Shown here: in pieces, positions 1-64,000 of the stretch
Numbering within the stretch: position 1 is the first letter of the stretch
How the letters are laid out: each line of letters starts with the position of its first letter
Assembly (NCBI GenBank): GCA_031411135.1
Contig: JANOAN010000007.1
Coordinates: forward strand, 4,214 to 68,213
DNA length: 64,000 bases
From: a bacterium
Lineage (GTDB): Bacteria > Patescibacteriota > Minisyncoccia > Phycocordibacterales > CAIZLB01
Direction: 5' to 3'
The notes under the pieces: generated by a model
What the model saw: the letters and a program-made list of their open reading frames with translations, nothing else
Told to the model about the DNA's origin: nothing
Database searches by the model: none
Program-made: the position numbers and the translations under genes

Positions 1-4
1 AGAT

Positions 5-3000
5 TTAATTCAAATTCCTCACACTATCCGCAATCAAACTCGGACTTCCGTTTCTTCTTGAAAACTTTCCTTTAATAACAACGCAGGATTCTTGAATCAG
101 AACCGATTTTAATTGTTCGTAAGTTTTTGGAAATACTACCACCTCAAGTGACCCAGTTAAGTCTGCCACTTTCAAAAACATCATCTTTACTGCCTTATCT
201 TTTTTAGTTGCAATTTCTTTTGCTTCCTCAATGATTCCGGCGACAACATATGCCGCCTCTTCTTTTCCAATTTCTTTTAACTTTTCAATATTCAATTCAC
301 GTTTCAATAAAATTTCTCTGTATTTATCAAGCGGGTGACCAGAAATATATAGTCCCAGTAATTCCTTTTCCCACAGTAGTTGATCAGCTGGCTTGGCAGG
401 TGGCGCCTCTCTCAATTTCAAATGACTCTCAGAACTTCCCATAAGATCAAAAAATGACCCCTGTTCTTTGTGGTGTGAATCTTGTGATTTATTGAAATCC
501 AGTAAGTCTGGAATATTTTCAAGCATCATCCCTCGTTCACCGAATGCATCCATTGCTCCACACTTTACCAATGACTCCAATGATTTTTTATTCAAATTTC
601 TATCTCTGACACGATTTAAAAAATCCTCTAACGATTTAAACTTTCCATTGTCTTCCCGTTCTTTAATGATTATGTCCGCAATTCCTTCTCCAAAGTTCTT
701 GATACTATAAAGTCCAAATCTAATCTTATCTCCAAGCTTATCTTTTTTATTATTGTCTGTTTCCATCAGTTCGCTTGCCGGTATTCCTTTCACAACGGTA
801 AAGTTTCCAAAAGATTCATTAATATCTGGTGCGAGGACTGGAATTCCCATGCGCTTACATTCAGCTACATAAATGGCAATTTCCTCTACATCACCGTGCG
901 TTCCTGTCAAAATCGCTGCCATATAAATAGCAGGGTAGTTGGCCTTCATATAAGCAGTTTGATACGCAACTCGGCCATAACTTGCTGCGTGAGCTTTGTT
1001 GAATCCATATGCCTGGAAGGGAACGAAAAGTTCCCACAGGTGGTCGGCGAACTTTTTTGTCTGACCATTTTTGATAATTCCTTCAATGAATTTTTCTTTC
1101 AAAGCGGCCATTTCAGCTGGGATTTTTTTACCCACGGCCTTTCGGAATTTGTCGGCTTCAAGCCATGTATATCCGGCCAAGTAAATCGTACAGAACAGGA
1201 GGTCGTCCTGGTATACAATCAATCCATAAGATTGGTCGAGGAAGGCTTTCATGCGGGGATCCTCGAATTTCACAAGTTTAGGGTCATTTTTTCGCGCAAT
1301 ATACTCTGGAATCACTTCCATTGGTCCCGGTCGATACAGTGCCACCATGGCGTTGATGTCGTGAATTGTTGTTGGCTTCAATTCTTTTAAAAATCTTGTC
1401 ATTCCAGACCCGTTCAATTGAAATAGTCCTTCTGTTTCACCACGTGCGAGCATTTCAAATGTTTTTTTGTCGTCATATGGAATAGTTTCAAGATCGACGT
1501 GCACTCCTTCGATTTTTTCCACCAAATCAATTGCAAATTTTAACTGCGACAAGTTTTTCAATCCCAAGAAATCGAACTTCATAAGGCCCGCATTGTTCTC
1601 ATCAATCGAATACATGTCGTATTGAGAGATGATTCGTCCTTCACCTTTAGGATCGAGCTGTAATGGTGTCACATCGGTTAATGGAAGGGGAGAAATCACC
1701 ACCCCGGCTGCATGCACCGAGATGTGTCGTGCATTTCCTTCGATTTTTTGGGCCATGTCCAAAATACTTTTTACGTCCGGATCTGTTTCATACAACTTTT
1801 TCAATTCCGGAGTTTGCTTCAGCGCAAGTTCGATTGTCATTGGAAATCCCTGTGAACCCATTGGAATCATTTTTGCGATTTGGTCTCCTAATGAATGCGG
1901 GTGTCGCATGGCACGTGCCACGTCGCGCACTGCACCTCTTGCCATCATGGTTCCAAAAGTTCCGATCTGGGCCACTTTGTCAGATCCGTATTTTTTACGA
2001 GAATATTCAATCATTTCGTCGCGACGGTTGTCGGCAAAGTCCATATCTATATCCGGCGCAGATGGTCGTTCAGGGTTCAAAAATCGTTCAAACGGCAATT
2101 TGAATTCAATTGGATTAACGTTAGTAATCCCAGTTAAATATGTCGTCATCGAGCCTGCAACCGAACCTCGAATGTTGGTTAAAATTCCGTTGGCGTGAGC
2201 GTAGTGGAGAAGGTCAGCTACGGTGAGGAAGTACGCTGCGTAGCCCTTTTTCTGGATAACGGAAAGTTCGAATTCAATTCGCTCTTTTACAATATCAGTA
2301 AGTTCAACTTTTCTTGTTTTTAATCCTTCATAAGTTAAAAATCGCAGTTCTTCGTCAGGAGTTCGCCCGCTCACTACTGTAAATTCAGGGAAGAGCCATT
2401 TACCCAAAGTAATTTCCAAATTACACTCATCAGTAATTTTTTTACAGTTATCAAGAGCTTCTGGAATATCTTTAAAAAACTTTTCAGCGTCTTTCGAGGA
2501 TATTAATGAAAAGTCCGCTTCATCCTCCAATGATCGTTCACTAAATTCATTCTGAATTGAAACCACTGTGTTTCTCGCTAGCTTGTCTTCTTTTTCTAAG
2601 TAGTACACATCATGAGCCGCGACTAGTGGAACATTGTTTTCTCGCGCAAAAGCCACGATTTTCTTCATATTTTCTTCATGCCCTTGTACTTCAGGGTGAT
2701 GTGTGAGTTCTAGGTAAAAATTTTCACCGTAAACTTTTTTATAAAAATCAGATAACTCTTTTGCCTTTTCTTTATTATCTCCCTTAATCGCAATTGCTAA
2801 GTCTCCGCTAAAAGATGGCACGATACAAACCAGTCCCTCGTGATATTTTTCAATTAATTCCTTATCAATTCTCGGTTTGTAATAAAACCCATCTAAATTC
2901 GATTCTGTTACCAACTTCAGAAGATTCTTATACCCAACTAAATTTTTTGCCAACAAAACCAACCGTGTTCTCTTATTATCAATCCTTGACCCCTTGTCAT

Positions 3001-3229
3001 GCCTCGACCTGATTGCTACATAAAAATCCACACCAACAATCGGCTTAATTTCTTTCTTCTTACATTCCTTATAAAAATCAATAACCCCGTACATATTTCC
3101 GGCATCGGTAAGGGCGAGAGAAGTGAAGCCCTTTTTAACAGCAGCACCAACAAGATCCTCAATTTTAGGGAGAGCCTGCAAGAGGCTGTAATGGCTATGG
3201 GTATGTAAATGCGTAAAACGATTAGTCAT
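5..3229 (-). CDS. dnaE: DNA polymerase III alpha subunit (PHP domain + polymerase core), complete
   Basis: 1074-aa ORF; N-terminal PHP motif HLHTHSHYSLL; long polymerase core; TAA stop at 5-7. Shorter than E. coli DnaE, which fits a reduced genome. Confidence 0.9.
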   Translation of the reverse strand: MTNRFTHLHTHSHYSLLQALPKIEDLVGAAVKKGFTSLALTDAGNMYGVIDFYKECKKKEIKPIVGVDFYVAIRSRHDKGSRIDNKRTRLVLLAKNLVGYKNLLKLVTESNLDGFYYKPRIDKELIEKYHEGLVCIVPSFSGDLAIAIKGDNKEKAKELSDFYKKVYGENFYLELTHHPEVQGHEENMKKIVAFARENNVPLVAAHDVYYLEKEDKLARNTVVSIQNEFSERSLEDEADFSLISSKDAEKFFKDIPEALDNCKKITDECNLEITLGKWLFPEFTVVSGRTPDEELRFLTYEGLKTRKVELTDIVKERIEFELSVIQKKGYAAYFLTVADLLHYAHANGILTNIRGSVAGSMTTYLTGITNVNPIEFKLPFERFLNPERPSAPDIDMDFADNRRDEMIEYSRKKYGSDKVAQIGTFGTMMARGAVRDVARAMRHPHSLGDQIAKMIPMGSQGFPMTIELALKQTPELKKLYETDPDVKSILDMAQKIEGNARHISVHAAGVVISPLPLTDVTPLQLDPKGEGRIISQYDMYSIDENNAGLMKFDFLGLKNLSQLKFAIDLVEKIEGVHVDLETIPYDDKKTFEMLARGETEGLFQLNGSGMTRFLKELKPTTIHDINAMVALYRPGPMEVIPEYIARKNDPKLVKFEDPRMKAFLDQSYGLIVYQDDLLFCTIYLAGYTWLEADKFRKAVGKKIPAEMAALKEKFIEGIIKNGQTKKFADHLWELFVPFQAYGFNKAHAASYGRVAYQTAYMKANYPAIYMAAILTGTHGDVEEIAIYVAECKRMGIPVLAPDINESFGNFTVVKGIPASELMETDNNKKDKLGDKIRFGLYSIKNFGEGIADIIIKEREDNGKFKSLEDFLNRVRDRNLNKKSLESLVKCGAMDAFGERGMMLENIPDLLDFNKSQDSHHKEQGSFFDLMGSSESHLKLREAPPAKPADQLLWEKELLGLYISGHPLDKYREILLKRELNIEKLKEIGKEEAAYVVAGIIEEAKEIATKKDKAVKMMFLKVADLTGSLEVVVFPKTYEQLKSVLIQESCVVIKGKFSRRNGSPSLIADSVRNLN

Positions 3230-3315
3230 ATTATTGGAGAGTTTTTTGTGCTCTCATGTGGTAGTTGTATATTGTACAAGCACCTGTAAACTTATGTCAT
3301 TATTATATACATTTT

Positions 3316-3894
3316 ATGAGAATCTTCAAATGGCATGTTGGAATTGATGAAGCGGGAAGGGGACCTTTGGCGGGGCCTGTTTCTGTTGGTGCGGTTATGG
3401 TTAAAAGCGATTTCGACTTCTCTATTTTTAAGAATTTGAAAGATAGTAAAAAGTTATCAGAAGCCAGAAGGGAAGAATTTTTTGAAATTATAGAGAAGCA
3501 CAAAATAATTGCCAAAGTCGTTATGATTTCAAATAAAATCATCGACAAAAAGGGGATTTCGTATGCAATCCGTTTTGCAATAAAATCACTACTTAAAAAA
3601 TTAAACCCTAATATTAAGCAGTCAAAAATATTCCTCGATGGCTCCCTAAAAGCCCCAGAAGAATTCACTCAAGAGACAATCATAAAAGGGGACGAGAAAA
3701 TCCCTGTTATCTCTCTTGCTTCTGTAATGGCCAAAGTGACCCGCGATCGATATATGAAAAAAATCTCAAAAAATTATCCTGCTTTTAACTTCGATATTCA
3801 TAAGGGGTATGGCACAAAAAGGCACATAGAGGCGATTAAAAAGCACGGTCCAAGCAAGCTTCATAGAAAAACATTTATCACTAGAATTGTTTAA
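3316..3894 (+). CDS. rnhB: Ribonuclease HII
   Basis: GIDEAGRGPLAGPV active-site motif close to the N-terminus. The ORF opens at 3265 but the Met at 3316 gives a canonical N-terminus. Confidence 0.85.
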   Translation: MRIFKWHVGIDEAGRGPLAGPVSVGAVMVKSDFDFSIFKNLKDSKKLSEARREEFFEIIEKHKIIAKVVMISNKIIDKKGISYAIRFAIKSLLKKLNPNIKQSKIFLDGSLKAPEEFTQETIIKGDEKIPVISLASVMAKVTRDRYMKKISKNYPAFNFDIHKGYGTKRHIEAIKKHGPSKLHRKTFITRIV

Positions 3895-3969
3895 AAAATT
3901 GAGTATAATTCCAAGTAGAAGTTCGCATTCCGCGTGCTCATGAACAACAAGTCGAAAGGAGTCTAAACA

Positions 3970-4821
3970 ATGAACAGAAAAGAACGTTTAAGGTGGGATC
4001 CTGGGTTCATCGATAAAAGCAAAGCAGACCAAACGTGGTACAAAACCCAACTGCCGGAATTCATCACGCAGATCAGTATCCGAAAAAACCTCAGATCCTA
4101 TCTGGCACCAGTCTTAGGGGGTCGGGTTAAGCTAACTAAGCGTCAGGCTAGAAAAATTCTCGACGCTATCAGTCAAAATTATACACTCGAGTTGTGTGAT
4201 TTCTTCAATATCGAAGCTGGTATAGGTAGATTCACACTAGAAGAATTCGTGGTTTGGTTCGACAAGGTGATTCACACTCGTGGTGCATCGTATATGATCA
4301 GAAAGTGCGTTGATCACATGGTTCATCATAGGAAAGTTCAGTTCTCTGAAGTGTCGGTTATTAATTGGGTTGAGCAGGCATTTCTCCAGTCTGCATTCAA
4401 AGATGCTGGAGAATTGCTTCTTGTGACCAAGTATCACTTGAGCCCGCTTCTCTCAAACCATGAATTATGGAGGAACACTCTAGATGCTGCTAGACAGAAA
4501 GGTGATCACGGAATTGCGAGATTGTTTCCGATTCTCCTCATGCGATTGCGACCCAAGCGCGGAAGGCTCTCAAAGAATCGCGCTAAAGGAGTGGCTATGG
4601 TCATCCACGAAGCGTATGTTTCCCGAAAAGACGAAGATGGAAACTGTTTTGAATCAAAATTCTTGATAAGCATGCTCACTGAGTATTTCTCAGCGAAAGC
4701 GACTGCGAGGGTAATGGATGCGTATTATGAAATGTTGGAGATAACTTACACAGCCAAGGCTAAAGAAGTGGAAAGTGCCCTTACTGAAGTTCGGACTCTC
4801 CGCAAACAAGTAAAAAAATAA
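3970..4821 (+). CDS. hypothetical protein, GC-richer than flanking core genes (accessory)
   Basis: 283-aa ORF with no motif I recognise. Base composition is visibly more GC-rich than rnhB/rpmF. It sits next to a TA pair. Confidence 0.5.
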   Translation: MNRKERLRWDPGFIDKSKADQTWYKTQLPEFITQISIRKNLRSYLAPVLGGRVKLTKRQARKILDAISQNYTLELCDFFNIEAGIGRFTLEEFVVWFDKVIHTRGASYMIRKCVDHMVHHRKVQFSEVSVINWVEQAFLQSAFKDAGELLLVTKYHLSPLLSNHELWRNTLDAARQKGDHGIARLFPILLMRLRPKRGRLSKNRAKGVAMVIHEAYVSRKDEDGNCFESKFLISMLTEYFSAKATARVMDAYYEMLEITYTAKAKEVESALTEVRTLRKQVKK

Positions 4822-4892
4822 CGGTCAAATTCAATATATAGAAAGGATAAATAGGAGGCCTGACCAGCCTCTTTTTCTTTTGCTTAGATTAA

Positions 4893-5180
4893 TTAAATCT
4901 TAGTCAATTTTAACTTTGCACCCAATGCGAACGTCAATTTCTGCAAAAAGCTTAACGTAGGATTTCCTTTTCCTGATTCAAATCTGGCAACCACTGATTG
5001 AGAGGTACCTATCATTTCCGCAAGTTTTTTTTGTGTGATGTTCTTTTCTCTGCGGGCTCTTATTATGAGGCGTATAATTTGGAACTCAAGTTCAAGGGCC
5101 TCGTAATGCTTCCTGAATTCAGGATCTTTCATTTCTCTCTTGTGAAGTTCTGTAAAAGTTATACTTCCTTTGTATTTCAT
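4893..5180 (-). CDS. higA: XRE-family HTH antitoxin (HigA-like)
   Basis: 95 aa; helix-turn-helix segment QKKLAEMIGTSQSVVARFESGK; lies downstream of the toxin gene in HigB-HigA order. Confidence 0.7.
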   Translation of the reverse strand: MKYKGSITFTELHKREMKDPEFRKHYEALELEFQIIRLIIRARREKNITQKKLAEMIGTSQSVVARFESGKGNPTLSFLQKLTFALGAKLKLTKI

Positions 5181-5207
5181 AATATGTAATATAGCATATA
5201 TGCTATC

Positions 5208-5513
5208 TCAGTCAAATGCGTTGATTATGTTTAAGGCTTTACGAATCTCACCCGCATCAAGTTTTTGACTTTTCTTTATGTAACCTGAAACTATGATTAT
5301 TACTCCACGTGTGAATGTATAGAATAGGCGGATATTCTGCTCTCCTGGCATCCGTAACTCAAATAGTCTATTCGTTATCTTCTTACAGTGGGGGAGCCTA
5401 AGATTCTCTCCTTCGTTTAACAAAAGCTTGATTTCTCTATGCACTCTCGTTTGAGCTCTTTTACCTAAATTTATGAGAAATTTGTGTGCTGATCTTAATA
5501 ATATAACTTCCAC
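5208..5513 (-). CDS. higB: RelE/ParE-superfamily toxin (Gp49/HigB-like)
   Basis: 101 aa; matches the Gp49-like/HigB pattern (…RLFELRMPGEQNIRLFYTF…GVIIIVSGYIKKSQK); 27-nt gap to the HTH antitoxin gene. Confidence 0.6.
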   Translation of the reverse strand: MEVILLRSAHKFLINLGKRAQTRVHREIKLLLNEGENLRLPHCKKITNRLFELRMPGEQNIRLFYTFTRGVIIIVSGYIKKSQKLDAGEIRKALNIINAFD

Positions 5514-5583
5514 AAAAATACTCTACAAGTCTGATATGAAATTTTGATGAATTCCTGATAAAGCTCTAATAATTAACAACTAT

Positions 5584-5611
5584 TGTAATATCCCTTAAAA
5601 TCTGTATAATA
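5584..5611 (+). promoter_or_regulatory. sigma70-like promoter upstream of rpmF (TTGTAA-N16-TATAAT)
   Basis: -35 TTGTAA at 5584-5589, 16-nt spacer, -10 TATAAT at 5606-5611, about 10 nt ahead of the rpmF ORF. Confidence 0.4.
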
Positions 5612-5619
5612 TCCCCACT

Positions 5620-5859
5620 ATGGTAAACCACATGCGACACACCCGGGGCCACACCGGAAACCGACGAAGCCACCACGCTCTAAAGACAACGAGTGCGGTT
5701 CTTTGCGGTAATTGCGGCGCTCCTAACCGAAAGCACGTTATCTGTGCTAACTGCGGATTCTACAAGGGTAGAGACGTTCTAGGAAAGACAAAGAAGGCAG
5801 ATAAAAAGGAGGCAAAATCAGTAGCAAAGGCCCCTCGATCTAAAAAGGCTAAGAAATAA
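5620..5859 (+). CDS. rpmF: 50S ribosomal protein L32
   Basis: 79 aa; basic N-terminus RRSHHALK followed by the Cys ribbon C..C…C..C typical of L32. Confidence 0.75.
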   Translation: MVNHMRHTRGHTGNRRSHHALKTTSAVLCGNCGAPNRKHVICANCGFYKGRDVLGKTKKADKKEAKSVAKAPRSKKAKK

Positions 5860-5867
5860 TCAAAAAC

Positions 5868-5898
5868 AAAAACACCCACACAAAGGGTGTTTTTGTTT
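5868..5898 (+). terminator. intrinsic terminator after rpmF
   Basis: Hairpin aacaccc-acacaaa-gggtgtt followed by tttgttt. Confidence 0.55.
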
Positions 5899-5945
5899 GC
5901 ACACTTATTCAAATAGGTATAGAATTACCAATGTAAGAACCTTAT

Positions 5946-6854
5946 ATGGCAAACCGGCATTTATCACGCTCAATAGCAATGCAATCACTCTTCGAATGGG
6001 ATTTCCGTTCGATGCCGGACTTGGCAATGGATGAGGTTATTTCTCGAAACACAGAAGAATTCGCACCAGGCGTTAGTGACACTAGTTTTACTAAAAAAAT
6101 TGTTGATGGAGTTCTCACTAAAAAAGCAGACATAGATTCTATAATTGAAAAAGCGGCTCCTGAATGGCCGGTGGCAAAAATTGCAATTGTGGACAGAAAC
6201 GTATTGCGTGTAGGTTTGTATGAGTTACTTTTTGCTGATAAAAAAGAAGTGCCAGCAAAAGTAGCAATCAACGAAGCAATCGAACTTGCGAAAACCTTTG
6301 GAGGAGAGACTTCTGGAAAATTCGTGAACGGAGTGTTAGGAGCAGTTTATAAAGAAATGGGCGAGCCTGGCAAGGACGAAATCTCTCCGCGAAAAATCCG
6401 CGAAGCGAAAATGAATATTCCATTCGAGCAGATGCCGATCAAGGTCTTGGGTGGTGCGGTTGTTTATGCAAAGCACGAGAACGAAGTGTACCTCGCACTT
6501 GTACATGATGTATTCGGTCACTGGACTTTGTCAAAAGGAGGAGTACTTCCTGATGTTGATGTAAAGATTGGAACTGCAGCAAAAATTAAAGAAGAGATAG
6601 GATTGGATATTAACATCGAAGAAGAGCTGGCAAAAAATGAATATGTTGCATCTCACCCCGAAGAGGGTAAGATCAGAAAGCAGGTAACATATTTTCTTGC
6701 ATCTGGTCCATATCAAGATCTCAAATTAGGTGAAAGCGGTGGTCTCGACGATGCAAAATGGTTCAAATTACAGGATATTTTGACCTTAAATTTTTATAGT
6801 GACATATTACCGATTGTGACCAAGGCCATTCAAATTCTCTTGAAAAAAAGCTAA
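5946..6854 (+). CDS. nusB: NusB antitermination factor fused to a C-terminal Nudix-fold-like domain
   Basis: 302 aa in one frame. The first ~140 aa look like NusB (ending …KFVNGVLGAV). The C-terminal ~150 aa show Nudix-like strands and a degenerate Nudix box KGGVLPDVDVKIGTAAKIKEEIGL. Confidence 0.7.
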   Translation: MANRHLSRSIAMQSLFEWDFRSMPDLAMDEVISRNTEEFAPGVSDTSFTKKIVDGVLTKKADIDSIIEKAAPEWPVAKIAIVDRNVLRVGLYELLFADKKEVPAKVAINEAIELAKTFGGETSGKFVNGVLGAVYKEMGEPGKDEISPRKIREAKMNIPFEQMPIKVLGGAVVYAKHENEVYLALVHDVFGHWTLSKGGVLPDVDVKIGTAAKIKEEIGLDINIEEELAKNEYVASHPEEGKIRKQVTYFLASGPYQDLKLGESGGLDDAKWFKLQDILTLNFYSDILPIVTKAIQILLKKS

Positions 6855-6878
6855 TTTTATTGTACTATAGGCCCACAT

Positions 6879-7565
6879 ATGGATTTTTCAGTTTTCGAAA
6901 AAAGCATCAATATTACGTTCAAAGACCCCGAGCTTTTAAAGCAGGCTTTCACGCACAGGTCATATTTGAATGAACACAAGGGTTCTAAAATGGAACACAA
7001 CGAACGCCTCGAATTTTTAGGTGATGCAGTTTTAGAATTAGCAGTGACAGATTTTCTATACAAAAAATTTCCTAAAAAGAGTGAAGGTGAATTGACAGCT
7101 TACAGATCGGCCCTTGTGAATTCTACAACCCTTGCGACGGTTGCGGAAAAACTTAATATGAATTCATTTCTGCTACTTTCAAAAGGAGAATCAAAAGACA
7201 CGGGTCGTGCACGACAATTTATTTTGGCGAATACTTTCGAATCAGTTCTCGGTTCGATTTATCTTGATCAGGGTTACGCAATATCAGAAAAATTTGTCTC
7301 CGAAAGTCTCTTTCCAATGCTAGATGAAATTCTACATACAAAATCTTTTATTGATGCCAAGAGTCAATTCCAAGAACGAGCTCAAGAAAAAGTGGGTATC
7401 ACTCCGTCATATAAACTAGTCAAAGAAACTGGACCTGATCACGGTAAGGTCTTTACTGTAGGTGTTTACATTGATGGAGAGATGATTGCGACAGGAGATG
7501 GGAAATCTAAACAGGATGCAGAGCAAGAGGCTGCAAAGAAGGCGTTGTCTATAAAGGCCTGGTAA
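6879..7565 (+). CDS. rnc: Ribonuclease III
   Basis: ERLEFLGDAVLEL RNase III signature; C-terminal dsRBD-like segment; 228 aa. Confidence 0.9.
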   Translation: MDFSVFEKSINITFKDPELLKQAFTHRSYLNEHKGSKMEHNERLEFLGDAVLELAVTDFLYKKFPKKSEGELTAYRSALVNSTTLATVAEKLNMNSFLLLSKGESKDTGRARQFILANTFESVLGSIYLDQGYAISEKFVSESLFPMLDEILHTKSFIDAKSQFQERAQEKVGITPSYKLVKETGPDHGKVFTVGVYIDGEMIATGDGKSKQDAEQEAAKKALSIKAW

Positions 7566-7567
7566 GT

Positions 7568-7987
7568 CTAGGACTTAATGTGCTTTTCCTCACCGCGTTT
7601 CTTTCCATGAAATAGGTGAAAATCATAATGAGGGTTTGAAATAATTGCTAAACTAATAGCAGTACAAAGAATAGAGACATTTCTGAATGTGATGTGTAGT
7701 GATCCAAAATCAAAAATAAAGATTCCTAAAAGTAACCCTGAAGCAGCGATACTTGGAAGAAAGATTTTGTAGACTGAAAGAAGCCATACTCCTATTATTA
7801 CTTCACCTATTCCCCATGTTATCAATAAAAGTTCATCTCCGGCCATAGTGCGCATAAATTGAGGAAAGTATGCAAGCCATGGAGCGGGGTTTATAAACGC
7901 AGAGATTGAGGCGTAGAGGAAAGTGAATGCGACTCCGAAGCGAAGAAGAAACCAGACGATGGGAAGTTCTTTTTGTGTTGGCTGCAT
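7568..7987 (-). CDS. DoxX-family membrane protein
   Basis: 139 aa with four predicted TM helices in a DoxX-like pattern. Confidence 0.55.
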   Translation of the reverse strand: MQPTQKELPIVWFLLRFGVAFTFLYASISAFINPAPWLAYFPQFMRTMAGDELLLITWGIGEVIIGVWLLSVYKIFLPSIAASGLLLGIFIFDFGSLHITFRNVSILCTAISLAIISNPHYDFHLFHGKKRGEEKHIKS

Positions 7988-8151
7988 TTTTTTATTTTCA
8001 ATTATAGCATTTTTAAAATTTAGTTGCCATTTTTTTGATTAGATAATGCTTGTTTGAGTTGTAGTTCTCATTTATTCTACTCAAAAAAACTACAGTTTGT
8101 TAGTTATAAAGTTTAAATTGGCTCGATTTTTTGCAAGTTTGACGCATATCG

Positions 8152-8160
8152 TGATATAAT
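8152..8160 (+). promoter_or_regulatory. extended -10 promoter (TGaTATAAT) for the giant surface-protein gene
   Basis: gTGaTATAAT at 8151-8160, about 48 nt upstream of the ATG at 8208, in an AT-rich intergenic region. Confidence 0.35.
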
Positions 8161-8207
8161 TTTTTTAAGTACTTAAGTTTTTAGAAACTTAGGGCTAAAA
8201 ATATTAA

Positions 8208-11200
8208 ATGAATAATTTACATAAAAAATCTGAATTAAAATTATCATACTTTGTTTTATTGATAATCGTTCTAGTTTTTTCTTCCTTTTTTCTATATCAA
8301 TCAGCTAGTGCATCTACAAATGTATCGTCTTGCACTACATTAAGTAATCCTGGAGAAGTATACGTTCTTACTAATAATATAAGTAATGGTTTAGGCAACG
8401 ACTGTCTTATAATAACTGCAAATAATATTACAATTGAAGGGGGTGGTTTTACAATTGAAGGGAATATGTACGCCATTGGAAATTCTATAACCGGGTATTC
8501 TTTACTTGTAAATAATACTACAGTGGATGGTGATATTAATGGCAATGGTAATTCTAGTATTTCAGGCTCGTCTGGGGGGTCAATAACATTATCTAATTCT
8601 AATGTTACAGGAACCATATACGCAAATGGAATATTAGGAATTGATGGTAGTGGTGGTTCAGAAGGACAACAGGGTAATCCTCCACAGGATGGCGGTTCAG
8701 GGTCTGTAGGTGGCGCAGGGGGCAACGCAGGTAATGTTTTTATTTTGGCAAGTTCAAGTGTATATTCAGTTAATGCAACAGGAGGAAATGGAGGAAATGG
8801 TGGGAATGGAGGAAGTGGTGGTAATTTTAATGATGGTGAGGGTAATTCTGGACAAGGAGCCAATGGAGGTTCAGGAGGAAATGGTGGGAATGGTGGGAAT
8901 GGAGGAAACGTTTATGTTAGTTCAAACTCAAGTGTTTCGTCTTATGTATTAAATGCAGGTACGTTTGGAAATGGAGGTTCAGGAGGAATTGGTGGTACAG
9001 ATAATGGTATTGCTGGTTCAGCAGGAGATCAAGGAAATTTAGGTACTGATGGTGTAGTTTCGGCTTATATTCCTCGTGTTTCTTCCGCTACTTTGATCAG
9101 TAGGATAGTTACGCTTATATATGATCAAGAACTAGACATCAACTCGGTTCCTTCTGGTGTAGATTTTAACGTGAAAGTGAATTCTGGATCTGGCACCACA
9201 ACAAATATTGTTTCCTCTGTATTTATTACAGGAACCTCCACAATTGTACTCACTCTCTCAGACTTGGTTTCTCCGAGTGCTTCTGTGACCATAGACTATT
9301 CTCCAGGTTCGTCTCCAGTTCAAAATCTCGCCGGAGATGACGCTGAACAGCTTTCCAATTATCCAGTCTACAATAATACCGCAACAGTCTTAAATAGTGC
9401 GAATATTTCTTATTATATTTTAACCCTTCAATATAATAAAACACTGAATTCCACCTCAACCCCATCAGTTTCAGATTTTTCAGTCATGTCAAATGGCGCT
9501 ACAACCACCATTAACTCGATCCAAATTAGCGGTTCTAATATATTAATAAACCTTTCTGCGGCTGTAGGTGCCACAAGTACTGTTACTGTAAGCTATACGC
9601 CAGGGGTAAATCCTATTCAAGATCTTTTGGGAAATAATGCACTTGCTTTTTCTAATATTGGAGTAACAAATAATACTCAGGGACTCAATTGTTCTTACTC
9701 TGTCGGGACTACCCGTGAGTCAGCTATATATAATGATACTTTATATAAACCTGGAAACGGATCAGTTGTGGTGTTCGTAAATAGTCGGATTCCCACACTT
9801 CTTAAGACTATAACTGTTGGTGGAGGTGACGGGTATCCTGTCAAAACAGTTAGTTCCAATCGAAAAGTTTATGCCATAGGTACTAGTAATGATAAAACAA
9901 ATATTAGTGTTATTGATCCCGTATTAAACACTGTTACCTCCACAATCGTTTTGCCTTACGTACCTAGGCACGCAATTTCAGTTGGAAAAAAACTTTACGT
10001 ATTTAATAACTCGAACAAAATGTCCATTATAAATACGGCTAATGATAGTCTTGCTTCTACAATTACAATAGGTACAATTAATACACATATTGCCGATGCA
10101 GTTATATTGGGAGATAAATTATATATAGGCGAAAATGAAGGATCGGTTGGAATATATGATACATCGACCGATACAGAAATTACTACTATTACAGGTTTGG
10201 GTGGTTCATTATCAAAATTGGCCGCTGTGGGGAATAAGATCTATGTATTTAGGGATTCAAGTAGTGCTGTAAGTGATACCATTATTGATGGTACAACTAA
10301 TGCAACAACCACTATACCTTCAACGAGCGGAGGATTTTCTTATGGCGTAATTGGAAAGAAGATATATGCCGCAAATTATGGAGGGGGATCTGGAACCAAT
10401 GTTGTTGATGTTATAGATGCAGACACCAACTCGAAAATAACTACGATTGGTAACTCTACACGTGGCGCATACTATCTAGCCGTTACAAAAAATAAAAAAG
10501 TTTATGTGCCAAATGCGAATACTCCTAAAAAAATAACCGTGATTGATTCTAGAACCGATTCTGTGGTAAAAACTTTTGATAGCGGACAAGAAACTTTTTA
10601 TTCGGCACTGGCTTTTGGAACAAATGTGTATGTTAGTGCCCTTGCGGAAGCAGGTTCATCCAAAACTATCGATTCCCGAGTTGATGAATACTATAATAGT
10701 TGTCTTCCTGAGCTCTCATCCTTTAATAGCAATTCATTGGATGGAGTTTACACTACTGGTCAAAATATCAATATAATTGCAAACTTTAATAAAGTACTTG
10801 GACCGGGGTCAACTATAACTATTAGATTAAATACAGGTAGAAATGTTACTTTGAGCACCATCAGTGGTACTTCAAGTCTCTCTGGTACGTATACAGTAGC
10901 ATCAACGGACTTGGTAGAGGACTTGACTGTATCAAGTATTGTTACCGCTTCAATCATGGATTCTAACTTGACTGGTATTCGTACAGTAATGGAAGTTCCC
11001 GACTCTCCTGATTTATCGACAGATCCAAAGTACAACCTTGGTGATTTAAAAAATATTTCTGTCCGTTCTCCGCGTACTAGTATTCAAGTTGGATCTAATC
11101 CTTATCAAATGGTAGTTATTGGATCAAATATTTACGTAGCAAATATGGGTTCCAATAATATTTCAATTATAAATACTAATAATAATACTGCCTCAAGCAC

Positions 11201-12455
11201 TACTATTTCAGTTGGAAACAAGCCGTATGGACTAGCCATCTCAACTTCCACTAATGAACTTTATGTTGCAAATATTGCAGACGACACTGTTTCTGTTATT
11301 AATCTTGGCACAAACACCGTTACAAACACTATTAGTGTCGGGGTAGAACCATATTATGTTGCAAGCTCAGGAAATAAAATATATGTTACTAATAATCTTT
11401 CAAACACAGTTTCTGTAATAAATACTTCTACGCATACTGTTACTAATACAATAGGAGTAAATAATGGCCCCAGGGGGCTTAGTTTACATGGTACAAATTT
11501 ATATGTCGCAAATTACGGTGCGGGTTACAATGCAAACTCTTCTTTAGGTACTGTTTCAGTCATAAACACAAATACAAACGCAGTTACAAATACAATCAAT
11601 GTCGGAGCCGGTTCCCGAGGTGTAGCTGTTTTGGGTAATGAAGTTTATGTAACAAACTACGATGATAATACAGTTTCAGTCATAAACACAAATACAAACG
11701 CAGTTACAAATACAATCAATGTAGATAGGGGTCCTAGAGGAATTAAAGCAAACGGATCGAATGTTTATGTGGAAAATTATTTAGACGGAACCATTTCTAA
11801 AATAGATCCAAGTACACACACAGTATCTAAAACTTATGAAGCCTCCAACGCTCCCGCCGGAATAACCATGGTTGGTACAAATATATATTATTCAAGATTT
11901 ACCGATGGGTTGGTTTCCATAATAAGTACTGAGGAAGACGTTGCAATTCCAGTTATTTCATCTGAATCTCCAAACTTAAGTCAACAAACAGGTGGAGGGT
12001 CTACTAGCGGAGGTGATGTTACCATCATCCATAACAATAAACTTACACCAAATAATCCACAAGTCTGTACTCCTGGATCCTCATTCAACATTTTAACCGG
12101 AGCACCATGCTCTCCAGCTTCGGGGAACTTAACTCCCCCCAAAGGAACGGTTGTCACTGGAACAGCCTTAACCTCAGCCGGAGTTCCATCAGGCTTTAGA
12201 TTTAATAAAAATTACGCAGTCAATTCAGTTAATAATGATATTTTAAATTTACAAGTTTTTCTAAACGTGGTTGGTTTTCCAGTCACAAAAACTGGGTTCG
12301 GGTCACGCGGACTTGAAAATCAAAGATTTGGTCCTGCGACACAATCTGCCCTCGCCAAATTCCAAAAAGCCAATGGTATCAAACCTGCTGTGGGATATTT
12401 AGGTCCGATTACCAGAAACTTCATTAATGTCATGTTGAAGAAGTTGGGGTTGTAG
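8208..12455 (+). CDS. giant secreted surface protein (1415 aa): N-terminal TM/signal, Gly/Asn-rich beta-helix-like repeats, Ig-like domains, YVTN-type beta-propeller repeats, C-terminal peptidoglycan-binding (PG_binding_1-like) domain
   Basis: Hydrophobic N-terminus; (GNGGNGGNGGSGG)n repeats; repeated …LYVANYG…TVSVINT…TNAVTNTI… units (YVTN beta-propeller type); C-terminal …FGPATQSALAKFQKANGIKPAVGYLGPITR… resembling PG-binding domain 1. Confidence 0.8.
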   Translation: MNNLHKKSELKLSYFVLLIIVLVFSSFFLYQSASASTNVSSCTTLSNPGEVYVLTNNISNGLGNDCLIITANNITIEGGGFTIEGNMYAIGNSITGYSLLVNNTTVDGDINGNGNSSISGSSGGSITLSNSNVTGTIYANGILGIDGSGGSEGQQGNPPQDGGSGSVGGAGGNAGNVFILASSSVYSVNATGGNGGNGGNGGSGGNFNDGEGNSGQGANGGSGGNGGNGGNGGNVYVSSNSSVSSYVLNAGTFGNGGSGGIGGTDNGIAGSAGDQGNLGTDGVVSAYIPRVSSATLISRIVTLIYDQELDINSVPSGVDFNVKVNSGSGTTTNIVSSVFITGTSTIVLTLSDLVSPSASVTIDYSPGSSPVQNLAGDDAEQLSNYPVYNNTATVLNSANISYYILTLQYNKTLNSTSTPSVSDFSVMSNGATTTINSIQISGSNILINLSAAVGATSTVTVSYTPGVNPIQDLLGNNALAFSNIGVTNNTQGLNCSYSVGTTRESAIYNDTLYKPGNGSVVVFVNSRIPTLLKTITVGGGDGYPVKTVSSNRKVYAIGTSNDKTNISVIDPVLNTVTSTIVLPYVPRHAISVGKKLYVFNNSNKMSIINTANDSLASTITIGTINTHIADAVILGDKLYIGENEGSVGIYDTSTDTEITTITGLGGSLSKLAAVGNKIYVFRDSSSAVSDTIIDGTTNATTTIPSTSGGFSYGVIGKKIYAANYGGGSGTNVVDVIDADTNSKITTIGNSTRGAYYLAVTKNKKVYVPNANTPKKITVIDSRTDSVVKTFDSGQETFYSALAFGTNVYVSALAEAGSSKTIDSRVDEYYNSCLPELSSFNSNSLDGVYTTGQNINIIANFNKVLGPGSTITIRLNTGRNVTLSTISGTSSLSGTYTVASTDLVEDLTVSSIVTASIMDSNLTGIRTVMEVPDSPDLSTDPKYNLGDLKNISVRSPRTSIQVGSNPYQMVVIGSNIYVANMGSNNISIINTNNNTASSTTISVGNKPYGLAISTSTNELYVANIADDTVSVINLGTNTVTNTISVGVEPYYVASSGNKIYVTNNLSNTVSVINTSTHTVTNTIGVNNGPRGLSLHGTNLYVANYGAGYNANSSLGTVSVINTNTNAVTNTINVGAGSRGVAVLGNEVYVTNYDDNTVSVINTNTNAVTNTINVDRGPRGIKANGSNVYVENYLDGTISKIDPSTHTVSKTYEASNAPAGITMVGTNIYYSRFTDGLVSIISTEEDVAIPVISSESPNLSQQTGGGSTSGGDVTIIHNNKLTPNNPQVCTPGSSFNILTGAPCSPASGNLTPPKGTVVTGTALTSAGVPSGFRFNKNYAVNSVNNDILNLQVFLNVVGFPVTKTGFGSRGLENQRFGPATQSALAKFQKANGIKPAVGYLGPITRNFINVMLKKLGL
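11550..11722 (+). repeat. internal direct repeat (52-bp near-identical copies, 130-bp period) inside the YVTN-repeat region
   Basis: actgtttcagtcataaacacaaatacaaacgcagttacaaatacaatcaatgt occurs at 11550 and again at 11681. Confidence 0.7.
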
Positions 12456-12486
12456 GGGATCTTTGCTACAATAAAAGTCATATTCT

Positions 12487-14748
12487 ATGCAGCTAAAAAG
12501 CCTCGAAATTAACGGTTTTAAGTCCTTCGCCAAGAAGGGTAATTTGGTTTTTAATTCTTCGATTACATCGATTGTAGGGCCTAATGGGTCGGGTAAATCA
12601 AACGTTGCCGAGTCTTTCAGATTCGTATTGGGTGAGCAGTCCATCAAATCAATGCGAGGGAAAAAAGGTGAAGATCTAATCTTTAATGGTGGTAAGGATA
12701 CCCCTCGTGCAGGTCGCGCCAGTGTGAAATTGGTTTTCGACAACAAGAGTAAGCTTTTCAAAATGGATTTCGATGAGATCTCATTAGAGCGAGTGGTGCA
12801 TCGCGATGGTGTAAATGAGTATTTTATAAACGGTTCTCAGGTACGTTTGAAAGACGTGGCTGAAATGTTGGCACATGCAAATATTGGCTCCTCTGGGCAT
12901 CACATTATTTCACAAGGTGAGGCAGATAGATTGTTGTCATCAAATCCAGAAGAGCGACGAGAGATGATTGAGGATGCTCTTGGATTAAAAGTCTATCAAT
13001 ACAAAAAAGAAGAGAGCGAGAAAAAGCTTGAAAAAACCGCACAACATATAAAAGAGGTTGAATCACTCCGACGTGAAATTGCCCCGCATATTAGATTCCT
13101 GAAAAAACAGGTTGAAAAGATCGAGAAAGCGGCGGCACTTCGAGCAGAATTGTCCGTGCAGTACCGAGAATATTTTGCTCGTGAAGAAGCCTATTTGAAA
13201 AAGGAAAAGAAACGACTTACCGATGCAGCTATTGAGCCCAGACATGAACTTGAAAAAATTGAAATTGAATTAACTCATCATAAAAAGGTACTAGATGAAA
13301 TGTCTAAAGGTGACAATAACCACACTCATTTGTTGGAATTGGAAAAGTTAATTACAACTACACGCCATAAAAAGGATGTGTTAATGCGTGATATTGGACG
13401 TTTAGAAGGCGAGATGTCTTATATTAAAAAAACTATTGAAAGCAAAATCAAAGAGGCAGAAAAAGAAAATTCAACCCATAAAATGATTTCGCTTTTACAT
13501 ATTGAATCACTTGCAAAGGATGTAAACGAGCACCTCCATGTTGTTTTACATTCTGATAATTTAGAAACAATTAAAAATTCCGCTGCAGAGATTAAACGAT
13601 TGGTTGCTGATTTTATTCATCATCATAAAAACGAGGGAGAAGCTCCGGTTGTATCAACACAATCTGACGAAGAAGATTTGCTAAAAGTCACTTCAAAAAT
13701 TTCTGAAATTGAGGATAATCTAAAAAATATCAGTACAGAAGAAAAAAAACATGAGTCAAAATACCAAGAATTAAAGTCCAAAATCGACAGAGATAAAGAG
13801 AACAATGTCGAATCCGAAAAGGCCATTTTACGCATTATGTCGCGTCAGAACGAGCTTCACGGTCTACTTCACTCTATAAAGGCAGAAAATGACCGTTTAG
13901 GCCTAGAACAGGTTGATTATGATAGGGAACTGGCTGAGGCAGGAATGCTCATAGGACGTGAAGCTATCGCGTTTTACGAGGAGGATATTGCCGCCCACGC
14001 GAATAGTGAAGAAGCTCGTTCCTTCCAGGTTGAAAGGAGAAGGGCTATCGAAAAATCAAAAATCCGCCTAGAAGAAATGGGAGGTGCCGGTGGACAAGAA
14101 GTGATGAAGGAATATAAGGATGCCGAAGACCGTGATCAATTTTTAATGAAAGAATTGGGTGATTTGATGCAGTCGTCGGAAACTTTAAATACGTTAATTG
14201 CAGATCTGACTGAAAAATTAAACGAAATGTTCAAGGACGGTATTAAAAAAATAAATACTGAATTTGATCGATTTTTTAAGTTGATGTTCGGAGGAGGGGA
14301 GGCACGTTTGGAAATTATTAAGGAAGTGAAGAAAAAGCGAAAGAAATCAGAAGATGATTTTGAGGTCGAAATGGCAGAAGAGGAAGAAGTTTCGGAAGGA
14401 ATTGATATTCAAGTCGCACTTCCACATAAGCGCACGAAGGGGCTCATGATGCTTTCGGGTGGGGAAAGGGCACTGACATCTATCGCACTACTTTTTGCAA
14501 TGTCACAAGTAAACCCACCACCATTTATTATATTAGATGAAACAGATGCAGCGCTTGATGAAGCGAACTCAAGAAAATATGGGGATATGATTGAAGCACT
14601 TTCAAAGCATTCGCAGTTGATTTTGATTACACACAACAGAGAGACAATGTCACGAGCGGGAGTGATTTATGGAGTGACAATGGCTGGAGAGGGACATTCA
14701 AAGCTACTTTCAATTGCGTTTGATGAGGCGGTGGTGGTGGCGAAGTAG
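12487..14748 (+). CDS. smc: SMC-family chromosome segregation ATPase, unusually short (753 aa, no obvious hinge)
   Basis: N-terminal Walker A GPNGSGKSN with the SMC N-box (MQLKSLEINGFKSF); long coiled-coil middle; C-terminal signature LSGGERALTSIALLFA…ILDETDAALD. Confidence 0.7.
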   Translation: MQLKSLEINGFKSFAKKGNLVFNSSITSIVGPNGSGKSNVAESFRFVLGEQSIKSMRGKKGEDLIFNGGKDTPRAGRASVKLVFDNKSKLFKMDFDEISLERVVHRDGVNEYFINGSQVRLKDVAEMLAHANIGSSGHHIISQGEADRLLSSNPEERREMIEDALGLKVYQYKKEESEKKLEKTAQHIKEVESLRREIAPHIRFLKKQVEKIEKAAALRAELSVQYREYFAREEAYLKKEKKRLTDAAIEPRHELEKIEIELTHHKKVLDEMSKGDNNHTHLLELEKLITTTRHKKDVLMRDIGRLEGEMSYIKKTIESKIKEAEKENSTHKMISLLHIESLAKDVNEHLHVVLHSDNLETIKNSAAEIKRLVADFIHHHKNEGEAPVVSTQSDEEDLLKVTSKISEIEDNLKNISTEEKKHESKYQELKSKIDRDKENNVESEKAILRIMSRQNELHGLLHSIKAENDRLGLEQVDYDRELAEAGMLIGREAIAFYEEDIAAHANSEEARSFQVERRRAIEKSKIRLEEMGGAGGQEVMKEYKDAEDRDQFLMKELGDLMQSSETLNTLIADLTEKLNEMFKDGIKKINTEFDRFFKLMFGGGEARLEIIKEVKKKRKKSEDDFEVEMAEEEEVSEGIDIQVALPHKRTKGLMMLSGGERALTSIALLFAMSQVNPPPFIILDETDAALDEANSRKYGDMIEALSKHSQLILITHNRETMSRAGVIYGVTMAGEGHSKLLSIAFDEAVVVAK

Positions 14749-14749
14749 G

Positions 14750-14983
14750 TTAAGTTTGAGATAGAGAATCTATTACAACTTCATCCACGACATCATATGA
14801 GTAAATTTCTTTTTTATTTCCAAGTTTATCTTTGACGACAACATGGGAACTTTTTGTGGGCTCGTTTTCAACGATTTCGAATTCCTCACCATTGGTATAA
14901 AAAATAGTACCAGGTCGTAATAGGCCAACTTGAGTTTGTCTCGTTTCAATATTTTGTTGTTTCGCTTTTTCTAGATCGTTCAT
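14750..14983 (-). CDS. small hypothetical protein (77 aa)
   Basis: ORF only; no recognisable motif. Confidence 0.3.
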   Translation of the reverse strand: MNDLEKAKQQNIETRQTQVGLLRPGTIFYTNGEEFEIVENEPTKSSHVVVKDKLGNKKEIYSYDVVDEVVIDSLSQT

Positions 14984-15036
14984 ATGTTGCTTAAAATTAT
15001 ACTATATCTTGTTTCAAAAATGAAAGTACAGAACAA

Positions 15037-15078
15037 ATAAAAAAACACCCCGCAATGCTACTAAGCAATTGCGAGGTG
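15037..15078 (-). terminator. intrinsic terminator (minus strand)
   Basis: Read on the minus strand: cacctcgcaattgc-ttagtagc-attgcggggtg followed by T9. Confidence 0.55.
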
Positions 15079-15412
15079 ACTCTTTGCGGCGGTACGCTAA
15101 CGGTGGTTTTTTTCCACACGGTTTTATGTTTTTTCCTGGTTTTCTCCAGGGTCTCCATTGAATGAGTCGGGTCGTTTTTGTTGCCTCGTGGCAAGCCCAC
15201 GTAAAGACAAAGTGAGGGGACCCCTCTAACCTTTGTCTATCCAGATGATTCCCAACGCTTTTTGCTCCGCCAGTCTAAGCTACTTACTACCCTTTGTTTT
15301 TATTACATGAGGGCAATAGTTGTTCTCGGACCTTTAAGGCTACTAAGCGCCAGAAACCTCTCAGTTTCGTGGATTCTTCTTCTCCTTTCTTGTTCGGGGT
15401 TTAATGTACTAA
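15040..15412 (-). ncRNA. candidate ~370-nt non-coding RNA (unidentified family) between a consensus promoter and an intrinsic terminator
   Basis: GC-rich relative to the genome (~50% vs ~35%). No credible ORF. Nested hairpins, e.g. gacaaag-tgaggggacccctc-taac-ctttgtc. Bounded by a minus-strand -35/-10 promoter and a terminator. Confidence 0.3.
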
Positions 15413-15418
15413 GAACAT

Positions 15419-15448
15419 ATACTAACATGACTATATATTTCTGTCAAG
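15419..15448 (-). promoter_or_regulatory. sigma70-like promoter on the minus strand (TTGACA-N17-TAGTAT)
   Basis: Minus-strand TTGACA at 15448-15443, 17-nt spacer, TAGTAT at 15424-15419. Confidence 0.4.
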
Positions 15449-15479
15449 CGCCCTAAAAATCCTTATAAAATAAGCCATT

Positions 15480-15767
15480 TTACCCAAACAAATACGAATG
15501 ACTCCCAATATCCGCCAAGAGGAGAATAAGCAAATCTTTTTCAATCTTATATATCAAAAGTAAGTCACTTTGCACGTGACATTCCCTGAATCCATCGTAA
15601 TCTCCGTGTAAAGAATGATCTTTGTATCGTGGTTCCAATTTTTGCCCTGAGGAAAGAGTATTGATTACTTTTTCTAGATTTTCAAATACCGCGGGTTTAA
15701 TCCTTCCTGCGAGTTCTAATCTCTTTAATGACTTTTCGTAATTTTTTGTTTTTCTCTGGAGGAACAT
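15480..15767 (-). CDS. yafQ: YafQ-family type II toxin (RelE superfamily)
   Basis: 95 aa; YKDHSLHGDYDGFRECHVQSDLLLIYKIE…GSHSYLFG closely matches the conserved core of YafQ. Confidence 0.7.
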   Translation of the reverse strand: MFLQRKTKNYEKSLKRLELAGRIKPAVFENLEKVINTLSSGQKLEPRYKDHSLHGDYDGFRECHVQSDLLLIYKIEKDLLILLLADIGSHSYLFG

Positions 15768-16029
15768 TTTCTGGATCTAATATATCAGCCATTAATTCTC
15801 TTGCATTTGTATAGGATTTCCCATACTTTAGCGCCCACGCAACTTCCTTGTCCCACTCTGCTCTGATTTGTTTTGGAGTTCTTTTTGGTGTGAATGGAAG
15901 ACCTTTCTCCACAATCACCTGAGAGAGAAAAGTCTTTACCGCAGAGGTCATATCAAGACCGATCTCCGCCAATATCTTTGCAGAATCAGTTTTTAATTTT
16001 TCGTCTATACGAATGTTTAGAGTTGTCAT
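15697..16029 (-). CDS. dinJ: DinJ/RelB-family antitoxin
   Basis: 110 aa; N-terminal RHH-like NIRIDEKLKTDSAKILAEIGLDMTSAVKTFLSQV; lies directly upstream of yafQ (ORFs overlap by 71 nt). Confidence 0.65.
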   Translation of the reverse strand: MTTLNIRIDEKLKTDSAKILAEIGLDMTSAVKTFLSQVIVEKGLPFTPKRTPKQIRAEWDKEVAWALKYGKSYTNARELMADILDPENVPPEKNKKLRKVIKEIRTRRKD

Positions 16030-16070
16030 ATATCAAGTATAGACAATGTACATACAATGTCAATACACCA

Positions 16071-16733
16071 TTATTCAACAATATACCCACGCCCAGGCAC
16101 TGTTCTAATCAAAGTATTCCTTCCACCATCTAATTTTTTCCTCAAATTTCTAACATGCGCTTCAATTGTATTTGAAAAAGGATTGGTATCATTTTCCCAA
16201 ACGCTTTCATTTATATACCCACGACTGACTACGCGTCCTCGATTTCTAGCAAAGCATTCTAAAAGCATAAATTCTTTTCTAGTTAAATAAACCCTTCTTC
16301 CTTTTCGGGAAACACTTTGTCTTGTTGAGTCTATATCAATATCGTCTATTGCAAGTGTTGTAGAATTAAAAATTTGTGGCCTGCGGGTGATTGCTCGAAT
16401 TCTCGCTAGAAGTTCACTAAATGAAAAAGGTTTTTGTAAGTAGTCATCTGCGCCGGCCTCAAGTAATGCCACCTTTTCAGGTATTTTGTCGCATACGGAA
16501 ATCATTATAATAGGTGCATTTCTGTTTGCGTGTCGTATTTCTTTGCACACCTCTAAGCCGTTCCTCCGCGGAAGCATGTAATCCATTACTATTAAATCGT
16601 AATAGTTTGTTCGAGCCATGTATGATGCGTCTTCTCCATTATTAACGCAGTCCACGGTAAAAAGCTCGCTTTCTAAATTTTCCCGTAAAGTTTCTCTGAT
16701 ATCATGATTGTCTTCTACCAATAAAATTTTCAT
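16071..16733 (-). CDS. OmpR-family two-component response regulator (REC + winged-helix)
   Basis: MKILLVEDN…DLIVMDYMLP receiver domain with a C-terminal wHTH; no histidine kinase gene adjacent. Confidence 0.85.
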   Translation of the reverse strand: MKILLVEDNHDIRETLRENLESELFTVDCVNNGEDASYMARTNYYDLIVMDYMLPRRNGLEVCKEIRHANRNAPIIMISVCDKIPEKVALLEAGADDYLQKPFSFSELLARIRAITRRPQIFNSTTLAIDDIDIDSTRQSVSRKGRRVYLTRKEFMLLECFARNRGRVVSRGYINESVWENDTNPFSNTIEAHVRNLRKKLDGGRNTLIRTVPGRGYIVE

Positions 16734-16819
16734 GTATTTTGTAATGTTATTATATTAAATAAGCCCATCTTTACAAGATCGGCTTAAATAAATATGAAGA
16801 AATAGTGTTTTATCCCCAA

Positions 16820-17314
16820 TTACAGACTTTTCACTCGAAGCTTGGTCTGTCGCTCTTTGTCTACCTTCGGAAGCTTGACGGTTAGTAGTCCTTGGTTCTC
16901 TAAAGCCTCGGCACGTTCAATATCTACCTCGTGTGGCAATACAATACTGCGTGAAAATGACCCCCAATATAGTTCCTTGTGGAAATAATCCTGATCTGAA
17001 ACCTCAGTCTCTTCTTTTCGACTGCCTTTAATGGTTAGAATGTCTCGTGAGAGGGAAATTTCAACGTCTTCGCGTTTTACACCTGGAATCATAGTTCGAA
17101 CAATGACATGAGAAGCTGTTTGATACACATCCAGTGCCAATTCTCCTTCGCCAGCTTGTTCTTCGAGCCATGTAGATGATACGCCGCTACTGCCACTTTG
17201 TTTTGTTAAATGGGTTTTTCCGTTTTTGTGTTCGTGGTCATCAATCTCTTCCGTTTCATCTTCAAGAATGACACTGCCTGTTAATCTTTCAAATAATGAT
17301 CTTTTCTTTTTCAT
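16820..17314 (-). CDS. Hsp20/alpha-crystallin family small heat-shock protein
   Basis: 164 aa; alpha-crystallin domain with the C-terminal …GLLTVKLPK motif. Confidence 0.8.
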   Translation of the reverse strand: MKKKRSLFERLTGSVILEDETEEIDDHEHKNGKTHLTKQSGSSGVSSTWLEEQAGEGELALDVYQTASHVIVRTMIPGVKREDVEISLSRDILTIKGSRKEETEVSDQDYFHKELYWGSFSRSIVLPHEVDIERAEALENQGLLTVKLPKVDKERQTKLRVKSL

Positions 17315-17320
17315 GCTTTT

Positions 17321-18055
17321 TTAGAAGTTTTTAATCTTTTTCACGCGTTCGAGACTTATCGTTAAAAGAATGACCAAAACCCAGACTGATAAGAACACTG
17401 GAAGCGTATTTTCTTTGTCGTTGTTTATTATAAAAAAATTAAACATAGAATGCAAGACGACAGCGATGACTAAACCTGCGCAGAGAGCTAGGAATTTTTT
17501 CGTCTTTGAAGAATAAAATGCTAACCCAATGCAAAGTGCAATAGCACCTGAGGCGATAAAGTGGAGGAGGGATGCTCCCATAAATCGCATGGCTGCCGCA
17601 TTAATTGCATTAACTGTGTCTCCCCGAAGAAGTGGACCTAGTAGTAGTATAGTGTTCTCCATCGCCGAAAATCCAAGAGATGCGGTTGTTATATAAATAA
17701 AGGCATCAATTGGGTGGACGAAGGAAACGTGTTTGAATGCGGTAAATCGTGCGGCGAGGTACTTTGTAAGTTCTTCCCAGAAAGACCAAATAGTGACGGC
17801 GACAATAGATGCAGAAGTAAAAGTGGGAACGAAAAACTTTCCAACATAAATTGTTAGTTGTTGAAGTGGAAAGACCACGAATACTCCTGCCATACCAATC
17901 ATGAAAGTTAAAATAATTAAACTACGCGGTTCATGGTGATCGTTTTCTTCGTGCATCCAAAACCAGAGCCATAAGAGTGCTGGAAGAATCCCACCCATAA
18001 GGGCGTAGAGAAAGACGTTAAGATTTAATGCGCAGATTATGCTTGTACAGGCCAT
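17321..18055 (-). CDS. PrsW-family intramembrane protease-like protein
   Basis: Multi-TM protein with EExxK-type FWEELTKY and a downstream His motif (LLHFIASG) characteristic of PrsW/CPBP-like proteases. Confidence 0.5.
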   Translation of the reverse strand: MACTSIICALNLNVFLYALMGGILPALLWLWFWMHEENDHHEPRSLIILTFMIGMAGVFVVFPLQQLTIYVGKFFVPTFTSASIVAVTIWSFWEELTKYLAARFTAFKHVSFVHPIDAFIYITTASLGFSAMENTILLLGPLLRGDTVNAINAAAMRFMGASLLHFIASGAIALCIGLAFYSSKTKKFLALCAGLVIAVVLHSMFNFFIINNDKENTLPVFLSVWVLVILLTISLERVKKIKNF

Positions 18056-20163
18056 TTTTGAACGATAAGCATATTATCGTCTATTTTGACTGATTTAGGA
18101 AGGAGCGACCAGAGTTCTTCAGTGATAAATGGCATGAAGGGGTGGAGGACGGTGATGGAGTCTTTTAGTAGGAGGGCGAGGAGTGCTTGTCGGGAAGTTT
18201 TGTTATCTCCAGTAAGAATAGTTTTACTTTCCTCGATAATTATGTCAGCAATTGTATGCCAAATATAGTGATAAATTTTTTCTGAAGCGAGGTGGTAGCG
18301 GTATTCTTGGAGGTCAGAGGTTACATCTTTCAAAAAGAGAGTGTGATCTTCGAGGATTTTTTTATCTTCCTCAGTTTCAATTTTTCCTCCTGTATAGTCT
18401 TCAAGTACTCCTAAAATAAATCTAGTTACGTTCCAGATTTTGTTTGCAAACTTTTTATAAGCTAAAATTTTTGGCTCGGCAACAGGAAAGTCACTGCCTG
18501 GGGTGTTTCCTACGGCAAGGCTCATGCGAAGCGCATCCGCTCCATATGTGTCAGAAAGTTTTATAGGACTTAATCCATTTCCTTTGCTCTTCGACATTTT
18601 CTGACCCTTGGCGTCATTTGCAAGACCGTGAAGGTAGACAGTTTTGAAAGGCACTTCACCTTTTAAATATAATGAGAAAATAACCATACGTGGAATCCAT
18701 TTAAAGATAAGATCTCGACCCGTTTCCATAACGGTTGTAGGATGATAAGTTTTAAAATCCTTACCATTAGGATAATCAAGTGCAATTAATGGCCACTGAC
18801 CAGACGAGAACCAGGTATCAAAAGTGTCAGTATCGTCTTTAAGTTCGCTACTACAATCCGGACACTTTGTTGACGCGTCAGTATCCAGAAATCCCTTATT
18901 ACAATTCGTACACACCTTGGCTGGAATTGGAATTCCCCAAACTATTTGGCGAGAAATGTTCCAATCGAAAGTATTTTCCATCCAATAAGTAAATATTTTT
19001 TCGTAGTTGTCAGGGATGAATGTAATCTCTTTATTTTTGACTGCTTGGATGGCTTTCTCGGCAAGAGGCTTCATCTTTACGAACCACTGGTCTTTTATCT
19101 GAGGTTCAATTTGAGTTCCACATTTGTAACAACACTTTACATTGTGAATATATTTTTCATCAGTTTTTACTAGAAGTCCTTTTTCTTTAAGTTTTTCAAC
19201 AATTAGCAGGCGGGCCTTTTTAATGTGAATTCCAGCGAATTCATTTGCGATTGGTAAAAGCTTTCCATTAAAATCGATAACCTGTTCAGCTTCTAATTTA
19301 TGACGCTGTGCAATTTCAAAGTCGACCGCATCGTGCCACGGTGTGATGGTCATTACTCCTGTTCCAAATTCCATATCGATAGAATTGTCTTTGATTAAAG
19401 TTGCAGTAATTTTTCCATTGATCCATTCAACATCGAAAGTCTGACCGTCTTTGTATTCAGTGTAACGCTTATCATCTGGATGAACCACGATATATTTATC
19501 ACCAAATTTCGTTTCAGGTCGTGAAGTTCCAATTACAAATGGCCCATATTGGAAATAATAAAATGGGTCTACTTGTTCTTTGAATTCTGTTTCTACGTCC
19601 GAAAGGGAAGTCTGATGACGTGAACACCAGTTGATAATTCTTTTTCCTCTGTAAACTAGACCATCCTTGTGCATTTTTCTGAAAGTGTCTTGTACAACAG
19701 AAATAACTTCCGGATCCAAAGTAAATTTTTCGCGAGACCAATCACAAGATCCGCCGAGTCGCCGTACGTCATCTTCCATGTGCTTTTTATTTTGAATCGT
19801 GAAATCGTAAATCTGTTTGTACAGTTCTTTTGATTCAATATCAAAGCGAGTTTTACCTTGCTTCTCTAATTCTTTTTCGTACATGATTTGAGTTTCAAAT
19901 CCAGCATGGTCGGCACCTGGCACCCAAAGAGCACGCTTGCCCTGCATTCTGGCAAAACGAATCATTACGTCCTCTAATGTCACGAACATGGCGTGTCCAG
20001 CATGAAGACGACCGTTCGCGTTTGGTGGTGGCATAATGATGGTGTAAGGCTCTCCTTCAGGTAGGTTATCAGGGTTGAAAAAACCACTCTCTTCCCAGAG
20101 CTTGTAGATACGAGGTTCGGTCTCGTTGGGGTCGTATGGTTTGAGAAGTTTTTCAGGAATCAT
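18037..20163 (-). CDS. valS: Valyl-tRNA synthetase (short form lacking the C-terminal coiled coil)
   Basis: Class I HIGH (PPNANGRLHAGHA) and KMSKSKGN motifs; ValRS-like N-terminus and CP1 region; 708 aa. Confidence 0.8.
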   Translation of the reverse strand: MIPEKLLKPYDPNETEPRIYKLWEESGFFNPDNLPEGEPYTIIMPPPNANGRLHAGHAMFVTLEDVMIRFARMQGKRALWVPGADHAGFETQIMYEKELEKQGKTRFDIESKELYKQIYDFTIQNKKHMEDDVRRLGGSCDWSREKFTLDPEVISVVQDTFRKMHKDGLVYRGKRIINWCSRHQTSLSDVETEFKEQVDPFYYFQYGPFVIGTSRPETKFGDKYIVVHPDDKRYTEYKDGQTFDVEWINGKITATLIKDNSIDMEFGTGVMTITPWHDAVDFEIAQRHKLEAEQVIDFNGKLLPIANEFAGIHIKKARLLIVEKLKEKGLLVKTDEKYIHNVKCCYKCGTQIEPQIKDQWFVKMKPLAEKAIQAVKNKEITFIPDNYEKIFTYWMENTFDWNISRQIVWGIPIPAKVCTNCNKGFLDTDASTKCPDCSSELKDDTDTFDTWFSSGQWPLIALDYPNGKDFKTYHPTTVMETGRDLIFKWIPRMVIFSLYLKGEVPFKTVYLHGLANDAKGQKMSKSKGNGLSPIKLSDTYGADALRMSLAVGNTPGSDFPVAEPKILAYKKFANKIWNVTRFILGVLEDYTGGKIETEEDKKILEDHTLFLKDVTSDLQEYRYHLASEKIYHYIWHTIADIIIEESKTILTGDNKTSRQALLALLLKDSITVLHPFMPFITEELWSLLPKSVKIDDNMLIVQKWPVQA

Positions 20164-20232
20164 GGGGTAAATAGTAGCAATTATAAGGATAAATTTCCAC
20201 TAAATGAGGCTTATTTTTAGGGGTGGATTGCT

Positions 20233-20260
20233 ATTGACAATTTGCTATATTATGCTTTAA
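20233..20260 (+). promoter_or_regulatory. sigma70-like promoter (TTGACA -35 with TTTAAT/TATTAT -10 candidates)
   Basis: Consensus TTGACA at 20233-20238 in the intergenic region downstream of valS and upstream of the GC-rich ORF. Confidence 0.3.
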
Positions 20261-20365
20261 TTTAATAAATCAAGTTCTTTGAATTAGTTGAGTGTGGAAA
20301 GAGGTTCGAAAGCTTGCTGCCATTCCGGCAAATGGTTTTCGACTCACAACTACACTCAACAATCC

Positions 20366-20800
20366 ATGAAACTCTATATTCGCAATACCTCTAATCCGCT
20401 GCTTCCCACGGCAATCCAGACTGTGAAGGAAAACGCTAGAAAAGCCGCCAACCACTTCGGATTTAAAGGGCAAGTGGTCAGCACGTGGTCTGCTGTTCTT
20501 TACGATCGTCGTGGAGCAGCAGGCGCGATCCTGGGAGAAACACTAGAAGATGGCCTCCTCGAAGCTATCATATACCTTGGCGAAACCGCTCTTCTTTGTC
20601 CACCTTATGAAGACAAGGACTCCGATGGGTTGTTCTCTCAGTCGCAGTGGGAGCACACAGCGGAACACCTCATTGGCTTCATCAAGTTGGTATTTGCGAA
20701 GGATGGCAGTGTCACTATTACCGCCTTCAAAACTGCCACTAAGGGACTTTTCACCTCGCCGACGCCAGACCAAGAGCTCCAGGTGGCACTCAACCCCTAA
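20366..20800 (+). CDS. hypothetical protein, markedly GC-rich relative to neighbours (possibly horizontally acquired)
   Basis: The ORF opens at 20288; Met at 20366 (MKLYIRN…) is the likely start. About 50% GC, with long overlapping ORFs on both strands typical of GC-rich DNA. Followed by a terminator. Confidence 0.4.
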   Translation: MKLYIRNTSNPLLPTAIQTVKENARKAANHFGFKGQVVSTWSAVLYDRRGAAGAILGETLEDGLLEAIIYLGETALLCPPYEDKDSDGLFSQSQWEHTAEHLIGFIKLVFAKDGSVTITAFKTATKGLFTSPTPDQELQVALNP

Positions 20801-20840
20801 GCGGGCGGAAATAACCCGGTGACAGTCCTTAGTCACTATT

Positions 20841-20879
20841 GAGCGCACGACCTTCGCAGGTTGTGCGCTCTTTCTTTTA
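20841..20879 (+). terminator. intrinsic terminator
   Basis: gagcgcac-gaccttcgcaggtt-gtgcgctc followed by tttctttt. Confidence 0.55.
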
Positions 20880-22124
20880 CAACCCCAAATTTCCACTTGC
20901 CTTAAAATCCGTCTCCAAACTTTCTCCTTTATTAATAAAGTGCATATACCCCGCAACAGCGATCATGATTGCATTATCAGTCGAGTGTTGAATCTGAGGG
21001 ATAAAAAGATTAATATCGACAAAGTCCAACGAAGTCATTTTTTGAAAAGCATTTCGAATATTTTCGTTTGCAATCACTCCACCACCAATAATAATTGTGC
21101 GGGCACTGTGATCAATCATGGCTTGTCGCGTTTTCTTCACCAAAACTTCGGTTGCAGAGTTTTCGAATTCTCGTGCAATGTCTTCTTTGTCAGTTTCAGA
21201 AAGCTCTCCTATTTTTTTAACTAAATATAAAACTGCAGTCTTAAGTCCGGAAAAAGAAAAATCATAGTCTTTGGTATTCAACATTGGGCGAGGTAAAACT
21301 ATATTTTCATTTTTCTCTCTTGCTCTACTTAACATTGCAAGAGCTGAGATTTTCGGTCCACCTGGATAGGGAAGTCCTAAAATTCTTGCTACTTTATCAA
21401 ACGCCTCACCCACCGCATCATCCCGAGTTCTACCAATAACAGAATATTCATGCCAACTTTTTATTAAAACTAATTCGGTGTGTCCTCCAGAAATGAGAAG
21501 TGCGAGGGCAGGGAATGTGACATTTTTTTCTTTCTCACTATCAACTAACACAGAAACAATATGACCCTCCATGTGATTTGTCGGAACGACCGGAATGCTC
21601 CAAATTGTTCCCAAGGTTTTTGCAAAGTTAATTCCAACCCAAAGCGCAGGCTCAAGCCCTGGTCCTTGTGTAACTGCGATTACATCAACATCTGGCTTAT
21701 CAATTGTTTCTAATAATTTAATAACATCCGAGGCCATTTCATGTTCCATTTTCAATGATGCCAAAATTTTTGCTTTTTCTTCATTGGAAAATTCAGATTT
21801 TTTCTCTTTGTATAAATCAGCCTTTTTTAATGCTTCGATAAAAAGGGAAGTGATATTTTTACTGTGCTCTCGTTTGGCTAGAGCCGGGAAAACCCCACCG
21901 TGTTTTGCATGAATTTCAATTTGAGATTGTAGGGCATTACCTAAAACTTTAATTTCAGGTCCGTTGTTTGAGGTGTCGATAACAGTACTTCCATTATAAA
22001 TAGCAGCACGTTCACCAGCTTCAATAATGCACACAGCCGTCTCGTCACAGCTTGTTTCTATGCCTAAAACTAGGGTTTTTTTACTCATAAGAGCTCTAAT
22101 ATATACTATTTTCGACAAATCCAA
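20877..22124 (-). CDS. tsaD: tRNA N6-threonylcarbamoyladenosine synthase TsaD (Kae1/Gcp family)
   Basis: LVLGIETSCDETAVCII N-terminal motif; metal-binding HMEGH. Probable real start is the Met at ~22088 (MSKKTLVLGIE). Confidence 0.85.
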   Translation of the reverse strand: MDLSKIVYIRALMSKKTLVLGIETSCDETAVCIIEAGERAAIYNGSTVIDTSNNGPEIKVLGNALQSQIEIHAKHGGVFPALAKREHSKNITSLFIEALKKADLYKEKKSEFSNEEKAKILASLKMEHEMASDVIKLLETIDKPDVDVIAVTQGPGLEPALWVGINFAKTLGTIWSIPVVPTNHMEGHIVSVLVDSEKEKNVTFPALALLISGGHTELVLIKSWHEYSVIGRTRDDAVGEAFDKVARILGLPYPGGPKISALAMLSRAREKNENIVLPRPMLNTKDYDFSFSGLKTAVLYLVKKIGELSETDKEDIAREFENSATEVLVKKTRQAMIDHSARTIIIGGGVIANENIRNAFQKMTSLDFVDINLFIPQIQHSTDNAIMIAVAGYMHFINKGESLETDFKASGNLGL

Positions 22125-22723
22125 AGCCCATCTCCGGTCGTCAATTCCTCAATTTTCCATTGATTTTTAATCAAATATTCTTTAAAGGTTTTTAATCTTT
22201 CCTTCATGTCAGATGTGTTATCTACAACCAAAAAAGTTTTACTATTGATGATAGGAGAAAGTGTCTCTAAATACTGTATAAATTTTGCACGATTGGCGTC
22301 GAAGAATAAAAGATCAACATCCTTAATCAAAGTTATAATTTTAGGTAAAGCTGTTTCAATCTCTTCCTCAAAAATCTTTGCATCAATCTTTACTTTCCCA
22401 AAATATTCTTTTGCAATTTTGTATTTATAATCTCGCTTTTCAATTGTAAAAAGTTTACCTCCAGTTTGCTTTAATGCCAATCCCATCCAAACACCTGAAT
22501 ATCCAATTCCAGTGCCTAGTTCGATAACATTATTAATTTTATTTCCCAAAATAAAATTATAGAGAAATTCTCCAGTTTGTGGAGAAACAGGCCATGGTCG
22601 GTCGCCATAAATTTGATCTGGATCGGATAAATGCTGACCAATTTCAATTTGAGAAGGTGAATACCAAACTAGAGTTTTCGAGAACCCCTCTAATTCCTTT
22701 AAGATTTCCTTTTCTGCAAACAT
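22106..22723 (-). CDS. class I SAM-dependent O-methyltransferase (family 3-like)
   Basis: VIELGTGIGYSGVWM motif I; …LLFFDANRAKFIQYLE…; 205 aa. Confidence 0.65.
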   Translation of the reverse strand: MFAEKEILKELEGFSKTLVWYSPSQIEIGQHLSDPDQIYGDRPWPVSPQTGEFLYNFILGNKINNVIELGTGIGYSGVWMGLALKQTGGKLFTIEKRDYKYKIAKEYFGKVKIDAKIFEEEIETALPKIITLIKDVDLLFFDANRAKFIQYLETLSPIINSKTFLVVDNTSDMKERLKTFKEYLIKNQWKIEELTTGDGLWICRK

Positions 22724-22971
22724 TATTTAATTGCCTGGTTGATTCTTTCTACACGAGCCTTTTTAATGTCTTCATCACCAGCACCAGAACTTTCCATTGT
22801 CATTGCAAGGTATGTGAGGGCACCCCTAACTTCTTCGGCTCGAGGGTCGTTGGTTTCTTTCAGGCTTGTATATAACGGAATACCAACATTTCCTAATTCT
22901 TCCCAGTTATCGTCGTGTATAACTAAAAACTGTTCGTAGGCTTTTTCAATGTCGTAAGGTGCTTCTTCCAT
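22723..22971 (-). CDS. hypothetical acidic small protein (82 aa)
   Basis: ORF only. Confidence 0.35.
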   Translation of the reverse strand: MEEAPYDIEKAYEQFLVIHDDNWEELGNVGIPLYTSLKETNDPRAEEVRGALTYLAMTMESSGAGDEDIKKARVERINQAIK

Positions 22972-23034
22972 TAATTTATTTTAAATTTATTAATAAGCAT
23001 ATTGTATCTCAGGGTGTTCTTTTTAAGAAGTTTA

Positions 23035-23319
23035 CTAGCCTCTAGTTGAATCTACCGTTGTTGTATTTACAGGCTCCTCCTCTTCGATACTTGGTGGGCA
23101 AGGCTTACCAGTCATGATGTCATATCGGTCCCCAATGGCACAAGAGACAAGAGGAGGAGTTGTTTTCTTTGATGAAAAGTAGAAATAACTCCATATAATA
23201 AGGGCTGAAAGCAGTATGACTCCTATTGTGAAGGCAGTGTTTGTTTTTAAGATTTTCATTATCACAGTATAGCAGAAATTTTGATCTAGGTAAGGGAAGA
23301 CCAAGCAAGGCGTCTTCAT
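23035..23319 (-). CDS. small membrane-anchored/secreted protein (94 aa)
   Basis: N-terminal TM helix; C-terminal Cys/Pro-containing segment. Confidence 0.4.
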   Translation of the reverse strand: MKTPCLVFPYLDQNFCYTVIMKILKTNTAFTIGVILLSALIIWSYFYFSSKKTTPPLVSCAIGDRYDIMTGKPCPPSIEEEEPVNTTTVDSTRG

Positions 23320-23347
23320 GTGTGTACTAATATAAAACTTTAAAAAT

Positions 23348-23713
23348 ATGAACTCATCTTATACATCTTCCAGCACCAAACCACTTTATCGCGGAACTCA
23401 AATTGTTTGGTATATCTTAGGAATCGTCGAGATTCTATTAGCTTTTCGTTTCGTTCTCAAATTACTTGGTGCTAACCCTGCTGCTGGTTTTACTAGTTTT
23501 ATTTATGGAGTAACCTACATCTTTGCAAATCCATTCCTGTCAGTTTTTCGAAGTACTCAGATTGCTACTGGTAGTATTTTTGAATGGACTTCACTTCTTG
23601 CAATGATTGTATATTGGATTATTGCAATGGGAATAATTAATCTGTTCTTCATGGGTAAGACTGTTTCAACTCCTGAAGCGGCGGCAAAGATGGAGATTGA
23701 GGAGGAGAAGTAA
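23348..23713 (+). CDS. YggT-family membrane protein
   Basis: …ILLAFRFVLKLLGANP…FIYGVTYIFANPFL… matches the YggT/Ycf19 pattern. Confidence 0.55.
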   Translation: MNSSYTSSSTKPLYRGTQIVWYILGIVEILLAFRFVLKLLGANPAAGFTSFIYGVTYIFANPFLSVFRSTQIATGSIFEWTSLLAMIVYWIIAMGIINLFFMGKTVSTPEAAAKMEIEEEK

Positions 23714-23878
23714 TTAGAATTCGATTTTTCCATTTGGAGTGATGGGTGTTGGTGTAGTTACTTTGTTTTTAGAAAATCCCCAGCTTATTAATAAGATGAT
23801 AATGATCAATATTAGGATTGATATAAAGGTTTTTATCACTATGTAAGTATAGCAGGAATTGGTGAGCCAATCTGGTCC

Positions 23879-24163
23879 TTACTTTTTCTTACGAAACCAC
23901 TTCAGGGCAGTAGGTCTTCGATGAGGACAACCAGGCCAACAACACGGACGACGTTTTCCCTTTCGCAAATCTACGCAAAGTCGTTTGAGGTGTTCTGTTC
24001 GAGTTTCTTCTTTTTTAACAATCGTCACCCAACAAATCCATTCATTGCGTGCAAGTGGTGTTAGTTTGTTCCATAACTCTAAAACATCAGTATTTGATCG
24101 AAGGACTTTTTGCAGGTCTTTGGATACTCGATGAACGACAACAGTTTTTACGTTCGTAGGCAT
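23879..24163 (-). CDS. YdeI/OmpD-associated family protein
   Basis: …LTPLARNEWICWVTIVKKEETRTEHLKRL… pattern. Confidence 0.5.
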   Translation of the reverse strand: MPTNVKTVVVHRVSKDLQKVLRSNTDVLELWNKLTPLARNEWICWVTIVKKEETRTEHLKRLCVDLRKGKRRPCCWPGCPHRRPTALKWFRKKK

Positions 24164-24366
24164 AGGGAAAGTATAGCAGGTATGTGTATTATATGCGGTG
24201 ACCCTTCAGCAGATAGAACCTTTTGGTTCCTTGCAGGGTAGGGTTATTTTTAATGTTTATATATTAACATAACGACCCTTCTCGTGCGTAGGTGATACAT
24301 CATATATTTGCTATAATATGTATATGTGGTATAATATAGGTCGTTATAAGCTCTTTAAATTTCGTG

Positions 24367-24421
24367 TATCGCCATAGCTAAAAGGTACTTACTATATAGG
24401 TATTTTCTAGCTATGGCGATA
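24367..24421. promoter_or_regulatory. 13-bp perfect inverted repeat (operator-like) in a divergent AT-rich promoter region
   Basis: tatcgccatagct (24367-24379) and agctatggcgata (24409-24421) flank a 29-nt spacer. Two TATAAT boxes lie immediately upstream (24310-24350). Confidence 0.35.
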
Positions 24422-24467
24422 AGGTAGCCCGCTAGCACTTGATAGGAAACAACACACCAGTTAATAC

Positions 24468-24656
24468 ATGAATAACGATAAAAATGATAAACCGAAGGAA
24501 GTATGTGTAACTCCACCGGTAGAGAAAAATCAGGATGAGCCTGGTTGGGAGAGCGAAGTCGCTAGGCTTCGAATAGACAGGCCGATGCTTATCGTCTCAA
24601 TGACACTTGGTGAATACAGAAGAAGATACAGGGTGAAGCCCCATACTTACTGCTAG
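24468..24656 (+). CDS. small hypothetical protein (62 aa)
   Basis: ORF downstream of the TATAAT boxes; a terminator follows. Confidence 0.3.
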   Translation: MNNDKNDKPKEVCVTPPVEKNQDEPGWESEVARLRIDRPMLIVSMTLGEYRRRYRVKPHTYC

Positions 24657-24764
24657 TGATTCAAGGCTGAGAGTACGAGATAATATTTGAAATTTAGTTA
24701 GATAATATTTTGGTGTTAAGCAATACACCGAAGACAAAATAGAAATTTTTCCAAAAGTTTCTAC

Positions 24765-24795
24765 ATCCCCGCCGCAACGGGGATTTTGTATTTTA
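24765..24795 (+). terminator. intrinsic terminator
   Basis: atccccg-ccgcaa-cggggat followed by tttgtatttt. Confidence 0.45.
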
Positions 24796-25062
24796 AGGAT
24801 ACAGATGTTGGCTGTTGAAGGTGACCCCATTGCGTGGCTTTCAGAACTTACTAAACAGAGAGATTATATCAAAAGTAGCATTCAAAGTATTTATTTATTC
24901 TCAAACACAGTACACAATTAAGAGTTTTTTAATATAACTCAAAAGCTTGGGAAATGTTTAGAGGTCCTCGTTCGGTGATAAATAAACAGAAAACCCACCA
25001 TCTCGCGACAGAGGGTTTCTGTGTTGAGGTTGGTGGGTTGGCTTGACCTTGAAGTGTTGCTT

Positions 25063-25866
25063 TCAAGAGCGTTTGACGATTGCATATGTCACGTTGTAAA
25101 CGTGAATGTATTCGTCAGGATCGACAATCAATACCTTGTATTTCTCAAGGCAGACGTCGCGATAAAAACGCAAGATCTGCAACTTGGCAGCTTCAAAGTC
25201 TGGCAGTAACTCCTTCTTGGCACGCAAACGGTCCCAGATGTTGACGAAGAATCCATATCCGTCTTTATACCTACTCGCTACGAGGGGGTGTTCATCAAGA
25301 ACCGCATTTAGTGCTTCTGTGGAGAAGATGAAGGGGCAATTCGTTTTACCTTCAAGTCGTGCTAGGAATTGCTCCGCCTCATTTACGAGGGCGGAAAACA
25401 CAGGTCCGGGAACAAAGTGATCTTGAAGTAAGAAGATGCCGCCGGGTTTTAACACCCGAAGAGTCTCATTGATGGCTTGAAGCCAATGTTCACGAGGCAG
25501 GTTGTTGAAACCATACCTGCAAATAGCGACGTCAATACTTTCCGACGAGACTTCCTGCATATTCGTCACATCTGCACAGATGGTCCGAGTCTTAGCATCA
25601 GATTGGATACTACTCAGAATCTGTGCCGAGGCGTCGACAAAGGTCATCTCTGATTCCAAGCCGACTGTTCCGAGATGAAATTGTATTGCTTTTCCTGCAA
25701 GACCTGTACCACAGCACAAATCCAGCACTTTGACGGGGTTTGGTAAGTGTAATCCACGCTCTACTCGATGAAAATCGAGCAGAGCTGAAGCATATCGTTC
25801 GGATTTTGAATCCTCAGTGAATGCTCCAAATGTTTGTAAGTAGCTTTTAGGCCATTGTTCGGGCAT
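25063..25866 (-). CDS. class I SAM-dependent methyltransferase (small-molecule/RNA MTase-like, not an obvious DNA MTase)
   Basis: VLDLCCGTGLAGKAI motif I; LKPGGIFLL post-II motif; no (D/N)PP(Y/F) motif seen; stop codon is TGA. Confidence 0.7.
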   Translation of the reverse strand: MPEQWPKSYLQTFGAFTEDSKSERYASALLDFHRVERGLHLPNPVKVLDLCCGTGLAGKAIQFHLGTVGLESEMTFVDASAQILSSIQSDAKTRTICADVTNMQEVSSESIDVAICRYGFNNLPREHWLQAINETLRVLKPGGIFLLQDHFVPGPVFSALVNEAEQFLARLEGKTNCPFIFSTEALNAVLDEHPLVASRYKDGYGFFVNIWDRLRAKKELLPDFEAAKLQILRFYRDVCLEKYKVLIVDPDEYIHVYNVTYAIVKRS

Positions 25867-26045
25867 ATGAATCTCCAGTTGATTGTTGTGAAAAGAGCGG
25901 TTGTAGAAAACTACAAATCACACGATACCATACAGTATGCAATTTGTCTATAGATGTGAACCAGAGTGTACATTATTCGAATACTTCACCCAACTACGTA
26001 TTTCACCCTTACAAATGAGGAACTTGGCTAAGTGTTCAGAGGTCT

Positions 26046-29000
26046 TCAATTGGTAGATCTACTCTTTGTTTTTTTCATCCTTTCTAGTGTTTCCAGTATG
26101 GGTGGGTTACTTACTCCATCGGGGATCATGGGATCAGTATCTTCAGGTCTGAGACCCATCACTTCAGGATCCATTAGCCCTATTTCCCATGCATTTTTGT
26201 GTATGAAGGTTTTTTTAACAATACCGTGATTAAAAAATATCTTTGGGGGAAACGATTGCTTATCCCTAATGAAAGATGGTGCAATGAGATAGAAGCCCCA
26301 TTGTTTAAAGCTCTCTATAAAGCCATTCAGGTTATTCAACGATTGTGGGGTCATCGTGTGCGTTCTTCCAGCATTCAACACAAGCTTACCTTTTGAATCT
26401 TTAGGATCACCAAGGTTTGTCGATATCACAAACTTATACCAGAGCGGGTTTGTCTTAGAAAAGCCCATGATTGTTGCCACCCGCATAACATCTTTCTTGT
26501 CCTCTCTACCAAGAAGATCTTTCCAATTCCTAAAAATTGCCTTTGCCTTATCCTCATTAGTAAACATTACAGCAAGTACTGGAGGTTGATCTGGCATAAC
26601 AAGGTAAGCGATGCCCTCCCATCCAGCTTCATCCCAAAGATGCCCCTCGATAATTGAGATATTTTCCATCTGATCATGACGTACAGCCTTTCTATCTTTA
26701 TCATCTTTATCGTCCTGTTTATCTGGATCGTCCCTCAATTGCTTCAGCAGTTCGTGCTTTACCTTGCCAGCTTCAGCTTCGTCATATTCATACTTTTTGT
26801 TTTCATCTGAAATCCATTCTCTGATATCTCTTTTTGGCTTATATCCCAAAACATTACCCTGAACCACCAGCGGTGATGAGAATGTAAACGCTCGCACACT
26901 AACCTCTTCATCTCGGAATAGTTTTTCAAGATCCGTATCTGCATTTCTGAATGAAATTGAGTGACCGATAATATTGACCACCGCACTAAACACATCCTTG
27001 TAGAGGCTTTCCTGCTCAGAACGCTTTAGAGAATGAGGGTTAAAATCTCCACAAGCTATATCAAATGCAATAGCTCCATCTTTTTTCACCTCATGGGAAA
27101 CCTTAACACCTAAAGTATCATCGTTGGTGATTGTGATATTCACGATACCATTGTTTCCGTGCGAATCCACCTCTACAGTTGTTGCCAAAAAACCTTCAAG
27201 AGATGCGAGGATGTATTCTCCTATTTCAATGTTAGGGCTACAGTTTTTTGTTTTAATAATAAAGGTTGTGCCTAAAATAACAGACTTAAGCTCAACTTCA
27301 TCACCCTTATAGAAAGCTGGTACATCTGGTAACTGAGCTTGGCTCGGCTGTGTAAAATGAGAGTCAAAATATTCATCAAGTTCTTCGTCGTTCATTTTTT
27401 CTAACAAAACTTGAGGTAAGGCTTTCTTTCCCCCTAATCGGTATATCAATGCGTGTGCAGCGAGATCTAGATCCATACTCATTAGGGTGTCTGGCAGAAG
27501 CTCCAAGGATGGCAAAACCTCATCAGGAGTTTTAATCAACAACAATCCCAACTGAGCACCATAGAACATGTCATCATGCAGAAGTTTTTCCGCCTCTTCA
27601 CTGGATTTAATGTAGTTAACATTCATCATATGGTTCAACTTGTGCCACTCCAGTGAATAACCCACACGTCCCAAGCGAAGTTCCAACAGACGCAAATGAC
27701 CATAAGATAGCAATTGAAGCTTGGTCACTTCACTGTGCTTATGAAAATCCATAGTCGCATAAGAAGCGGCATGTAACATCGCACTCCTTGCAGCCCAAAG
27801 TAGACCGACCTGCTCATACGCACAGGACAGCTGGGCAAGAGCAATTATTAAACCATCTCGTACCTCATCTTTGTAAAGCGGAACAAGAGATCTTCCTAGG
27901 CAATCAATCGCCTTGTAGTATCGCTTACCCTCAACATGCTGTGCGGCTCGATTTAACAGCACCATTGCAGACTCCGTAGTGCTTTTTCTTTCTGACATTA
28001 CTTCAAGCATTTTGTCTTGAAGCTTTTCAAAGCTAGGCACACCGCTGTAAAAATCATTCATCTCGCTGGTCATTTTGTAGAGCGTGTCCAGTGAGAATCC
28101 GAGAAGACCTTTGGAACGCTCAACTATCTGGAAAAGGTTATTGAAGATTACATCCATTGCCGCCTTGTCATCTCTTGATTCAGGCAGCACTAAAATATTT
28201 AGCAACAACTCAGCATGTAGGGCTGCGCTTGGTTTTGATTCATCGTCTTTAAAGGCTTCGAGTCTTCCTTGCACGGTCTTTTTCTTTTCATCTGCATACA
28301 CTGGATCAACCTTGTCACTAATAACGGACAAGGTCTTTAAAACACTCGCAAGATTACCCAACCTCTCCACCTCAAAAAGATTTGCAGAGTCTTTTGCCAA
28401 GGACTCTATCTCTTCATAGTTGCCGATAAGTGCATCAAAGTCGTCATACCAAAAATACAATGTCCACACTTCATGATATCTGGCATTAAAATACTGTTCA
28501 GAAGTTCCGTATTTCTGAGCAAGCCTCTTTGCACGAGCGAACAAACCATCCACATCCGTTTTAACCTTGTTCATTTCAGCACCGCACAATGCTGAAGACA
28601 GTGCATCATCGACGATTGCAAGATTCACTCTATCTTCCTGTACCGCCTGATCTATATCCTTATTCAAAGCCTCAAATGTTCTTTGTCGCTTCGTATCTTT
28701 AGGTCCTGTGCTGACGACCTCTTTATAAGAATCTCCCATCTTCAATTCAACAATTGCGAGATTCTCTCTCTTATTTGCAAAGATTTTATCAATTATCCAT
28801 GTTCGATCATGTATCGTTACTAGAATCCCGTATTGTTTAGTCAGCTCGTCTTCGACTTTTGCACGCTGATCTGCCTTAATAAACCGACTTGTCACAAAGA
28901 ATACTTTTGTATAACCCCTGTCCGTTCCAATCATCTTTTTAACGTCACCCTCTACCTTCGTTTTCCATTTGACTGTGGTGCTGAAAGCGAACCCTCACCG

Positions 29001-29324
29001 TTCAGTAGAAGTTTTTTCGACTCCAAAATAATAAGTATCTTTGATTGCCTCTGACACTGGCGTAGTTTCTGTGTCGACCTTGCCATCACCACCACCTACT
29101 GGACCAGTTTGAGGTCTTAGGTTCGGCTGAATCTCATGTTCACAAAGCTTTCGAGCAAACTCTTCAAAATCATATTCCTGCTTTCTTGTAGAGAGAGTGT
29201 CCAAGTGATACTCCAATTTCAGACTATCAAGCAGAGGTTCTTTGACCATTCGAGTGTCAGAAAAGCTACCGGGGCGGCGTTGCTGCATAAAGCTCTTTGG
29301 AGAAAAGTTTGAGTCCTCTTTCAT
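26046..29324 (-). CDS. large (~1090-codon) protein with N-terminal Mrr-type PD-(D/E)xK restriction-endonuclease-like domain, interrupted by a single in-frame TGA at 28995-28997
   Basis: The 109-aa ORF (28995-29324) and the 962-aa ORF (26046-28934) share one frame and are separated only by TGA. The Mrr_cat-like motif spans the junction (…FEEFARKLCEHEI…GPVGGGDGKVD…YYFGVEKTSTER*…KVFFVTSRFIKADQRAKVEDE…ILVTIHDRTWIIDKI). The remainder is a helical (TPR-like) region followed by beta-rich domains with no recognisable family. Confidence 0.6.
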
Positions 29325-29599
29325 ATTGCTATTTTACCATTTATATGAGGTTTTTTTAAGCTGATTTTGAGCCACATTAATGCTATAATATTTTCGTTGA
29401 CCCACATAGATTCCCCGACTCTTGCACAGGAGTGTTTTCGTCTAGCTTGCGGATACTGACGGGTAGTTAAGCTGCCACAAGCCAGACCGCCTTTGTGCGA
29501 TTTGGGGAATAGTGGGTCAACCAGTTTGGCTACCCATCTGTATAAATCTATAGTTGGGACCCCTCTCTGATTATTAAATAGTGTTGACCTATTTAAATC

Positions 29600-30031
29600 A
29601 TGAAAAAATACTACGGCGTTTTAATCGCATTGTTGCCATTCATTACTGGCACATATAAAAGTTTGGGTAATTGGTCCAGTTCAGAGGCTATCGGATACAA
29701 CGTATTCAATCTGGCTCTGATCGGTTTCGGTATTTATTATTTCGCAAAGCATTGGTCCGAGAAGAAAGAATCCCTCGAGCTTGCTCAATACGACATTGCT
29801 GTGTTCAAGGCATCTGCTTATATTAAGGAACTTTCGGAGGACACCAAGGAAAATGTAACCGTGAAGCGAGTCGCTATGAACGAGATCGGAAACCTTGTGG
29901 ATCTGTTCAGAAAAAACAGGAGCAAGAGCTGGAAGAGCCAGAAAGATATTAATGAGGTTACCAAGTCGTTAAATGACCTCGTAGAGAGCAACAAGGAGCT
30001 TGTAAAGCAGTCTCGGAATCTCGATATCTAG
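29600..30031 (+). CDS. hypothetical membrane protein with C-terminal coiled coil (143 aa)
   Basis: Two N-terminal TM helices; charged helical tail. Confidence 0.45.
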   Translation: MKKYYGVLIALLPFITGTYKSLGNWSSSEAIGYNVFNLALIGFGIYYFAKHWSEKKESLELAQYDIAVFKASAYIKELSEDTKENVTVKRVAMNEIGNLVDLFRKNRSKSWKSQKDINEVTKSLNDLVESNKELVKQSRNLDI

Positions 30032-30059
30032 CCAGTTCATTTTCGTGAACAATTCCCAG

Positions 30060-30224
30060 TTATTTCCCTGTATTAACAGGGAATGTCTTCCACTGTTATT
30101 TCACAGTATTAACTGTGATGTCGCCGCTGTTATTCCGCATTATTAACAGCAGAGCCTGTAGCAGTTTTCTAGCAGTATTAACAGCTATGGACCAGCGTTT
30201 TTCTAGCGTTATTTAACGTCGCTA
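30060..30224 (+). repeat. iteron-like array: five ~22-26-bp degenerate direct repeats at 33-36-bp spacing, each with an internal dyad around TATTAAC
   Basis: ttatttccctgtattaacaggg (30060); ttatttcacagtattaactgtg (30096); gttattccgcattattaacagc (30129); ttttctagcagtattaacagcta (30165); ttttctagcgttatttaacgtcgcta (30198). Confidence 0.65.
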
Positions 30225-30265
30225 AGGGGGTTTATAAGCAACCATTAATCTGCTACATTTTAGCC

Positions 30266-31132
30266 ATGGGAGGAAGCAAACCTTATGGACCAAGATTCAC
30301 AATTTTGGATAAAGCAAGACTTCTTGATAACAAGAAAGTAAGACCTATTGATAGATCCGATAGGGCTTTTATTGATAATGGAAAGCTTGAGGTGTTTTGG
30401 TCCATTAACAGATTCCGTAACGAGTTCATTAAAAAGGCAGAAGACACTCGAAAAGTTTTAGGTATTGAGGTTCTCGATCCTAAAGAAGATGTTTTGATGA
30501 CCAAACTCGGTCACAAAGGTCGTCTATTTGTTCCAAAAAGGCTCTACGTCGGCGTGAACTCCTCATTCCTGAGTAAGTATCCGAAAACCGCTGAAAACCT
30601 TAGAAAATTGATATATTCGAATGTTTTAGTGCCGCTCAACTGGTCCTACAACTTCTATCCTTTTGTTGAGTATTACATTTTATATGGAAAAAAGTCCCCT
30701 GTGGTATTACAACCTAATCCAATGCAGTTTCAGCTAATCATGAAATATCATCGGGAGCTTGGTAGAAATACGTATACAAAATCCGATATCGCATTTTTGA
30801 AACAACAGGCTGTTATTGAGCGATCAGAAAATCCGAAACGTATCAGAGAAATTGAAACCATTGCTTTAGCAGTAGATAAACTACCCAAACTAAAAAATAC
30901 TGACCGACGACCAAAAAACTTAGCACTAAAGACTGCTACTTTTAAGATATTTGAAAAAATACCTGTAAATGCGAAACCTGCAGAAATAAAGCAGTTTATG
31001 GAAGACAATTTATACAACATCATCGATGAATACAGAGAGGATTACAACCCTGATGAAGATGAGGAAAAAGTACTGCTCGCAAATGTGAAAAGGCTCTACA
31101 AAGAGTATCTAAAACTTATCCCCATGAATTGA
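30266..31132 (+). CDS. hypothetical protein (288 aa); candidate replication initiator or iteron-binding regulator
   Basis: Begins 40 bp downstream of the iteron array. Basic and charged; no recognised motif. Confidence 0.45.
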   Translation: MGGSKPYGPRFTILDKARLLDNKKVRPIDRSDRAFIDNGKLEVFWSINRFRNEFIKKAEDTRKVLGIEVLDPKEDVLMTKLGHKGRLFVPKRLYVGVNSSFLSKYPKTAENLRKLIYSNVLVPLNWSYNFYPFVEYYILYGKKSPVVLQPNPMQFQLIMKYHRELGRNTYTKSDIAFLKQQAVIERSENPKRIREIETIALAVDKLPKLKNTDRRPKNLALKTATFKIFEKIPVNAKPAEIKQFMEDNLYNIIDEYREDYNPDEDEEKVLLANVKRLYKEYLKLIPMN

Positions 31133-31702
31133 TGCTTTTCTTACAATTAACTTCAGGGGTGTTTTTGGCGAGACCTTATACTCAATATTGAGATAAGGTT
31201 TTTCTTTATCTCACAATTACTGGGAAGTAAAAAAGACGTATCAATTTCCTCCCAGTAGTTGATATGTCTTTTTTGCTAAAGAGACACGGGAACAATATTC
31301 GGGTAACGGCAACCTATAAGGCCGCCCTGATGATCATAAAAACAGAAGAACAATCACATTGTTATAGGTTGAGGTCGCAGTGGACGAGGCGACCAAAGAC
31401 TAAAGAGTAATGAGTGTCTGGGGTATCACGAACAACCGCCACAGACATCGCACATAACCTCATTACAAGGGTACACCCGCTCCGTTGTACGTAAGAAACT
31501 ATGGTTGAGATTAATGCGAATACTATCTCAATTTTCGATTCGGATTCACACTGTGGCTCCATACCGAAATAGTAAATCAATGTGGTTAGCCTAGCATTTT
31601 TTGTGCCGGGCTTGTTCTCCTGTTCACCACCCGAAATAGTTAGATAAAAATACGTATGCTTTTCAATAAAAAGGTCGGTAATAAATATAGGCAATTGCGA
31701 TA

Positions 31703-31918
31703 ATGCAGACACTACACAATAAAAACGAACAAGGTACACTGATTGAGTACGGACGACGTGCCCAAGAGTCTTTGTGTAGTAATGCACTTTCTAGAGAAAC
31801 ACTTGTTGCAATTGAAGAACTTGGTGAAATATTAAAAAATATTCATGCTAGATTAGCGTCAGAAGGCTATGAAATCATAGATGGTTGCATACGTAAAAAG
31901 ATGCAGAAACGAGTATGA
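31703..31918 (+). CDS. small protein (71 aa) translationally coupled to the recombinase gene (RDF/accessory candidate)
   Basis: Its stop overlaps the recombinase start in an ATGA arrangement (31915-31918). Confidence 0.4.
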   Translation: MQTLHNKNEQGTLIEYGRRAQESLCSNALSRETLVAIEELGEILKNIHARLASEGYEIIDGCIRKKMQKRV

Positions 31919-33636
31919 AAAAATCAAGTATAAAAACTGAAAAAGAAATCGTAGAAGAAATACTCAAGGGAACTTTCCGTGAGTTTTATTTGATATACAA
32001 CAGAAGAAGCATGGATGAGGCGGAAAGCCAAAAGAACTCCATTTCATACCAAAAAGCAGAAAATACAAAGTTTGCTTTCAGAGAAAGGCTTTCTGTTGCT
32101 CAATTTACAATCAAGGGATTTTTGGCGGACGGTATCATTTCCGAAAGTCACTCTGGTTTTACTGAGGATGACGATGTAGTGATCACAGAAGAAGGTATTG
32201 TTCAATACAGGATTGATCGACCAAAGTTTCTACGAATGCTTCAGTTTGTAAGCCAAGGATACTTCAAAGGTGTTATTTGCCTTTGTTGGGACCGTATCAG
32301 TAGGAATAAGGGTGACGACACCGTTATTCGCAAACTTATGCGTAAAGGTGTTGATTTTCGTTTTGCTTATGCAGAGTATGAAAAGTCTAGTTCTGGTGCT
32401 TTACATATGGACATTGACGGTATGTTCTCTCAACACCACTCACGTGTTACTAGTGAGAAAGTCACTATATCTACACGTAACTCGAGGGAAAAAGGTATTT
32501 GTACTTACCGTGCTCCTATTGGTTATCTCAACGAGGGAAAGATGGAAGAAAAACCTCTGGATCCATTTCGTGCACCTGTAATCAAGCAAATGTATGAGTA
32601 CTATGCGACAGGTGACTGGAGTTTGTCAGACCTAGCTCGTTACGCAAATGAGCAGGGCTTTACGACTGTACCAATGCGACGAAGACGAACGAAAGAAGAA
32701 ATGCTTGCCGAAGAAGATGAGTTTGATGAAATTGAAAAGACTTCACGTCCCATAAATGAAAACCATATCAGCAGAATACTCACAAACCCTTTCTATACTG
32801 GGAAAGTCCTCAATTCAGAGGGTAAATACATACCGAGTAATAGCCATCAAGCTATTGTAACCAAAAAGCTATTCGAGGATGTGCAGGCTGTGCTCAAAAA
32901 GAAAAAAGTGATCGTTCATTATACCGAAAAATTGGACCAACCACTCCGAGGTATCGTACGTTGTGAACATTGTGGACGTGTATACACCCCTTACACAAAG
33001 AAAGGTATCCAATACTACAATTCTCGATGCGTAAATGGATGCTCGAACACACTTAAGAACTTTAACTTTGATTTTATTGATAAGAAGATAGGTGATCTTA
33101 TCACTGGCTTACATTTTACTGATGAAGAAATCGAGCAGATGGATGCTCGGGCAGGTACTGAGATTGCTTTGCTCGAAGAAAGACGGCACAAGACACTGGA
33201 CCAAGTTGAGAGAAAGAAGAAAAAGATACGTGAGGATCTTGCGTATCTACGTTCAAACAAAATACCTCTTTTGAAATCGGGTGTATACACTCCAGAAGGT
33301 TATGTTGCTGAAGAAACCAAGCTTGATAGTGAACTTTCAGAACTAAAAAATAGTGAAGATGTTTCGGACATCGCAATGCACGAAACTATGAAAGACGTTC
33401 AAAAACTTTCAGAACTCGTTAAAAACGTTGCAGCATATTATCAATTCGCCAAACCACACGAAAAAGAGCAGATTGTTCGTGTAATCTTTTCAGAACTTTC
33501 AATTTCCCAAAATACGTTGCAATTTAAGTGTAAAAAAGGATTTGAGTGCTTCGAGAATCGCTTTCTTGCTATTTGTGACCCCACAGAGAATCGAACTCTG
33601 ATTACTGCCTTGAAAAGGCAATGTCCTAACCGTTAG
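31915..33636 (+). CDS. large serine recombinase (resolvase catalytic domain + recombinase domain + zinc ribbon + coiled coil)
   Basis: 573 aa; N-terminal YLIYNRRSMDEAESQ (serine-recombinase R-x-S…Q catalytic region); zinc ribbon CEHCGRVYTPY…CVNGC; long C-terminal coiled coil. Confidence 0.8.
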   Translation: MKKSSIKTEKEIVEEILKGTFREFYLIYNRRSMDEAESQKNSISYQKAENTKFAFRERLSVAQFTIKGFLADGIISESHSGFTEDDDVVITEEGIVQYRIDRPKFLRMLQFVSQGYFKGVICLCWDRISRNKGDDTVIRKLMRKGVDFRFAYAEYEKSSSGALHMDIDGMFSQHHSRVTSEKVTISTRNSREKGICTYRAPIGYLNEGKMEEKPLDPFRAPVIKQMYEYYATGDWSLSDLARYANEQGFTTVPMRRRRTKEEMLAEEDEFDEIEKTSRPINENHISRILTNPFYTGKVLNSEGKYIPSNSHQAIVTKKLFEDVQAVLKKKKVIVHYTEKLDQPLRGIVRCEHCGRVYTPYTKKGIQYYNSRCVNGCSNTLKNFNFDFIDKKIGDLITGLHFTDEEIEQMDARAGTEIALLEERRHKTLDQVERKKKKIREDLAYLRSNKIPLLKSGVYTPEGYVAEETKLDSELSELKNSEDVSDIAMHETMKDVQKLSELVKNVAAYYQFAKPHEKEQIVRVIFSELSISQNTLQFKCKKGFECFENRFLAICDPTENRTLITALKRQCPNR

Positions 33637-33712
33637 ACGATGGGGCCATATTTGTCCCAAAGAATATAACATTTTTTTGGAAAAAGGCAAAAAAGAGGTA
33701 TATAATTAGCAT

Positions 33713-34192
33713 ATGAAAAACACCACACTACTTTTCCTAATTAAAAAAACAGATAACAAAATCAGTGACATTTGCCTTGCTATGAAGAAGCGCGGATTCG
33801 GGGCAGGTCGTTGGAATGGAGTCGGTGGAAAGCTTTCAGATGGTGAATCGATCGAAGATGCAACGAAGAGGGAAACCAAAGAGGAAATTGGTGTTGATAT
33901 TTCATCAATGTCCAAAGTAGCAGAGCTCGCATTTTCCTTTGCCAACAATCCTGACTGGAATCAACTTGTTCATGTTTTTACAACTACTGAATGGAGTGGA
34001 GAGCCAATTGAAAGTGAAGAGATGCGACCACAATGGTATCCTGTTACAGAAATTCCTTTTAAAGACATGTGGCCCGATGATATATTTTGGCTTCCAAAAG
34101 TCTTGAATGGGGAATTAATTAAGGCAGCGTTTACTTTTGGAGAAAAAGATGCCATTTTAGATCAGAAAGTTGAAACAGTAGAGTCTTTATAA
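33713..34192 (+). CDS. Nudix hydrolase
   Basis: Canonical Nudix box GGKLSDGESIEDATKRETKEEIGV (GX5EX7REUXEEXGU). Confidence 0.8.
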   Translation: MKNTTLLFLIKKTDNKISDICLAMKKRGFGAGRWNGVGGKLSDGESIEDATKRETKEEIGVDISSMSKVAELAFSFANNPDWNQLVHVFTTTEWSGEPIESEEMRPQWYPVTEIPFKDMWPDDIFWLPKVLNGELIKAAFTFGEKDAILDQKVETVESL

Positions 34193-34206
34193 TACTATTG
34201 CCCTAC

Positions 34207-34279
34207 GGGCGATTAGCTCAGTTGGTAGAGCGCAACATTGACGTTGTTGATGCCAGAGGTTCGAGTCCTCTATCCCCCA
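34207..34279 (+). tRNA. tRNA-Val (anticodon GAC)
   Basis: gggcgattaGCTCAGTTGGTAGAGCgcaacaTTGACGTtgttgatgccAGAGGTTCGAGTCCTCTatcccccA: cloverleaf with D-arm, anticodon loop ttGACgt and T-arm GGTTCGAGTCC. One C-C mismatch in the acceptor stem (position 4:69). Confidence 0.8.
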
Positions 34280-34285
34280 CAGATT

Positions 34286-35200
34286 TTACGCATGCAAATG
34301 ATTATATATATCCTCCAGTGCCTTAACAGCATCTCCCGCCGCAATATTATTTTGATGATACAGTCCGTCAGTGCAATCTCCAGCAGCCCAAATCCCCGGA
34401 GTTTTTGATTCCTGCGTTTTCGGATCAACAATGATTTTTCCAATTGGATCAAGTTCAACAATATCCTTTACAAAATCAGTACTTGGAATCAATCCAATTT
34501 CAACGAATATTCCTGTGACAGGAAGCTCTACTACCTGATCTCCAGTTTTATATGAAAAACTACTTACAAATTTGTCACCCTTAACCTCATGTGGAATTGC
34601 ATTTCTAATAGCTTTAACATTTGGTTTAGATAAAACTTTCTCAACTGTGACTTCATCTGCTCTAAACGTGTCACTGCGATTAACAATGGTCACGCTTTTA
34701 CAATAGGCAGCCAATTGTGCCGCACTTTCAAAAGCTGCATTTCCCCCACCTACTACTACGACATCTTGATCTTCGAATAGGGGGCCATCACAAGTGGCAC
34801 AATATGTCAGTCCCTTATTATCAAATTCTTCCGCACCGGGAACTTCTAGTTTTCTTCGGCGACTTCCTGTAGTGATCAGAATAGTTTTTGTTTCAAATGT
34901 TTCGTCTTTTACAGTGACAGAAAATCCTTTTCCATTTTTCGTGATTTTAGAAACCAGTGCACCTTCCTTTATATCTACAATGTCACCAGCATAAGCACGT
35001 AAATGTGCCTCCAAATTTTTTGAAAGTTCAGCACCAGAAATTTTCACAGTCCCAATCCAGTTTTCAATCCCTTCGGAAACTGTGCTTTGGCCTTCAAAAT
35101 TTTTCGTAATAAAAAGCGTTTTAAGTTTCTTTCTGCTAGCATAAACTCCTGCTGCTACTCCTGCTGGACCTCCTCCGATGATTGTTAAGTCGTATGTCAT
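34286..35200 (-). CDS. trxB: Thioredoxin-disulfide reductase
   Basis: N-terminal FAD motif IIGGGPAGVAAG; redox-active CATCDG; NADPH motif VVGGGNAA. Confidence 0.85.
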   Translation of the reverse strand: MTYDLTIIGGGPAGVAAGVYASRKKLKTLFITKNFEGQSTVSEGIENWIGTVKISGAELSKNLEAHLRAYAGDIVDIKEGALVSKITKNGKGFSVTVKDETFETKTILITTGSRRRKLEVPGAEEFDNKGLTYCATCDGPLFEDQDVVVVGGGNAAFESAAQLAAYCKSVTIVNRSDTFRADEVTVEKVLSKPNVKAIRNAIPHEVKGDKFVSSFSYKTGDQVVELPVTGIFVEIGLIPSTDFVKDIVELDPIGKIIVDPKTQESKTPGIWAAGDCTDGLYHQNNIAAGDAVKALEDIYNHLHA

Positions 35201-35261
35201 AGTTTGGATATTCTAGCATAAATCAAAAAAACCTCCGATTCTGAAGGTTTTTTTGTTTATA

Positions 35262-36434
35262 CTACTTTAACTTAGAACGTCGTAAAAACGCAGGAATAGC
35301 ATTCCAATCGTCTTCTTCCTTGTCATCCTTTTTCTTATCAGTCTTCATAGGCTCTGTCGAGTTAGCAGTCGGCTGATCGAATGAACTAACTGGAATTGAA
35401 TTGAAAATTTTTCCACGCTCTTTTTCAACTGGCGCTTCAACAGGATTATCAAAAAGACTTTTCTTGATTGCTTCCGAATTTGGGAAGTTTGCTGCGATAA
35501 CAGTAATTCTAAGTTCGTTCTTTTTCAATCTCTCATCACGAACTGTACCGAAAATAATCTTGGCGTTAGGGTCAACTGATTCTGTAATAAGTTTCGCAGC
35601 TTCCTGGATTTCCCACATTGTAAGGTCTTCACCACCAGCGATTGAGAAAAGCACTCCTTTTGCTCCGTGGATTGAAACATCGAGAAGTGGAGAGCTAATA
35701 GCAGCACGAGCGGCTTCTTCTGCGCGCTTTTCACCACTTGCAAATCCGATACCCATTAACGCTGATCCTGCGTTTTCAAGAACTGCGCGGATGTCTGCGA
35801 AGTCGATGTTACCAACAGTTCCTGGCATAGTTATTAATTCTGAAATTCCTTCCACTGCTTGCTTCAAAACTTCATCACACATTCCAAAAGCCTGTTTTGC
35901 AGTAGTTTCCTTAGAAACTGTTGCCATTAAACGATCGTTTGGGATTACCACAAGTGCATCAACTGATCTAGACAATTCTGCCAAGCCTTGTTCAGCCAGT
36001 CGCATTCGCTGCTGTCCTTCGAAAGAGAAGGGTTTTGTTACAACAGCAACTGTTAACGCCCCCATCTCTTTTGCAATTTTTGCAATAACAGGTGAGGCAC
36101 CAGTACATGTTCCACCTCCAAGTCCACCCGATACGAAAACCATATCAGAATTTTTCAATGCCTCCTGAATTTCTTCTTTTGTTTCTTCGGCTGCTTTTTT
36201 TCCAACTTCTGGATTCATACCAGCGCCCAGTCCTTTTGTAAGATTTTTTCCAATATGAATTTTCTTTTTCGAAAGTGCGTGATGCAAATCTTGTGCGTCA
36301 GTATTGATAGCGAGAAAATCTACGCCTTTAACTTTTGAATTGATCATATGATTGATCGCATTTTTTCCTGAACCGCCGACTCCGACGACTTTAATGCGAG
36401 CAAATGTTTCAACTTCTGGTTTGACCTGGGGCAT
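35262..36434 (-). CDS. ftsZ: Cell division GTPase FtsZ
   Basis: GGGTCTGASPVIA tubulin signature; KVVGVGGSGKNA N-terminus. Confidence 0.9.
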   Translation of the reverse strand: MPQVKPEVETFARIKVVGVGGSGKNAINHMINSKVKGVDFLAINTDAQDLHHALSKKKIHIGKNLTKGLGAGMNPEVGKKAAEETKEEIQEALKNSDMVFVSGGLGGGTCTGASPVIAKIAKEMGALTVAVVTKPFSFEGQQRMRLAEQGLAELSRSVDALVVIPNDRLMATVSKETTAKQAFGMCDEVLKQAVEGISELITMPGTVGNIDFADIRAVLENAGSALMGIGFASGEKRAEEAARAAISSPLLDVSIHGAKGVLFSIAGGEDLTMWEIQEAAKLITESVDPNAKIIFGTVRDERLKKNELRITVIAANFPNSEAIKKSLFDNPVEAPVEKERGKIFNSIPVSSFDQPTANSTEPMKTDKKKDDKEEDDWNAIPAFLRRSKLK

Positions 36435-36588
36435 GTTGTATTTTATGTATAGTTTAAAGGCAGCTTTTTAAAAAGCTTTCTTGTCTGGTAAATTTAATGA
36501 TTCTTGCTGACTATTGCTTTCTTCCAAAGGAATAATCAAGAGCGGCCTTAGGGGTATAATAGCATGTTTTTGGGGGAGGGCAATACAG

Positions 36589-37698
36589 CTAGCTTTGGAC
36601 CTTGAATAGGAGGTTATTACGAGGAACCTCCCTGTCATTTTGTGGAGAATAAACAAAAGGTACTTGAACGTATTTAGATAGTAAACTTCCAACAAAATCT
36701 TCCACAAATTTTTTCGTTTTTAAATCCTCTTCCAAATTTCTATAAGTCCCAAAAACTGCGAAATAAATTGGTCCAGAAGTTGTATACATAATCCCTGCAT
36801 AATTTCTGTGATAATCAAGATATCCAGATTTTGCAACAATTCCAGAAGTGGTAGCCATTGAGAGGAGTGTTTTCTCAAGCGGTCCTGGATCAACACGAGG
36901 GATAGACATTAGGTGTTGAATTTCTAAACCAGACTTTTCTAAGTTCTTTATCACTCGAATGGTTAATTCGCAGGTCGTGTAATTATCAGCAAGTCCCGAG
37001 CCTGTTCCGAAATGTATATCTGCGCCGTATGTTTCTTTCATGTATTTTTCAAATTCATATGACCCACCAGCTCTTAGGAATAAAGTGTTAGCAGATATGT
37101 TTGTTGAATAATCGTTTATTTGCTTTATTAAAATCGAAAGTGGTGCGGACTGGTATTGGTAGTGAATGCCCGGTCCAGAGTACGCATTTTCAGAATATTG
37201 AACAGAGGATTTTATTCCGTAATGATTTAAGGCATAACCTAGCTCTTTTGTGACACTGGCGTTGTTTTGTTGCCAGTCCATGTAAAAGTCTTTTGAAAAA
37301 ATTAAATGATTGAAATTTGTTCCAATTTTTTTGAAAATAGAATTTAAATTTTCAACCACAAAATGTGGATCACCTCCACCGTTTATATATAAAGTATCAC
37401 CATCCACATAAAGATTAGTCGTATATCTGAAATCTTTTCCAAGTTTGGTCAGTGCAAAATCAAAAGTGTAAAGTTTTGAAATGGAGGCGGGGATTACACT
37501 TTTGTCTTGATTATATTCCGCAATTGTTCCTGTGGCGTTTTCAAGACAAAAAACTTGATCCTTTGTATTTAGTTTATAATTCTTTGCAAAGCTTTCAAGC
37601 TGGTAGGGAGGCCTTTCTGTAATTACAAAAAAGATAAATGCAATTACTGCAATTAAAACAATAATTATAGTGACGATTGCAACAATCTTTCTCTGCAT
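36589..37698 (-). CDS. D-alanyl-D-alanine carboxypeptidase/endopeptidase-like protein (PBP4/S13-like), membrane-anchored
   Basis: N-terminal TM; SxxK motif (PASISKLY); SxN-like SEN and GTGSG (KTG-like) motifs; sits within the ftsA-ftsZ dcw context. Confidence 0.5.
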   Translation of the reverse strand: MQRKIVAIVTIIIVLIAVIAFIFFVITERPPYQLESFAKNYKLNTKDQVFCLENATGTIAEYNQDKSVIPASISKLYTFDFALTKLGKDFRYTTNLYVDGDTLYINGGGDPHFVVENLNSIFKKIGTNFNHLIFSKDFYMDWQQNNASVTKELGYALNHYGIKSSVQYSENAYSGPGIHYQYQSAPLSILIKQINDYSTNISANTLFLRAGGSYEFEKYMKETYGADIHFGTGSGLADNYTTCELTIRVIKNLEKSGLEIQHLMSIPRVDPGPLEKTLLSMATTSGIVAKSGYLDYHRNYAGIMYTTSGPIYFAVFGTYRNLEEDLKTKKFVEDFVGSLLSKYVQVPFVYSPQNDREVPRNNLLFKVQS

Positions 37699-37701
37699 AC
37701 T

Positions 37702-38898
37702 TTAAGGCAAAAACTGCTTGATCCACTTCCAAATGGTGCTTCTAGTTTTTCCAATAAGTCGCATTCCTTCCTTTATATCAACTGTATTTTCATCTTCTGA
37801 ATTAAGCCCAAGAATTCCAAGACCATAACCAACAACCCACTCAGCCTGTTTCTCATTGATAAATTTAAAAGTAGTATCGTACTTCATTCCAGGACACTTT
37901 GATGGAAGGTGAAGGGAAGTGCGCGCTGCGTTTTCAATTCCTGTCAGGGTAGACCCTCCTCCGATCATGATGATACCAGCAGGAAGGAGTCCACTTCGAT
38001 CGATCTTTTTTAAATGAGTATCAATTAGTTCAAAAATATCAGATAAACGTGCATCAATGATACCGTCTAATTTTTTACGAGATACAGAAGGAGCTCCAGC
38101 CGATCCTGTTTTTACGAGCTCGGCTTCTTCTAGGGATATTTGCAATCCCAATGCAATATCATTTGTGATATCGTTTGAACCGATTGGAAAGACTTCTAAT
38201 GAAATCGGAATATTATTTTCAAAGACAATTATAGAAGTTGTCTCTGCTCCTATGTTAACCAATACGCAACCTGCGATTTTTTGTGTTTTCGACAAAGCAA
38301 CCAAACTGGCTGCCATTGGTGCAGCAACCACATCCTCGATAGAAAGTCCTGCCTCTTCAACTGCAAGTAACATGTCATTCAAATGGTGTGTCTGGCAAGT
38401 GATATAGAGAACACGCGCCTCTAAACGGATTCCTTTCATTCCTTGAGGGCGACCCAAAACGCGTTTCCCATCAACTCGATATTCAAGTGCTACGCTGTGA
38501 ATAATTTTTCGATTACTGATATATGCGGAGGGAAGTTCTTTTTCGCTTTCTTCGATTGCACGGTTTACATCAAGGTCTGTAATTTCACTATCTGCTTTTG
38601 TTGTGTTTACAATACCGACTCCTACGATTGCAGAAAGTCCAACACCTCCAACAGAAAGGTATGCTTTTTTAATTTTTAATTCTGAATTTTTTTCGCATTG
38701 TACTACTGCAGCTCGAATGCTTTTTGCCACTTCACTAATATTAGAAATATAACCATGTCGGATTCCTTTTGATTCAGAAACACCATAGCCAACAATTTTT
38801 GGCTGAGTTGGGATTGAGGTTTCAAGAGAACGTTCAACCGCTATCACTTTGACGCTGGAAGTACCGATGTCTATTCCGACTGATGTGGTGCGGCTCAT
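37702..38898 (-). CDS. ftsA: Cell division protein FtsA
   Basis: Actin-like ATPase fold motifs (VGIDIGTSSVKV…; IMIGGGSTLTGIE); lies immediately upstream of ftsZ. Confidence 0.8.
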   Translation of the reverse strand: MSRTTSVGIDIGTSSVKVIAVERSLETSIPTQPKIVGYGVSESKGIRHGYISNISEVAKSIRAAVVQCEKNSELKIKKAYLSVGGVGLSAIVGVGIVNTTKADSEITDLDVNRAIEESEKELPSAYISNRKIIHSVALEYRVDGKRVLGRPQGMKGIRLEARVLYITCQTHHLNDMLLAVEEAGLSIEDVVAAPMAASLVALSKTQKIAGCVLVNIGAETTSIIVFENNIPISLEVFPIGSNDITNDIALGLQISLEEAELVKTGSAGAPSVSRKKLDGIIDARLSDIFELIDTHLKKIDRSGLLPAGIIMIGGGSTLTGIENAARTSLHLPSKCPGMKYDTTFKFINEKQAEWVVGYGLGILGLNSEDENTVDIKEGMRLIGKTRSTIWKWIKQFLP

Positions 38899-38940
38899 TT
38901 TGATAAAAATATTTTGAAGTTTTTAAGAACCCGAATTCTA

Positions 38941-39324
38941 TTAAACCTTGAAAGCTTTGCGGATTCTCTCTTCTTCACTCTCCATTCTACTACTATGTTC
39001 GTATCCTTTCAAATGAAACAAACCGTGGATAAATATAAATTTCAAGTAATTATCATAAGTGCGCTCAAAGAGGGGCGCTTTTTGGCGAGCTTTGTCAGGA
39101 TTAATTACAACTTCACCAACATTTTTGTCTACGTTAAATGAAAGTATGTCTGTTGCGTAATCTTTATTTCGATATTTTTTATTTAAAGTTTTTATTTTCT
39201 TTGTACCAATAAAAGCCAAACTTAGATCAAAGTTTTTTCCTAAAACTTTATTTTTCATATTTGTAAAAAGCACCCCGTTAATTTTCGGAGTGCTTTTTAC
39301 AGTGCTAGAGATTGAAATCTGCAT
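38941..39324 (-). CDS. ybeY: rRNA maturation RNase YbeY
   Basis: HGLFHLKGYEH metal-binding motif (H3xH5xH). Confidence 0.8.
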   Translation of the reverse strand: MQISISSTVKSTPKINGVLFTNMKNKVLGKNFDLSLAFIGTKKIKTLNKKYRNKDYATDILSFNVDKNVGEVVINPDKARQKAPLFERTYDNYLKFIFIHGLFHLKGYEHSSRMESEEERIRKAFKV

Positions 39325-39329
39325 TTAGA

Positions 39330-39572
39330 TTACTTTCGGCGAACCTTTACTGGAAGCTTTCCAAGCTTTGCCAATTTTTCGTATTCAGCCTTTCTTCGTA
39401 GTCGTTCAAGTCGTGCCATTTTAACTTTGTAAGGAGAAAGTTTTCTTTCTGCGTATCGGATGCTTCGAACACGAGGAAGAACGCCAGAGTCCTGTGTACG
39501 CTTTGAAAAACGTCGCAAAACGGATGCTGGGCTTTCTGAGGGGTTTCTTTCGATTGAAATATTGATTGCCAT
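39330..39572 (-). CDS. rpsU: 30S ribosomal protein S21
   Basis: 80 aa, highly basic; …VLRRFSKRTQDSGVLPRVR…ERKLSPYK… S21-like pattern. Confidence 0.65.
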   Translation of the reverse strand: MAINISIERNPSESPASVLRRFSKRTQDSGVLPRVRSIRYAERKLSPYKVKMARLERLRRKAEYEKLAKLGKLPVKVRRK

Positions 39573-39685
39573 AGGGTTACAAATGTAGCATAGGGCTTCG
39601 TCTTTATCAAGGGGGAAAAGGTTTCAAGTAAAGCCAACTTCACATTGTCTATGCGAAATGTATAATATGAATCATTCAATATAAT

Positions 39686-39898
39686 ATGAAAGAAATTATT
39701 AAAAATGAAGTTGGTAAATTCAGAACTGATAAGGGTGTGACCCAAGAGGATTTGGCCTCGACTGTAAACGTCAGTCGTCAAACTATAATTGCTCTTGAGA
39801 AAGGTAACTACACGCCATCAATTTTACTAGCCATTAAAATCGCTGACTTCTTTAAGGTTTCAGTCGAAAAAATATTTAAAATATCCAATGAAAAATAA
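39686..39898 (+). CDS. XRE-family HTH transcriptional regulator
   Basis: 70 aa; GVTQEDLASTVNVSRQTIIALEKG helix-turn-helix. Confidence 0.75.
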   Translation: MKEIIKNEVGKFRTDKGVTQEDLASTVNVSRQTIIALEKGNYTPSILLAIKIADFFKVSVEKIFKISNEK

Positions 39899-40250
39899 TC
39901 TCAAAGAATTTATTGTCACTTTCGGTCTGGTCATCACTGCGGTGTTACTTTTGAACCCATTTCATTTTTGGATGCCTAGCATGTTACTTATGAGTATTTT
40001 AGCAGTGATTCTTGTTTTGTTTGGGATATTTACCAGCTTTGTTCTCAGGGAAAAAATAACAGACGAGAGGGATGCGCAACACCGTACTCTTGCTGGTAGA
40101 AGTGCCTTCTTAGCGGGGTCAGCAGTTCTTATTCTAGGTATTATTGTACAGGGTTATAGAGAAGCCGTTGACGGTTGGCTTGTTGTGACTCTTATTGTTA
40201 TGGTGGTTACAAAGATGAGCGTCCGTATTTGGAGTGACCGAAACCTCTAG
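39888..40250 (+). CDS. small membrane protein (3 TM), overlaps the upstream HTH gene by 11 nt
   Basis: Three hydrophobic helices; typical partner arrangement of short XRE regulators. Confidence 0.5.
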   Translation: MKNNLKEFIVTFGLVITAVLLLNPFHFWMPSMLLMSILAVILVLFGIFTSFVLREKITDERDAQHRTLAGRSAFLAGSAVLILGIIVQGYREAVDGWLVVTLIVMVVTKMSVRIWSDRNL

Positions 40251-40336
40251 TTATCCACTTCATATGTAAAGTCTACTTTACATATTTTTTGCACAATATA
40301 TAATAATCATATTATATTAATCACAATTATTTTTTT

Positions 40337-40810
40337 ATGAATAATAACAAAGGAATTATTTTAGGAGTTATCGTTTTGGTTTTGATCGCAGGTGGTGTCT
40401 ATGCATCAATGAATGGTAAAGATAGTGACATGATGGCTTCTGATATTAAATCTGGTGATCAGGCGATGGTGGAAAAAAAATCAGACAATATGGTAAAAGC
40501 CGGCACGTATGAAGCATACTTAGCTGAAAGTGTTGCTATGGCATCTGATACTCACGATGTTGTCTTGTTTTTCAGAGCAAGCTGGTGCCCTACATGTAGA
40601 GCATTGGATTCTGATATAAATTTAAATTCAAAAATGATTCCCGCTAGTTTGAGTATACTGGACGTTGATTATGATAAATCGACAGATTTGAAGAAAAAAT
40701 ATAGTGTCACTTATCAGCACACTTTTGTTCAGGTGGATAATAAAGGAAATTTGATCAAAAAGTGGAGCGGAAGCCCTACTTTGGCTGCACTTGTGGCAGA
40801 ATTAAAATAG
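40337..40810 (+). CDS. secreted/membrane-anchored thioredoxin-like protein
   Basis: N-terminal TM; WCPTC active site (FFRASWCPTCRALD). Confidence 0.7.
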   Translation: MNNNKGIILGVIVLVLIAGGVYASMNGKDSDMMASDIKSGDQAMVEKKSDNMVKAGTYEAYLAESVAMASDTHDVVLFFRASWCPTCRALDSDINLNSKMIPASLSILDVDYDKSTDLKKKYSVTYQHTFVQVDNKGNLIKKWSGSPTLAALVAELK

Positions 40811-40811
40811 C

Positions 40812-42636
40812 ATGTTTCTATTTTTACTTTCCTTCATCGCTGGGATTCTAACAATTCTTGCACCATGTACGCTTCCTTTGCTTCCACTTATGGTTGGAAG
40901 CTCGATTGCGGGGGGTGGGGAATCAGCTTCAACAAATAAAAAGAAAGCTTTTACGATTGCAGCGTCGCTCGGTATTTCAATTGTTCTCTTTACTTTCATC
41001 CTAAAGGTCAGCACTGCCTTTATTGATATACCGCCGTATACTTGGTCTATTATTTCCGGAGTGATCATTGTAATATTCGGATTAATCACAGTTTTTCCAT
41101 CCATTTGGGAAAAAATTCCCTTTGTTTCAAAGTTAAGCATTGGATCTAACAAACTACTCGGTACTGGCTACCAAAAGAAAAGTTTCTGGGGGGGATGTAA
41201 TTATCGGTGCTTCACTTGGTCCTGTATTTACTACATGTAGTCCAACTTACTTTATTATTCTGGCCACGGTTCTTCCGCAGTCGTTCTTGGTGGGTCTTTT
41301 AGATTTAGTCGCATATGCCGTGGGGCTCTCAGGGATGGTCCTTCTCGTGGCTTTTCTTGGGCAGAAAGTTGTAAATCGATTAGGGGTGTTCTCTGATCCA
41401 AGAGGGATATTTAAAAAAGTCCTCGGAATCATATTCTTGATTATTGGTGTACTGATACTATTTGGTTTTGACAAAGTGCTTGAAACTAAACTTTTAGATT
41501 CAGGAATCTTTGATATTACAAAAGTTGAACAAAAGTTATTAGAATTAAATAATAAACCAAGCGTTAGACTGGAAGACCAGTTGAAAGATTTGCCAGCCCA
41601 GACATGTAACGCGACGTCATGTTTACCAACTGTTAATTTGAATGAAACAACAACTAATGTTGTTTCTACTACTTCTGTAATTCAAAAGATTCAAAAATCA
41701 CAAGATGCTAGGCCTAAGGGTATTCCCGCACCTGAAATTACTAATCCAAGTGATTTCATCAACACTGATGGTAAACCAATTACAATTTCACAATTTAGAA
41801 ATAAAAAAGTTGTACTCATAGATTTCTGGACTTACAGTTGTATTAACTGCCAAAGAAGCCTTCCATATGTAAACGCTTGGTATGACAAATACAAAGATCA
41901 AGGATTAGAAGTAATTGGAATTCACACCCCAGAATTTGCTTTTGAAAAAGTAAAAGAAAACGTTGAAAAAGCCACCAAGAGATTTGGAGTTAAGTATCCA
42001 GTGGTAATGGATAATAATTACGGAACTTGGGGAGCGTTTGACAATAATTCTTGGCCGAGAAAATACTTGATTGATGAAAATGGGGAAATTATATATGACC
42101 ACATTGGTGAAGGGGAATATGACACGACAGAGTTGGTTATACAAAATGCGTTAAAAAATCTACATGCAAATGATCAGATGACTGTCTCGAAAGGGATTGT
42201 GGCACCAACAAACGCCATCGATCCTTCAACTATCAAAGTGGGTAGTCCTGAAGTTTATTTTGGTTCTGGAAGAAATCAGTACTTGTCGAATGGTCAAAAA
42301 AGAACAACAGGTGTTCAACAATTTACAATTCCCCAAACTATATTTAAAAACTCATTGTACCTAGGCGGTGCTTGGAATATTCAGAATGAATATGCTGAAG
42401 GACAATGATCTTCAACTATTACTTTCGATTACAAAGCTAAAAACGTCTACATGGTCGCAAGCGCCGACAAGCCAATCACTTTGCACATATATATATAGAC
42501 AACGTTAAGACTAGAGACGTGATAGTTTCAGAAAACACCTTGTATACCTTAGTAGAGGGATCAGAATATGGAGAACACCTCTTGAGAATCGAAACTGACG
42601 GGGCAGGGCTGAAGGCATTTACCTTTACGTTCGGGT
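40812..42636 (+). pseudogene. DipZ/DsbD-like fusion (CcdA transmembrane domain + TlpA/redoxin thioredoxin domain + C-terminal beta-sandwich ending FTFTFG), disrupted by a frameshift in a G7 run, an in-frame TGA and a slip in (TA)5
   Basis: CcdA N-terminus ILAPCTLPLLPLMVG (40812-41240). The frame changes at ctGGGGGGGatg (41186-41194) into ORF 41140-42408, which carries the redoxin domain (FWTYSCINCQRSLPYV). TGA at 42406-42408 is in frame with …SSTITFDYKAKNVYMVASADKPITLHIYI, and a -1/+1 slip in atatatatata (~42487-42497) leads to …DNVKTRDVIVSENTLYTLVEGSEYGEHLLRIETDGAGLKAFTFTFG*. Confidence 0.55.
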
Positions 42637-42717
42637 AGAGTTTGTTCCTAGACATCCTATATTATAAAATATATAATTTTAAGTATTAATACTTAAGATT
42701 ATATATTTTATTATCTC

Positions 42718-45700
42718 ATGAAAAAATTCCTACTAGCTACTTTTGTACTAGCTGCAGCCTTCTTCTCTGTTAATTTTCCGAGCACTACAGATGCTGCCTC
42801 TTTTGTTAAAAAAATTATAGTTCCAAGAGATCAGTTTACCTCATCAACGGGTATTAGATTGTCCTCAGGAATTCTGGTTGGCAATAAATTGTATGTACCA
42901 GTAGGCAGTTCATCGGGCGTCGCAGTCATCGATGTAAACAGCGACACTTTTTTAAAAGCTATTCCATATAATAAAGCTTACGCAGCAAACTCAAGAACAC
43001 TCATTGGTTCAAAAATATACTTTACATCACAGAATAGTATTGATGTGTTAGATACCACAACTGATACAATTGTGAGTAGTTATTCAGACGGGAACATAAC
43101 CGCTCTCGGTGCCCTCACCCTGGTTGCTCCTAATATTGCCTATGCACCATCAGGGCAAGGTGTGATGGTATTTAATACGTCTACAAATAAAATAGAATCA
43201 AAAATTCCAAGGATAAAAGCAAAGACTTATTCAACCGCAGTTTATGGTAGTTATGGGGCAAGTTATTTGTCTGGTAATAAATTTTATGCAGTAAACGTAG
43301 ACGGTTACGGGGGTATTGATGTTTTCGACACTTCTACAAATGAATTTGTAATGACTATTAATAAAGGTACAGCCTATAACTATGCTGGCGCACCTGTTCT
43401 TAATGGAGATAAATTATATGCCATCAGATATGGTAGTTCTAAATATGTAGACATAATTAACACAAACACAAATACAGTTTCTGATTCAATAAAACTAGCA
43501 TATGATCTAAGACCATCGATTACTGTTATCGGAAATAAGTTGTTTGCCCTACCTTATAGTAGTGGTCATATAGATGTCTATGATCTTACAACAAAACAAC
43601 TTGTAGCCCAGATTCCAAATGTAAATGGTTATTCGGGAGCGGTGGGAACATTGGTTGGAAATAATCTGTATCTTCCAAGTTACAGTAAGACTGTTGTTGA
43701 TGTTGTTGATGTTGTAAATAATAAATTAATAACAAGTATTAATACTGCCAGCAATTACTACGATTCAGCTACTTTGGTTGGAACAAAGTTATACGTGCCA
43801 AGCTTTAATACAGTAATAGATGTGATCGATACTGTCGGCGATTCAACTGGTATTGTAGCAGTCCCTTATTCAGACCCTGTCTTGTTATCAGAGGTACCAC
43901 AGACAAACCCTATACCAAGTAATACATACAAGTTCGATCCAGTTAATGGAATAAAAAATGTTCCTATCTACAATTTTAGTCTTAATTCGAAAAGTGAAAG
44001 GTCTGATATTGAACATATCTTCTTTGGCTACAATAATTTAATAGGAACAATACCTACAGATTTCCATCTTTATGTAGGAAGTTCAACATTGATTAATGTC
44101 AAGCCGAGGATAACTCCAGTAAGTTTTGTGTTCGATTATATTAATCGCAGTATTCCAGCAGATACTACCGAATCATTCACGGTTACAGCGGATTTTCCTG
44201 GAAGCGGTTACTCTACTTCAAGTGTGGGTATCTATCTCGCTGGAGTTAGTTACAGAGATAAAACTCGCAAGTCAATTAACTTAGGAGGTACGACTGTTAC
44301 ACAAAGTGGATCTGGTGGGGTCTCTACATCCATCCCAAATCCTGTTGGTTCTTATAAAGGTCAAACACAGTATTTTGTTAGAAATTCATCTGCTGTTAAT
44401 TCTGTAGCGACAACTACTGCAACTCTTACTGTAAATGGAAGTCATAACGTCACTGTGAGCCCGGGTGATAATTTGTTATTTTCATGGAGCTCTGTAAATG
44501 CAAGTAGTTATTCACCAAATGTTGTGCCATCAAAAACAAGTTGTAATGGGTATGATTTAGCCCTCGTGTTCTCATTAAACGGAACTTACAACGGCCAAGC
44601 GCCGCAGAAACCTGGATGTTCATACGAGCTAACATATACTGCTGGAATAAACGGAGTTCCAAATTCTAATTCTTCAGATACGGTTGTTATTAATGTTAAG
44701 GATCAAAAGCCAGCATCTCTGAGTGCTGTGATAGAAAAGGATCCTTTAGGATCAAATGTCTATAGTATTGATCCTTACGACACTACAACTGTACCCTTAT
44801 ATAGCTTCAAACTTAAATCACAAGATGGAAATTCGACAATTACATCTATTTCACTAAATGTTCTTTCCGAGTCTGGAACACACACTTCTCCAAAGACACT
44901 ATATCTTTATGATGGCTCAACATTGTTAAGTTCTAAAACTGTATCTGATAGGTTTGTTGTATTTAACAATCTAAACTATGTAGTTGGTTCAGATGTAACA
45001 AAAATGTTCACTGTTAAGGGGGATTTTCCTACAAATACAGTATCGACATCCACTGCCTCTTTGTCTGTTAGTGGTATTACTTACAAGATTTCAAATGGTA
45101 CAACTCCATATATGGGGATTCTTCCGTTGGCTGGTCAAACTCAGTATCTAGTAAAAAAAGGATCAGTAAGTGAAGAAACAAATTCTACACCTTGTACTTC
45201 GCCAATTCCTACATTCTCTGTTAATGCTACAGTCGGAGACAGTAATGATGTTGTGCACAACTTAAAGTGTTTCCTAAGTTCAAAAGGCTATCTATTGGGG
45301 AACTACTTGAATAATTATTATGGAGATAAAACTAAAGCAGCCTTAGCAACGTATCAAGTTTCAAAAGGTATTACACCAAATGACGGTGTGAATTTCGGTC
45401 CGATTACCAGAGCGGCGGTGAATGCGGATATTGCATCAGTAGTAAAACCACTACCAGTTGTTGTTACAACTACATCAGCAACCGCTCCTTCAATTCAGAC
45501 AACAACTCCTGTTATACCAGCTACCCCTCAACCAACCGCCTCACTCACAGCGAATGATAAAAGTGGAGATGTAACTGTTTATGTTAATGAGCCACTAACC
45601 TACAAATGGACTTCAACAAACGCAAACATATTCAGATCAAGTTACATTGGATCACCAGCATCATGTGGTTCAGGAGATAATTGGGTTGCAAGTACAACAA

Positions 45701-46335
45701 ACGGTTCATCATATACAGCGTCACTCCCTACAAGTTTTGCAAACTGTACATACAACATTACTTACAGTGTAAGCAATGAGAAATCACCAATATGTGCTAC
45801 AAGTGCATTCTTAAAACTTCGCGTGCTCGAGAGACCTAAGGTTGTTGTTCCAAGTACTACCGTTGCCCCAGCTCCTGTGGTAAATCCTCCCGTTTCATCA
45901 GCACCTACTCCATCTGTTGCGACTACAACAAATCCAACAGCATCCCTTACAGTTACGGTGAATGGACAAATGTATACTGGATCAGTAAATGTAAAAGTAG
46001 GTGATGTCTTGAATTACGAATGGAGCTCTACAAACGCTGATATAGGACAATCATTATACTCAAGTCAAAAGTGCGGGACAGGTTTGTGGACCGCAAAAGA
46101 TACTGGAAACAAATGGATTGTTAAGCTTGATAGTAATCAAGCAGCAGGATGTAACTACACAATTCTTTATGTCGTAACACAAAAAGCCACAGGAAAGACA
46201 GCTCGTGCTGAATTGAAGGTAAATGTAGCACCAATGACGACTTCGCTAAATTCAAAAAACTCTAATAAAAATACTGCATCAGTTACCAACACTTTAAACT
46301 GGATAGTTGGTTCAATTAAAGGTATCTTCAAGTAG
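42718..46335 (+). CDS. giant secreted surface protein (1205 aa): signal peptide, beta-propeller-like repeats, Ig-like domains, internal PG-binding domain, C-terminal ~125-aa Cys-containing repeat modules
   Basis: Signal peptide MKKFLLATFVLAAAFFSV…A; repeated GNKLYVP/…VIDV units; PG-binding-like …DKTKAALATYQVSKGITPNDGVNFGPITRAAV…; repeats …LTYKWTSTNA…CGSG…W…LKLRVLERPKVV. Confidence 0.8.
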   Translation: MKKFLLATFVLAAAFFSVNFPSTTDAASFVKKIIVPRDQFTSSTGIRLSSGILVGNKLYVPVGSSSGVAVIDVNSDTFLKAIPYNKAYAANSRTLIGSKIYFTSQNSIDVLDTTTDTIVSSYSDGNITALGALTLVAPNIAYAPSGQGVMVFNTSTNKIESKIPRIKAKTYSTAVYGSYGASYLSGNKFYAVNVDGYGGIDVFDTSTNEFVMTINKGTAYNYAGAPVLNGDKLYAIRYGSSKYVDIINTNTNTVSDSIKLAYDLRPSITVIGNKLFALPYSSGHIDVYDLTTKQLVAQIPNVNGYSGAVGTLVGNNLYLPSYSKTVVDVVDVVNNKLITSINTASNYYDSATLVGTKLYVPSFNTVIDVIDTVGDSTGIVAVPYSDPVLLSEVPQTNPIPSNTYKFDPVNGIKNVPIYNFSLNSKSERSDIEHIFFGYNNLIGTIPTDFHLYVGSSTLINVKPRITPVSFVFDYINRSIPADTTESFTVTADFPGSGYSTSSVGIYLAGVSYRDKTRKSINLGGTTVTQSGSGGVSTSIPNPVGSYKGQTQYFVRNSSAVNSVATTTATLTVNGSHNVTVSPGDNLLFSWSSVNASSYSPNVVPSKTSCNGYDLALVFSLNGTYNGQAPQKPGCSYELTYTAGINGVPNSNSSDTVVINVKDQKPASLSAVIEKDPLGSNVYSIDPYDTTTVPLYSFKLKSQDGNSTITSISLNVLSESGTHTSPKTLYLYDGSTLLSSKTVSDRFVVFNNLNYVVGSDVTKMFTVKGDFPTNTVSTSTASLSVSGITYKISNGTTPYMGILPLAGQTQYLVKKGSVSEETNSTPCTSPIPTFSVNATVGDSNDVVHNLKCFLSSKGYLLGNYLNNYYGDKTKAALATYQVSKGITPNDGVNFGPITRAAVNADIASVVKPLPVVVTTTSATAPSIQTTTPVIPATPQPTASLTANDKSGDVTVYVNEPLTYKWTSTNANIFRSSYIGSPASCGSGDNWVASTTNGSSYTASLPTSFANCTYNITYSVSNEKSPICATSAFLKLRVLERPKVVVPSTTVAPAPVVNPPVSSAPTPSVATTTNPTASLTVTVNGQMYTGSVNVKVGDVLNYEWSSTNADIGQSLYSSQKCGTGLWTAKDTGNKWIVKLDSNQAAGCNYTILYVVTQKATGKTARAELKVNVAPMTTSLNSKNSNKNTASVTNTLNWIVGSIKGIFK

Positions 46336-46420
46336 GTCTTATTGTTTTCCCTATACATTTAAAAAATACCAAGTTATAATTTAAGTTATCTTAATAATAA
46401 TATTTGGCACCTACTTAAAA

Positions 46421-49400
46421 ATGAAAAAAATTATACTTTACTCGTCCCTAATTGTGCTTACTCTCCTCAGCTTTAATTCGACGGTATTTGCAGTTGAAAA
46501 TTCAATTACAGTGGAGGTCCCGGCTGGAAACTATTTGGCAAGGTCATTTATGGAATTTAACGTACCGGTTAGCTACACTGCTAATGTTGGTTCTACATAT
46601 GAGATTAGTCTAGTTAGTGCAAATGCTGAAAAATCTTTTAAATCAAACTATACAAGAAAATACCACCCTAGTATTTATACTAAAGATGTCTCCTTTGATT
46701 CAGCAGTTTTAACTGATGGAACTTATCGTGTTCGAGTCACAGAGTTCGATAGTAATGGTAAAAAAATTGCGACTGGTGATTCGCAAAACTTAATTACTGT
46801 AACAAAAGTTAAAGATTGCGATTTAAGAGCATTTGCCGGGGTATCAATCGGTAGTACAAAAGGTGATGCTGTCAGGTATTATTACACTGCTAATAATTCA
46901 GAAAGGGGGGCTACAGACTACATGACTCAATCATATCAAGGTGCCTACTTGGGTATTACCGATGAGGGTATACAATTTTATACACCAGAATCAAACGTAC
47001 CTGGAACTTTGCCAATGTACAGAATGTACAACTCTGTTAAAAAAGACCACTACTATGTTATTGATCAAATCGATTTAGATAATGCCAAAAGTAAAGGCTA
47101 TGTAAGTCAGGGTGTTGTTGGGTATGTACTACAAACACAGTTACCAAATACTGTTCCTCTAATTAGTGTTATAGATGTAAATACTCACAGGTTAATAACA
47201 CGTGATATTTCTCTATACGATTATCAAATAAAAAAAGGAATTTTTAAAGAAATAAAAACATTAGGTTATGTTTTTGTACCAGCAGATCGTGATGGTACAC
47301 CTTATTTTAATTTTTCTAAGCGGTTAGATTCTGACTACAGAGAAGTTTGTCCTGCATTTAACAATAAAAGTACTGATCTAAGGTTGCAGCAAATTTTTCT
47401 GAGTGCATTAGGATCATCAACACGAAAGGTTTATGAGGATTCTTTGGCAACAGTAAAGCCGGTGGTGGCAACAACTCCATCAGAAGAAACAAATGTGACG
47501 ACTTGTCCTTCACCGATTCCAACCTTCTCTCTAAATGCGACAGTCGGGGACAGTAACGATGTGGTCCATAGCATGAAATGCTTCCTTAGTTCAAAAGGTT
47601 ATTTGTTAGAAAAATACTTAAATAATTATTTTGGAAATAATACAAAGGTTGCGTTGGCTGCATATCAAACTTCAAAGGGGATACAACCAAATGATGGTGT
47701 AAATTTTGGTCCGATTACGAGAGCGGCGATGAATGCGGATTTGGCTGCAGGCGTAACACTCGGTTCAATCACGGTTAATACCCCAAACGGAGGAATATAC
47801 GACAATGGTGCCACTCAGTCTATTATTATTATCGGTTGGAATGCATACAATGGAGATTTTGAAAACTATACAGTTACTCTAGGTAATACACTGTTGAATG
47901 TTGAACAAAACATTACTCCTGAGGTGATAAATAAACTATCAAATGGATACAACACAACGTCAGGCCAAGTTCAATCTTGGGTATCTGGATGGACTGGAAA
48001 GCCTGCCCCCACAGAAGGTTACTATTTCAAAGTCTTCGCTGTTAAAAAAGATGGAGCTGGATCTAGAAATGTTGCTGTGGGTAAAAGTAGTTCTTTTAGT
48101 ATAAGGACTGATCAAATATCCTCAATAAGTCCCCTTAAAGGATCTGGTGGAGAAGTGGTCACTATTAAGGGTAAGAACCTTTCAGCTGACAGCAAAATTA
48201 TTTTCCTTAAGGGTGGAGTTTGGAAGGGAGAATTAGGTGGACCAAGTATATTATCAGTAAATTCAAGCAATATAACTTTTACATTAAGCAAAACCTTTAC
48301 TAATAATATCGGAGCGGGTCTATATCAAGTAGGATTACAAAATTCAATTGGAGTAAAGAGTAACACCCTTAATTTCGAAGTAGTTGCAACTCCTGCACCT
48401 GCACCAACAGCCTCACTTACAGCAAATGACCAAAGTGGAGATGTCACCGTCTACGTAGGTGAGCCTCTTACATATAAATGGACTTCAACAAATGCAACAA
48501 TTGCCAAGTCTTCTTATACAAGTTCGCCTTCGTCATGCGGGTCATCAAATTCATGGGTTGCGAGTACTACAAGCGGATTTTCTTCTACGCAATCAGTGCC
48601 AACCAGTGCTGCAAATTGTACGTTTAATATTACCTACAGTGTTTCAAGAAATAATGTAAGTAACTTCACTGCAGCTCCAGTATTAAAGCTTCGTGTTCTT
48701 GAGAGACCAAAAGTTGTGCAACCAGTCACTGCACCTACTCCAGTTGTATTAGCAACTATTCCAGATCCAACAGCAACCCTCACACTTAATGGTCAAACTG
48801 GCACGGTTAATGTACGGGTTGGTGATGTTCTAAACTACGTATGGAGTTCAACTAATGCTTCAAGTGGTACTTCGGTTTACACAAGTCCAACCTGCGGTAG
48901 TGGCAAATGGGCTGCAAGCGATACTGGTAACAAATGGTCACCTGTAACCCCGAGTAACAATGCTGGTTGTGTTTTTAAAATTACCTATACAGTCACACAA
49001 ACTAGAACAGGGAAGACTGCCACATCGGAACTAACCGTTAATGTTGCTAGTGTTCCAAGTCCTGTTGTGCAACCAACCGCTCAGGTTGTTTCAACTAGCA
49101 GTACCTTTGCCATCCCTGTTCCTGTTGCAAATCCTACTATCCCAGCCCCCACAGCAACTTTCACACTTAATGGTCAAACTGGCACAGTTAATGTACGTGT
49201 TGGTGATGTCTTGAATTACGTATGGAGTTCAACTAATGCCTCAAGTGGAAGTTCAACATACACAAGTCCAACCTGCGGTAGTGGTAAATGGGCTGCAAGC
49301 GACACAGGTAACAAATGGTCACCTATAGTTCCAAGTAACAATATTGGTTGCAGTTACACAATCACATACACTGTGACACAGCCTTCAACTGGTAAAACAG

Positions 49401-49513
49401 CAAAAGCCGTGTTGGTGGTTAATGTTGCCTCAGTTCCAGTTTCAGCTAATTCAGCGGCTGCATCGAATGCTTTTAACTGGCTATTCAATTCAGTAAAAAA
49501 CATCTTCAAATAG
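46421..49513 (+). CDS. giant secreted surface protein paralog (1030 aa): signal peptide, PG-binding domain, IPT/TIG-like domain, three C-terminal repeat modules
   Basis: Signal peptide. PG-binding domain nearly identical to that of the upstream gene (CPSPIPTFSLNATVGDSNDVVHSMKCFLSSKGYLL…). Repeated modules …NYVWSSTNASSG…CGSGKWAASDTGNKWSP… Same C-terminal tail motif as the upstream paralog. Confidence 0.8.
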   Translation: MKKIILYSSLIVLTLLSFNSTVFAVENSITVEVPAGNYLARSFMEFNVPVSYTANVGSTYEISLVSANAEKSFKSNYTRKYHPSIYTKDVSFDSAVLTDGTYRVRVTEFDSNGKKIATGDSQNLITVTKVKDCDLRAFAGVSIGSTKGDAVRYYYTANNSERGATDYMTQSYQGAYLGITDEGIQFYTPESNVPGTLPMYRMYNSVKKDHYYVIDQIDLDNAKSKGYVSQGVVGYVLQTQLPNTVPLISVIDVNTHRLITRDISLYDYQIKKGIFKEIKTLGYVFVPADRDGTPYFNFSKRLDSDYREVCPAFNNKSTDLRLQQIFLSALGSSTRKVYEDSLATVKPVVATTPSEETNVTTCPSPIPTFSLNATVGDSNDVVHSMKCFLSSKGYLLEKYLNNYFGNNTKVALAAYQTSKGIQPNDGVNFGPITRAAMNADLAAGVTLGSITVNTPNGGIYDNGATQSIIIIGWNAYNGDFENYTVTLGNTLLNVEQNITPEVINKLSNGYNTTSGQVQSWVSGWTGKPAPTEGYYFKVFAVKKDGAGSRNVAVGKSSSFSIRTDQISSISPLKGSGGEVVTIKGKNLSADSKIIFLKGGVWKGELGGPSILSVNSSNITFTLSKTFTNNIGAGLYQVGLQNSIGVKSNTLNFEVVATPAPAPTASLTANDQSGDVTVYVGEPLTYKWTSTNATIAKSSYTSSPSSCGSSNSWVASTTSGFSSTQSVPTSAANCTFNITYSVSRNNVSNFTAAPVLKLRVLERPKVVQPVTAPTPVVLATIPDPTATLTLNGQTGTVNVRVGDVLNYVWSSTNASSGTSVYTSPTCGSGKWAASDTGNKWSPVTPSNNAGCVFKITYTVTQTRTGKTATSELTVNVASVPSPVVQPTAQVVSTSSTFAIPVPVANPTIPAPTATFTLNGQTGTVNVRVGDVLNYVWSSTNASSGSSTYTSPTCGSGKWAASDTGNKWSPIVPSNNIGCSYTITYTVTQPSTGKTAKAVLVVNVASVPVSANSAAASNAFNWLFNSVKNIFK
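48779..49450 (+). repeat. tandem near-identical duplication (~381-bp period) encoding repeated ~127-aa modules
   Basis: cacacttaatggtcaaactggcac[g/a]gttaatgtacg[g/t]gttggtgatgt… recurs at 48781 and 49163, with long near-identical runs after each. Confidence 0.7.
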
Positions 49514-49576
49514 ATCTTATTGTTACAACACATTTCTGCACTTGACAATAGCCTAAAAAAGGCATATTTTCAGGGT

Positions 49577-50770
49577 ATGAAAAACCTAATTAAAAGCATC
49601 CTAAAGAGTCATAAAGCCTTGTTTGCAGCGGTTTTTAGCCTTAGTCTGGTGTTTACAAGCGCCTTTGGTGTGGTTGATGTTGCCTTAGCTTCAACTCCTC
49701 AGTTAAATGTTGTTGCAAATAGCGGTAATCAGATTCAGATAAACGTGACCAATGCAGATATGAATTCTTCAGTTAATTTATATTATAACTTCTCATCATC
49801 ATCAAATATTTTTGTTGCAAATCTCGGAACAACAAATTCTTCAGGGTATTTTTCTACAACATTAAATCAGAACTCGTATTCGATTCCGCAGAACGCCTAT
49901 GTCTATGTAATTGTAAACGGACAGTCTTCGAATACTGTTTTGTGGCCTAATAACGTGAATAACTACGGAAGTGTGACTCTAAGTCAGACTAATTTAACTT
50001 TGGGGTATAACCAGTCTGGAAATGTAACAATCTACGGTGGAAACGGAGGATACTATGTCTCGAGTAACTCAAACTTATCAATTGTTTCTGCAAGTGTCAG
50101 CGGGTCAACTTTAAATCTAAATACTTATAACACGACTGGAAACTCTACTCTGACTGTGTGCAGCTACAACAACACGGGTTGTGCAACTTTGTATGTGTAT
50201 GTTCAATCAAATTCCAATTACAATCAGCCAACATATTTTTCACAGAGTAGTATAAATATTAATGTTGGACAGGGAATGGCGGTCACTATCTATGGCTCTG
50301 GTTCTTACACTATTTCAAGCAATTCAAACCCTACTGCAATTTCTTCTCTAGTAAACGGCAGTATCTTGAATGTATATGGAAGTGCTCCTGGATCTGGAAC
50401 TTTGAATGTTTGCTCAACGTCAGGTAATGGTGGATGTGCAAGCTTATATGTAACAGTGGGGAATTATGCTTACAATAACAATAATAATAACGGATACACT
50501 GGTTACACTACTTATACAAGCGGAACTTCTTACAACGGATACCCATACGGATACACTTACAACAACAATGCATACAATAACAACTACAGTAATCGGGGCA
50601 AAGTTCTAGGAGCTTCCACTGATTCTCCATCAAGAATTTATCTAAGCCAGGTTCCTTCAACCGGAATATCTCTAAATTTAAAAGTAGTTTTGTTCCTGAT
50701 CGGATTGCTTTCATGGAGTTTGTTTGCGGCATATATTTATATGGCAAAGCAGAAAAAGATAGTCAGATAA
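49577..50770 (+). CDS. secreted Asn/Ser/Thr/Tyr-rich repeat protein with LPXTG-like C-terminal sorting signal (VPSTG + TM helix + KQKK tail)
   Basis: Signal peptide MKNLIKSILKSHKALFAAVFSLSLVFTSAFGVVDVALA; three ~60-aa repeats ending …C..LYVYV; C-terminus SQVPSTGISLNLKVVLFLIGLLSWSLFAAYIYMAKQKKIVR. Confidence 0.6.
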   Translation: MKNLIKSILKSHKALFAAVFSLSLVFTSAFGVVDVALASTPQLNVVANSGNQIQINVTNADMNSSVNLYYNFSSSSNIFVANLGTTNSSGYFSTTLNQNSYSIPQNAYVYVIVNGQSSNTVLWPNNVNNYGSVTLSQTNLTLGYNQSGNVTIYGGNGGYYVSSNSNLSIVSASVSGSTLNLNTYNTTGNSTLTVCSYNNTGCATLYVYVQSNSNYNQPTYFSQSSININVGQGMAVTIYGSGSYTISSNSNPTAISSLVNGSILNVYGSAPGSGTLNVCSTSGNGGCASLYVTVGNYAYNNNNNNGYTGYTTYTSGTSYNGYPYGYTYNNNAYNNNYSNRGKVLGASTDSPSRIYLSQVPSTGISLNLKVVLFLIGLLSWSLFAAYIYMAKQKKIVR

Positions 50771-50779
50771 GTGTTTAAA

Positions 50780-50815
50780 AGAAAAAACCGACTTCTTTAA
50801 GAAGTCGGTTTTTTC
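50780..50815. terminator. bidirectional intrinsic terminator
   Basis: aaaaaaccgacttc-tttaa-gaagtcggtttttt, with A-run and T-run on both sides, between convergent genes. Confidence 0.6.
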
Positions 50816-50828
50816 TTTTGTTTGTCGT

Positions 50829-51038
50829 CTATTGAGCCGCCCCTCCACTATTTCCTGACCCTGTCGGAAGTGTGACGTTTATATTTGCTCCTGGAGTAGC
50901 CGCTGGAGTTTTACCTCTCATGTATCCTGGCCATATGAATAGTGCGCCAAGTACTAGAAGGATTACAACGATTAATAATGCTATAAATCCGGCTCCTGAA
51001 TCTCCACCTGAATTGGGAGTGTTTACGATTGTTGTCAT
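50829..51038 (-). CDS. small membrane protein (69 aa)
   Basis: Single TM helix flanked by Gly/Ser/Pro-rich segments. Confidence 0.4.
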   Translation of the reverse strand: MTTIVNTPNSGGDSGAGFIALLIVVILLVLGALFIWPGYMRGKTPAATPGANINVTLPTGSGNSGGAAQ

Positions 51039-51163
51039 GTGTTTATTTTATTTATTAAATATTTAACTTACGATGTATAAGCCGTATCAATCTAAAAGTG
51101 ATTACTGGGTTTATAAAAAGAAAACCGCTCGACTGAAGCCGGGCGGGTTTCAGTGAGCGGGGT

Positions 51164-51787
51164 TTACTCCATTCCGATACTCAGAATGCGTGCTAGTTTG
51201 CCTTCGGCGGCGGTAGCACGTCTTTCTGCGGAGAGCCTCAGTTGGTGCTCCTTACGGTACAAAGCCTTGTAGTCGGCATTTTCCGGCAATTCTGATGCCT
51301 TCTCAACGAGATCTAATTCTCCGAGAAGTATCTTGTTCGCTTCGCGAAGCTTTGGAGCATCGAGTAGGAAGCTTTTGAGAACCATCCCAGCAACACCTTC
51401 TCCTTCTTCAGCGAGAGCAATCAGGAAATGTTCTGTGCCGACGTGTCCCAATGTCTTGGCTTCTTTCTCTGCAATTGCCAGGACTTTTTTGACTCGTGGG
51501 GTGTAGGGTATGTTGCCAACAGAAGAACCTTCTGGTCCACTTCCGGTTCGGTGATCAACTTCGGCCCTGATGGGTTCGATTGCCATGCCCAGGCTGTGCA
51601 GAATTTGGATTGCCCTGCAGTTTTGGAATTCTAGGATGGCAAGGAGGACATGTTCGGTGCCAATGTAATTCTGGTTACGTTTCTTTGCTTCTTTGCGTGC
51701 CTGAACGAGTAGCGCTTGGGCGTTAGGAGTGTGATTCGTTGACATTTTCAGTTGTGGGTTGAGGTTGAGTTGGGGGGAACTTTTCAC
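51164..51787 (-). CDS. stand-alone double Clp N-terminal (Clp_N repeat) domain protein
   Basis: Two Clp_N repeats (…YIGTEHVLLAILE… and …HVGTEHFLIALAEE…); no AAA+ module. Confidence 0.6.
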   Translation of the reverse strand: MKSSPQLNLNPQLKMSTNHTPNAQALLVQARKEAKKRNQNYIGTEHVLLAILEFQNCRAIQILHSLGMAIEPIRAEVDHRTGSGPEGSSVGNIPYTPRVKKVLAIAEKEAKTLGHVGTEHFLIALAEEGEGVAGMVLKSFLLDAPKLREANKILLGELDLVEKASELPENADYKALYRKEHQLRLSAERRATAAEGKLARILSIGME

Positions 51788-51860
51788 CAGTAAGATTACA
51801 GAGAGAAGGTGTGTTTGTAAAGTTTTCTCTCACTTCCTGAAATATGATAATATTAGGACT

Positions 51861-52856
51861 ATGAAAAAGATTACAGCCCTAACTGGCGACCGTCCAACAG
51901 GTAGACTCCACCTCGGTCACTATGTCGGCTCAATTAAAAATCGCCTAGCTCTACAGGATAGTGCAGATGAGACCTTTTATATGATTGCGGATATTCAAGC
52001 ATTAACTGACAATTTCGCTACACCTGAAAAAGTTCACAATAACGTAATCGAGGTGGCTATGGACAACTTGGCTTGCGGACTTGATCCAAAGAAAACTACA
52101 TTTTTTATCCAATCCCAAATTCCTGAAATTGCTGAATTAACAGTGATGTTTTTGAATCTTGTGACAGTTGCAAGATTAAAGCGAAATCCAACCGTCAAAA
52201 ATGAAATGAATCAAAAAGGTTACGGAGAAGATGTACCTGCAGGATTTTTAGCATATCCAGTGAGCCAAGCAGGGGATATTCTTTTTTGTAAATCAAATAC
52301 AATTCCAGTCGGCGAAGATCAACTTCCAATCATTGAACAAGTGAATGAAATTGTAGATAAATTTAATTCCCTTTACGGAGAAACTTTTGAAAGAGTAAAG
52401 CCACTTTTGTCAGAAGCATCAAGGCTTGTTGGTATTGACGGAAATGCAAAGGCGAGCAAGTCACTTAATAATGCAATCTATCTTTCTGATTCAAAAGCAG
52501 AGATTGAGAAAAAGGTTATGGCGATGTATACAGATCCGAAGCATATACATGTTAGTGACCCGGGAAGTGTAGAGGGTAACGTCGTCTTCACTTATCTTGA
52601 TATCTTTGACGAAGACAAGGATGGAGTAGAAAAACTAAAAGCAGAATACAGAAAAGGGGGATTGGGGGACGTAACGATTAAAAAGCGCTTAATTGAAGTT
52701 CTTGAAAATTTCATCGGTCCCATTCGTGAACGAAGGGAAAAACTTGATCCAAAGGATGTTCTTGCAATTCTAAAAGAAGGTACCGAAAAGGTTCAGGAAA
52801 TAGCTCAAAAGCACATGAAAGAGTTTAAAAAAGCGGTCAAGATAGATTATTTTTAA
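51861..52856 (+). CDS. trpS: Tryptophanyl-tRNA synthetase
   Basis: Start at MKKITALTG; HIGH-type TGRLHLGHY; KMSKS-type KASKS; TrpRS-like length (~331 aa). Confidence 0.85.
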   Translation: MKKITALTGDRPTGRLHLGHYVGSIKNRLALQDSADETFYMIADIQALTDNFATPEKVHNNVIEVAMDNLACGLDPKKTTFFIQSQIPEIAELTVMFLNLVTVARLKRNPTVKNEMNQKGYGEDVPAGFLAYPVSQAGDILFCKSNTIPVGEDQLPIIEQVNEIVDKFNSLYGETFERVKPLLSEASRLVGIDGNAKASKSLNNAIYLSDSKAEIEKKVMAMYTDPKHIHVSDPGSVEGNVVFTYLDIFDEDKDGVEKLKAEYRKGGLGDVTIKKRLIEVLENFIGPIRERREKLDPKDVLAILKEGTEKVQEIAQKHMKEFKKAVKIDYF

Positions 52857-52859
52857 AAA

Positions 52860-53681
52860 ATGAAAACAATGTATTTAATAATTGCAATTGTCATTATACT
52901 TTCAACTTATTTATATATACAAAATAAGCCTAAAAAAGATATTGTCAGCGATATAAAACTTGAAGAAATTTTCTATCTGAAAAATAATCAAACTGCCTCA
53001 TACAAAGGGGTTTCACTTATTTTTTCACCCAAGACCCTTCCGATTTCTAGGGACCCTGTCACCGGTATGGAAAAATATCCCTATGATGTATACCAAGTGC
53101 TAGTTTCATACAAAAATGGAGAAGGAATATCCAAAACAGAAACCCTAACTTTTGGAAATACCGACATCTCTCAAAAATTCAGCACAGACACAATGACATA
53201 CGAGCTACACCTTATTGATTATAAGGACGGTGTAGCCTCCTTCAAATTAAATACTAGTTTTATAGAAAAACATTATGAACGAACCAAAGCGTCATATGTA
53301 CTCCAAATCACCGGAGGATATTTTGAAACGAAAATATTTATAAACAATAAATATGTTAACTCGATTGATTCGCCAAACAGTATTCATACTACAGGTTTTC
53401 TTATAAACAAATACTTATCATATGAAATGCAAGGTGTCCCTGAAGGAAAGATCGTCGATCCTGATATGCAAGGACACAATACTATACGCATAGGACCTAT
53501 CAAAACATCTTCAAAAGATGCAAAACTTTATGTCAAAATAATAGATAAATTAAATCCGGGAGCTATTTATTTTGATAAAGATATCAATTTTGATACTTTA
53601 GGAAATAATACTGTGGAGATAGATTTGCAAATTGAGTCTGACGCTGAACTCGTAAATCAACAGCAGACCTTATTAGAATAA
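52860..53681 (+). CDS. hypothetical membrane-anchored protein (273 aa)
   Basis: N-terminal TM helix; no recognised domain. Confidence 0.45.
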   Translation: MKTMYLIIAIVIILSTYLYIQNKPKKDIVSDIKLEEIFYLKNNQTASYKGVSLIFSPKTLPISRDPVTGMEKYPYDVYQVLVSYKNGEGISKTETLTFGNTDISQKFSTDTMTYELHLIDYKDGVASFKLNTSFIEKHYERTKASYVLQITGGYFETKIFINNKYVNSIDSPNSIHTTGFLINKYLSYEMQGVPEGKIVDPDMQGHNTIRIGPIKTSSKDAKLYVKIIDKLNPGAIYFDKDINFDTLGNNTVEIDLQIESDAELVNQQQTLLE

Positions 53682-53687
53682 ATAGTT

Positions 53688-54623
53688 ATGAAGAAAAATA
53701 TCTTAATAATTACCACCCTGCTCGTTATATCCCTTTTAGTAATTTATAATAAAAGCAAATATATGGGTACTATTAACAACGAACCAGAAGCGACTAAAAT
53801 AAGTAATTATATTTCTGAGGACAAAAGCTTTTCTTTTTCATATCCAGATTTTGAGAAGTGGAAATCACTGTCTGATATAGAACACACTCGTCTGAAAAAT
53901 GCTTCTGGTGTCTACACAGATTTTGTAAGTTTTATATATTATGATGGAAATACCAGTGGAATAATGCCTCATATAATGATTACTAAAATTTACCGCCCAA
54001 TGATGAAAGCTAAAGGAGATAAGAATTCTAATGGGATTATTTATACTAAGAGTGGACCTCCAGAAAATAAAATAGCATTTCAAACGGGGGGTTATTTTGT
54101 TGAAATTGCAGTAATTGTTGGTGAGAGAGAGGGATTTTCAGCACAGGTGGTGTTGGACGAAATTATTAAAAGCTTTAAAATACTAGGTACCGACACTTAT
54201 ATAATAGAAGACATGAAAGAATTTATATCGAGAGACGATAGCTTTGCATTTTATTATCCAGATTTTGAAAAGTGGACATCATCTATAATATTAGGAGCTC
54301 CTTTAGCAACTACAAACGAAGGGGATAGAATTGTTAATAAAATTATGTTTAGTCCTCCGGAATCAGAAATATGGAGCGGTCTAACACCTGAAATAACTGT
54401 GACAAAAATCTACCGCAGAGAACCAATTATGAGTAGTAGCGCTAACCCTAAAAGGGTGACGTATGTTAAAAATGCGGGGATAGTGGCTTTTCAAGGTTCT
54501 GGTTGGGTAGTTGAAATTCAAATAACTGCCGGTGAAACCAAGAGCTTTTCAACACAGGCTGTATTAGATGAAATAATTAAAACTTTTGAACTCAGGCTAG
54601 AAGACCTAGTTCCTCAACCATAA
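53688..54623 (+). CDS. hypothetical membrane-anchored protein with an internal ~140-aa tandem domain duplication
   Basis: N-terminal TM; repeats FSFSYPDFEKWKS…VTKIYR…FQTGGYFVEIAVIVGE…VLDEIIKSF and FAFYYPDFEKWTS…VTKIYR…FQGSGWVVEIQITAGE…VLDEIIKTF. Confidence 0.5.
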   Translation: MKKNILIITTLLVISLLVIYNKSKYMGTINNEPEATKISNYISEDKSFSFSYPDFEKWKSLSDIEHTRLKNASGVYTDFVSFIYYDGNTSGIMPHIMITKIYRPMMKAKGDKNSNGIIYTKSGPPENKIAFQTGGYFVEIAVIVGEREGFSAQVVLDEIIKSFKILGTDTYIIEDMKEFISRDDSFAFYYPDFEKWTSSIILGAPLATTNEGDRIVNKIMFSPPESEIWSGLTPEITVTKIYRREPIMSSSANPKRVTYVKNAGIVAFQGSGWVVEIQITAGETKSFSTQAVLDEIIKTFELRLEDLVPQP

Positions 54624-54627
54624 TAGA

Positions 54628-55536
54628 ATGAAAATTATCTTTCATAAAATAGTTCACCTTTTCCTCCGTGCACTTTTTTACCTATGGAGCTTTATAGCTA
54701 CAGTCGCACTATATCTCTGTATTGGGTATACAAGTTCCTTAGCGCTCATACTGCTCTCTGTAATCGGATTTGCTTTTACATCGATTTTTCGTAATCAAGT
54801 TTGGCGACGCTTTGTCGTGCATAAAAAACTTCAAACCAAAAAAACCATTCTCAGTGAGTTCATAATATTTTCGCTACTATGTCAGTTTTTCCTACTTGCT
54901 GTATTTCCAGTCAGCTCACTTCTTCCAAAATCAATACTTGAATCCATAAAAATCACCCATTATGTAGAAGGGGAAGAATGTAATATTGAAGCTTATATAA
55001 ACGAAGCAAAAAACTTTTGGGGTGATCAAATTGATTTTACTAAAGTTAACGTTGTCGAAGGGGGAATAATGAAAAATTTACATTACTTGCAAAAAATAGG
55101 TTGGATAGCTAAGGACAATAATTATGTCCGTGACGCAAACGTTTTCGGAAGTACAATATATGTAGCTGACGCATCCGCTTGCTTATCAAAACCTACGATT
55201 TTTCACGAATTGACGCATGTGTGGCAGGTACAAAATACAGTTATCTTCGGCCCCGAACTTATCCCAGATTTCATCCACATTACATACCAACAGTTTTATG
55301 ATCCACACACCCCTTACGATTATGGAGGCTATTACGGACTTAAAAAAGCAAAGGAAGAAGGTAAGGCTTTCCTTGATTTCGGCATGGAACAGCAGGCTAT
55401 GATAGTCCAGCACCTAAGGTGGTTTAATGATGGTCTTGTATTTACGGAAGAGGAAGGGGGGAAGGTCTATACCGAGGCGTATAAGTCTATTTTAGAGGAG
55501 TATGTCAACGAAATGCTCTCTTTTAAGCGCTCTTAA
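54628..55536 (+). CDS. membrane protein with C-terminal HExxH zinc-metallopeptidase-like domain resembling DUF4157
   Basis: Four N-terminal TM helices; …STIYVADASACLSKPTIFHELTHVWQVQN… (HELTHVxQ is the hallmark of DUF4157). Confidence 0.55.
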   Translation: MKIIFHKIVHLFLRALFYLWSFIATVALYLCIGYTSSLALILLSVIGFAFTSIFRNQVWRRFVVHKKLQTKKTILSEFIIFSLLCQFFLLAVFPVSSLLPKSILESIKITHYVEGEECNIEAYINEAKNFWGDQIDFTKVNVVEGGIMKNLHYLQKIGWIAKDNNYVRDANVFGSTIYVADASACLSKPTIFHELTHVWQVQNTVIFGPELIPDFIHITYQQFYDPHTPYDYGGYYGLKKAKEEGKAFLDFGMEQQAMIVQHLRWFNDGLVFTEEEGGKVYTEAYKSILEEYVNEMLSFKRS

Positions 55537-55673
55537 CCACCTCCTTTACTTCCCAACACATCCAATGTATACTTTCATCGTTCCTGAATCTCTCCAGCCT
55601 AGGTTGTGGTAATTGCACAAGGGTCACGAGACGGTCGTTAGGGATTAAAAATTACACACAAATAGACAAATAA

Positions 55674-55997
55674 ATGGCAATTAAGAAAATTTACGTTGGT
55701 AACCTTTCATGGGGAATGACAACAGAATCATTAAAAGCTGCTTTTTCAGAATTCGGAGAAGTCTCTAATCCAATCGTTATGGTTGATAAGATGACTGGCC
55801 GATCACGAGGCTTCGGCTTCATTGAAATGGAAGACGCGGCGGCTGATGCAGCTATTGCAGCTATGAACGGTAAGAATGTTGATGGACGAGACCTCGTTGT
55901 AAACGAAGCTCGACCAAAGACAGACATGCCACCAGAAAGACGATCATTCAATGGTCCTCGCCGAGATAACGGTATGGGTGGTGGCGGACGATTCTAA
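55674..55997 (+). CDS. RRM-type RNA-binding protein (glycine-rich C-terminus)
   Basis: RNP-2 IYVGNL and RNP-1 RGFGFIEM motifs. Confidence 0.85.
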   Translation: MAIKKIYVGNLSWGMTTESLKAAFSEFGEVSNPIVMVDKMTGRSRGFGFIEMEDAAADAAIAAMNGKNVDGRDLVVNEARPKTDMPPERRSFNGPRRDNGMGGGGRF

Positions 55998-56009
55998 TAC
56001 AATCGAACG

Positions 56010-56044
56010 TTGTAACCAACAAACAAAAAACACCGCACTAGTTG
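56010..56044 (+). terminator. intrinsic terminator
   Basis: aaaaacaccgcaactagttgcggtgttttttgtttt. Confidence 0.65.
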
Positions 56045-56089
56045 CGGTGTTTTTTGTTTTGGAGAAAAAATATATGCTAGAATTATCTC

Positions 56090-56815
56090 ATGAATAAAAA
56101 TGGCGCAGTAAATTTTGTCATTCATAAAATCAATGCAAAAAATCATCCTGTAACTATTGCGGAATTTTTGGCTCGTATGGGGTATAGTCACGAACAAATT
56201 TCTGAAGCTTTTATTGAAGTTGGAAAAACAACAGACAAGCTTCACCAAGAATTAATTGCGGGAAATGATTTTCTGCCAACTTTAAATGAAAATCTCGAAG
56301 ACTATTTTAAGGTGGGAAATTTAAAAATCTTTAAAAAAATTATTATCTTACCAGAACCAACAAAGGTATTATTAAAAATTCCAAAAACTTTGTTTCCGTA
56401 TCCAGCCCCTGCACCTGTGGTTGTAGATTTAATGAAGAGGGGTAAAAATATTGAAACAACTCGCCATGTTTTTGCATTTAGATTTTTGTACGCCTTGTCG
56501 ATGTCGGTTTTAGGAATAGTAATTTCATATGTTTTTATAAAATCAGAAAAATTAAGTTTCACTTGGAGTGGTAATTTAGCCCCGATTATATTAGGTGTTA
56601 TTTTTACTATATACATTCTACAATTGTTCGCTCACAGACTTCAAAATGCTGGAATGAGCCCCCTGTTAGCGCTTCTAATCCTAACTCCGATCCTGTCCAC
56701 CGTGACAGACCTCTCTTTGATAGATCAAAGACTTATCCTAATTCTGTCGTGTATTCCCATCCTGAGCGTCTTTATATTAGCGATGTTGTTGCCACCGCAC
56801 CGTTATAAGCTATAA
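56090..56815 (+). CDS. hypothetical membrane protein (241 aa)
   Basis: Soluble N-terminal part followed by four TM helices. Confidence 0.45.
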   Translation: MNKNGAVNFVIHKINAKNHPVTIAEFLARMGYSHEQISEAFIEVGKTTDKLHQELIAGNDFLPTLNENLEDYFKVGNLKIFKKIIILPEPTKVLLKIPKTLFPYPAPAPVVVDLMKRGKNIETTRHVFAFRFLYALSMSVLGIVISYVFIKSEKLSFTWSGNLAPIILGVIFTIYILQLFAHRLQNAGMSPLLALLILTPILSTVTDLSLIDQRLILILSCIPILSVFILAMLLPPHRYKL

Positions 56816-56822
56816 TAGAGAT

Positions 56823-57143
56823 ATGGATAAATTAGTGCACGCTGACATTTTCTTTTTCATAACAACTTGCGCTATTGTTCTTTTAACAATTATTTTAGCA
56901 GTAGCGTTTGTGTATGGAATCTTTATTGCAAAGAATGTTAATTATGTGGTCAAGAAAATTAAAGAAGAAAGCGACAATATTTCAGGAGACATCGCACACG
57001 CCAGGCAAAAAATTAGAGAACAGGGAATGAAGGTGGCTTCTTATGTGGAATTTTTCAGATCTCTTGTAAGTTTCGGTTCAGCAAAAAAAGCGAAAAAAAG
57101 ATCTTCTAAAAAGACAGAGGAAGACTCTGAAGTTACAAATTAA
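56823..57143 (+). CDS. small membrane protein with Lys-rich tail (106 aa)
   Basis: One TM helix; basic C-terminus. Confidence 0.4.
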   Translation: MDKLVHADIFFFITTCAIVLLTIILAVAFVYGIFIAKNVNYVVKKIKEESDNISGDIAHARQKIREQGMKVASYVEFFRSLVSFGSAKKAKKRSSKKTEEDSEVTN

Positions 57144-57160
57144 TTTAAAATAAAAACACT

Positions 57161-57526
57161 ATGAAAACAACAACAAAAGTGGCCGGTATTATTGGAGGAG
57201 TTGCTGCGGCAGCTCTCGGTGCGTATTTTTACGCAAAAACACCAAAAGGTAAGAAGAAAGTGACTGAAATAAAAACCAAAGCTAGCCTATGGGCAAATCA
57301 GGCAAAACGTGATATTTTGAAGCACGTAAAGAAGCTTAAAACCGTTAGTCAAAAGGACTATCACACCGTAGTCGATGCAGTTATGAAGAAGTATAAAGAG
57401 GTTAAGAAATTGGCTCCAAAGGAGGTGGCACTAGTTGCTGGCGAACTCAAAAAACACTGGAATAATGCAAAAAAAGAAATTACCAAAAAAGTCACAAAGC
57501 ACATCAAAGACGACCTCGTGGGGTAA
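57161..57526 (+). CDS. small Lys-rich membrane-anchored protein (121 aa)
   Basis: N-terminal TM; highly basic helical remainder. Confidence 0.4.
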   Translation: MKTTTKVAGIIGGVAAAALGAYFYAKTPKGKKKVTEIKTKASLWANQAKRDILKHVKKLKTVSQKDYHTVVDAVMKKYKEVKKLAPKEVALVAGELKKHWNNAKKEITKKVTKHIKDDLVG

Positions 57527-58262
57527 GGTTGATGATTGGTATGACGACTATGTCGAAGACCCAGAGTCTTACCATCAAAAGGTCGTAGAGCCGAATCTAA
57601 TTCGAATTCTCGGTGACGTCTCAGGAAAACACATACTTGATCTAGGTTGTGGACAAGGTTATTTTTGCCGACTACTTGCACAAAAAGGTGCAATTGTGTC
57701 AGGCGTTGATGTTAGTCCGGAACTTATAGAAAAAGCCACAGAGAGATCAAGTGACTTGAAAATTAGATACGTTGTCTCTCCGGCCGAAGATTTATTTTCT
57801 TTTGCAGGTCAGTCGCAGGATGTTGTTATATCTATTCTTGCAACTCAGAATATGCGTGAACTAGATAGGGTCATTGCCGAAGTAAAACGAGTTTTAAAAG
57901 ATGGTGGACGTTTCATTTTTGTTTTAAACCATCCTGCATTTCGAGTTCCACAGGATTCTGATTGGTACTATAATTCTGAAAATAAAAAACAAGGGAGAAT
58001 AGTTACTCGATATATGTCAGAAGCTTCAATAAAGATCGATATGCATCCAGGGAGCACACAAAAAACCTTCACATACTCTTTTCACAGACCTCTTCAGGTT
58101 TTTGTAAAATGGCTTGCGAAAAACAACTTAGGCATTACTCGCCTTGAAGAATGGATTTCCCACAAAGAAAGTGCTAATGGTCCTCGTAAAGATGCCGAAG
58201 ACAAGGCTAGAAAGGAGATTCCATTGTTTATGTGCATAGAAGCCCGTCTCTTGGTACAATAA
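57465..58262 (+). CDS. class I SAM-dependent methyltransferase
   Basis: Motif I ILDLGCGQGYF; LKDGGRFIFV. Start is uncertain: Met at 57465 overlaps the upstream ORF, while the track's ORF opens at 57435. Confidence 0.65.
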   Translation: MQKKKLPKKSQSTSKTTSWGKVDDWYDDYVEDPESYHQKVVEPNLIRILGDVSGKHILDLGCGQGYFCRLLAQKGAIVSGVDVSPELIEKATERSSDLKIRYVVSPAEDLFSFAGQSQDVVISILATQNMRELDRVIAEVKRVLKDGGRFIFVLNHPAFRVPQDSDWYYNSENKKQGRIVTRYMSEASIKIDMHPGSTQKTFTYSFHRPLQVFVKWLAKNNLGITRLEEWISHKESANGPRKDAEDKARKEIPLFMCIEARLLVQ

Positions 58263-58275
58263 TGCATATAAAACT

Positions 58276-59382
58276 ATGAGCATTCTACGAGGCGTTCTCA
58301 TCCTAATAGTCTTCTTCCTAGGCCTCTATATCCTGAGAGACCATTCTGATCCTACGGGCTCAACTCTGAAATCAGGATATGTAAGCCCTTTTGTGCAGTT
58401 TTATAATGATATAAAGTCGTCAACTACGAACCTCCCTGGATTTTTGAAAAACGATAATCCTCAATTGTTTAATATGTTTGGATATGCGGGGGTAGGGACT
58501 GTTGATTTGCCAACGGCTACTACTTCTCCGGTTGCTGAAAATCCAACAATTGAAGATCAGTATAAGAGTTCATCAACTAATACACAGCAAGTGCCGACCA
58601 TTAAAGAACCAGTTAAAAGTAATAATAAGCCGATTGTTGTTCCACCAAAAACAACTCCAATAGTTACTCCGGTCGCTCCAAAAGTTCCTCTGACCCCCGT
58701 TGGTTCGACTGATAGCGAACTTTCTCCTGATGGAATTGTTCAATATACAAACGTGGAAAGGTTAAAGGCTGGTTTAAGTACACTTAAAATAAACGCAAGA
58801 TTGACCGCATCTGCAGGCAATAAACTGCAAGACATTTTTAAGCAACAATATTTCGAGCATATTTCGCCATCTGGTCACGGTGTCTCTGATCTTACAAAGC
58901 AATCAAGTTATGACTATGTAATAGTTGGAGAAAACCTTGCATTAGGAAGTTTTGGTTCAAATCAAGCACTACTTTCAGCGTGGATGGCAAGCCCAGGACA
59001 CAAGGCAAACATTATTGATCCACGTTATCAGGATATTGGCGTAGCAGTAGGTAGGGGGATGTTCCAAGGCTCAATGCAATGGGTTGCAGTTCAGCATTTC
59101 GGAAAACCACTAGCTGCGTGTGTTCATCTTGATCCGGCACTTAAGGCAGGTATAGAATTAAATAAAAGCGTGCTTATAGAGCTTGAGAAAAAAATTACTA
59201 TATTAAAAAACCAAATAGATGGACTAACTGGTGTGGCGTATCGAGAAAAGGCTGAAGAATATAACGAAGCAGTAAAAGACTATAATGTCCGACTGATTAC
59301 CTTACAGAGTGATGTTGCAAAGTATAATAAAACAGCAGAAGAATTTAATGCATGTATTGGAAGTAATCCGAATAAGGTTTAG
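58276..59382 (+). CDS. membrane-anchored CAP/SCP (PR-1-like, YkwD-type) domain protein with Pro/Thr-rich linker and C-terminal coiled coil
   Basis: …IVGENLALGSF…WMASPGHKANIIDPRYQDIGVAV… CAP-domain motifs. Confidence 0.65.
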   Translation: MSILRGVLILIVFFLGLYILRDHSDPTGSTLKSGYVSPFVQFYNDIKSSTTNLPGFLKNDNPQLFNMFGYAGVGTVDLPTATTSPVAENPTIEDQYKSSSTNTQQVPTIKEPVKSNNKPIVVPPKTTPIVTPVAPKVPLTPVGSTDSELSPDGIVQYTNVERLKAGLSTLKINARLTASAGNKLQDIFKQQYFEHISPSGHGVSDLTKQSSYDYVIVGENLALGSFGSNQALLSAWMASPGHKANIIDPRYQDIGVAVGRGMFQGSMQWVAVQHFGKPLAACVHLDPALKAGIELNKSVLIELEKKITILKNQIDGLTGVAYREKAEEYNEAVKDYNVRLITLQSDVAKYNKTAEEFNACIGSNPNKV

Positions 59383-59384
59383 TT

Positions 59385-60557
59385 CTACTGCTTTAGCTCA
59401 AACGTATATCTCAACCCTCCCAAAAAGACCAAAATTCCCATTGCGAGAAAAATATATTGAACACCAAAATAGGTGATAGATAAATATGAAATAAAAGGAA
59501 TAATTAAATACGGCATAGCCCTAGTCATCCTAAAGATACTGACATAAGAAGCATTTTCGGTGCTGATATGTCTGAAGAAATAGCTTTCAGTTGAGACTTC
59601 AACAAAACTAGCCCCAATACGCGAAATGAAAAGAAGGGCAGTCCAGAGGATAAAATTATGTTCAACAATAAAAAACATTAAAATTGTCGCAATTGACATG
59701 ATTAAAAAGCCTGTAACTAAAACCTGCTTTTCATCGTGTTCGCGGTCCTCGATACTTCCCAAGGGAATTTGAAAAAGAATGAAAGGTAACAGCATAATAC
59801 TAAACATTGTGCCTATTTCGGGCCAGCTGAAGCCTAGGTTTACGTTTAGGTGTATTGGCATGTAAATAACCATAATAGCGTAGAAAAAATGGAGAATGAG
59901 GTTATCTTTAAAAATATTCGACAAATTCACATCAGCAAAAAATGACTTCAAAGATGTTTTAAATGGTAGGGCAGTATAAGCAGGATCCTTGAAATCTTTA
60001 AAGTTCATAATCATTATTATGATAAATGGGACCAGGAAGATGGCAGATATAAAGTAAATTTTCCAGTATTCGGGCTTTACTAAAATAAGCCCCACGATGA
60101 TAGGGGCAATAGCCGGCGGAATATTCATGATTGTTAAGTATGTCCCGCGAATACTTCCTATGTTTGCAGTAGATGAGATCTTTTCTAAAAATATATCAAT
60201 GGTATATAGAAGCACTGGTGACAAAGCTTGATGGGCTACAAATAAAATCGTCAAAACGATCGGGTTTGAAAATGTAGCTAAGCCTGTGAGGACTGCTATT
60301 TCAAGAAAACTCAGATATAAAGTAAATTTGAAATTACCATAACGCGACAATATTTTTGCCGCGTTCATGAATATTAGTATGTTAAATATTGCTCCAATTC
60401 CAAAAAACAATGCTACCCACTTCGCCCCCACAAGGGTAGTCAAGTACGAAGAGTTTATGAAGTAGACAAAGAAAAAATTGAACGCCAGCAATAAGGCAGA
60501 GATAAATACTATTATGAAGTTTTTAGCGTGCTTTAATTCACCCGCAACTTTTTCCAT
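59385..60557 (-). CDS. MFS-type transporter (12 TM)
   Basis: 390 aa; 12 hydrophobic segments in a 6+6 arrangement. Confidence 0.65.
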   Translation of the reverse strand: MEKVAGELKHAKNFIIVFISALLLAFNFFFVYFINSSYLTTLVGAKWVALFFGIGAIFNILIFMNAAKILSRYGNFKFTLYLSFLEIAVLTGLATFSNPIVLTILFVAHQALSPVLLYTIDIFLEKISSTANIGSIRGTYLTIMNIPPAIAPIIVGLILVKPEYWKIYFISAIFLVPFIIIMIMNFKDFKDPAYTALPFKTSLKSFFADVNLSNIFKDNLILHFFYAIMVIYMPIHLNVNLGFSWPEIGTMFSIMLLPFILFQIPLGSIEDREHDEKQVLVTGFLIMSIATILMFFIVEHNFILWTALLFISRIGASFVEVSTESYFFRHISTENASYVSIFRMTRAMPYLIIPFISYLSITYFGVQYIFLAMGILVFLGGLRYTFELKQ

Positions 60558-60580
60558 ATGTTACCGACCATTTTAACACA

Positions 60581-62608
60581 CTAAATGCAAAGCATCACAG
60601 GGATAACAATTGGTTTTTTGGCAGTTTGCTGGAAGATGAACTTTGTTAAAGTCTCTGAAACCACATCTTTAACGTAATCGATGTTGATAGGGTACATTCC
60701 TTCAGTGGCACGCTCCACTGTTCGCTTGATTAGATTGCGACTCTCACGCAACAACTCTTGTGACTCCCTCAAATACACAGACCCTCTTGAGATGATGTCC
60801 GGAGACTTCTTCAATTTACCGGTAGCGGCATTAATAAGCCCTACAACCACATAAAAACCTTCCTGCGCCAATACCTGTCTATCTCGGATAACTACGTCCT
60901 GAACGTCACCAATCGTGAATCCGTCCACCATAACGGTGTTATCAGGAGCTTTGACGGCCAATTTAACGATTTTTGCTCCGTTATCCTGAATTTCAATAAT
61001 GTTACAGTCGTCAGACACAATGACGTGATCTGCGGGCATACCTAATTGAACCGCCAATTCTGCGTGCAATTTTAAACGGTAGTGGTTTCCGTGAACTGGG
61101 ATAAAGAATTTAGGTTGAATCTTTCGGTGCAACCATTCGATTTCACCACGGTTAGCGTGACCTGTAGAGTGAATGTACAAATCAGAAGTTCTGTATTCAA
61201 CAATTTTTGCACCCAATCTCGCAAAGTTATCCTTCAATTTTTCTACAGCCCTTTCGTTTCCAGGAATAATAGATGAAGACAATAGAACCGTGTCGCGATT
61301 ATTGATAATCACGTATTTGTGACTCTTTGTAGACATTCGCATAAGAGCAGCGAATTCGTCTCCTTGTGCTCCTGTTGCAAGAACGACGATTTTGTCTGGC
61401 GGGTACTGAGGCATGTCTTGTGATGAAATCACAGTACCTTTTTGAAGTTTAATAACACCAGCTTCGATACAAATGTCGATGTTGGTCTTCATACTTCGGC
61501 CCTCGATGACCAATTTCTTTCCGTACTTTTCACAACATTCAACTACCTTGGCGATTCGATGAACGTGCGAGGCGAACATTCCCATAATTAATCTTCCCTG
61601 AGAATTTTTGATGATTTCTTCTAAACTTTCGTGAACGATATGTTCAGGAGTAGAAAATCCTGGGTTTTCAATGTTTGTTGATTCACCAAGTAGAAGAAGA
61701 TTTTTCTGGTCTTTGAAAACAGAATACGCTTTTTCTTCAGCAGGGTCTACGACGCCATCCTTGTGAGTCAATTTGAAGTCTCCCGGAGTAATAATATTTC
61801 CGTAAGGAGTCTTGATGATAATACCAAGTGAATCTGGAATACTGTGAGTTACGTTGAAGAACTCGACGTTGATAGCACCGATAATTATCTTGTCGGTTGA
61901 TTCGACAACTTTGTAATTGATAGGGGAAGCATGAGGAAATTCTGCCTGTCGCTTTTTAATCATGAGCGCAGTTAAATTTCTGGTATACATCGGCGGATTA
62001 CCGATTCTTTCCATGATGTAAGGAATACCTCCAACGTGGTCGAGGTGACCGTGAGTGATGATGATGGCGCGGACTTTATCTTTTCTTTCCTCCAAATATT
62101 TAGTGTTTGGAATAATATAGTCAATTCCAGGAGTATCTTCTTGTTTGAATTTAAATCCTGCGTCAATAACAATAATGTCATTGCCCATTTCAACCATTGT
62201 CATGTTCATTCCGATTTCTTCTACTCCTCCCAAAGGAATAATTCGGATATTACCAGGTGCAAGTGGCGGGATAACGGTCGCCTTTGGCTGTTGCATTTGG
62301 CCGTCAGCGTCTTTAAATTGACGAGGCGCTACAGTATAAGAGCGATTAGGTGATCGCATAGGGCGTCTGCCGTTCTTGATCTTCATACTACTTAGGAAGT
62401 ATGGCTTTGGGGCAGCCATTCCCATGGGTGCTGGAGCAGAGGCCGCTTGTGGGGCGATTATGGGTGCAGGTGTTGCTAATTGTGGAGCAGGCGGTCGAAG
62501 GATCGGACCGTTTTTATTGTTTCTATTTCCAAAAGGCATGTAAGGCACGCGCTTGAAAGGACTGCGATCATTATTGTTTCTTGGGTTGTTATTGTTTGGT
62601 GTGTTCAT
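60581..62608 (-). CDS. rnj: Ribonuclease J with ~110-aa low-complexity N-terminal extension
   Basis: Metallo-beta-lactamase HGHLDHVGG motif; beta-CASP and C-terminal RNase J domain. The N-terminus is Asn/Pro/Ala-rich (MNTPNNNNPRNNNDRSP…APAPMGMAAP…). Confidence 0.85.
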   Translation of the reverse strand: MNTPNNNNPRNNNDRSPFKRVPYMPFGNRNNKNGPILRPPAPQLATPAPIIAPQAASAPAPMGMAAPKPYFLSSMKIKNGRRPMRSPNRSYTVAPRQFKDADGQMQQPKATVIPPLAPGNIRIIPLGGVEEIGMNMTMVEMGNDIIVIDAGFKFKQEDTPGIDYIIPNTKYLEERKDKVRAIIITHGHLDHVGGIPYIMERIGNPPMYTRNLTALMIKKRQAEFPHASPINYKVVESTDKIIIGAINVEFFNVTHSIPDSLGIIIKTPYGNIITPGDFKLTHKDGVVDPAEEKAYSVFKDQKNLLLLGESTNIENPGFSTPEHIVHESLEEIIKNSQGRLIMGMFASHVHRIAKVVECCEKYGKKLVIEGRSMKTNIDICIEAGVIKLQKGTVISSQDMPQYPPDKIVVLATGAQGDEFAALMRMSTKSHKYVIINNRDTVLLSSSIIPGNERAVEKLKDNFARLGAKIVEYRTSDLYIHSTGHANRGEIEWLHRKIQPKFFIPVHGNHYRLKLHAELAVQLGMPADHVIVSDDCNIIEIQDNGAKIVKLAVKAPDNTVMVDGFTIGDVQDVVIRDRQVLAQEGFYVVVGLINAATGKLKKSPDIISRGSVYLRESQELLRESRNLIKRTVERATEGMYPINIDYVKDVVSETLTKFIFQQTAKKPIVIPVMLCI

Positions 62609-62638
62609 TTTGTTTTTTTATAATTTGTTAATTTTTTT

Positions 62639-64000
62639 TTATTTAAATACCTTTAAGGTTCTCTTGGTGTCGGTATGCCATAAACTTGAGTAATACAGAC
62701 GTTCGTTACCGGAATCAATTGCATCTATGTTAATTCCTATGATTGAATGTGATGCGAATAATAAATAGTCTGGCGAATAAAGGAAGATGGCAGGTACATC
62801 TTTCTGAATTTCACTGTTAATAGTGGAAATAAGGGCTTGCTGATCTGTGCTAGATGAGACCACCCGAAGTTTTTCGAGGGCAGAGTCTACTTTTTTGTTT
62901 GCATAAAGAGCAAGGTTTAATCCCATGTCTTTTTGTTGAGAAGAGTGCCAGAAAGGGTATAGATCAAGATCTCGTCCGACAACTTGTCCAAATAATAGAA
63001 TATCGTATTTTCGAGGACGGATTACTTTATCAGAAAGATCTGAAGATTCGTAAATCTGTACAGTCACATCAGCTCCAACGTTTTTCCACACATCTGAAAC
63101 ATACTGTGCAATTGCTTTTAATTCCGGAGAATTAGAAGTTGAGATTGAAAAAGACAGTCGTGTATTTGTAGTTTTCTTGTTTAAAGTTGTTTGCTTCTGA
63201 AAGATTCCATCATCGCCCTTTTTCCATCCCTTATCAGTTAAAGTTTTTTGAGCAAGGGTGATCCTTTCATCTTTTGATAAAGTAGTTGTAGAAGTCATAG
63301 AAATCATTCCGGGTATGGGTGTGTTTGTAATTTTTCCAAGGCCATCTCGCACGGCCGATAGTAGATCGACTCGATCAATTGATTGCTCTAAAGCATTTCG
63401 AACTTCGGAATTTAATAAAACAGGGTCATTGCTTTGATTAAAAAATAGCGAATAAGTTCTTGGTAAAAGTGGGCTAACAAGATTAGTTTTATTTAAAGCA
63501 TTTTTTTCAGCTCGATATGAATCAGTAGATACACCTGCAACAATATCGGCTTTTCCACCTATTACCGCCTTTATTGCCGAGTCTTCGTCTTTGTACATGT
63601 CAAAAACGTAAGTACCTACATAAGGTTTCTCTAGAATGTACTTATTAAATGTTGTTAATGTGTATTGTGATACTACACCGGGCTCTGATTCTTTAGAGGA
63701 AGCTACTTTGTAAGACCCCGATCCAATTGGTTTTCGGTTCAATGGGCTTATATCGAAAGTTTCAGGTGTTGTGCTTGCCCACAGATGTGCAGGTAAAATT
63801 CCTAAAGTTAAATTTTGAACGAAAGGTTCATAAGGTTGAGGAAGGCTAAATTGAACAGTTCTGTCATCAATTTTTTTCACTTCAACACCTACCCAGTTTC
63901 CAGCAATTGGACTTTTTATAGATGGATCTTTTATTTTCTGAACCGTGAATACAACATCATCGGCTGTAAGCGGAGCGTTATCATGAAAAGTCACTCCGTC
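62639..64000 (-). CDS. ABC transporter substrate-binding protein, family 5 (peptide/nickel type); N-terminus lies beyond the window edge
   Basis: …NAPLTADDVVFTVQKIKDP… and overall SBP_bac_5-like pattern. The ORF runs to the window end with no upstream stop. Confidence 0.7.
   Translation of the reverse strand, partial: DGVTFHDNAPLTADDVVFTVQKIKDPSIKSPIAGNWVGVEVKKIDDRTVQFSLPQPYEPFVQNLTLGILPAHLWASTTPETFDISPLNRKPIGSGSYKVASSKESEPGVVSQYTLTTFNKYILEKPYVGTYVFDMYKDEDSAIKAVIGGKADIVAGVSTDSYRAEKNALNKTNLVSPLLPRTYSLFFNQSNDPVLLNSEVRNALEQSIDRVDLLSAVRDGLGKITNTPIPGMISMTSTTTLSKDERITLAQKTLTDKGWKKGDDGIFQKQTTLNKKTTNTRLSFSISTSNSPELKAIAQYVSDVWKNVGADVTVQIYESSDLSDKVIRPRKYDILLFGQVVGRDLDLYPFWHSSQQKDMGLNLALYANKKVDSALEKLRVVSSSTDQQALISTINSEIQKDVPAIFLYSPDYLLFASHSIIGINIDAIDSGNERLYYSSLWHTDTKRTLKVFK

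Follow-up and report, generated by a model that had tools for sequence, protein, structure and literature searches.

A probable integrative plasmid-like element of CPR bacteria that occupies a tRNA-Glu 3' end through its large serine recombinase

For the most part, well-studied large serine recombinases (LSRs) insert into protein-coding genes or intergenic regions and have an attP that lies outside the integrase open reading frame. The LSR described here, found in a 64,000-nucleotide stretch of bacterial DNA (hereafter the window), has the same resolvase–recombinase–zinc ribbon architecture as those of phiC31, Bxb1, TP901-1, A118 and the serine ICEs and IMEs of Firmicutes, and its element resembles these elements and phages in its short att sites, in the position of the integrase gene at the element end and in a small accessory gene alongside that could be a recombination directionality factor. 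It departs from the well-studied LSRs in targeting a tRNA gene at its 3' end, in having attP within the 3' end of its own open reading frame, and in its host, a CPR bacterium.

Some of these properties have counterparts among elements that use tyrosine integrases. The AICEs of the pSAM2 and SLP1 type are integrative elements that target tRNA genes (PMC2440964); like the window element they are small (about 9-17 kb), alternate between a circle and a copy at a specific tRNA 3' end, and keep the tRNA intact by means of a short repeated core, whereas the window element uses a serine recombinase and contains no conjugation or replication genes that we recognised. The SSV-type 'suicidal' integrases, described as exclusive to archaea, carry the att site within the integrase gene (PMC8371274), so that, as with the window LSR, the gene is split by integration and a compact int/att module can be exchanged between elements. 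In the SSV type, however, the split removes a large part of the protein, while in the bacterial serine recombinase of the window it affects only the last 30 of 586 codons. Finally, mycobacteriophage BPs, which has a tyrosine integrase, places attP inside its repressor gene and so couples immunity to integration, the change of C-terminus between the integrated and free forms removing a degradation tag and acting as a switch (PMC4557955). The window element likewise yields different C-termini in its two forms, but here it is the serine recombinase gene, rather than a repressor gene, that changes.

Positions 24830-33574 of the window (8,745 bp) very probably constitute an integrative plasmid-like element of Parcubacteria/Paceibacteria (CPR) that was inserted by its LSR at the 3' end of tRNA-Glu(UUC). 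The tRNA gene (33575-33647, minus strand; ARAGORN; Rfam RF00005, 61 bits, E 9.5e-11) is intact and shares 62 nt with the 3' end of the LSR open reading frame. Reading the sequence directly, the element is bounded by a 9-bp direct repeat, GTGACCCCA, of which the left copy (attL core, 24821-24829) reproduces the last 8 nt of the tRNA plus 1 nt and the right copy (attR core, 33575-33583) lies within both the LSR frame and the tRNA acceptor stem. The initial annotation had proposed an integrated element of serine-recombinase type between core genes with the recombinase at one end by an att site, and both proposals are borne out, the first by base-level ends, a tRNA target, empty sites and circular relatives, the second by a right end inside the LSR frame. 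Its boundaries require correction: the left end had been placed at 24170, and the left 650 bp of that block (24170-24820) are host DNA. The tRNA noted about 570 bp downstream of the recombinase does exist (tRNA-Val, 34207-34280, 571 bp after the LSR stop), but the element does not end near it, since the target is the previously missed tRNA-Glu. The att sites had been anticipated as inverted repeats flanking a 2-bp crossover; both ends can be defined, and they have in common the 9-bp core and not just such repeats. This core is common to attP and attB, and strand exchange must fall within GTGACCCCA.

The attB consists of the 3' acceptor end of tRNA-Glu and its downstream flank, and that flank can be recognised in relatives where the site is unoccupied. 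About 60 related genomes have a tRNA-Glu gene in the corresponding part of the chromosome. Most relatives have no LSR adjoining it (e.g. L074, L033, L019 and L057), and L033, L019, L012 and L059 have no LSR. In L074 the 11 nt after the unoccupied tRNA (CCTTCAACAGC) recur unchanged immediately left of the window's attL, which identifies 24808-24820 as the host B arm, the original tRNA 3' flank (in tRNA sense CCTTCAACAGC) now at the far end of the element. In L057 the tRNA is followed directly by YdeI, the window's left neighbour. The contig of the closest genome, L005 (TrxB 91% identical), ends inside tRNA-Glu, and L034 and L060 have decayed or LSR-less remnants at the same site.

These comparisons bear on whether anything was inserted at all. 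The LSR could be a housekeeping or invertase gene of the ordinary core genome, syntenic with tRNA-Glu, and its homologues in fact show unusually high identity (60-88%), exceeding that of TrxB when the same genomes are compared (88% against 69% in L050), and always adjoin tRNA-Glu. Yet conservation beyond that of housekeeping genes indicates horizontal spread, the block is not syntenic in relatives, where the LSR is missing beside most tRNA-Glu genes and empty sites match the window's flank, and both the cargo and the genes beyond the tRNA vary between loci. At the examined loci whose LSR has a tRNA-type tail (the window, L001-L004 and L050), every frame ends inside antisense tRNA-Glu (CUC or UUC), and the genes beyond are variously Nudix, murE, tRNA-Ser or HIT. 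The probability that we attach to a core gene is negligible, and empty sites together with circular copies rule it out.

The two ends of the inserted element also account for the structure of its recombinase gene. Residues 1-556 of the 573-aa integrated form (31915-33636, plus strand) derive from the element, with 554-556 (CDP) spanning the common core, and residues 557-573 are encoded antisense to tRNA-Glu. At the other end of the element, the attP P' arm (24829-24921, plus strand) is the detached native LSR 3' end, 30 codons (IAWLSELTKQRDYIKSSIQSIYLFSNTVHN) and a stop, so that the final ~90 nt of the LSR coding sequence contain attP. When the P' arm is joined to 33579 the LSR frame continues as CDP-IAWLSEL, and this tail matches the native tails of P0104, P0060, P0048 and other homologues that do not adjoin a tRNA. 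Restoration of a native-tail frame by joining both ends implies that integration swaps the last 30 LSR codons for 17 tRNA-antisense codons, an exchange that leaves all catalytic and DNA-binding domains in place. Among 120 clusters of LSR homologues, the tRNA-antisense tail occurs in at least 83 and the native tail in about 11. A search with a P' profile built from 14 sites, the window's own included, located just one site in the window (24820-24890, E 4e-18). At its distal end the L001 element carries a 50-nt sequence (L001 2185-2234) with 98% identity to 24821-24870 of the window. The cargo of L001 is unrelated to that of the window.

In the event as reconstructed, the LSR recombines attP of a circle with attB where the chromosomal tRNA-Glu(UUC) gene ends. 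Integration keeps the tRNA intact, places the LSR gene next to it in convergent orientation, carries the native last 30 codons 8.7 kb away to attL, and puts the 17 codons from the antisense strand of the tRNA in their place.

The circles that such a cycle would involve are found in the element's family, which also occurs as free 9.3- and 11.7-kb molecules with an undivided LSR gene. The exact 35-nt reconstructed attP is present in four metagenome contigs, among them L097 (11.7 kb, LSR 81% identical, no tRNA), which is circular by its 127-bp terminal overlap. A second circle, L091 (9.3 kb, 141-bp terminal overlap), has a native-tail LSR and again no tRNA. Both are relatives of the window element (66-81% LSR identity); an empty site or circular form of exactly this element or strain was not found.

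The integration module comprises the LSR and a 71-aa gene upstream of it (31703-31918, plus strand), which are translationally coupled by an ATGA overlap, as the initial annotation had described. The LSR is full length, has its catalytic motifs, and matches Pfam Resolvase (3.5e-11), Recombinase (3.4e-15) and, weakly, Zn_ribbon_recom, as well as the PHROG 95 integrase family (7.9e-58). Residues R30, S32, D126, R127, S129, R130, C350, C353, C372 and C376 are invariant. The LSR has 1,021 homologues (E<=1e-5), and the element belongs to a large, apparently undescribed family. The LSR has very little sequence similarity to solved LSRs: a phmmer search found no match among PDB sequences, and the family profile gave a weak match (E 0.006) to the catalytic domain of TP901-1 integrase. 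All family members examined, circular L091 and L097 included, have a homologue of the 71-aa protein immediately upstream of the LSR. This protein has the conserved motif LSxDTLxALEELGxxLxxIHxRxxxEGYEI and may be the recombination directionality factor for excision or an accessory protein. Even with its foreign tail, the integrated-form LSR is putatively still competent for excision.

The element as a whole is a mosaic of this integration module, a backbone module and a cargo slot. The backbone module consists of a 143-aa gene with a hydrophobic N-terminus (29600-30031, plus strand), a hairpin-repeat array (30056-30225), a 288-aa gene (30266-31132, plus strand) and about 500 bp of conserved non-coding DNA (31133-31648), and it is held in common with an element that targets tRNA-Ala. 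Window positions 29447-31648 match L093 9207-11386 continuously over 2.2 kb at 83% nucleotide identity, and L093 and L094 have an unrelated LSR, tRNA-Ala and different cargo. The 143-aa protein, noted earlier as a small membrane protein and indeed present, has 95% amino acid identity to its L093/L094 counterpart and no family match. The array, noted as iterons, is likewise real: its four to five units of about 35 bp each combine GTTATT with a short hairpin that has a TATTAA loop, the repeat search detecting 30056-30185 and a fifth unit being visible by eye to about 30225. Folded as DNA, the region forms hairpins (z = -3.25), and L093 keeps the array with stem sequences that differ yet still pair. 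The 288-aa protein had been called Rep-like, for which Pfam, PHROGs, PADLOC, PDB sequence searches and Foldseek gave no support; it is predicted to be all-alpha (AF2 pLDDT 86), is 72% identical to the L093 copy, and has only 17 homologues, none with a Pfam domain. The backbone module may serve replication or maintenance of the circular form.

Given that most of the element's genes lack a recognisable function, they might instead be those of a small temperate virus, with the backbone genes encoding virion proteins of a non-tailed virus; a serine integrase is of a kind used by phages, and circles of 9-12 kb are within the size range of small non-tailed viruses. We regard this as decidedly improbable. 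Neither the window element nor circular L097 has a PHROG match to capsid, portal, terminase or lysis proteins, the sole exception, to 'head closure', being marginal (E 0.0025) and located within a helicase; scanning IMG/VR with the LSR alignment gave no relatives; the 288-aa protein had no Foldseek match at E<1 in PDB or BFVD; and a TraG/VirD4-like coupling protein present in some relatives points towards conjugative biology. The initial annotation had left the choice between integrative plasmid and prophage; with no phage structural genes found, an integrative plasmid-like element is the better description.

The cargo slot of this plasmid-like element holds a methyltransferase and a gene of ~1,090 aa, for which a defence-type role may be suspected. 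The former, a SAM methyltransferase in the initial annotation too, belongs to class I (267 aa, 25063-25866, minus strand; Pfam Methyltransf_25 1.9e-14, Methyltransf_11 1.2e-11), with matches to PHROG 4752 'tRNA methyltransferase' (6e-9) and, in part, to PADLOC mad2 (4e-11). A conserved 91-nt junction at the slot edge (25965-26055) is 88% identical to L093 3102-3192, and from this junction to the backbone L093 and the window element have different genes. The giant gene of the earlier description (26046-28934, minus strand) is present as a frame, but is really part of one of ~1,092 codons (26046-29324, minus strand) that is interrupted by an in-frame TGA at 28995-28997. This is a TGG-to-TGA change, tryptophan occupying the codon in all seven homologues inspected, in the context ERWGFAFS, ERWAFAIS or a close variant. 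The gene is widely spread across bacteria and archaea, its listed homologues (867-1,159 aa, most about 1,050-1,160; 28-91% identity) coming from Proteobacteria, Bacteroidota, CPR bacteria and a Methanobacteriaceae MAG. The protein combines an N-terminal alpha/beta domain, a central TPR-like superhelix and C-terminal alpha/beta domains (AF2 pLDDT 87), and Foldseek against PDB returned weak TPR matches only. It had no match in Pfam, PADLOC or a PDB sequence search, and nothing in these, PHROGs or Foldseek favours its earlier designation as Mrr-like.

The large gene is probably inactivated at present by the nonsense codon, which could reflect decay of the element; it could also be an assembly error, since the source is a metagenome-assembled genome. 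Taken with the detached native C-terminus of the LSR, the remnants at the same site in L034 and L060, and the want of junction evidence for exactly this element, the nonsense codon raises the question of whether the element integrated as described and is now a fixed, decaying and immobile remnant, its LSR kept by chance or for another role. This seems unlikely to us, given that the LSR and 71-aa frames are intact with all invariant residues kept, a related element has a P' arm nearly identical to the one at attL, and over its 35 nt the attP reconstructed here equals that of a circular relative exactly. Moreover, at least 83 of 120 homologue clusters show this integrated arrangement with intact frames, which suggests that the integrated form is the normal, functional state.

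The element's base composition is slightly atypical. It had been described as visibly GC-richer than its surroundings, and it is richer, if only slightly: 40.6% GC against 38.2 +/- 0.7% (maximum 39.8%) in 152 same-size windows elsewhere, an excess due to the methyltransferase (46%) and the giant gene (41.6%).

The left and right ends of the element share the 9-mer GTGACCCCA, which is found at 24821–24829 and at 33575–33583 and is made up of the final 8 nt of a tRNA-Glu(UUC) gene (33575–33647, − strand; ARAGORN and Rfam) plus one more. The initial annotation listed ORFs that are indeed present in this block, and overlooked this tRNA gene, which covers the final 62 nt of the 573-aa large serine recombinase (LSR) ORF. 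The left junction was located by blastn of the block against fetched loci of relatives: window 24821–24870 is 98 per cent identical over 50 nt to positions 2185–2234 of contig L001, which sit ∼7.8 kb upstream of the recombinase of that contig, and 84–95 per cent identical to sites in contigs L087/L088 and L022. A profile of the element-side P′ arm, built from 14 sites with the window's own among them, finds a single site in the window (24820–24890, E = 4e-18). The attL site reads GCTGTTGAAG–GTGACCCCA–TTGCGTGGCTTTCAGAACT and attR reads CTTGCTATTT–GTGACCCCA–CAGAGAATCGAAC, from which an attP junction (...CTTGCTATTTGTGACCCCATTGCGTGGCTTTCAGAACT...) and an attB junction at the end of tRNA-Glu (...CTCTGTGGGGTCACCTTCAACAGCCAACATC...) can be reconstructed. 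The att sites are thereby narrowed to 9 bp of common core, around which the P, P′, B and B′ arms are distinct. These flanking direct repeats delimit an element of 8,745 bp (24830–33574), and both ends of the block proposed earlier can be defined; its left limit moves to 24821–24829, as 24164–24820 is host DNA. The recombinase lies, as had been anticipated, at one end of the element beside an att site, abutting the attR core.

No long direct repeat encloses the block in a repeat search (seed 10, minimum 14), the true core being just 9 bp, and no second copy of either tRNA-Glu half occurs in the window with up to three mismatches. A 7-bp match, GTGACCC at 24198–24204, was considered as attL and rejected because the blastn and P′-profile matches put attL at 24821. 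The P′ profile gave no left end within the fetched locus for the element of relative L050, and no left end of the L093 element was found in the L093 locus. Paired P′-type half sites 330–920 bp apart were observed in L001 (1529–1604 and 2184–2260), L022 (16528–16602 and 17450–17522), L060 (9340–9414 and 9674–9749) and L091 (5955–6029 and 6502–6566), the pair in the circular L091 flanking a 133-aa gene; such pairs could have been left behind by repeated rounds of integration, or could provide a second functional site.

If this DNA was acquired by site-specific integration, the same tRNA should be found unoccupied in relatives, and this is the case. The neighboring gene TrxB was scanned against one genome per species, giving 80 related CPR loci with a common neighborhood of TrxB, tRNA-Val/Ser/Glu and TsaD, and in most of them tRNA-Glu has no adjoining recombinase, so that the block is not conserved as a syntenic whole. 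In locus L074 the tRNA is followed by an 11-nt stretch (CCTTCAACAGC) that recurs unchanged immediately left of window 24821 in the tRNA sense, an exact match at a fixed position with a chance probability of ∼2e-7. In locus L057, YdeI, which in the window is the left-hand neighbor of the block, lies 49 bp beyond tRNA-Glu. Unoccupied targets are thus on hand in L074, L057 and many further relatives, and the comparison by which the initial annotation would have defined empty sites has supplied them. In the closest genome, L005, the contig stops inside tRNA-Glu, leaving neither an empty nor an occupied site readable.

Occupied sites are informative as well. In four contigs (L001–L004) the LSR ORF likewise ends inside an antisense tRNA-Glu, CUC or UUC, and the genes past the tRNA vary: murE, tRNA-Ser and a glycosyltransferase, or HIT and RmuC, with Nudix in this position in the window. 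Only a 71-aa ORF and the LSR are common to the window and these four contigs, the other cargo being unrelated. In L050 the same tRNA is occupied by an LSR 88 per cent identical to that of the window while TrxB is only 69 per cent identical, a sign of horizontal spread. As a separate matter, the tRNA-Glu/Nudix/tRNA-Val segment (33575–35200) is inverted relative to TrxB/TsaD in L065, L024 and L003, the window, L050 and L005 sharing the opposite orientation, and these differences suggest repeated inversions around the tRNA cluster.

The enzyme belongs to the large serine recombinases. It matches Pfam Resolvase (PF00239, 3.5e-11) and Recombinase (PF07508, 3.4e-15) and PHROG 95 'integrase' (7.9e-58), and its match to Zn_ribbon_recom (PF13408) is weak (5e-4, 20.8 bits, under the 25.3-bit cut-off). 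Four cysteines (C350, C353, C372 and C376) are nevertheless invariant among 12 homologues, giving the order of a Recombinase domain followed by a zinc ribbon. The N-terminal resolvase-type domain carries a serine nucleophile and conserved arginines, with R30, S32, D34 and Q39 and the DRxSR motif (D126, R127, S129 and R130) invariant in the same 12 homologues. We take S32 to be the probable nucleophile from a by-eye likeness of YxRxS...SIxxQ to the TP901-1 integrase N-terminus, a region of the LSR that the TP901-1 profile alignment leaves out. At E ≤ 1e-5 the LSR has 1,021 homologues, the top 120 of which share 60–100 per cent identity with it and are nearly all ∼555–606 aa long, and the named ones among these 120 are Parcubacteria. 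The stop of the 71-aa ORF overlaps the LSR start (ATGA), and every family member examined has a homologue with a conserved C-terminal motif immediately before its LSR. The 71-aa protein has no family match in Pfam or PHROGs; from its translational coupling to the LSR, we infer a candidate directionality factor for excision.

The position of the att site within the recombinase gene has a consequence for the protein. When the left side of attR is joined to the right side of attL, the LSR frame continues as ...FLAICDP-IAWLSELTKQRDYIKSSIQSIYLFSNTVHN to a stop codon, and a CDP(I/T)AWLSEL... tail of this kind is present in homologues that have no adjoining tRNA (e.g. P0104, P0060, P0048, P0080 and P0087). 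Together, the restored frame and these native tails indicate that integration swaps the LSR C-terminus. The tail antisense to the tRNA (CDPTxNRT...) occurs in at least 83 of 120 homologue clusters and the native tail in ∼11, the remaining clusters having other junctions, some of which resemble the antisense of other tRNAs. Integration removes 30 native codons, now at 24829–24921, from a native LSR of 586 aa and substitutes 17 codons antisense to the tRNA (residues 557–573), and residues 1–556, which include all recognized domains, are left unchanged. Past WLSEL the native tails differ in sequence yet retain a helical I..xI..L pattern, which suggests a constraint on the protein besides that on the DNA. 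Several of the native tails of P0080, P0087, P0090, P0100 and P0048 end in -AA or -FA and resemble ssrA-type degradation tags; the native tail of the window LSR ends in -VHN, and a tag-like ending is therefore not general.

An exchange of this kind, between a conserved, putatively amphipathic C-terminal helix (xAWLSEL...I..xI..L) and an antisense-tRNA peptide, could alter the recombinase in its stability, activity or directionality. That it serves as a built-in switch reporting the integration state, an idea drawn by analogy with the integration-dependent immunity of BPs, is a tentative and rather improbable reading. Read-through of the tRNA gene in the integrated state would also place the recombinase under antisense control.

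A tRNA target is typical of tyrosine integrases and untypical of the well-studied serine integrases, and the window LSR is unusual in this regard. In targeting a tRNA, the element has a life style like that of tRNA-targeting integrative plasmids. A near precedent for an attP within the recombinase ORF is found in the 'suicidal' SSV-type tyrosine integrases, which a review describes as exclusive to archaea (PMC8371274), whereas the enzyme described here is a serine recombinase. The repressor of mycobacteriophage BPs, which undergoes an integration-dependent C-terminal change (PMC4557955), is the other near precedent. With an att site within the integrase gene and a protein that changes depending on integration, the system is a counterpart, in bacteria and with a serine recombinase, of two phenomena known only from tyrosine-recombinase systems.

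There are at least three LSR lineages, pairwise no more than 26 per cent identical, in which the 3′ end of the ORF overlaps an antisense tRNA: the window family (tRNA-Glu), the family of L088-LSR2, L018 and L041 (tRNA-Glu), and the L093 family (tRNA-Ala). These unrelated CPR lineages appear, from sequence comparison, to have converged on a recombinase ORF whose 3′ end contains attP and on a tRNA 3′ end as the target. Members of the second family (569 aa) end inside antisense tRNA-Glu in L088 (11296–13039), L018 (12743–14428) and L041 (8700–10349); the 26 per cent identity to the window LSR extends over only a 92-aa local match, and in L087/L088 the second-family LSR lies in tandem with a family-1 element. 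Stacked P′ remnants are present in L001, L022 and L060. Between the P′ sites and tRNA-Glu of L060 there is a ∼2.1 kb island that has no LSR (9340–11893), and L034 holds a ∼0.8-kb remnant (13995–14815) with fragments of the LSR C-terminus only; both have the look of decayed members of the element family of the window.

Circular relatives provide the complementary state. The two ends of contig L091 (9,440 bp) overlap by 141 bp, the k-mer of its assembler; the contig encodes the native-tail LSR P0060 and lacks a tRNA. Metagenome contigs were searched for the exact 35-nt reconstructed attP with two degenerate positions allowed, and four contain it. One of these, L097 (11,834 bp, 127-bp terminal overlap), carries an LSR 81 per cent identical to that of the window, the 71-aa gene, and cargo consisting of a ResIII helicase-like protein and an N6/N4 DNA methylase, and it too has no tRNA. 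The exact attP on circular L097 means that the product predicted from the two ends of the window element exists in nature, and L097 and L091, as relatives of that element, place the excised circle at the level of the family. With repeats at attL and attR, empty sites, circular relatives and defined ends, the proposal of an integrated serine-recombinase element is borne out.

That proposal left the choice between an integrative plasmid and a prophage-like element. No virion structural, packaging or lysis genes were found with PHROGs in the window element or in circular L097, and a scan of IMG/VR with the LSR alignment gave no relative, so 'integrative plasmid-like element' is a better description than 'prophage'. 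One relative, L085, encodes a TraG/VirD4-like coupling protein.

A backbone module at 29447–31648, composed of a 143-aa gene, a repeat array, a 288-aa gene and ∼500 bp of non-coding DNA, matches L093 9207–11386 with 83 per cent nucleotide identity (95 per cent for the 143-aa protein and 72 per cent for the 288-aa protein). The L093 recombinase is only 21.6 per cent identical to that of the window and ends inside antisense tRNA-Ala(UGC), and in L093 (9207–13298) and L094 the window-type backbone is joined to an unrelated LSR and to restriction-modification-like cargo. A common backbone with unrelated LSRs argues that entire integration modules are exchanged between elements.

The array had been described as iterons beside a Rep-like ORF. 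Four copies of a ∼25-nt repeat with ∼35-bp spacing are present (30056–30185), with an apparent fifth unit by eye to ∼30225, and each unit is a short hairpin closed by a TATTAA loop; the stems vary among units and loci and still pair. The Rep half of the description finds no counterpart: the 288-aa protein has no match to a Rep family or to anything else in Pfam, PHROGs, PADLOC or PDB sequences, and its model, a confidently predicted all-alpha fold (pLDDT 86), has no Foldseek match at E < 1 in PDB or BFVD. Its context makes it plausible that the protein acts in replication or maintenance.

Between a 91-nt conserved sequence (25965–26055), also present in L093, and the backbone lies a slot of variable content, filled in L093 by a 541-aa protein, a ResIII helicase, an N6/N4 methylase and an HTH protein, and in the window by the giant gene. 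The very large minus-strand ORF reported earlier is present, as a single frame (26046–29324) broken by one in-frame TGA at 28995–28997. The homologues listed are contiguous proteins, most of ∼1,050–1,160 aa, from Proteobacteria, Bacteroidota, other CPR bacteria and a Methanobacteriaceae MAG. All seven inspected have tryptophan at the TGA position (ERWGFAFS or a close variant), which makes the window gene a recent pseudogene or an assembly error, and no other gene of the window hints at TGA recoding. The closest homologue (91 per cent identical) is in another CPR genome near gltX (L095 8001–13028), in the order giant gene, 226-aa gene and tyrosine integrase gene; one cargo gene thus travels with differing kinds of integrase.

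The label 'Mrr-like' for this gene finds no support in sequence or whole-protein fold searches. With its N-terminus rejoined, the protein has no Pfam match even at E ≤ 10, Mrr_cat included, and no PDB sequence match, and Foldseek of the whole protein against PDB returned weak TPR matches only. In the model (pLDDT 87) a long TPR-like superhelix lies between one alpha/beta domain at the N-terminus and further alpha/beta domains at the C-terminus. An invariant GGGD...D...S...K in the N-terminal domain would be compatible with a PD-(D/E)xK fold. The 267-aa methyltransferase (25063–25866, − strand; Pfam Methyltransf_25, 1.9e-14) is a generic class-I SAM enzyme, not recognizable as a DNA methylase by Pfam, PHROGs or PADLOC.

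The block had also been noted as GC-richer than its surroundings. The excess is real, with 40.6 per cent GC in the delimited element against 38.2 ± 0.7 per cent (maximum 39.8 per cent) in 152 same-size windows elsewhere in the window, of which the mean is ∼38 per cent; it is also small, and is driven by the methyltransferase (46 per cent) and the large gene (41.6 per cent).

Mobile elements of CPR/Patescibacteria are poorly characterized. Full-text searches of the literature on serine recombinases in Patescibacteria/Parcubacteria/CPR, and on attP within a serine integrase gene, returned no description of this LSR family, and the element family is apparently both abundant and undescribed. Given this abundance, the defined attP, an attB in a conserved tRNA-Glu and the integrated and circular states, such elements may be a major route of gene flow in reduced CPR genomes, one that takes in restriction-modification-type and other defense-like cargo. 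The LSR system is also a candidate site-specific integration tool for organisms with very few genetic tools.

Two features of the host region deserve mention. The spacer from YdeI to attL (24164–24820) resembles a small transcription unit, with a promoter-like site (24308–24335, 10/12 matches and TG), a hairpin with 25-nt arms that are 84 per cent complementary (24367–24421), a 62-aa ORF with no Pfam match (24468–24656) and a terminator-like hairpin (24765–24784); this unit is missing in L057, where only 49 bp separate tRNA-Glu from YdeI. The last hairpin was considered as a displaced tRNA-Glu terminator and rejected, since its T-run is on the + strand and it more likely terminates the small host unit. 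Rfam gave no match in the element, in the 24.15–25.07 kb spacer or in the GC-rich gap at 20.1–21.0 kb. This gap of ∼700 bp (20170–20870; 49–52 per cent GC against 38 per cent) separates a LeuRS-like gene from TsaD, two genes that adjoin each other in L003, and its ORFs have no Pfam match. Its minus strand folds better than shuffled sequences (z = −3.9, 20 shuffles only), and the gap could hold a structured RNA that has escaped annotation, or a small gene that was acquired.

Follow-up and report, generated by a model that had tools for sequence, protein, structure and literature searches.

The window analysed here (the whole stretch of 64,000 nucleotides, about 39% GC, from an ultra-small Patescibacteria/CPR bacterium with a small genome) contains an array of five composite repeat units directly 5' of an orphan gene for a 288-aa protein. 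The array is real, conserved and of unusual design, and is best filed with the protein-binding repeat arrays. Here it is proposed, at a probability of roughly 0.4, that it is an operator or iteron-like control region bound by protein on duplex DNA, with the 288-aa protein as the binder, both the binder and the duplex state being deduced from the sequence and its context. The features of this region are as follows:

29600-30031, + strand: gene for a 143-aa product, 5' of the array, found in some loci only and without a family match
30035-30050, no strand assigned: palindrome GTTCA-N6-TGAAC, the single match in the window, directly 5' of the array
30053-30083, + strand: unit 1, TTCCCAG-TTATTT-CCCTG-TATTAA-CAGGGAA, covariance model 40.7 bits, stem of 7 bp
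30089-30119, + strand: unit 2, TCCACTG-TTATTT-CACAG-TATTAA-CTGTGAT, covariance model 37.4 bits, stem of 6 bp
30123-30153, + strand: unit 3, GCCGCTG-TTATTC-CGCAT-TATTAA-CAGCAGA, covariance model 32.0 bits
30158-30188, + strand: unit 4, GTAGCAG-TTTTCT-AGCAG-TATTAA-CAGCTAT, covariance model 36.9 bits
30192-30224, + strand: unit 5, CCAGCGT-TTTTCT-AGCGT-TATTTA-ACGTCGCTA, covariance model 27.3 bits, TAGCGT type, adjoining the promoter
30231-30259, + strand: promoter of the 288-aa gene as read from the sequence (TTTATA, 17 nt, extended -10 TGcTACATT)
30266-31132, + strand: core orphan gene, 288 aa, candidate binder of the array

The five units occupy 30053-30222 on the + strand with spacings of 36, 34, 35 and 34 bp. 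A repeat search recovered a 24-nt family of four copies (30059, 30095, 30129 and 30164; steps of 36, 34 and 35) with 71-83% identity to the reference copy, and joined copies 4 and 5 through a separate repeat pair with a step of 34; TRF reported a period of 34 with a score of 101 at 30059-30149. The pattern TTWTYYNNCWKTATTWAMWG has four zero-mismatch matches in the 64-kb window, all within the array, unit 5 being a two-mismatch match. At up to two mismatches the window has 11 matches against 2.06 expected, a number reached in none of 100 shuffles. A covariance model of the unit, whose training set included the window units, finds exactly five matches in the window, all on the + strand (30053-83, 30089-119, 30123-53, 30158-88 and 30192-222), and zero further ones on either strand. 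The five repeats quoted in the initial annotation were all found in the sequence, and the dyad that it placed around TATTAA is real, with stems of 5-8 bp; its placement of the array close to the ORF at 30266 also holds, the last unit ending at 30224 and leaving a gap of 41 nt to the ATG. It had missed that the 5' arm of every unit is preceded, 11 nt upstream, by a direct copy of itself, and that the arms are specific to each unit, so the units are not near-identical iterons.

The anatomy of the unit was derived from 40 units of 10 loci aligned on the TATTAA motif. Each unit consists of a 7-nt arm (X1), a T-rich spacer (TTATTT or TTTTCT), a second arm (X2), TATTAA and a third arm (X'). X2 together with the two bases preceding it is a copy of X1 at an 11-nt offset and X' is their reverse complement; from centre to centre, successive arms are 11 nt apart. 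Across the 40 units the invariant positions are one C per arm and the AT-rich segments. The arm types include CCCTG, CACAG, CGCTG/CGCAT, AGCAG, AGCGT and CCCAT, and by inspection no arm type recurs within any one array. Unit 2 (CACAG) is missing from the otherwise similar array of locus L001, and the TAGCGT type is the promoter-proximal unit also in L001, L012, L013 and L016.

The three arms of a unit vary in concert from one unit to the next. Mean matches out of seven positions were 5.30 for X1/X2, 5.25 for X2 and the reverse complement of X', and 4.95 for X1 and the reverse complement of X', as compared with about 3.4-3.5 when arms were swapped between units; 0 of 5000 permutations reached the observed values. 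For the X2/X' hairpin, 80.9% of cells were paired versus 61.4% after shuffling and at most 49% in slid controls. It also had 63 double-change cells against 25.9 in shuffled data and a covariation score of 0.482 against 0.162 (0 of 500 shuffles reached the observed values). Pairing of X1 with X' is similar (77.1% versus 56.3% shuffled). Because the units stem from related arrays, all of these counts exceed the number of independent events. The changes include a compensatory series from CCCTG/CAGGG through CCCAG/CTGGG to CCCAT/ATGGG.

Arrays of four to seven units, on the gene's strand and directly 5' of it, were found in all loci with a protein of about 31% or higher identity to that of the window. 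In a distant branch (about 25% identity; L022-L024 and L015) the gene order is kept, the unit model finds no array, and only about 56 bp separate the upstream gene from the homologue. Unit order and number vary between arrays. The spacing of units is discrete, with 31-37 nt in 24 cases, 45-47 nt in eight and 57-58 nt in two, and no values between, so that the steps are of about 11-12 nt, similar to the spacing of the arms; a Rayleigh periodicity test on these spacings gave a broad peak and is used descriptively only. The palindrome GTTCA-N6-TGAAC just 5' of the array is also present in L001, L002, L003, L007, L008, L011, L012 and L013, and in L005 it is found farther upstream, about 160 bp from the array; it could serve as an operator or as a weak terminator of the 143-aa gene, whose product is probably a membrane protein because of its hydrophobic N-terminal part.

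The arrays are also mosaic. In the pairs L001/L012 and window/L012, an identity of about 87-90% extends through the last unit, with no relatedness past that point. Similarity between the window and L016 reaches as far as unit 2 and no further. L012 and L016 share 89% identity through unit 1, diverge, and resume at 91% downstream of the gene. As the flanks of L012 and L016 are alike and the middle differs, the gene and the remaining part of the array were exchanged together, as one cassette. L001 and L012 have nearly the same array, no DNA similarity to the right of it, and proteins that are 72% and 43% identical, respectively, to the window protein. The sharing of an array by such different proteins argues against tight protein-array co-evolution. 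No match of arm types to the target tRNA of the element was seen, elements in tRNA-Glu and tRNA-Ala sharing arm types. A role of each unit as a promoter or terminator was rejected, as the spacing and the absence of T-runs do not fit. Rfam gave no match for the array, for the non-coding block at 31265-31642 described below or for the equivalent regions of other loci, and protein, block and array are all absent from the viral collections searched; three single IMG/VR matches to the TAGCG unit are unrelated chance matches.

The array ends about 7 bp before the -35-like hexamer of the 288-aa gene. The extended -10 element TGCTACATT (30251-30259) ends 6 nt before the ATG at 30266, and a TGnTAnAWT-like motif lies 5-8 nt (mostly 6) before the ATG in the homologous loci read. 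No Shine-Dalgarno sequence was found at the usual distance from the start. With the -10 element only 6 nt from the ATG, the mRNA is probably leaderless and transcribed from an extended -10 promoter, and since this promoter sits between array and ATG, the array is not the leader of the 288-aa mRNA. The start codon is confirmed by the conserved N-terminus MxGRKPYGPRFTI.

The 288-aa family is very small, with 17 homologues in 5.8e9 proteins and 26 representatives in 1.84e9. The 288-aa protein has no match in Pfam, PHROGs, NCBIfam or PADLOC; all 17 family members gave nothing in Pfam even at E values up to 10, and profile searches of PDB sequences with the family gave nothing meaningful. An AlphaFold2 model built from the 17 sequences (pLDDT 86.2, pTM 0.83) is all-alpha, with 15 helices and one beta hairpin, and its best Foldseek match in PDB and BFVD has an E value of about 0.9. 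Conserved in the family are a basic N-terminal arm (GRKPYGPRF...KKxKPIDRSDR) and the motifs WSYNFYPF, PNP, ELGRNxYTKSD and RRPKN; the HUH motif and an invariant histidine are absent. No DNA-binding domain was detected by Foldseek (PDB, BFVD) or Pfam, nor was any enzymatic or otherwise recognisable fold, and by its predicted structure the protein is neither an unrelated enzyme nor a recognisable Rep.

The array belongs to a mobile element, whose further parts are:

24811-24902, no strand assigned: candidate left junction (attL), with the core GTGACCCCA at 24821-24829 repeating the 3' end of tRNA-Glu
31265-31642, + strand: class A non-coding block, between the 288-aa gene and the recombinase operon
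31703-31918, + strand: ORF of 71 aa, sharing 4 nt with the start of the recombinase gene and also conserved in L005 and L013
31915-33636, + strand: large serine recombinase, 573 aa (Pfam Resolvase, Recombinase and Zn_ribbon_recom; PHROG integrase, 8e-58)
33575-33647, - strand: tRNA-Glu(UUC), the right junction (attR), with the core GTGACCCCA at 33575-33583

The 3' end of the recombinase gene overlaps the antisense tRNA-Glu gene. The element has this large serine recombinase at one end, by the attachment site, and a candidate second junction. No tRNA-derived direct repeat of at least 11 nt marks the left end, which was therefore placed by similarity to L005: the 92 bp at 24811-24902 are 86% identical to L005 8325-8416, at the equivalent place, and the L005 recombinase is 85% identical to that of the window and has the same target tRNA. 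From this similarity and from the GTGACCCCA core, the integrative element is estimated to span about 8.75 kb (about 24821-33583). It is flanked by ValS and TsaD on the left and by a NUDIX gene, tRNA-Val, a thioredoxin-reductase-like gene and FtsZ on the right. The 71-aa ORF is a candidate recombinase partner or directionality factor.

Related loci were found in Paceibacteria and Saccharibacteria metagenome-assembled genomes. A common core in 11 of them comprises a small upstream gene, the array, the 277-309-aa gene, a non-coding block of about 0.5 kb, one or more small ORFs, the serine recombinase and a tRNA gene. Outside L016, the targeted tRNA is one for Glu, Ala, Asn or Gln, and the 3' end of the recombinase lies over the tRNA gene in the window, L001, L005, L006, L014 and L016. 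The left cargo is variable and includes an N6/N4 methyltransferase with a ResIII helicase, SduA_C, a Schlafen-type ATPase, DUF4411 with a peptidase M78, and large orphan proteins.

Repeat anatomy, conservation, restriction to one site, promoter geometry and mobile-element context were established directly, and the duplex, protein-bound reading is favoured on four grounds: the three arms are phased by one helical turn, the units are spaced at discrete distances, the array keeps a fixed position relative to the promoter, and X1 covaries equally. An oligomer of a protein, most likely the element's own 288-aa product, would dock on the duplex array, which would serve as a platform set directly against the leaderless promoter of the 288-aa gene. 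Each unit would present three copies of a short arm, each followed by an AT-rich segment (arm-T-W-ATT), and with core centres 11 bp apart (direct, direct, inverted) all three arms would lie on one face of the helix. Units would succeed one another at 31-37 bp, or with one or two extra steps of 11-12 bp, so that four to seven units would build a nucleoprotein complex of 170-260 bp ending at the -35 element. The likely outcome would be autoregulation of the core gene; a further possibility is that the array may act as a handle for replication or maintenance of the circle once the serine recombinase excises it.

A protein-bound array is supported by its uniqueness in the window and its constant position on the gene's strand directly 5' of close homologues, and its adjoining the gene's promoter is what one would expect of a cognate site. 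The discrete unit spacing fits helical phasing and would not be required of an RNA, and X1 covaries with X' as strongly as X2 does, for which a simple hairpin would have no need. The joint replacement of the gene and the array beyond unit 1 between L012 and L016, within flanks of 89-91% identity, supports a cognate site, and the lack of an enzymatic fold together with the basic N-terminal arm and the conserved RRPKN motif supports the 288-aa protein as binder, as does the lack, in this small element, of another gene that could serve regulation or replication. Similar layouts are those of ParR-parC (R1) and the omega heptads (pSM19035), in which short sites, set about one helical turn apart, some direct and some inverted, share one consensus, make up a long array immediately 5' of a promoter and are cooperatively coated. 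The array resembles these in its 11-bp phasing and in ending at the -35 position; it differs in that the element has no partition NTPase or ribbon-helix-helix protein and in that its arms co-vary.

Against duplex binding stand the lack of a detected DNA-binding domain, the distant homologues without an array and the absence of tight co-evolution. Furthermore, a homodimer on duplex DNA leaves the compensatory arm changes unexplained, and base pairing or concerted evolution would be needed in addition. One reconciliation is that the protein reads the constant C, T and AT-rich positions, and that pairing in a melted or extruded state keeps the arms alike. Alternatively, the arms may be kept alike by template-switch correction between close repeats, which would need frequent array exchange and is supported by the mosaic pattern.

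A rival reading to be taken seriously, though the less probable one, is that the array instead acts as a folded single strand of four to seven short hairpins, sharing a TATTAA loop and each with a stem of its own. In the form of RNA this could be a decoy that binds protein, an antitoxin-like array or a structured upstream leader, and in the form of ssDNA a priming site, a single-strand origin or a transfer signal. The X2/X' stem has the strong covariation described above, and among units with unlike X1 and X2, X' agrees better with X2 12 times and with X1 five times, as in unit 3, where X' pairs with X1 and not with X2. Single-strand folding of the array gave z-scores of -4.75 as DNA and -3.88 as RNA, and a comparison of G-T wobble counts for the choice of strand (16 versus 9) was not decisive. 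Also consistent with folding are the differences among all stems within an array, which would prevent misfolding, the fixed orientation of the array relative to the gene, and the position of the array in several loci 3' of a co-directional gene without a strong terminator. However, X1 covaries equally without being needed in the hairpin, the 11-nt phasing and discrete spacing resemble helical phasing, and the 288-aa gene has its own conserved promoter downstream of the array. Moreover, the array is not bracketed by a promoter or terminator (in L005 and L014 the upstream gene is divergent), it has no Rfam match, and no HUH/Rep_trans-type initiator or relaxase is present. The ssoA of rolling-circle plasmids offers a parallel in its orientation-specific, hairpin-rich non-coding region 5' of a replication gene and in the hexamer TAGCGT, the CS-6 element of ssoA, which recurs here as an arm type. 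Unlike in ssoA, TAGCGT lies here in the stem and not in the loop, there are several small hairpins instead of one long imperfect palindrome, and no HUH or Rep_trans initiator was found; the resemblance is probably due to chance.

The initial annotation had suggested a replication origin; the array would then be the iteron origin of the excised element, with the 288-aa protein as its Rep initiator. This reading is possible but unlikely. The two observations that the initial annotation would have counted against it were not made, as the downstream protein shows no enzymatic fold and the repeats occur in all homologous loci down to about 31% protein identity. The layout is classical, with repeats directly 5' of an orphan gene of Rep-like size, the array is kept in homologous loci, and Pfam, PHROGs and NCBIfam revealed no other candidate replication or regulatory gene in the element. 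Replication initiators are, in addition, very diverse and often orphans. However, Foldseek of the model against PDB found no winged-helix or Rep fold, and the protein has no Rep_3, RepA or HUH match. There is no AT-rich unwinding element across or beside the array (GC of 0.37-0.45, compared with about 0.39 for the window), GC skew is uninformative at this scale, and DnaA boxes form no cluster, only isolated one-mismatch boxes being found at 30304 and 31116. The units are heterogeneous with co-varying arms, homologues without an array have the same gene order, and neither circular contigs nor copies in the viral collections searched were found. The origin part of the earlier interpretation thus gained no positive support, whereas its other part, cooperative binding sites of a regulator of a novel family, fits better.

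Classical iterons consist of near-identical units of 17-22 bp bound by a Rep with two winged helices, flanked by an AT-rich region and DnaA boxes, and in theta plasmids they serve both as origin and as autoregulatory operator. The array is similar to the theta-plasmid iterons (Rep_3/RepA; F, P1, pPS10, R6K) in having phased repeats at the promoter of a gene for about 290 aa on a mobile element. It differs in its 31-nt composite units with constant TTATTT and TATTAA and unit-specific arms, and in that searches for a winged-helix fold, an AT-rich region and a cluster of DnaA boxes gave nothing. The lambda origin has about four repeats, each an inverted repeat bound by the element-encoded initiator O, which resemble one another and lie inside the O gene. 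It is like the array in having several repeats with inverted arms, and unlike it in that the arms of the array differ between units and come with an extra direct copy.

A more specific variant, and one that is quite unlikely, is that the units are 'hairpin iterons', structure-specific sites of a new kind, each a short hairpin with a constant TATTAA loop, a unit-specific stem and an upstream copy of the 5' arm allowing two alternative pairings, read as folded ssDNA or RNA by the new all-alpha family. Together with the structured non-coding block they would then form an undescribed apparatus for the replication, transfer or excision control of small CPR integrative elements. Canonical relaxases are mostly missing in the CPR phylum (PMC12102498).

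It is improbable that the array is mainly a site of recombination or module exchange between the cargo and core modules of related elements. Similarity does break exactly at unit boundaries in the four comparisons given above (L001/L012, window/L012, L012/L016 and window/L016), and unit order and number differ between arrays; however, any short conserved sequence that separates diverged modules would be expected to show breakpoints, and the strict promoter-side placement is left unexplained. A serine integrase requires nothing beyond its att sites, which here lie about 3.4 and 5.2 kb from the array, and we know of no recombinase that acts on sites of this kind.

Finally, guide-RNA or antitoxin arrays of a known kind were considered. 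ToxI consists of about five near-identical tandem units of about 36 nt, 5' of a toxin gene and transcribed through a terminator, its partner being the ToxN/AbiQ endoribonuclease. The array is like it in having about five tandem units of about 36 nt directly 5' of a protein gene, and unlike it in its heterogeneous units, the intervening promoter, the all-alpha fold and the lack of a ToxN/AbiQ match in Pfam and PADLOC. TIGR-Tas systems have been reported in CPR bacteria and phages, with 36-nt units present in 5-15 copies, each made of an edge repeat, a 9-nt spacer A, a loop repeat and a 9-nt spacer B, and with FpTasA of 293 aa (PMC12045711). Their arrays are transcribed, yield RNAs of 36 nt on processing and are followed by a terminator, and the Tas partner has a Nop domain. 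The period of about 34-36 nt, the two alternating conserved motifs, the helical orphan of about 290 aa and the CPR mobile element recall this system. A TIGR array with Tas, or a type III toxin-antitoxin such as ToxIN, is nevertheless very improbable, and TIGR-Tas was rejected: the protein has no relationship to TasA (aligning the family profile with FpTasA by hhalign gave a probability of 0.08% and an E value of 0.62; no significant Foldseek match in PDB entries up to April 2026, so that Nop-domain structures should be included; Pfam being uninformative here, as FpTasA itself has no Nop match), the conserved motifs are spaced asymmetrically, at 11 and 23-25 nt where TIGR has 18/18, the variable parts repeat or complement one another and are not independent 9-nt spacers, and the array is followed by a promoter and not by a terminator.

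Downstream of the 288-aa gene, the class A non-coding block is preceded by terminator hairpins (31173-31205 and 31235-31274) and by an extended -10-like motif, TGCTAAAGA (31274-31282). The block has 82-90% DNA identity between loci in which the 288-aa proteins are 42-72% and the recombinases about 21% identical. It has indels of 1-2 nt, no codon periodicity (substituted columns 36/33/32 by phase), a few compensatory pairs, and fold z-scores of -3.1 and -3.4 on the two strands. A second class of block occupies the same position in L016, L012, L014 and L004, with compensatory changes in 15 of 39 predicted pairs (four sequences only). The classes are not detectably homologous, the class A nhmmer search and the class B covariance model each finding only their own class. 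A guide for the recombinase is unlikely, as the block is 90% identical between tRNA-Glu and tRNA-Ala elements whose recombinases are 21% identical; it is a candidate structured RNA, recombinase-operon leader or other cis element, such as the real origin.

To our knowledge, the mobile elements of Patescibacteria/CPR are barely characterised, and we know of no account of how their replication, transfer and excision are controlled. The locus defines a rare, undescribed family of small tRNA-targeting serine-recombinase elements with defence-type cargo, whose core consists of uncharacterised parts: an orphan protein with a confidently predicted but unmatched fold, a co-varying three-arm array, and a block conserved far better than the neighbouring genes. 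If the array were only an autoregulatory operator, its interest would be modest. If it is the binding platform of the protein, the two would make a defined protein-DNA pair to test, and arms that are particular to each unit and change in a compensatory way would represent an unusual mode of recognition in an operator or origin. The locus could also supply parts for CPR genetic tools.

The large serine recombinase gene of the element (31915-33636) overlaps with its 3' end an antisense tRNA gene (33575-33647), an arrangement also found in the related loci L001, L005, L006, L014 and L016. In the window, L001, L005, L006 and L014 the overlapped tRNA is Glu, Ala or Asn, and recombinases with different tRNA targets share only ~21% identity. 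In the related locus L004, the recombinase gene contains a copy of the tRNA-Gln end (at least 14 nt), placed 175 bp ahead of the tRNA itself. The opposite end of the window element is assigned to a candidate attL, which has GTGACCCCA in common with the tRNA-Glu 3' end and gives an element length of ~8.75 kb:

24811-24902, candidate attL, with core at 24821-24829
33575-33583, partner core

The candidate attL is 86% identical to 8325-8416 of L005, where the corresponding element would be only ~5 kb long. Around the inferred left junction, ~0.9 kb (24150-25060) has no ORF of at least 100 aa and contains AT-rich and palindromic stretches. L005 also has the Rfam LOOT RNA (RF03000, 78 bits) at 3878-3997 on the minus strand, adjoining a second serine recombinase gene (4154-5470); both look like parts of a neighbouring element inserted in tandem.

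The cargo of the window element is made up of three genes, and for the 962-aa and 109-aa proteins no match was found in Pfam, PHROGs, NCBIfam or PADLOC:

25063-25866, minus strand, class I methyltransferase; its PADLOC match, to mad2, is weak (4e-11)
26046-28934, minus strand, 962-aa protein
28995-29324, minus strand, 109-aa protein

Between the 288-aa core gene and the recombinase operon, two kinds of non-coding block occur. The class A block is ~380 nt long and was found in the following loci:

31265-31642, window
11000-11380, L001
11029-11416, L005
5670-6046, L013
7031-7410, L006

Across elements, this block has 82-90% DNA identity, whereas the flanking proteins have only 21-72%. Its indels are of 1-2 nt, codon periodicity is absent, compensatory pairs are few and the Rfam search gave no match; the block could act as a structured RNA, as the leader of an operon or as a cis element of another kind. 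Also kept in class A loci is a pair of interleaved inverted repeats, CTGGGAAG/CCTCCCAG and GACGTATCAA/TTGATATGTC (window 31220-31274), flanked on each side by A-runs and T-runs, which looks like a bidirectional terminator or pseudoknot-like element.

The class B block is GC-rich and unrelated to class A, with an identical position upstream of the recombinase:

9353-9517, L016
6243-6408, L012
3737-3899, L014
2827-2992, L004

In these four sequences, 15 of the 39 predicted pairs show compensatory changes. An Rfam search of the L016 block gave no match, and the class B covariance model matched neither class A loci nor the distant, array-less L022-type loci. In that branch, L022 has GC-rich, hairpin-rich non-coding regions upstream of a 152-aa gene (3627-3996) and downstream of the 277-aa homologue (5344-5826), both with equivalents in L024 and none with a match in Rfam.

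At the core gene itself, an extended -10 motif, TGnTAnAWT, is conserved within 30251-30268 of the window and at equivalent sites in other loci, 5-8 nt (6 nt in most) ahead of the ATG, and the Shine-Dalgarno sequence is absent before this ATG at the same sites. The core gene is probably translated from a leaderless mRNA. Upstream, similarity between related elements stops exactly at repeat-unit boundaries:

30118 and 30218, window
4832 and 4943, L012
9955, L001

Between L012 and L016, the array past unit 1 and the gene are swapped as a single cassette, within flanks that are 89-91% identical.
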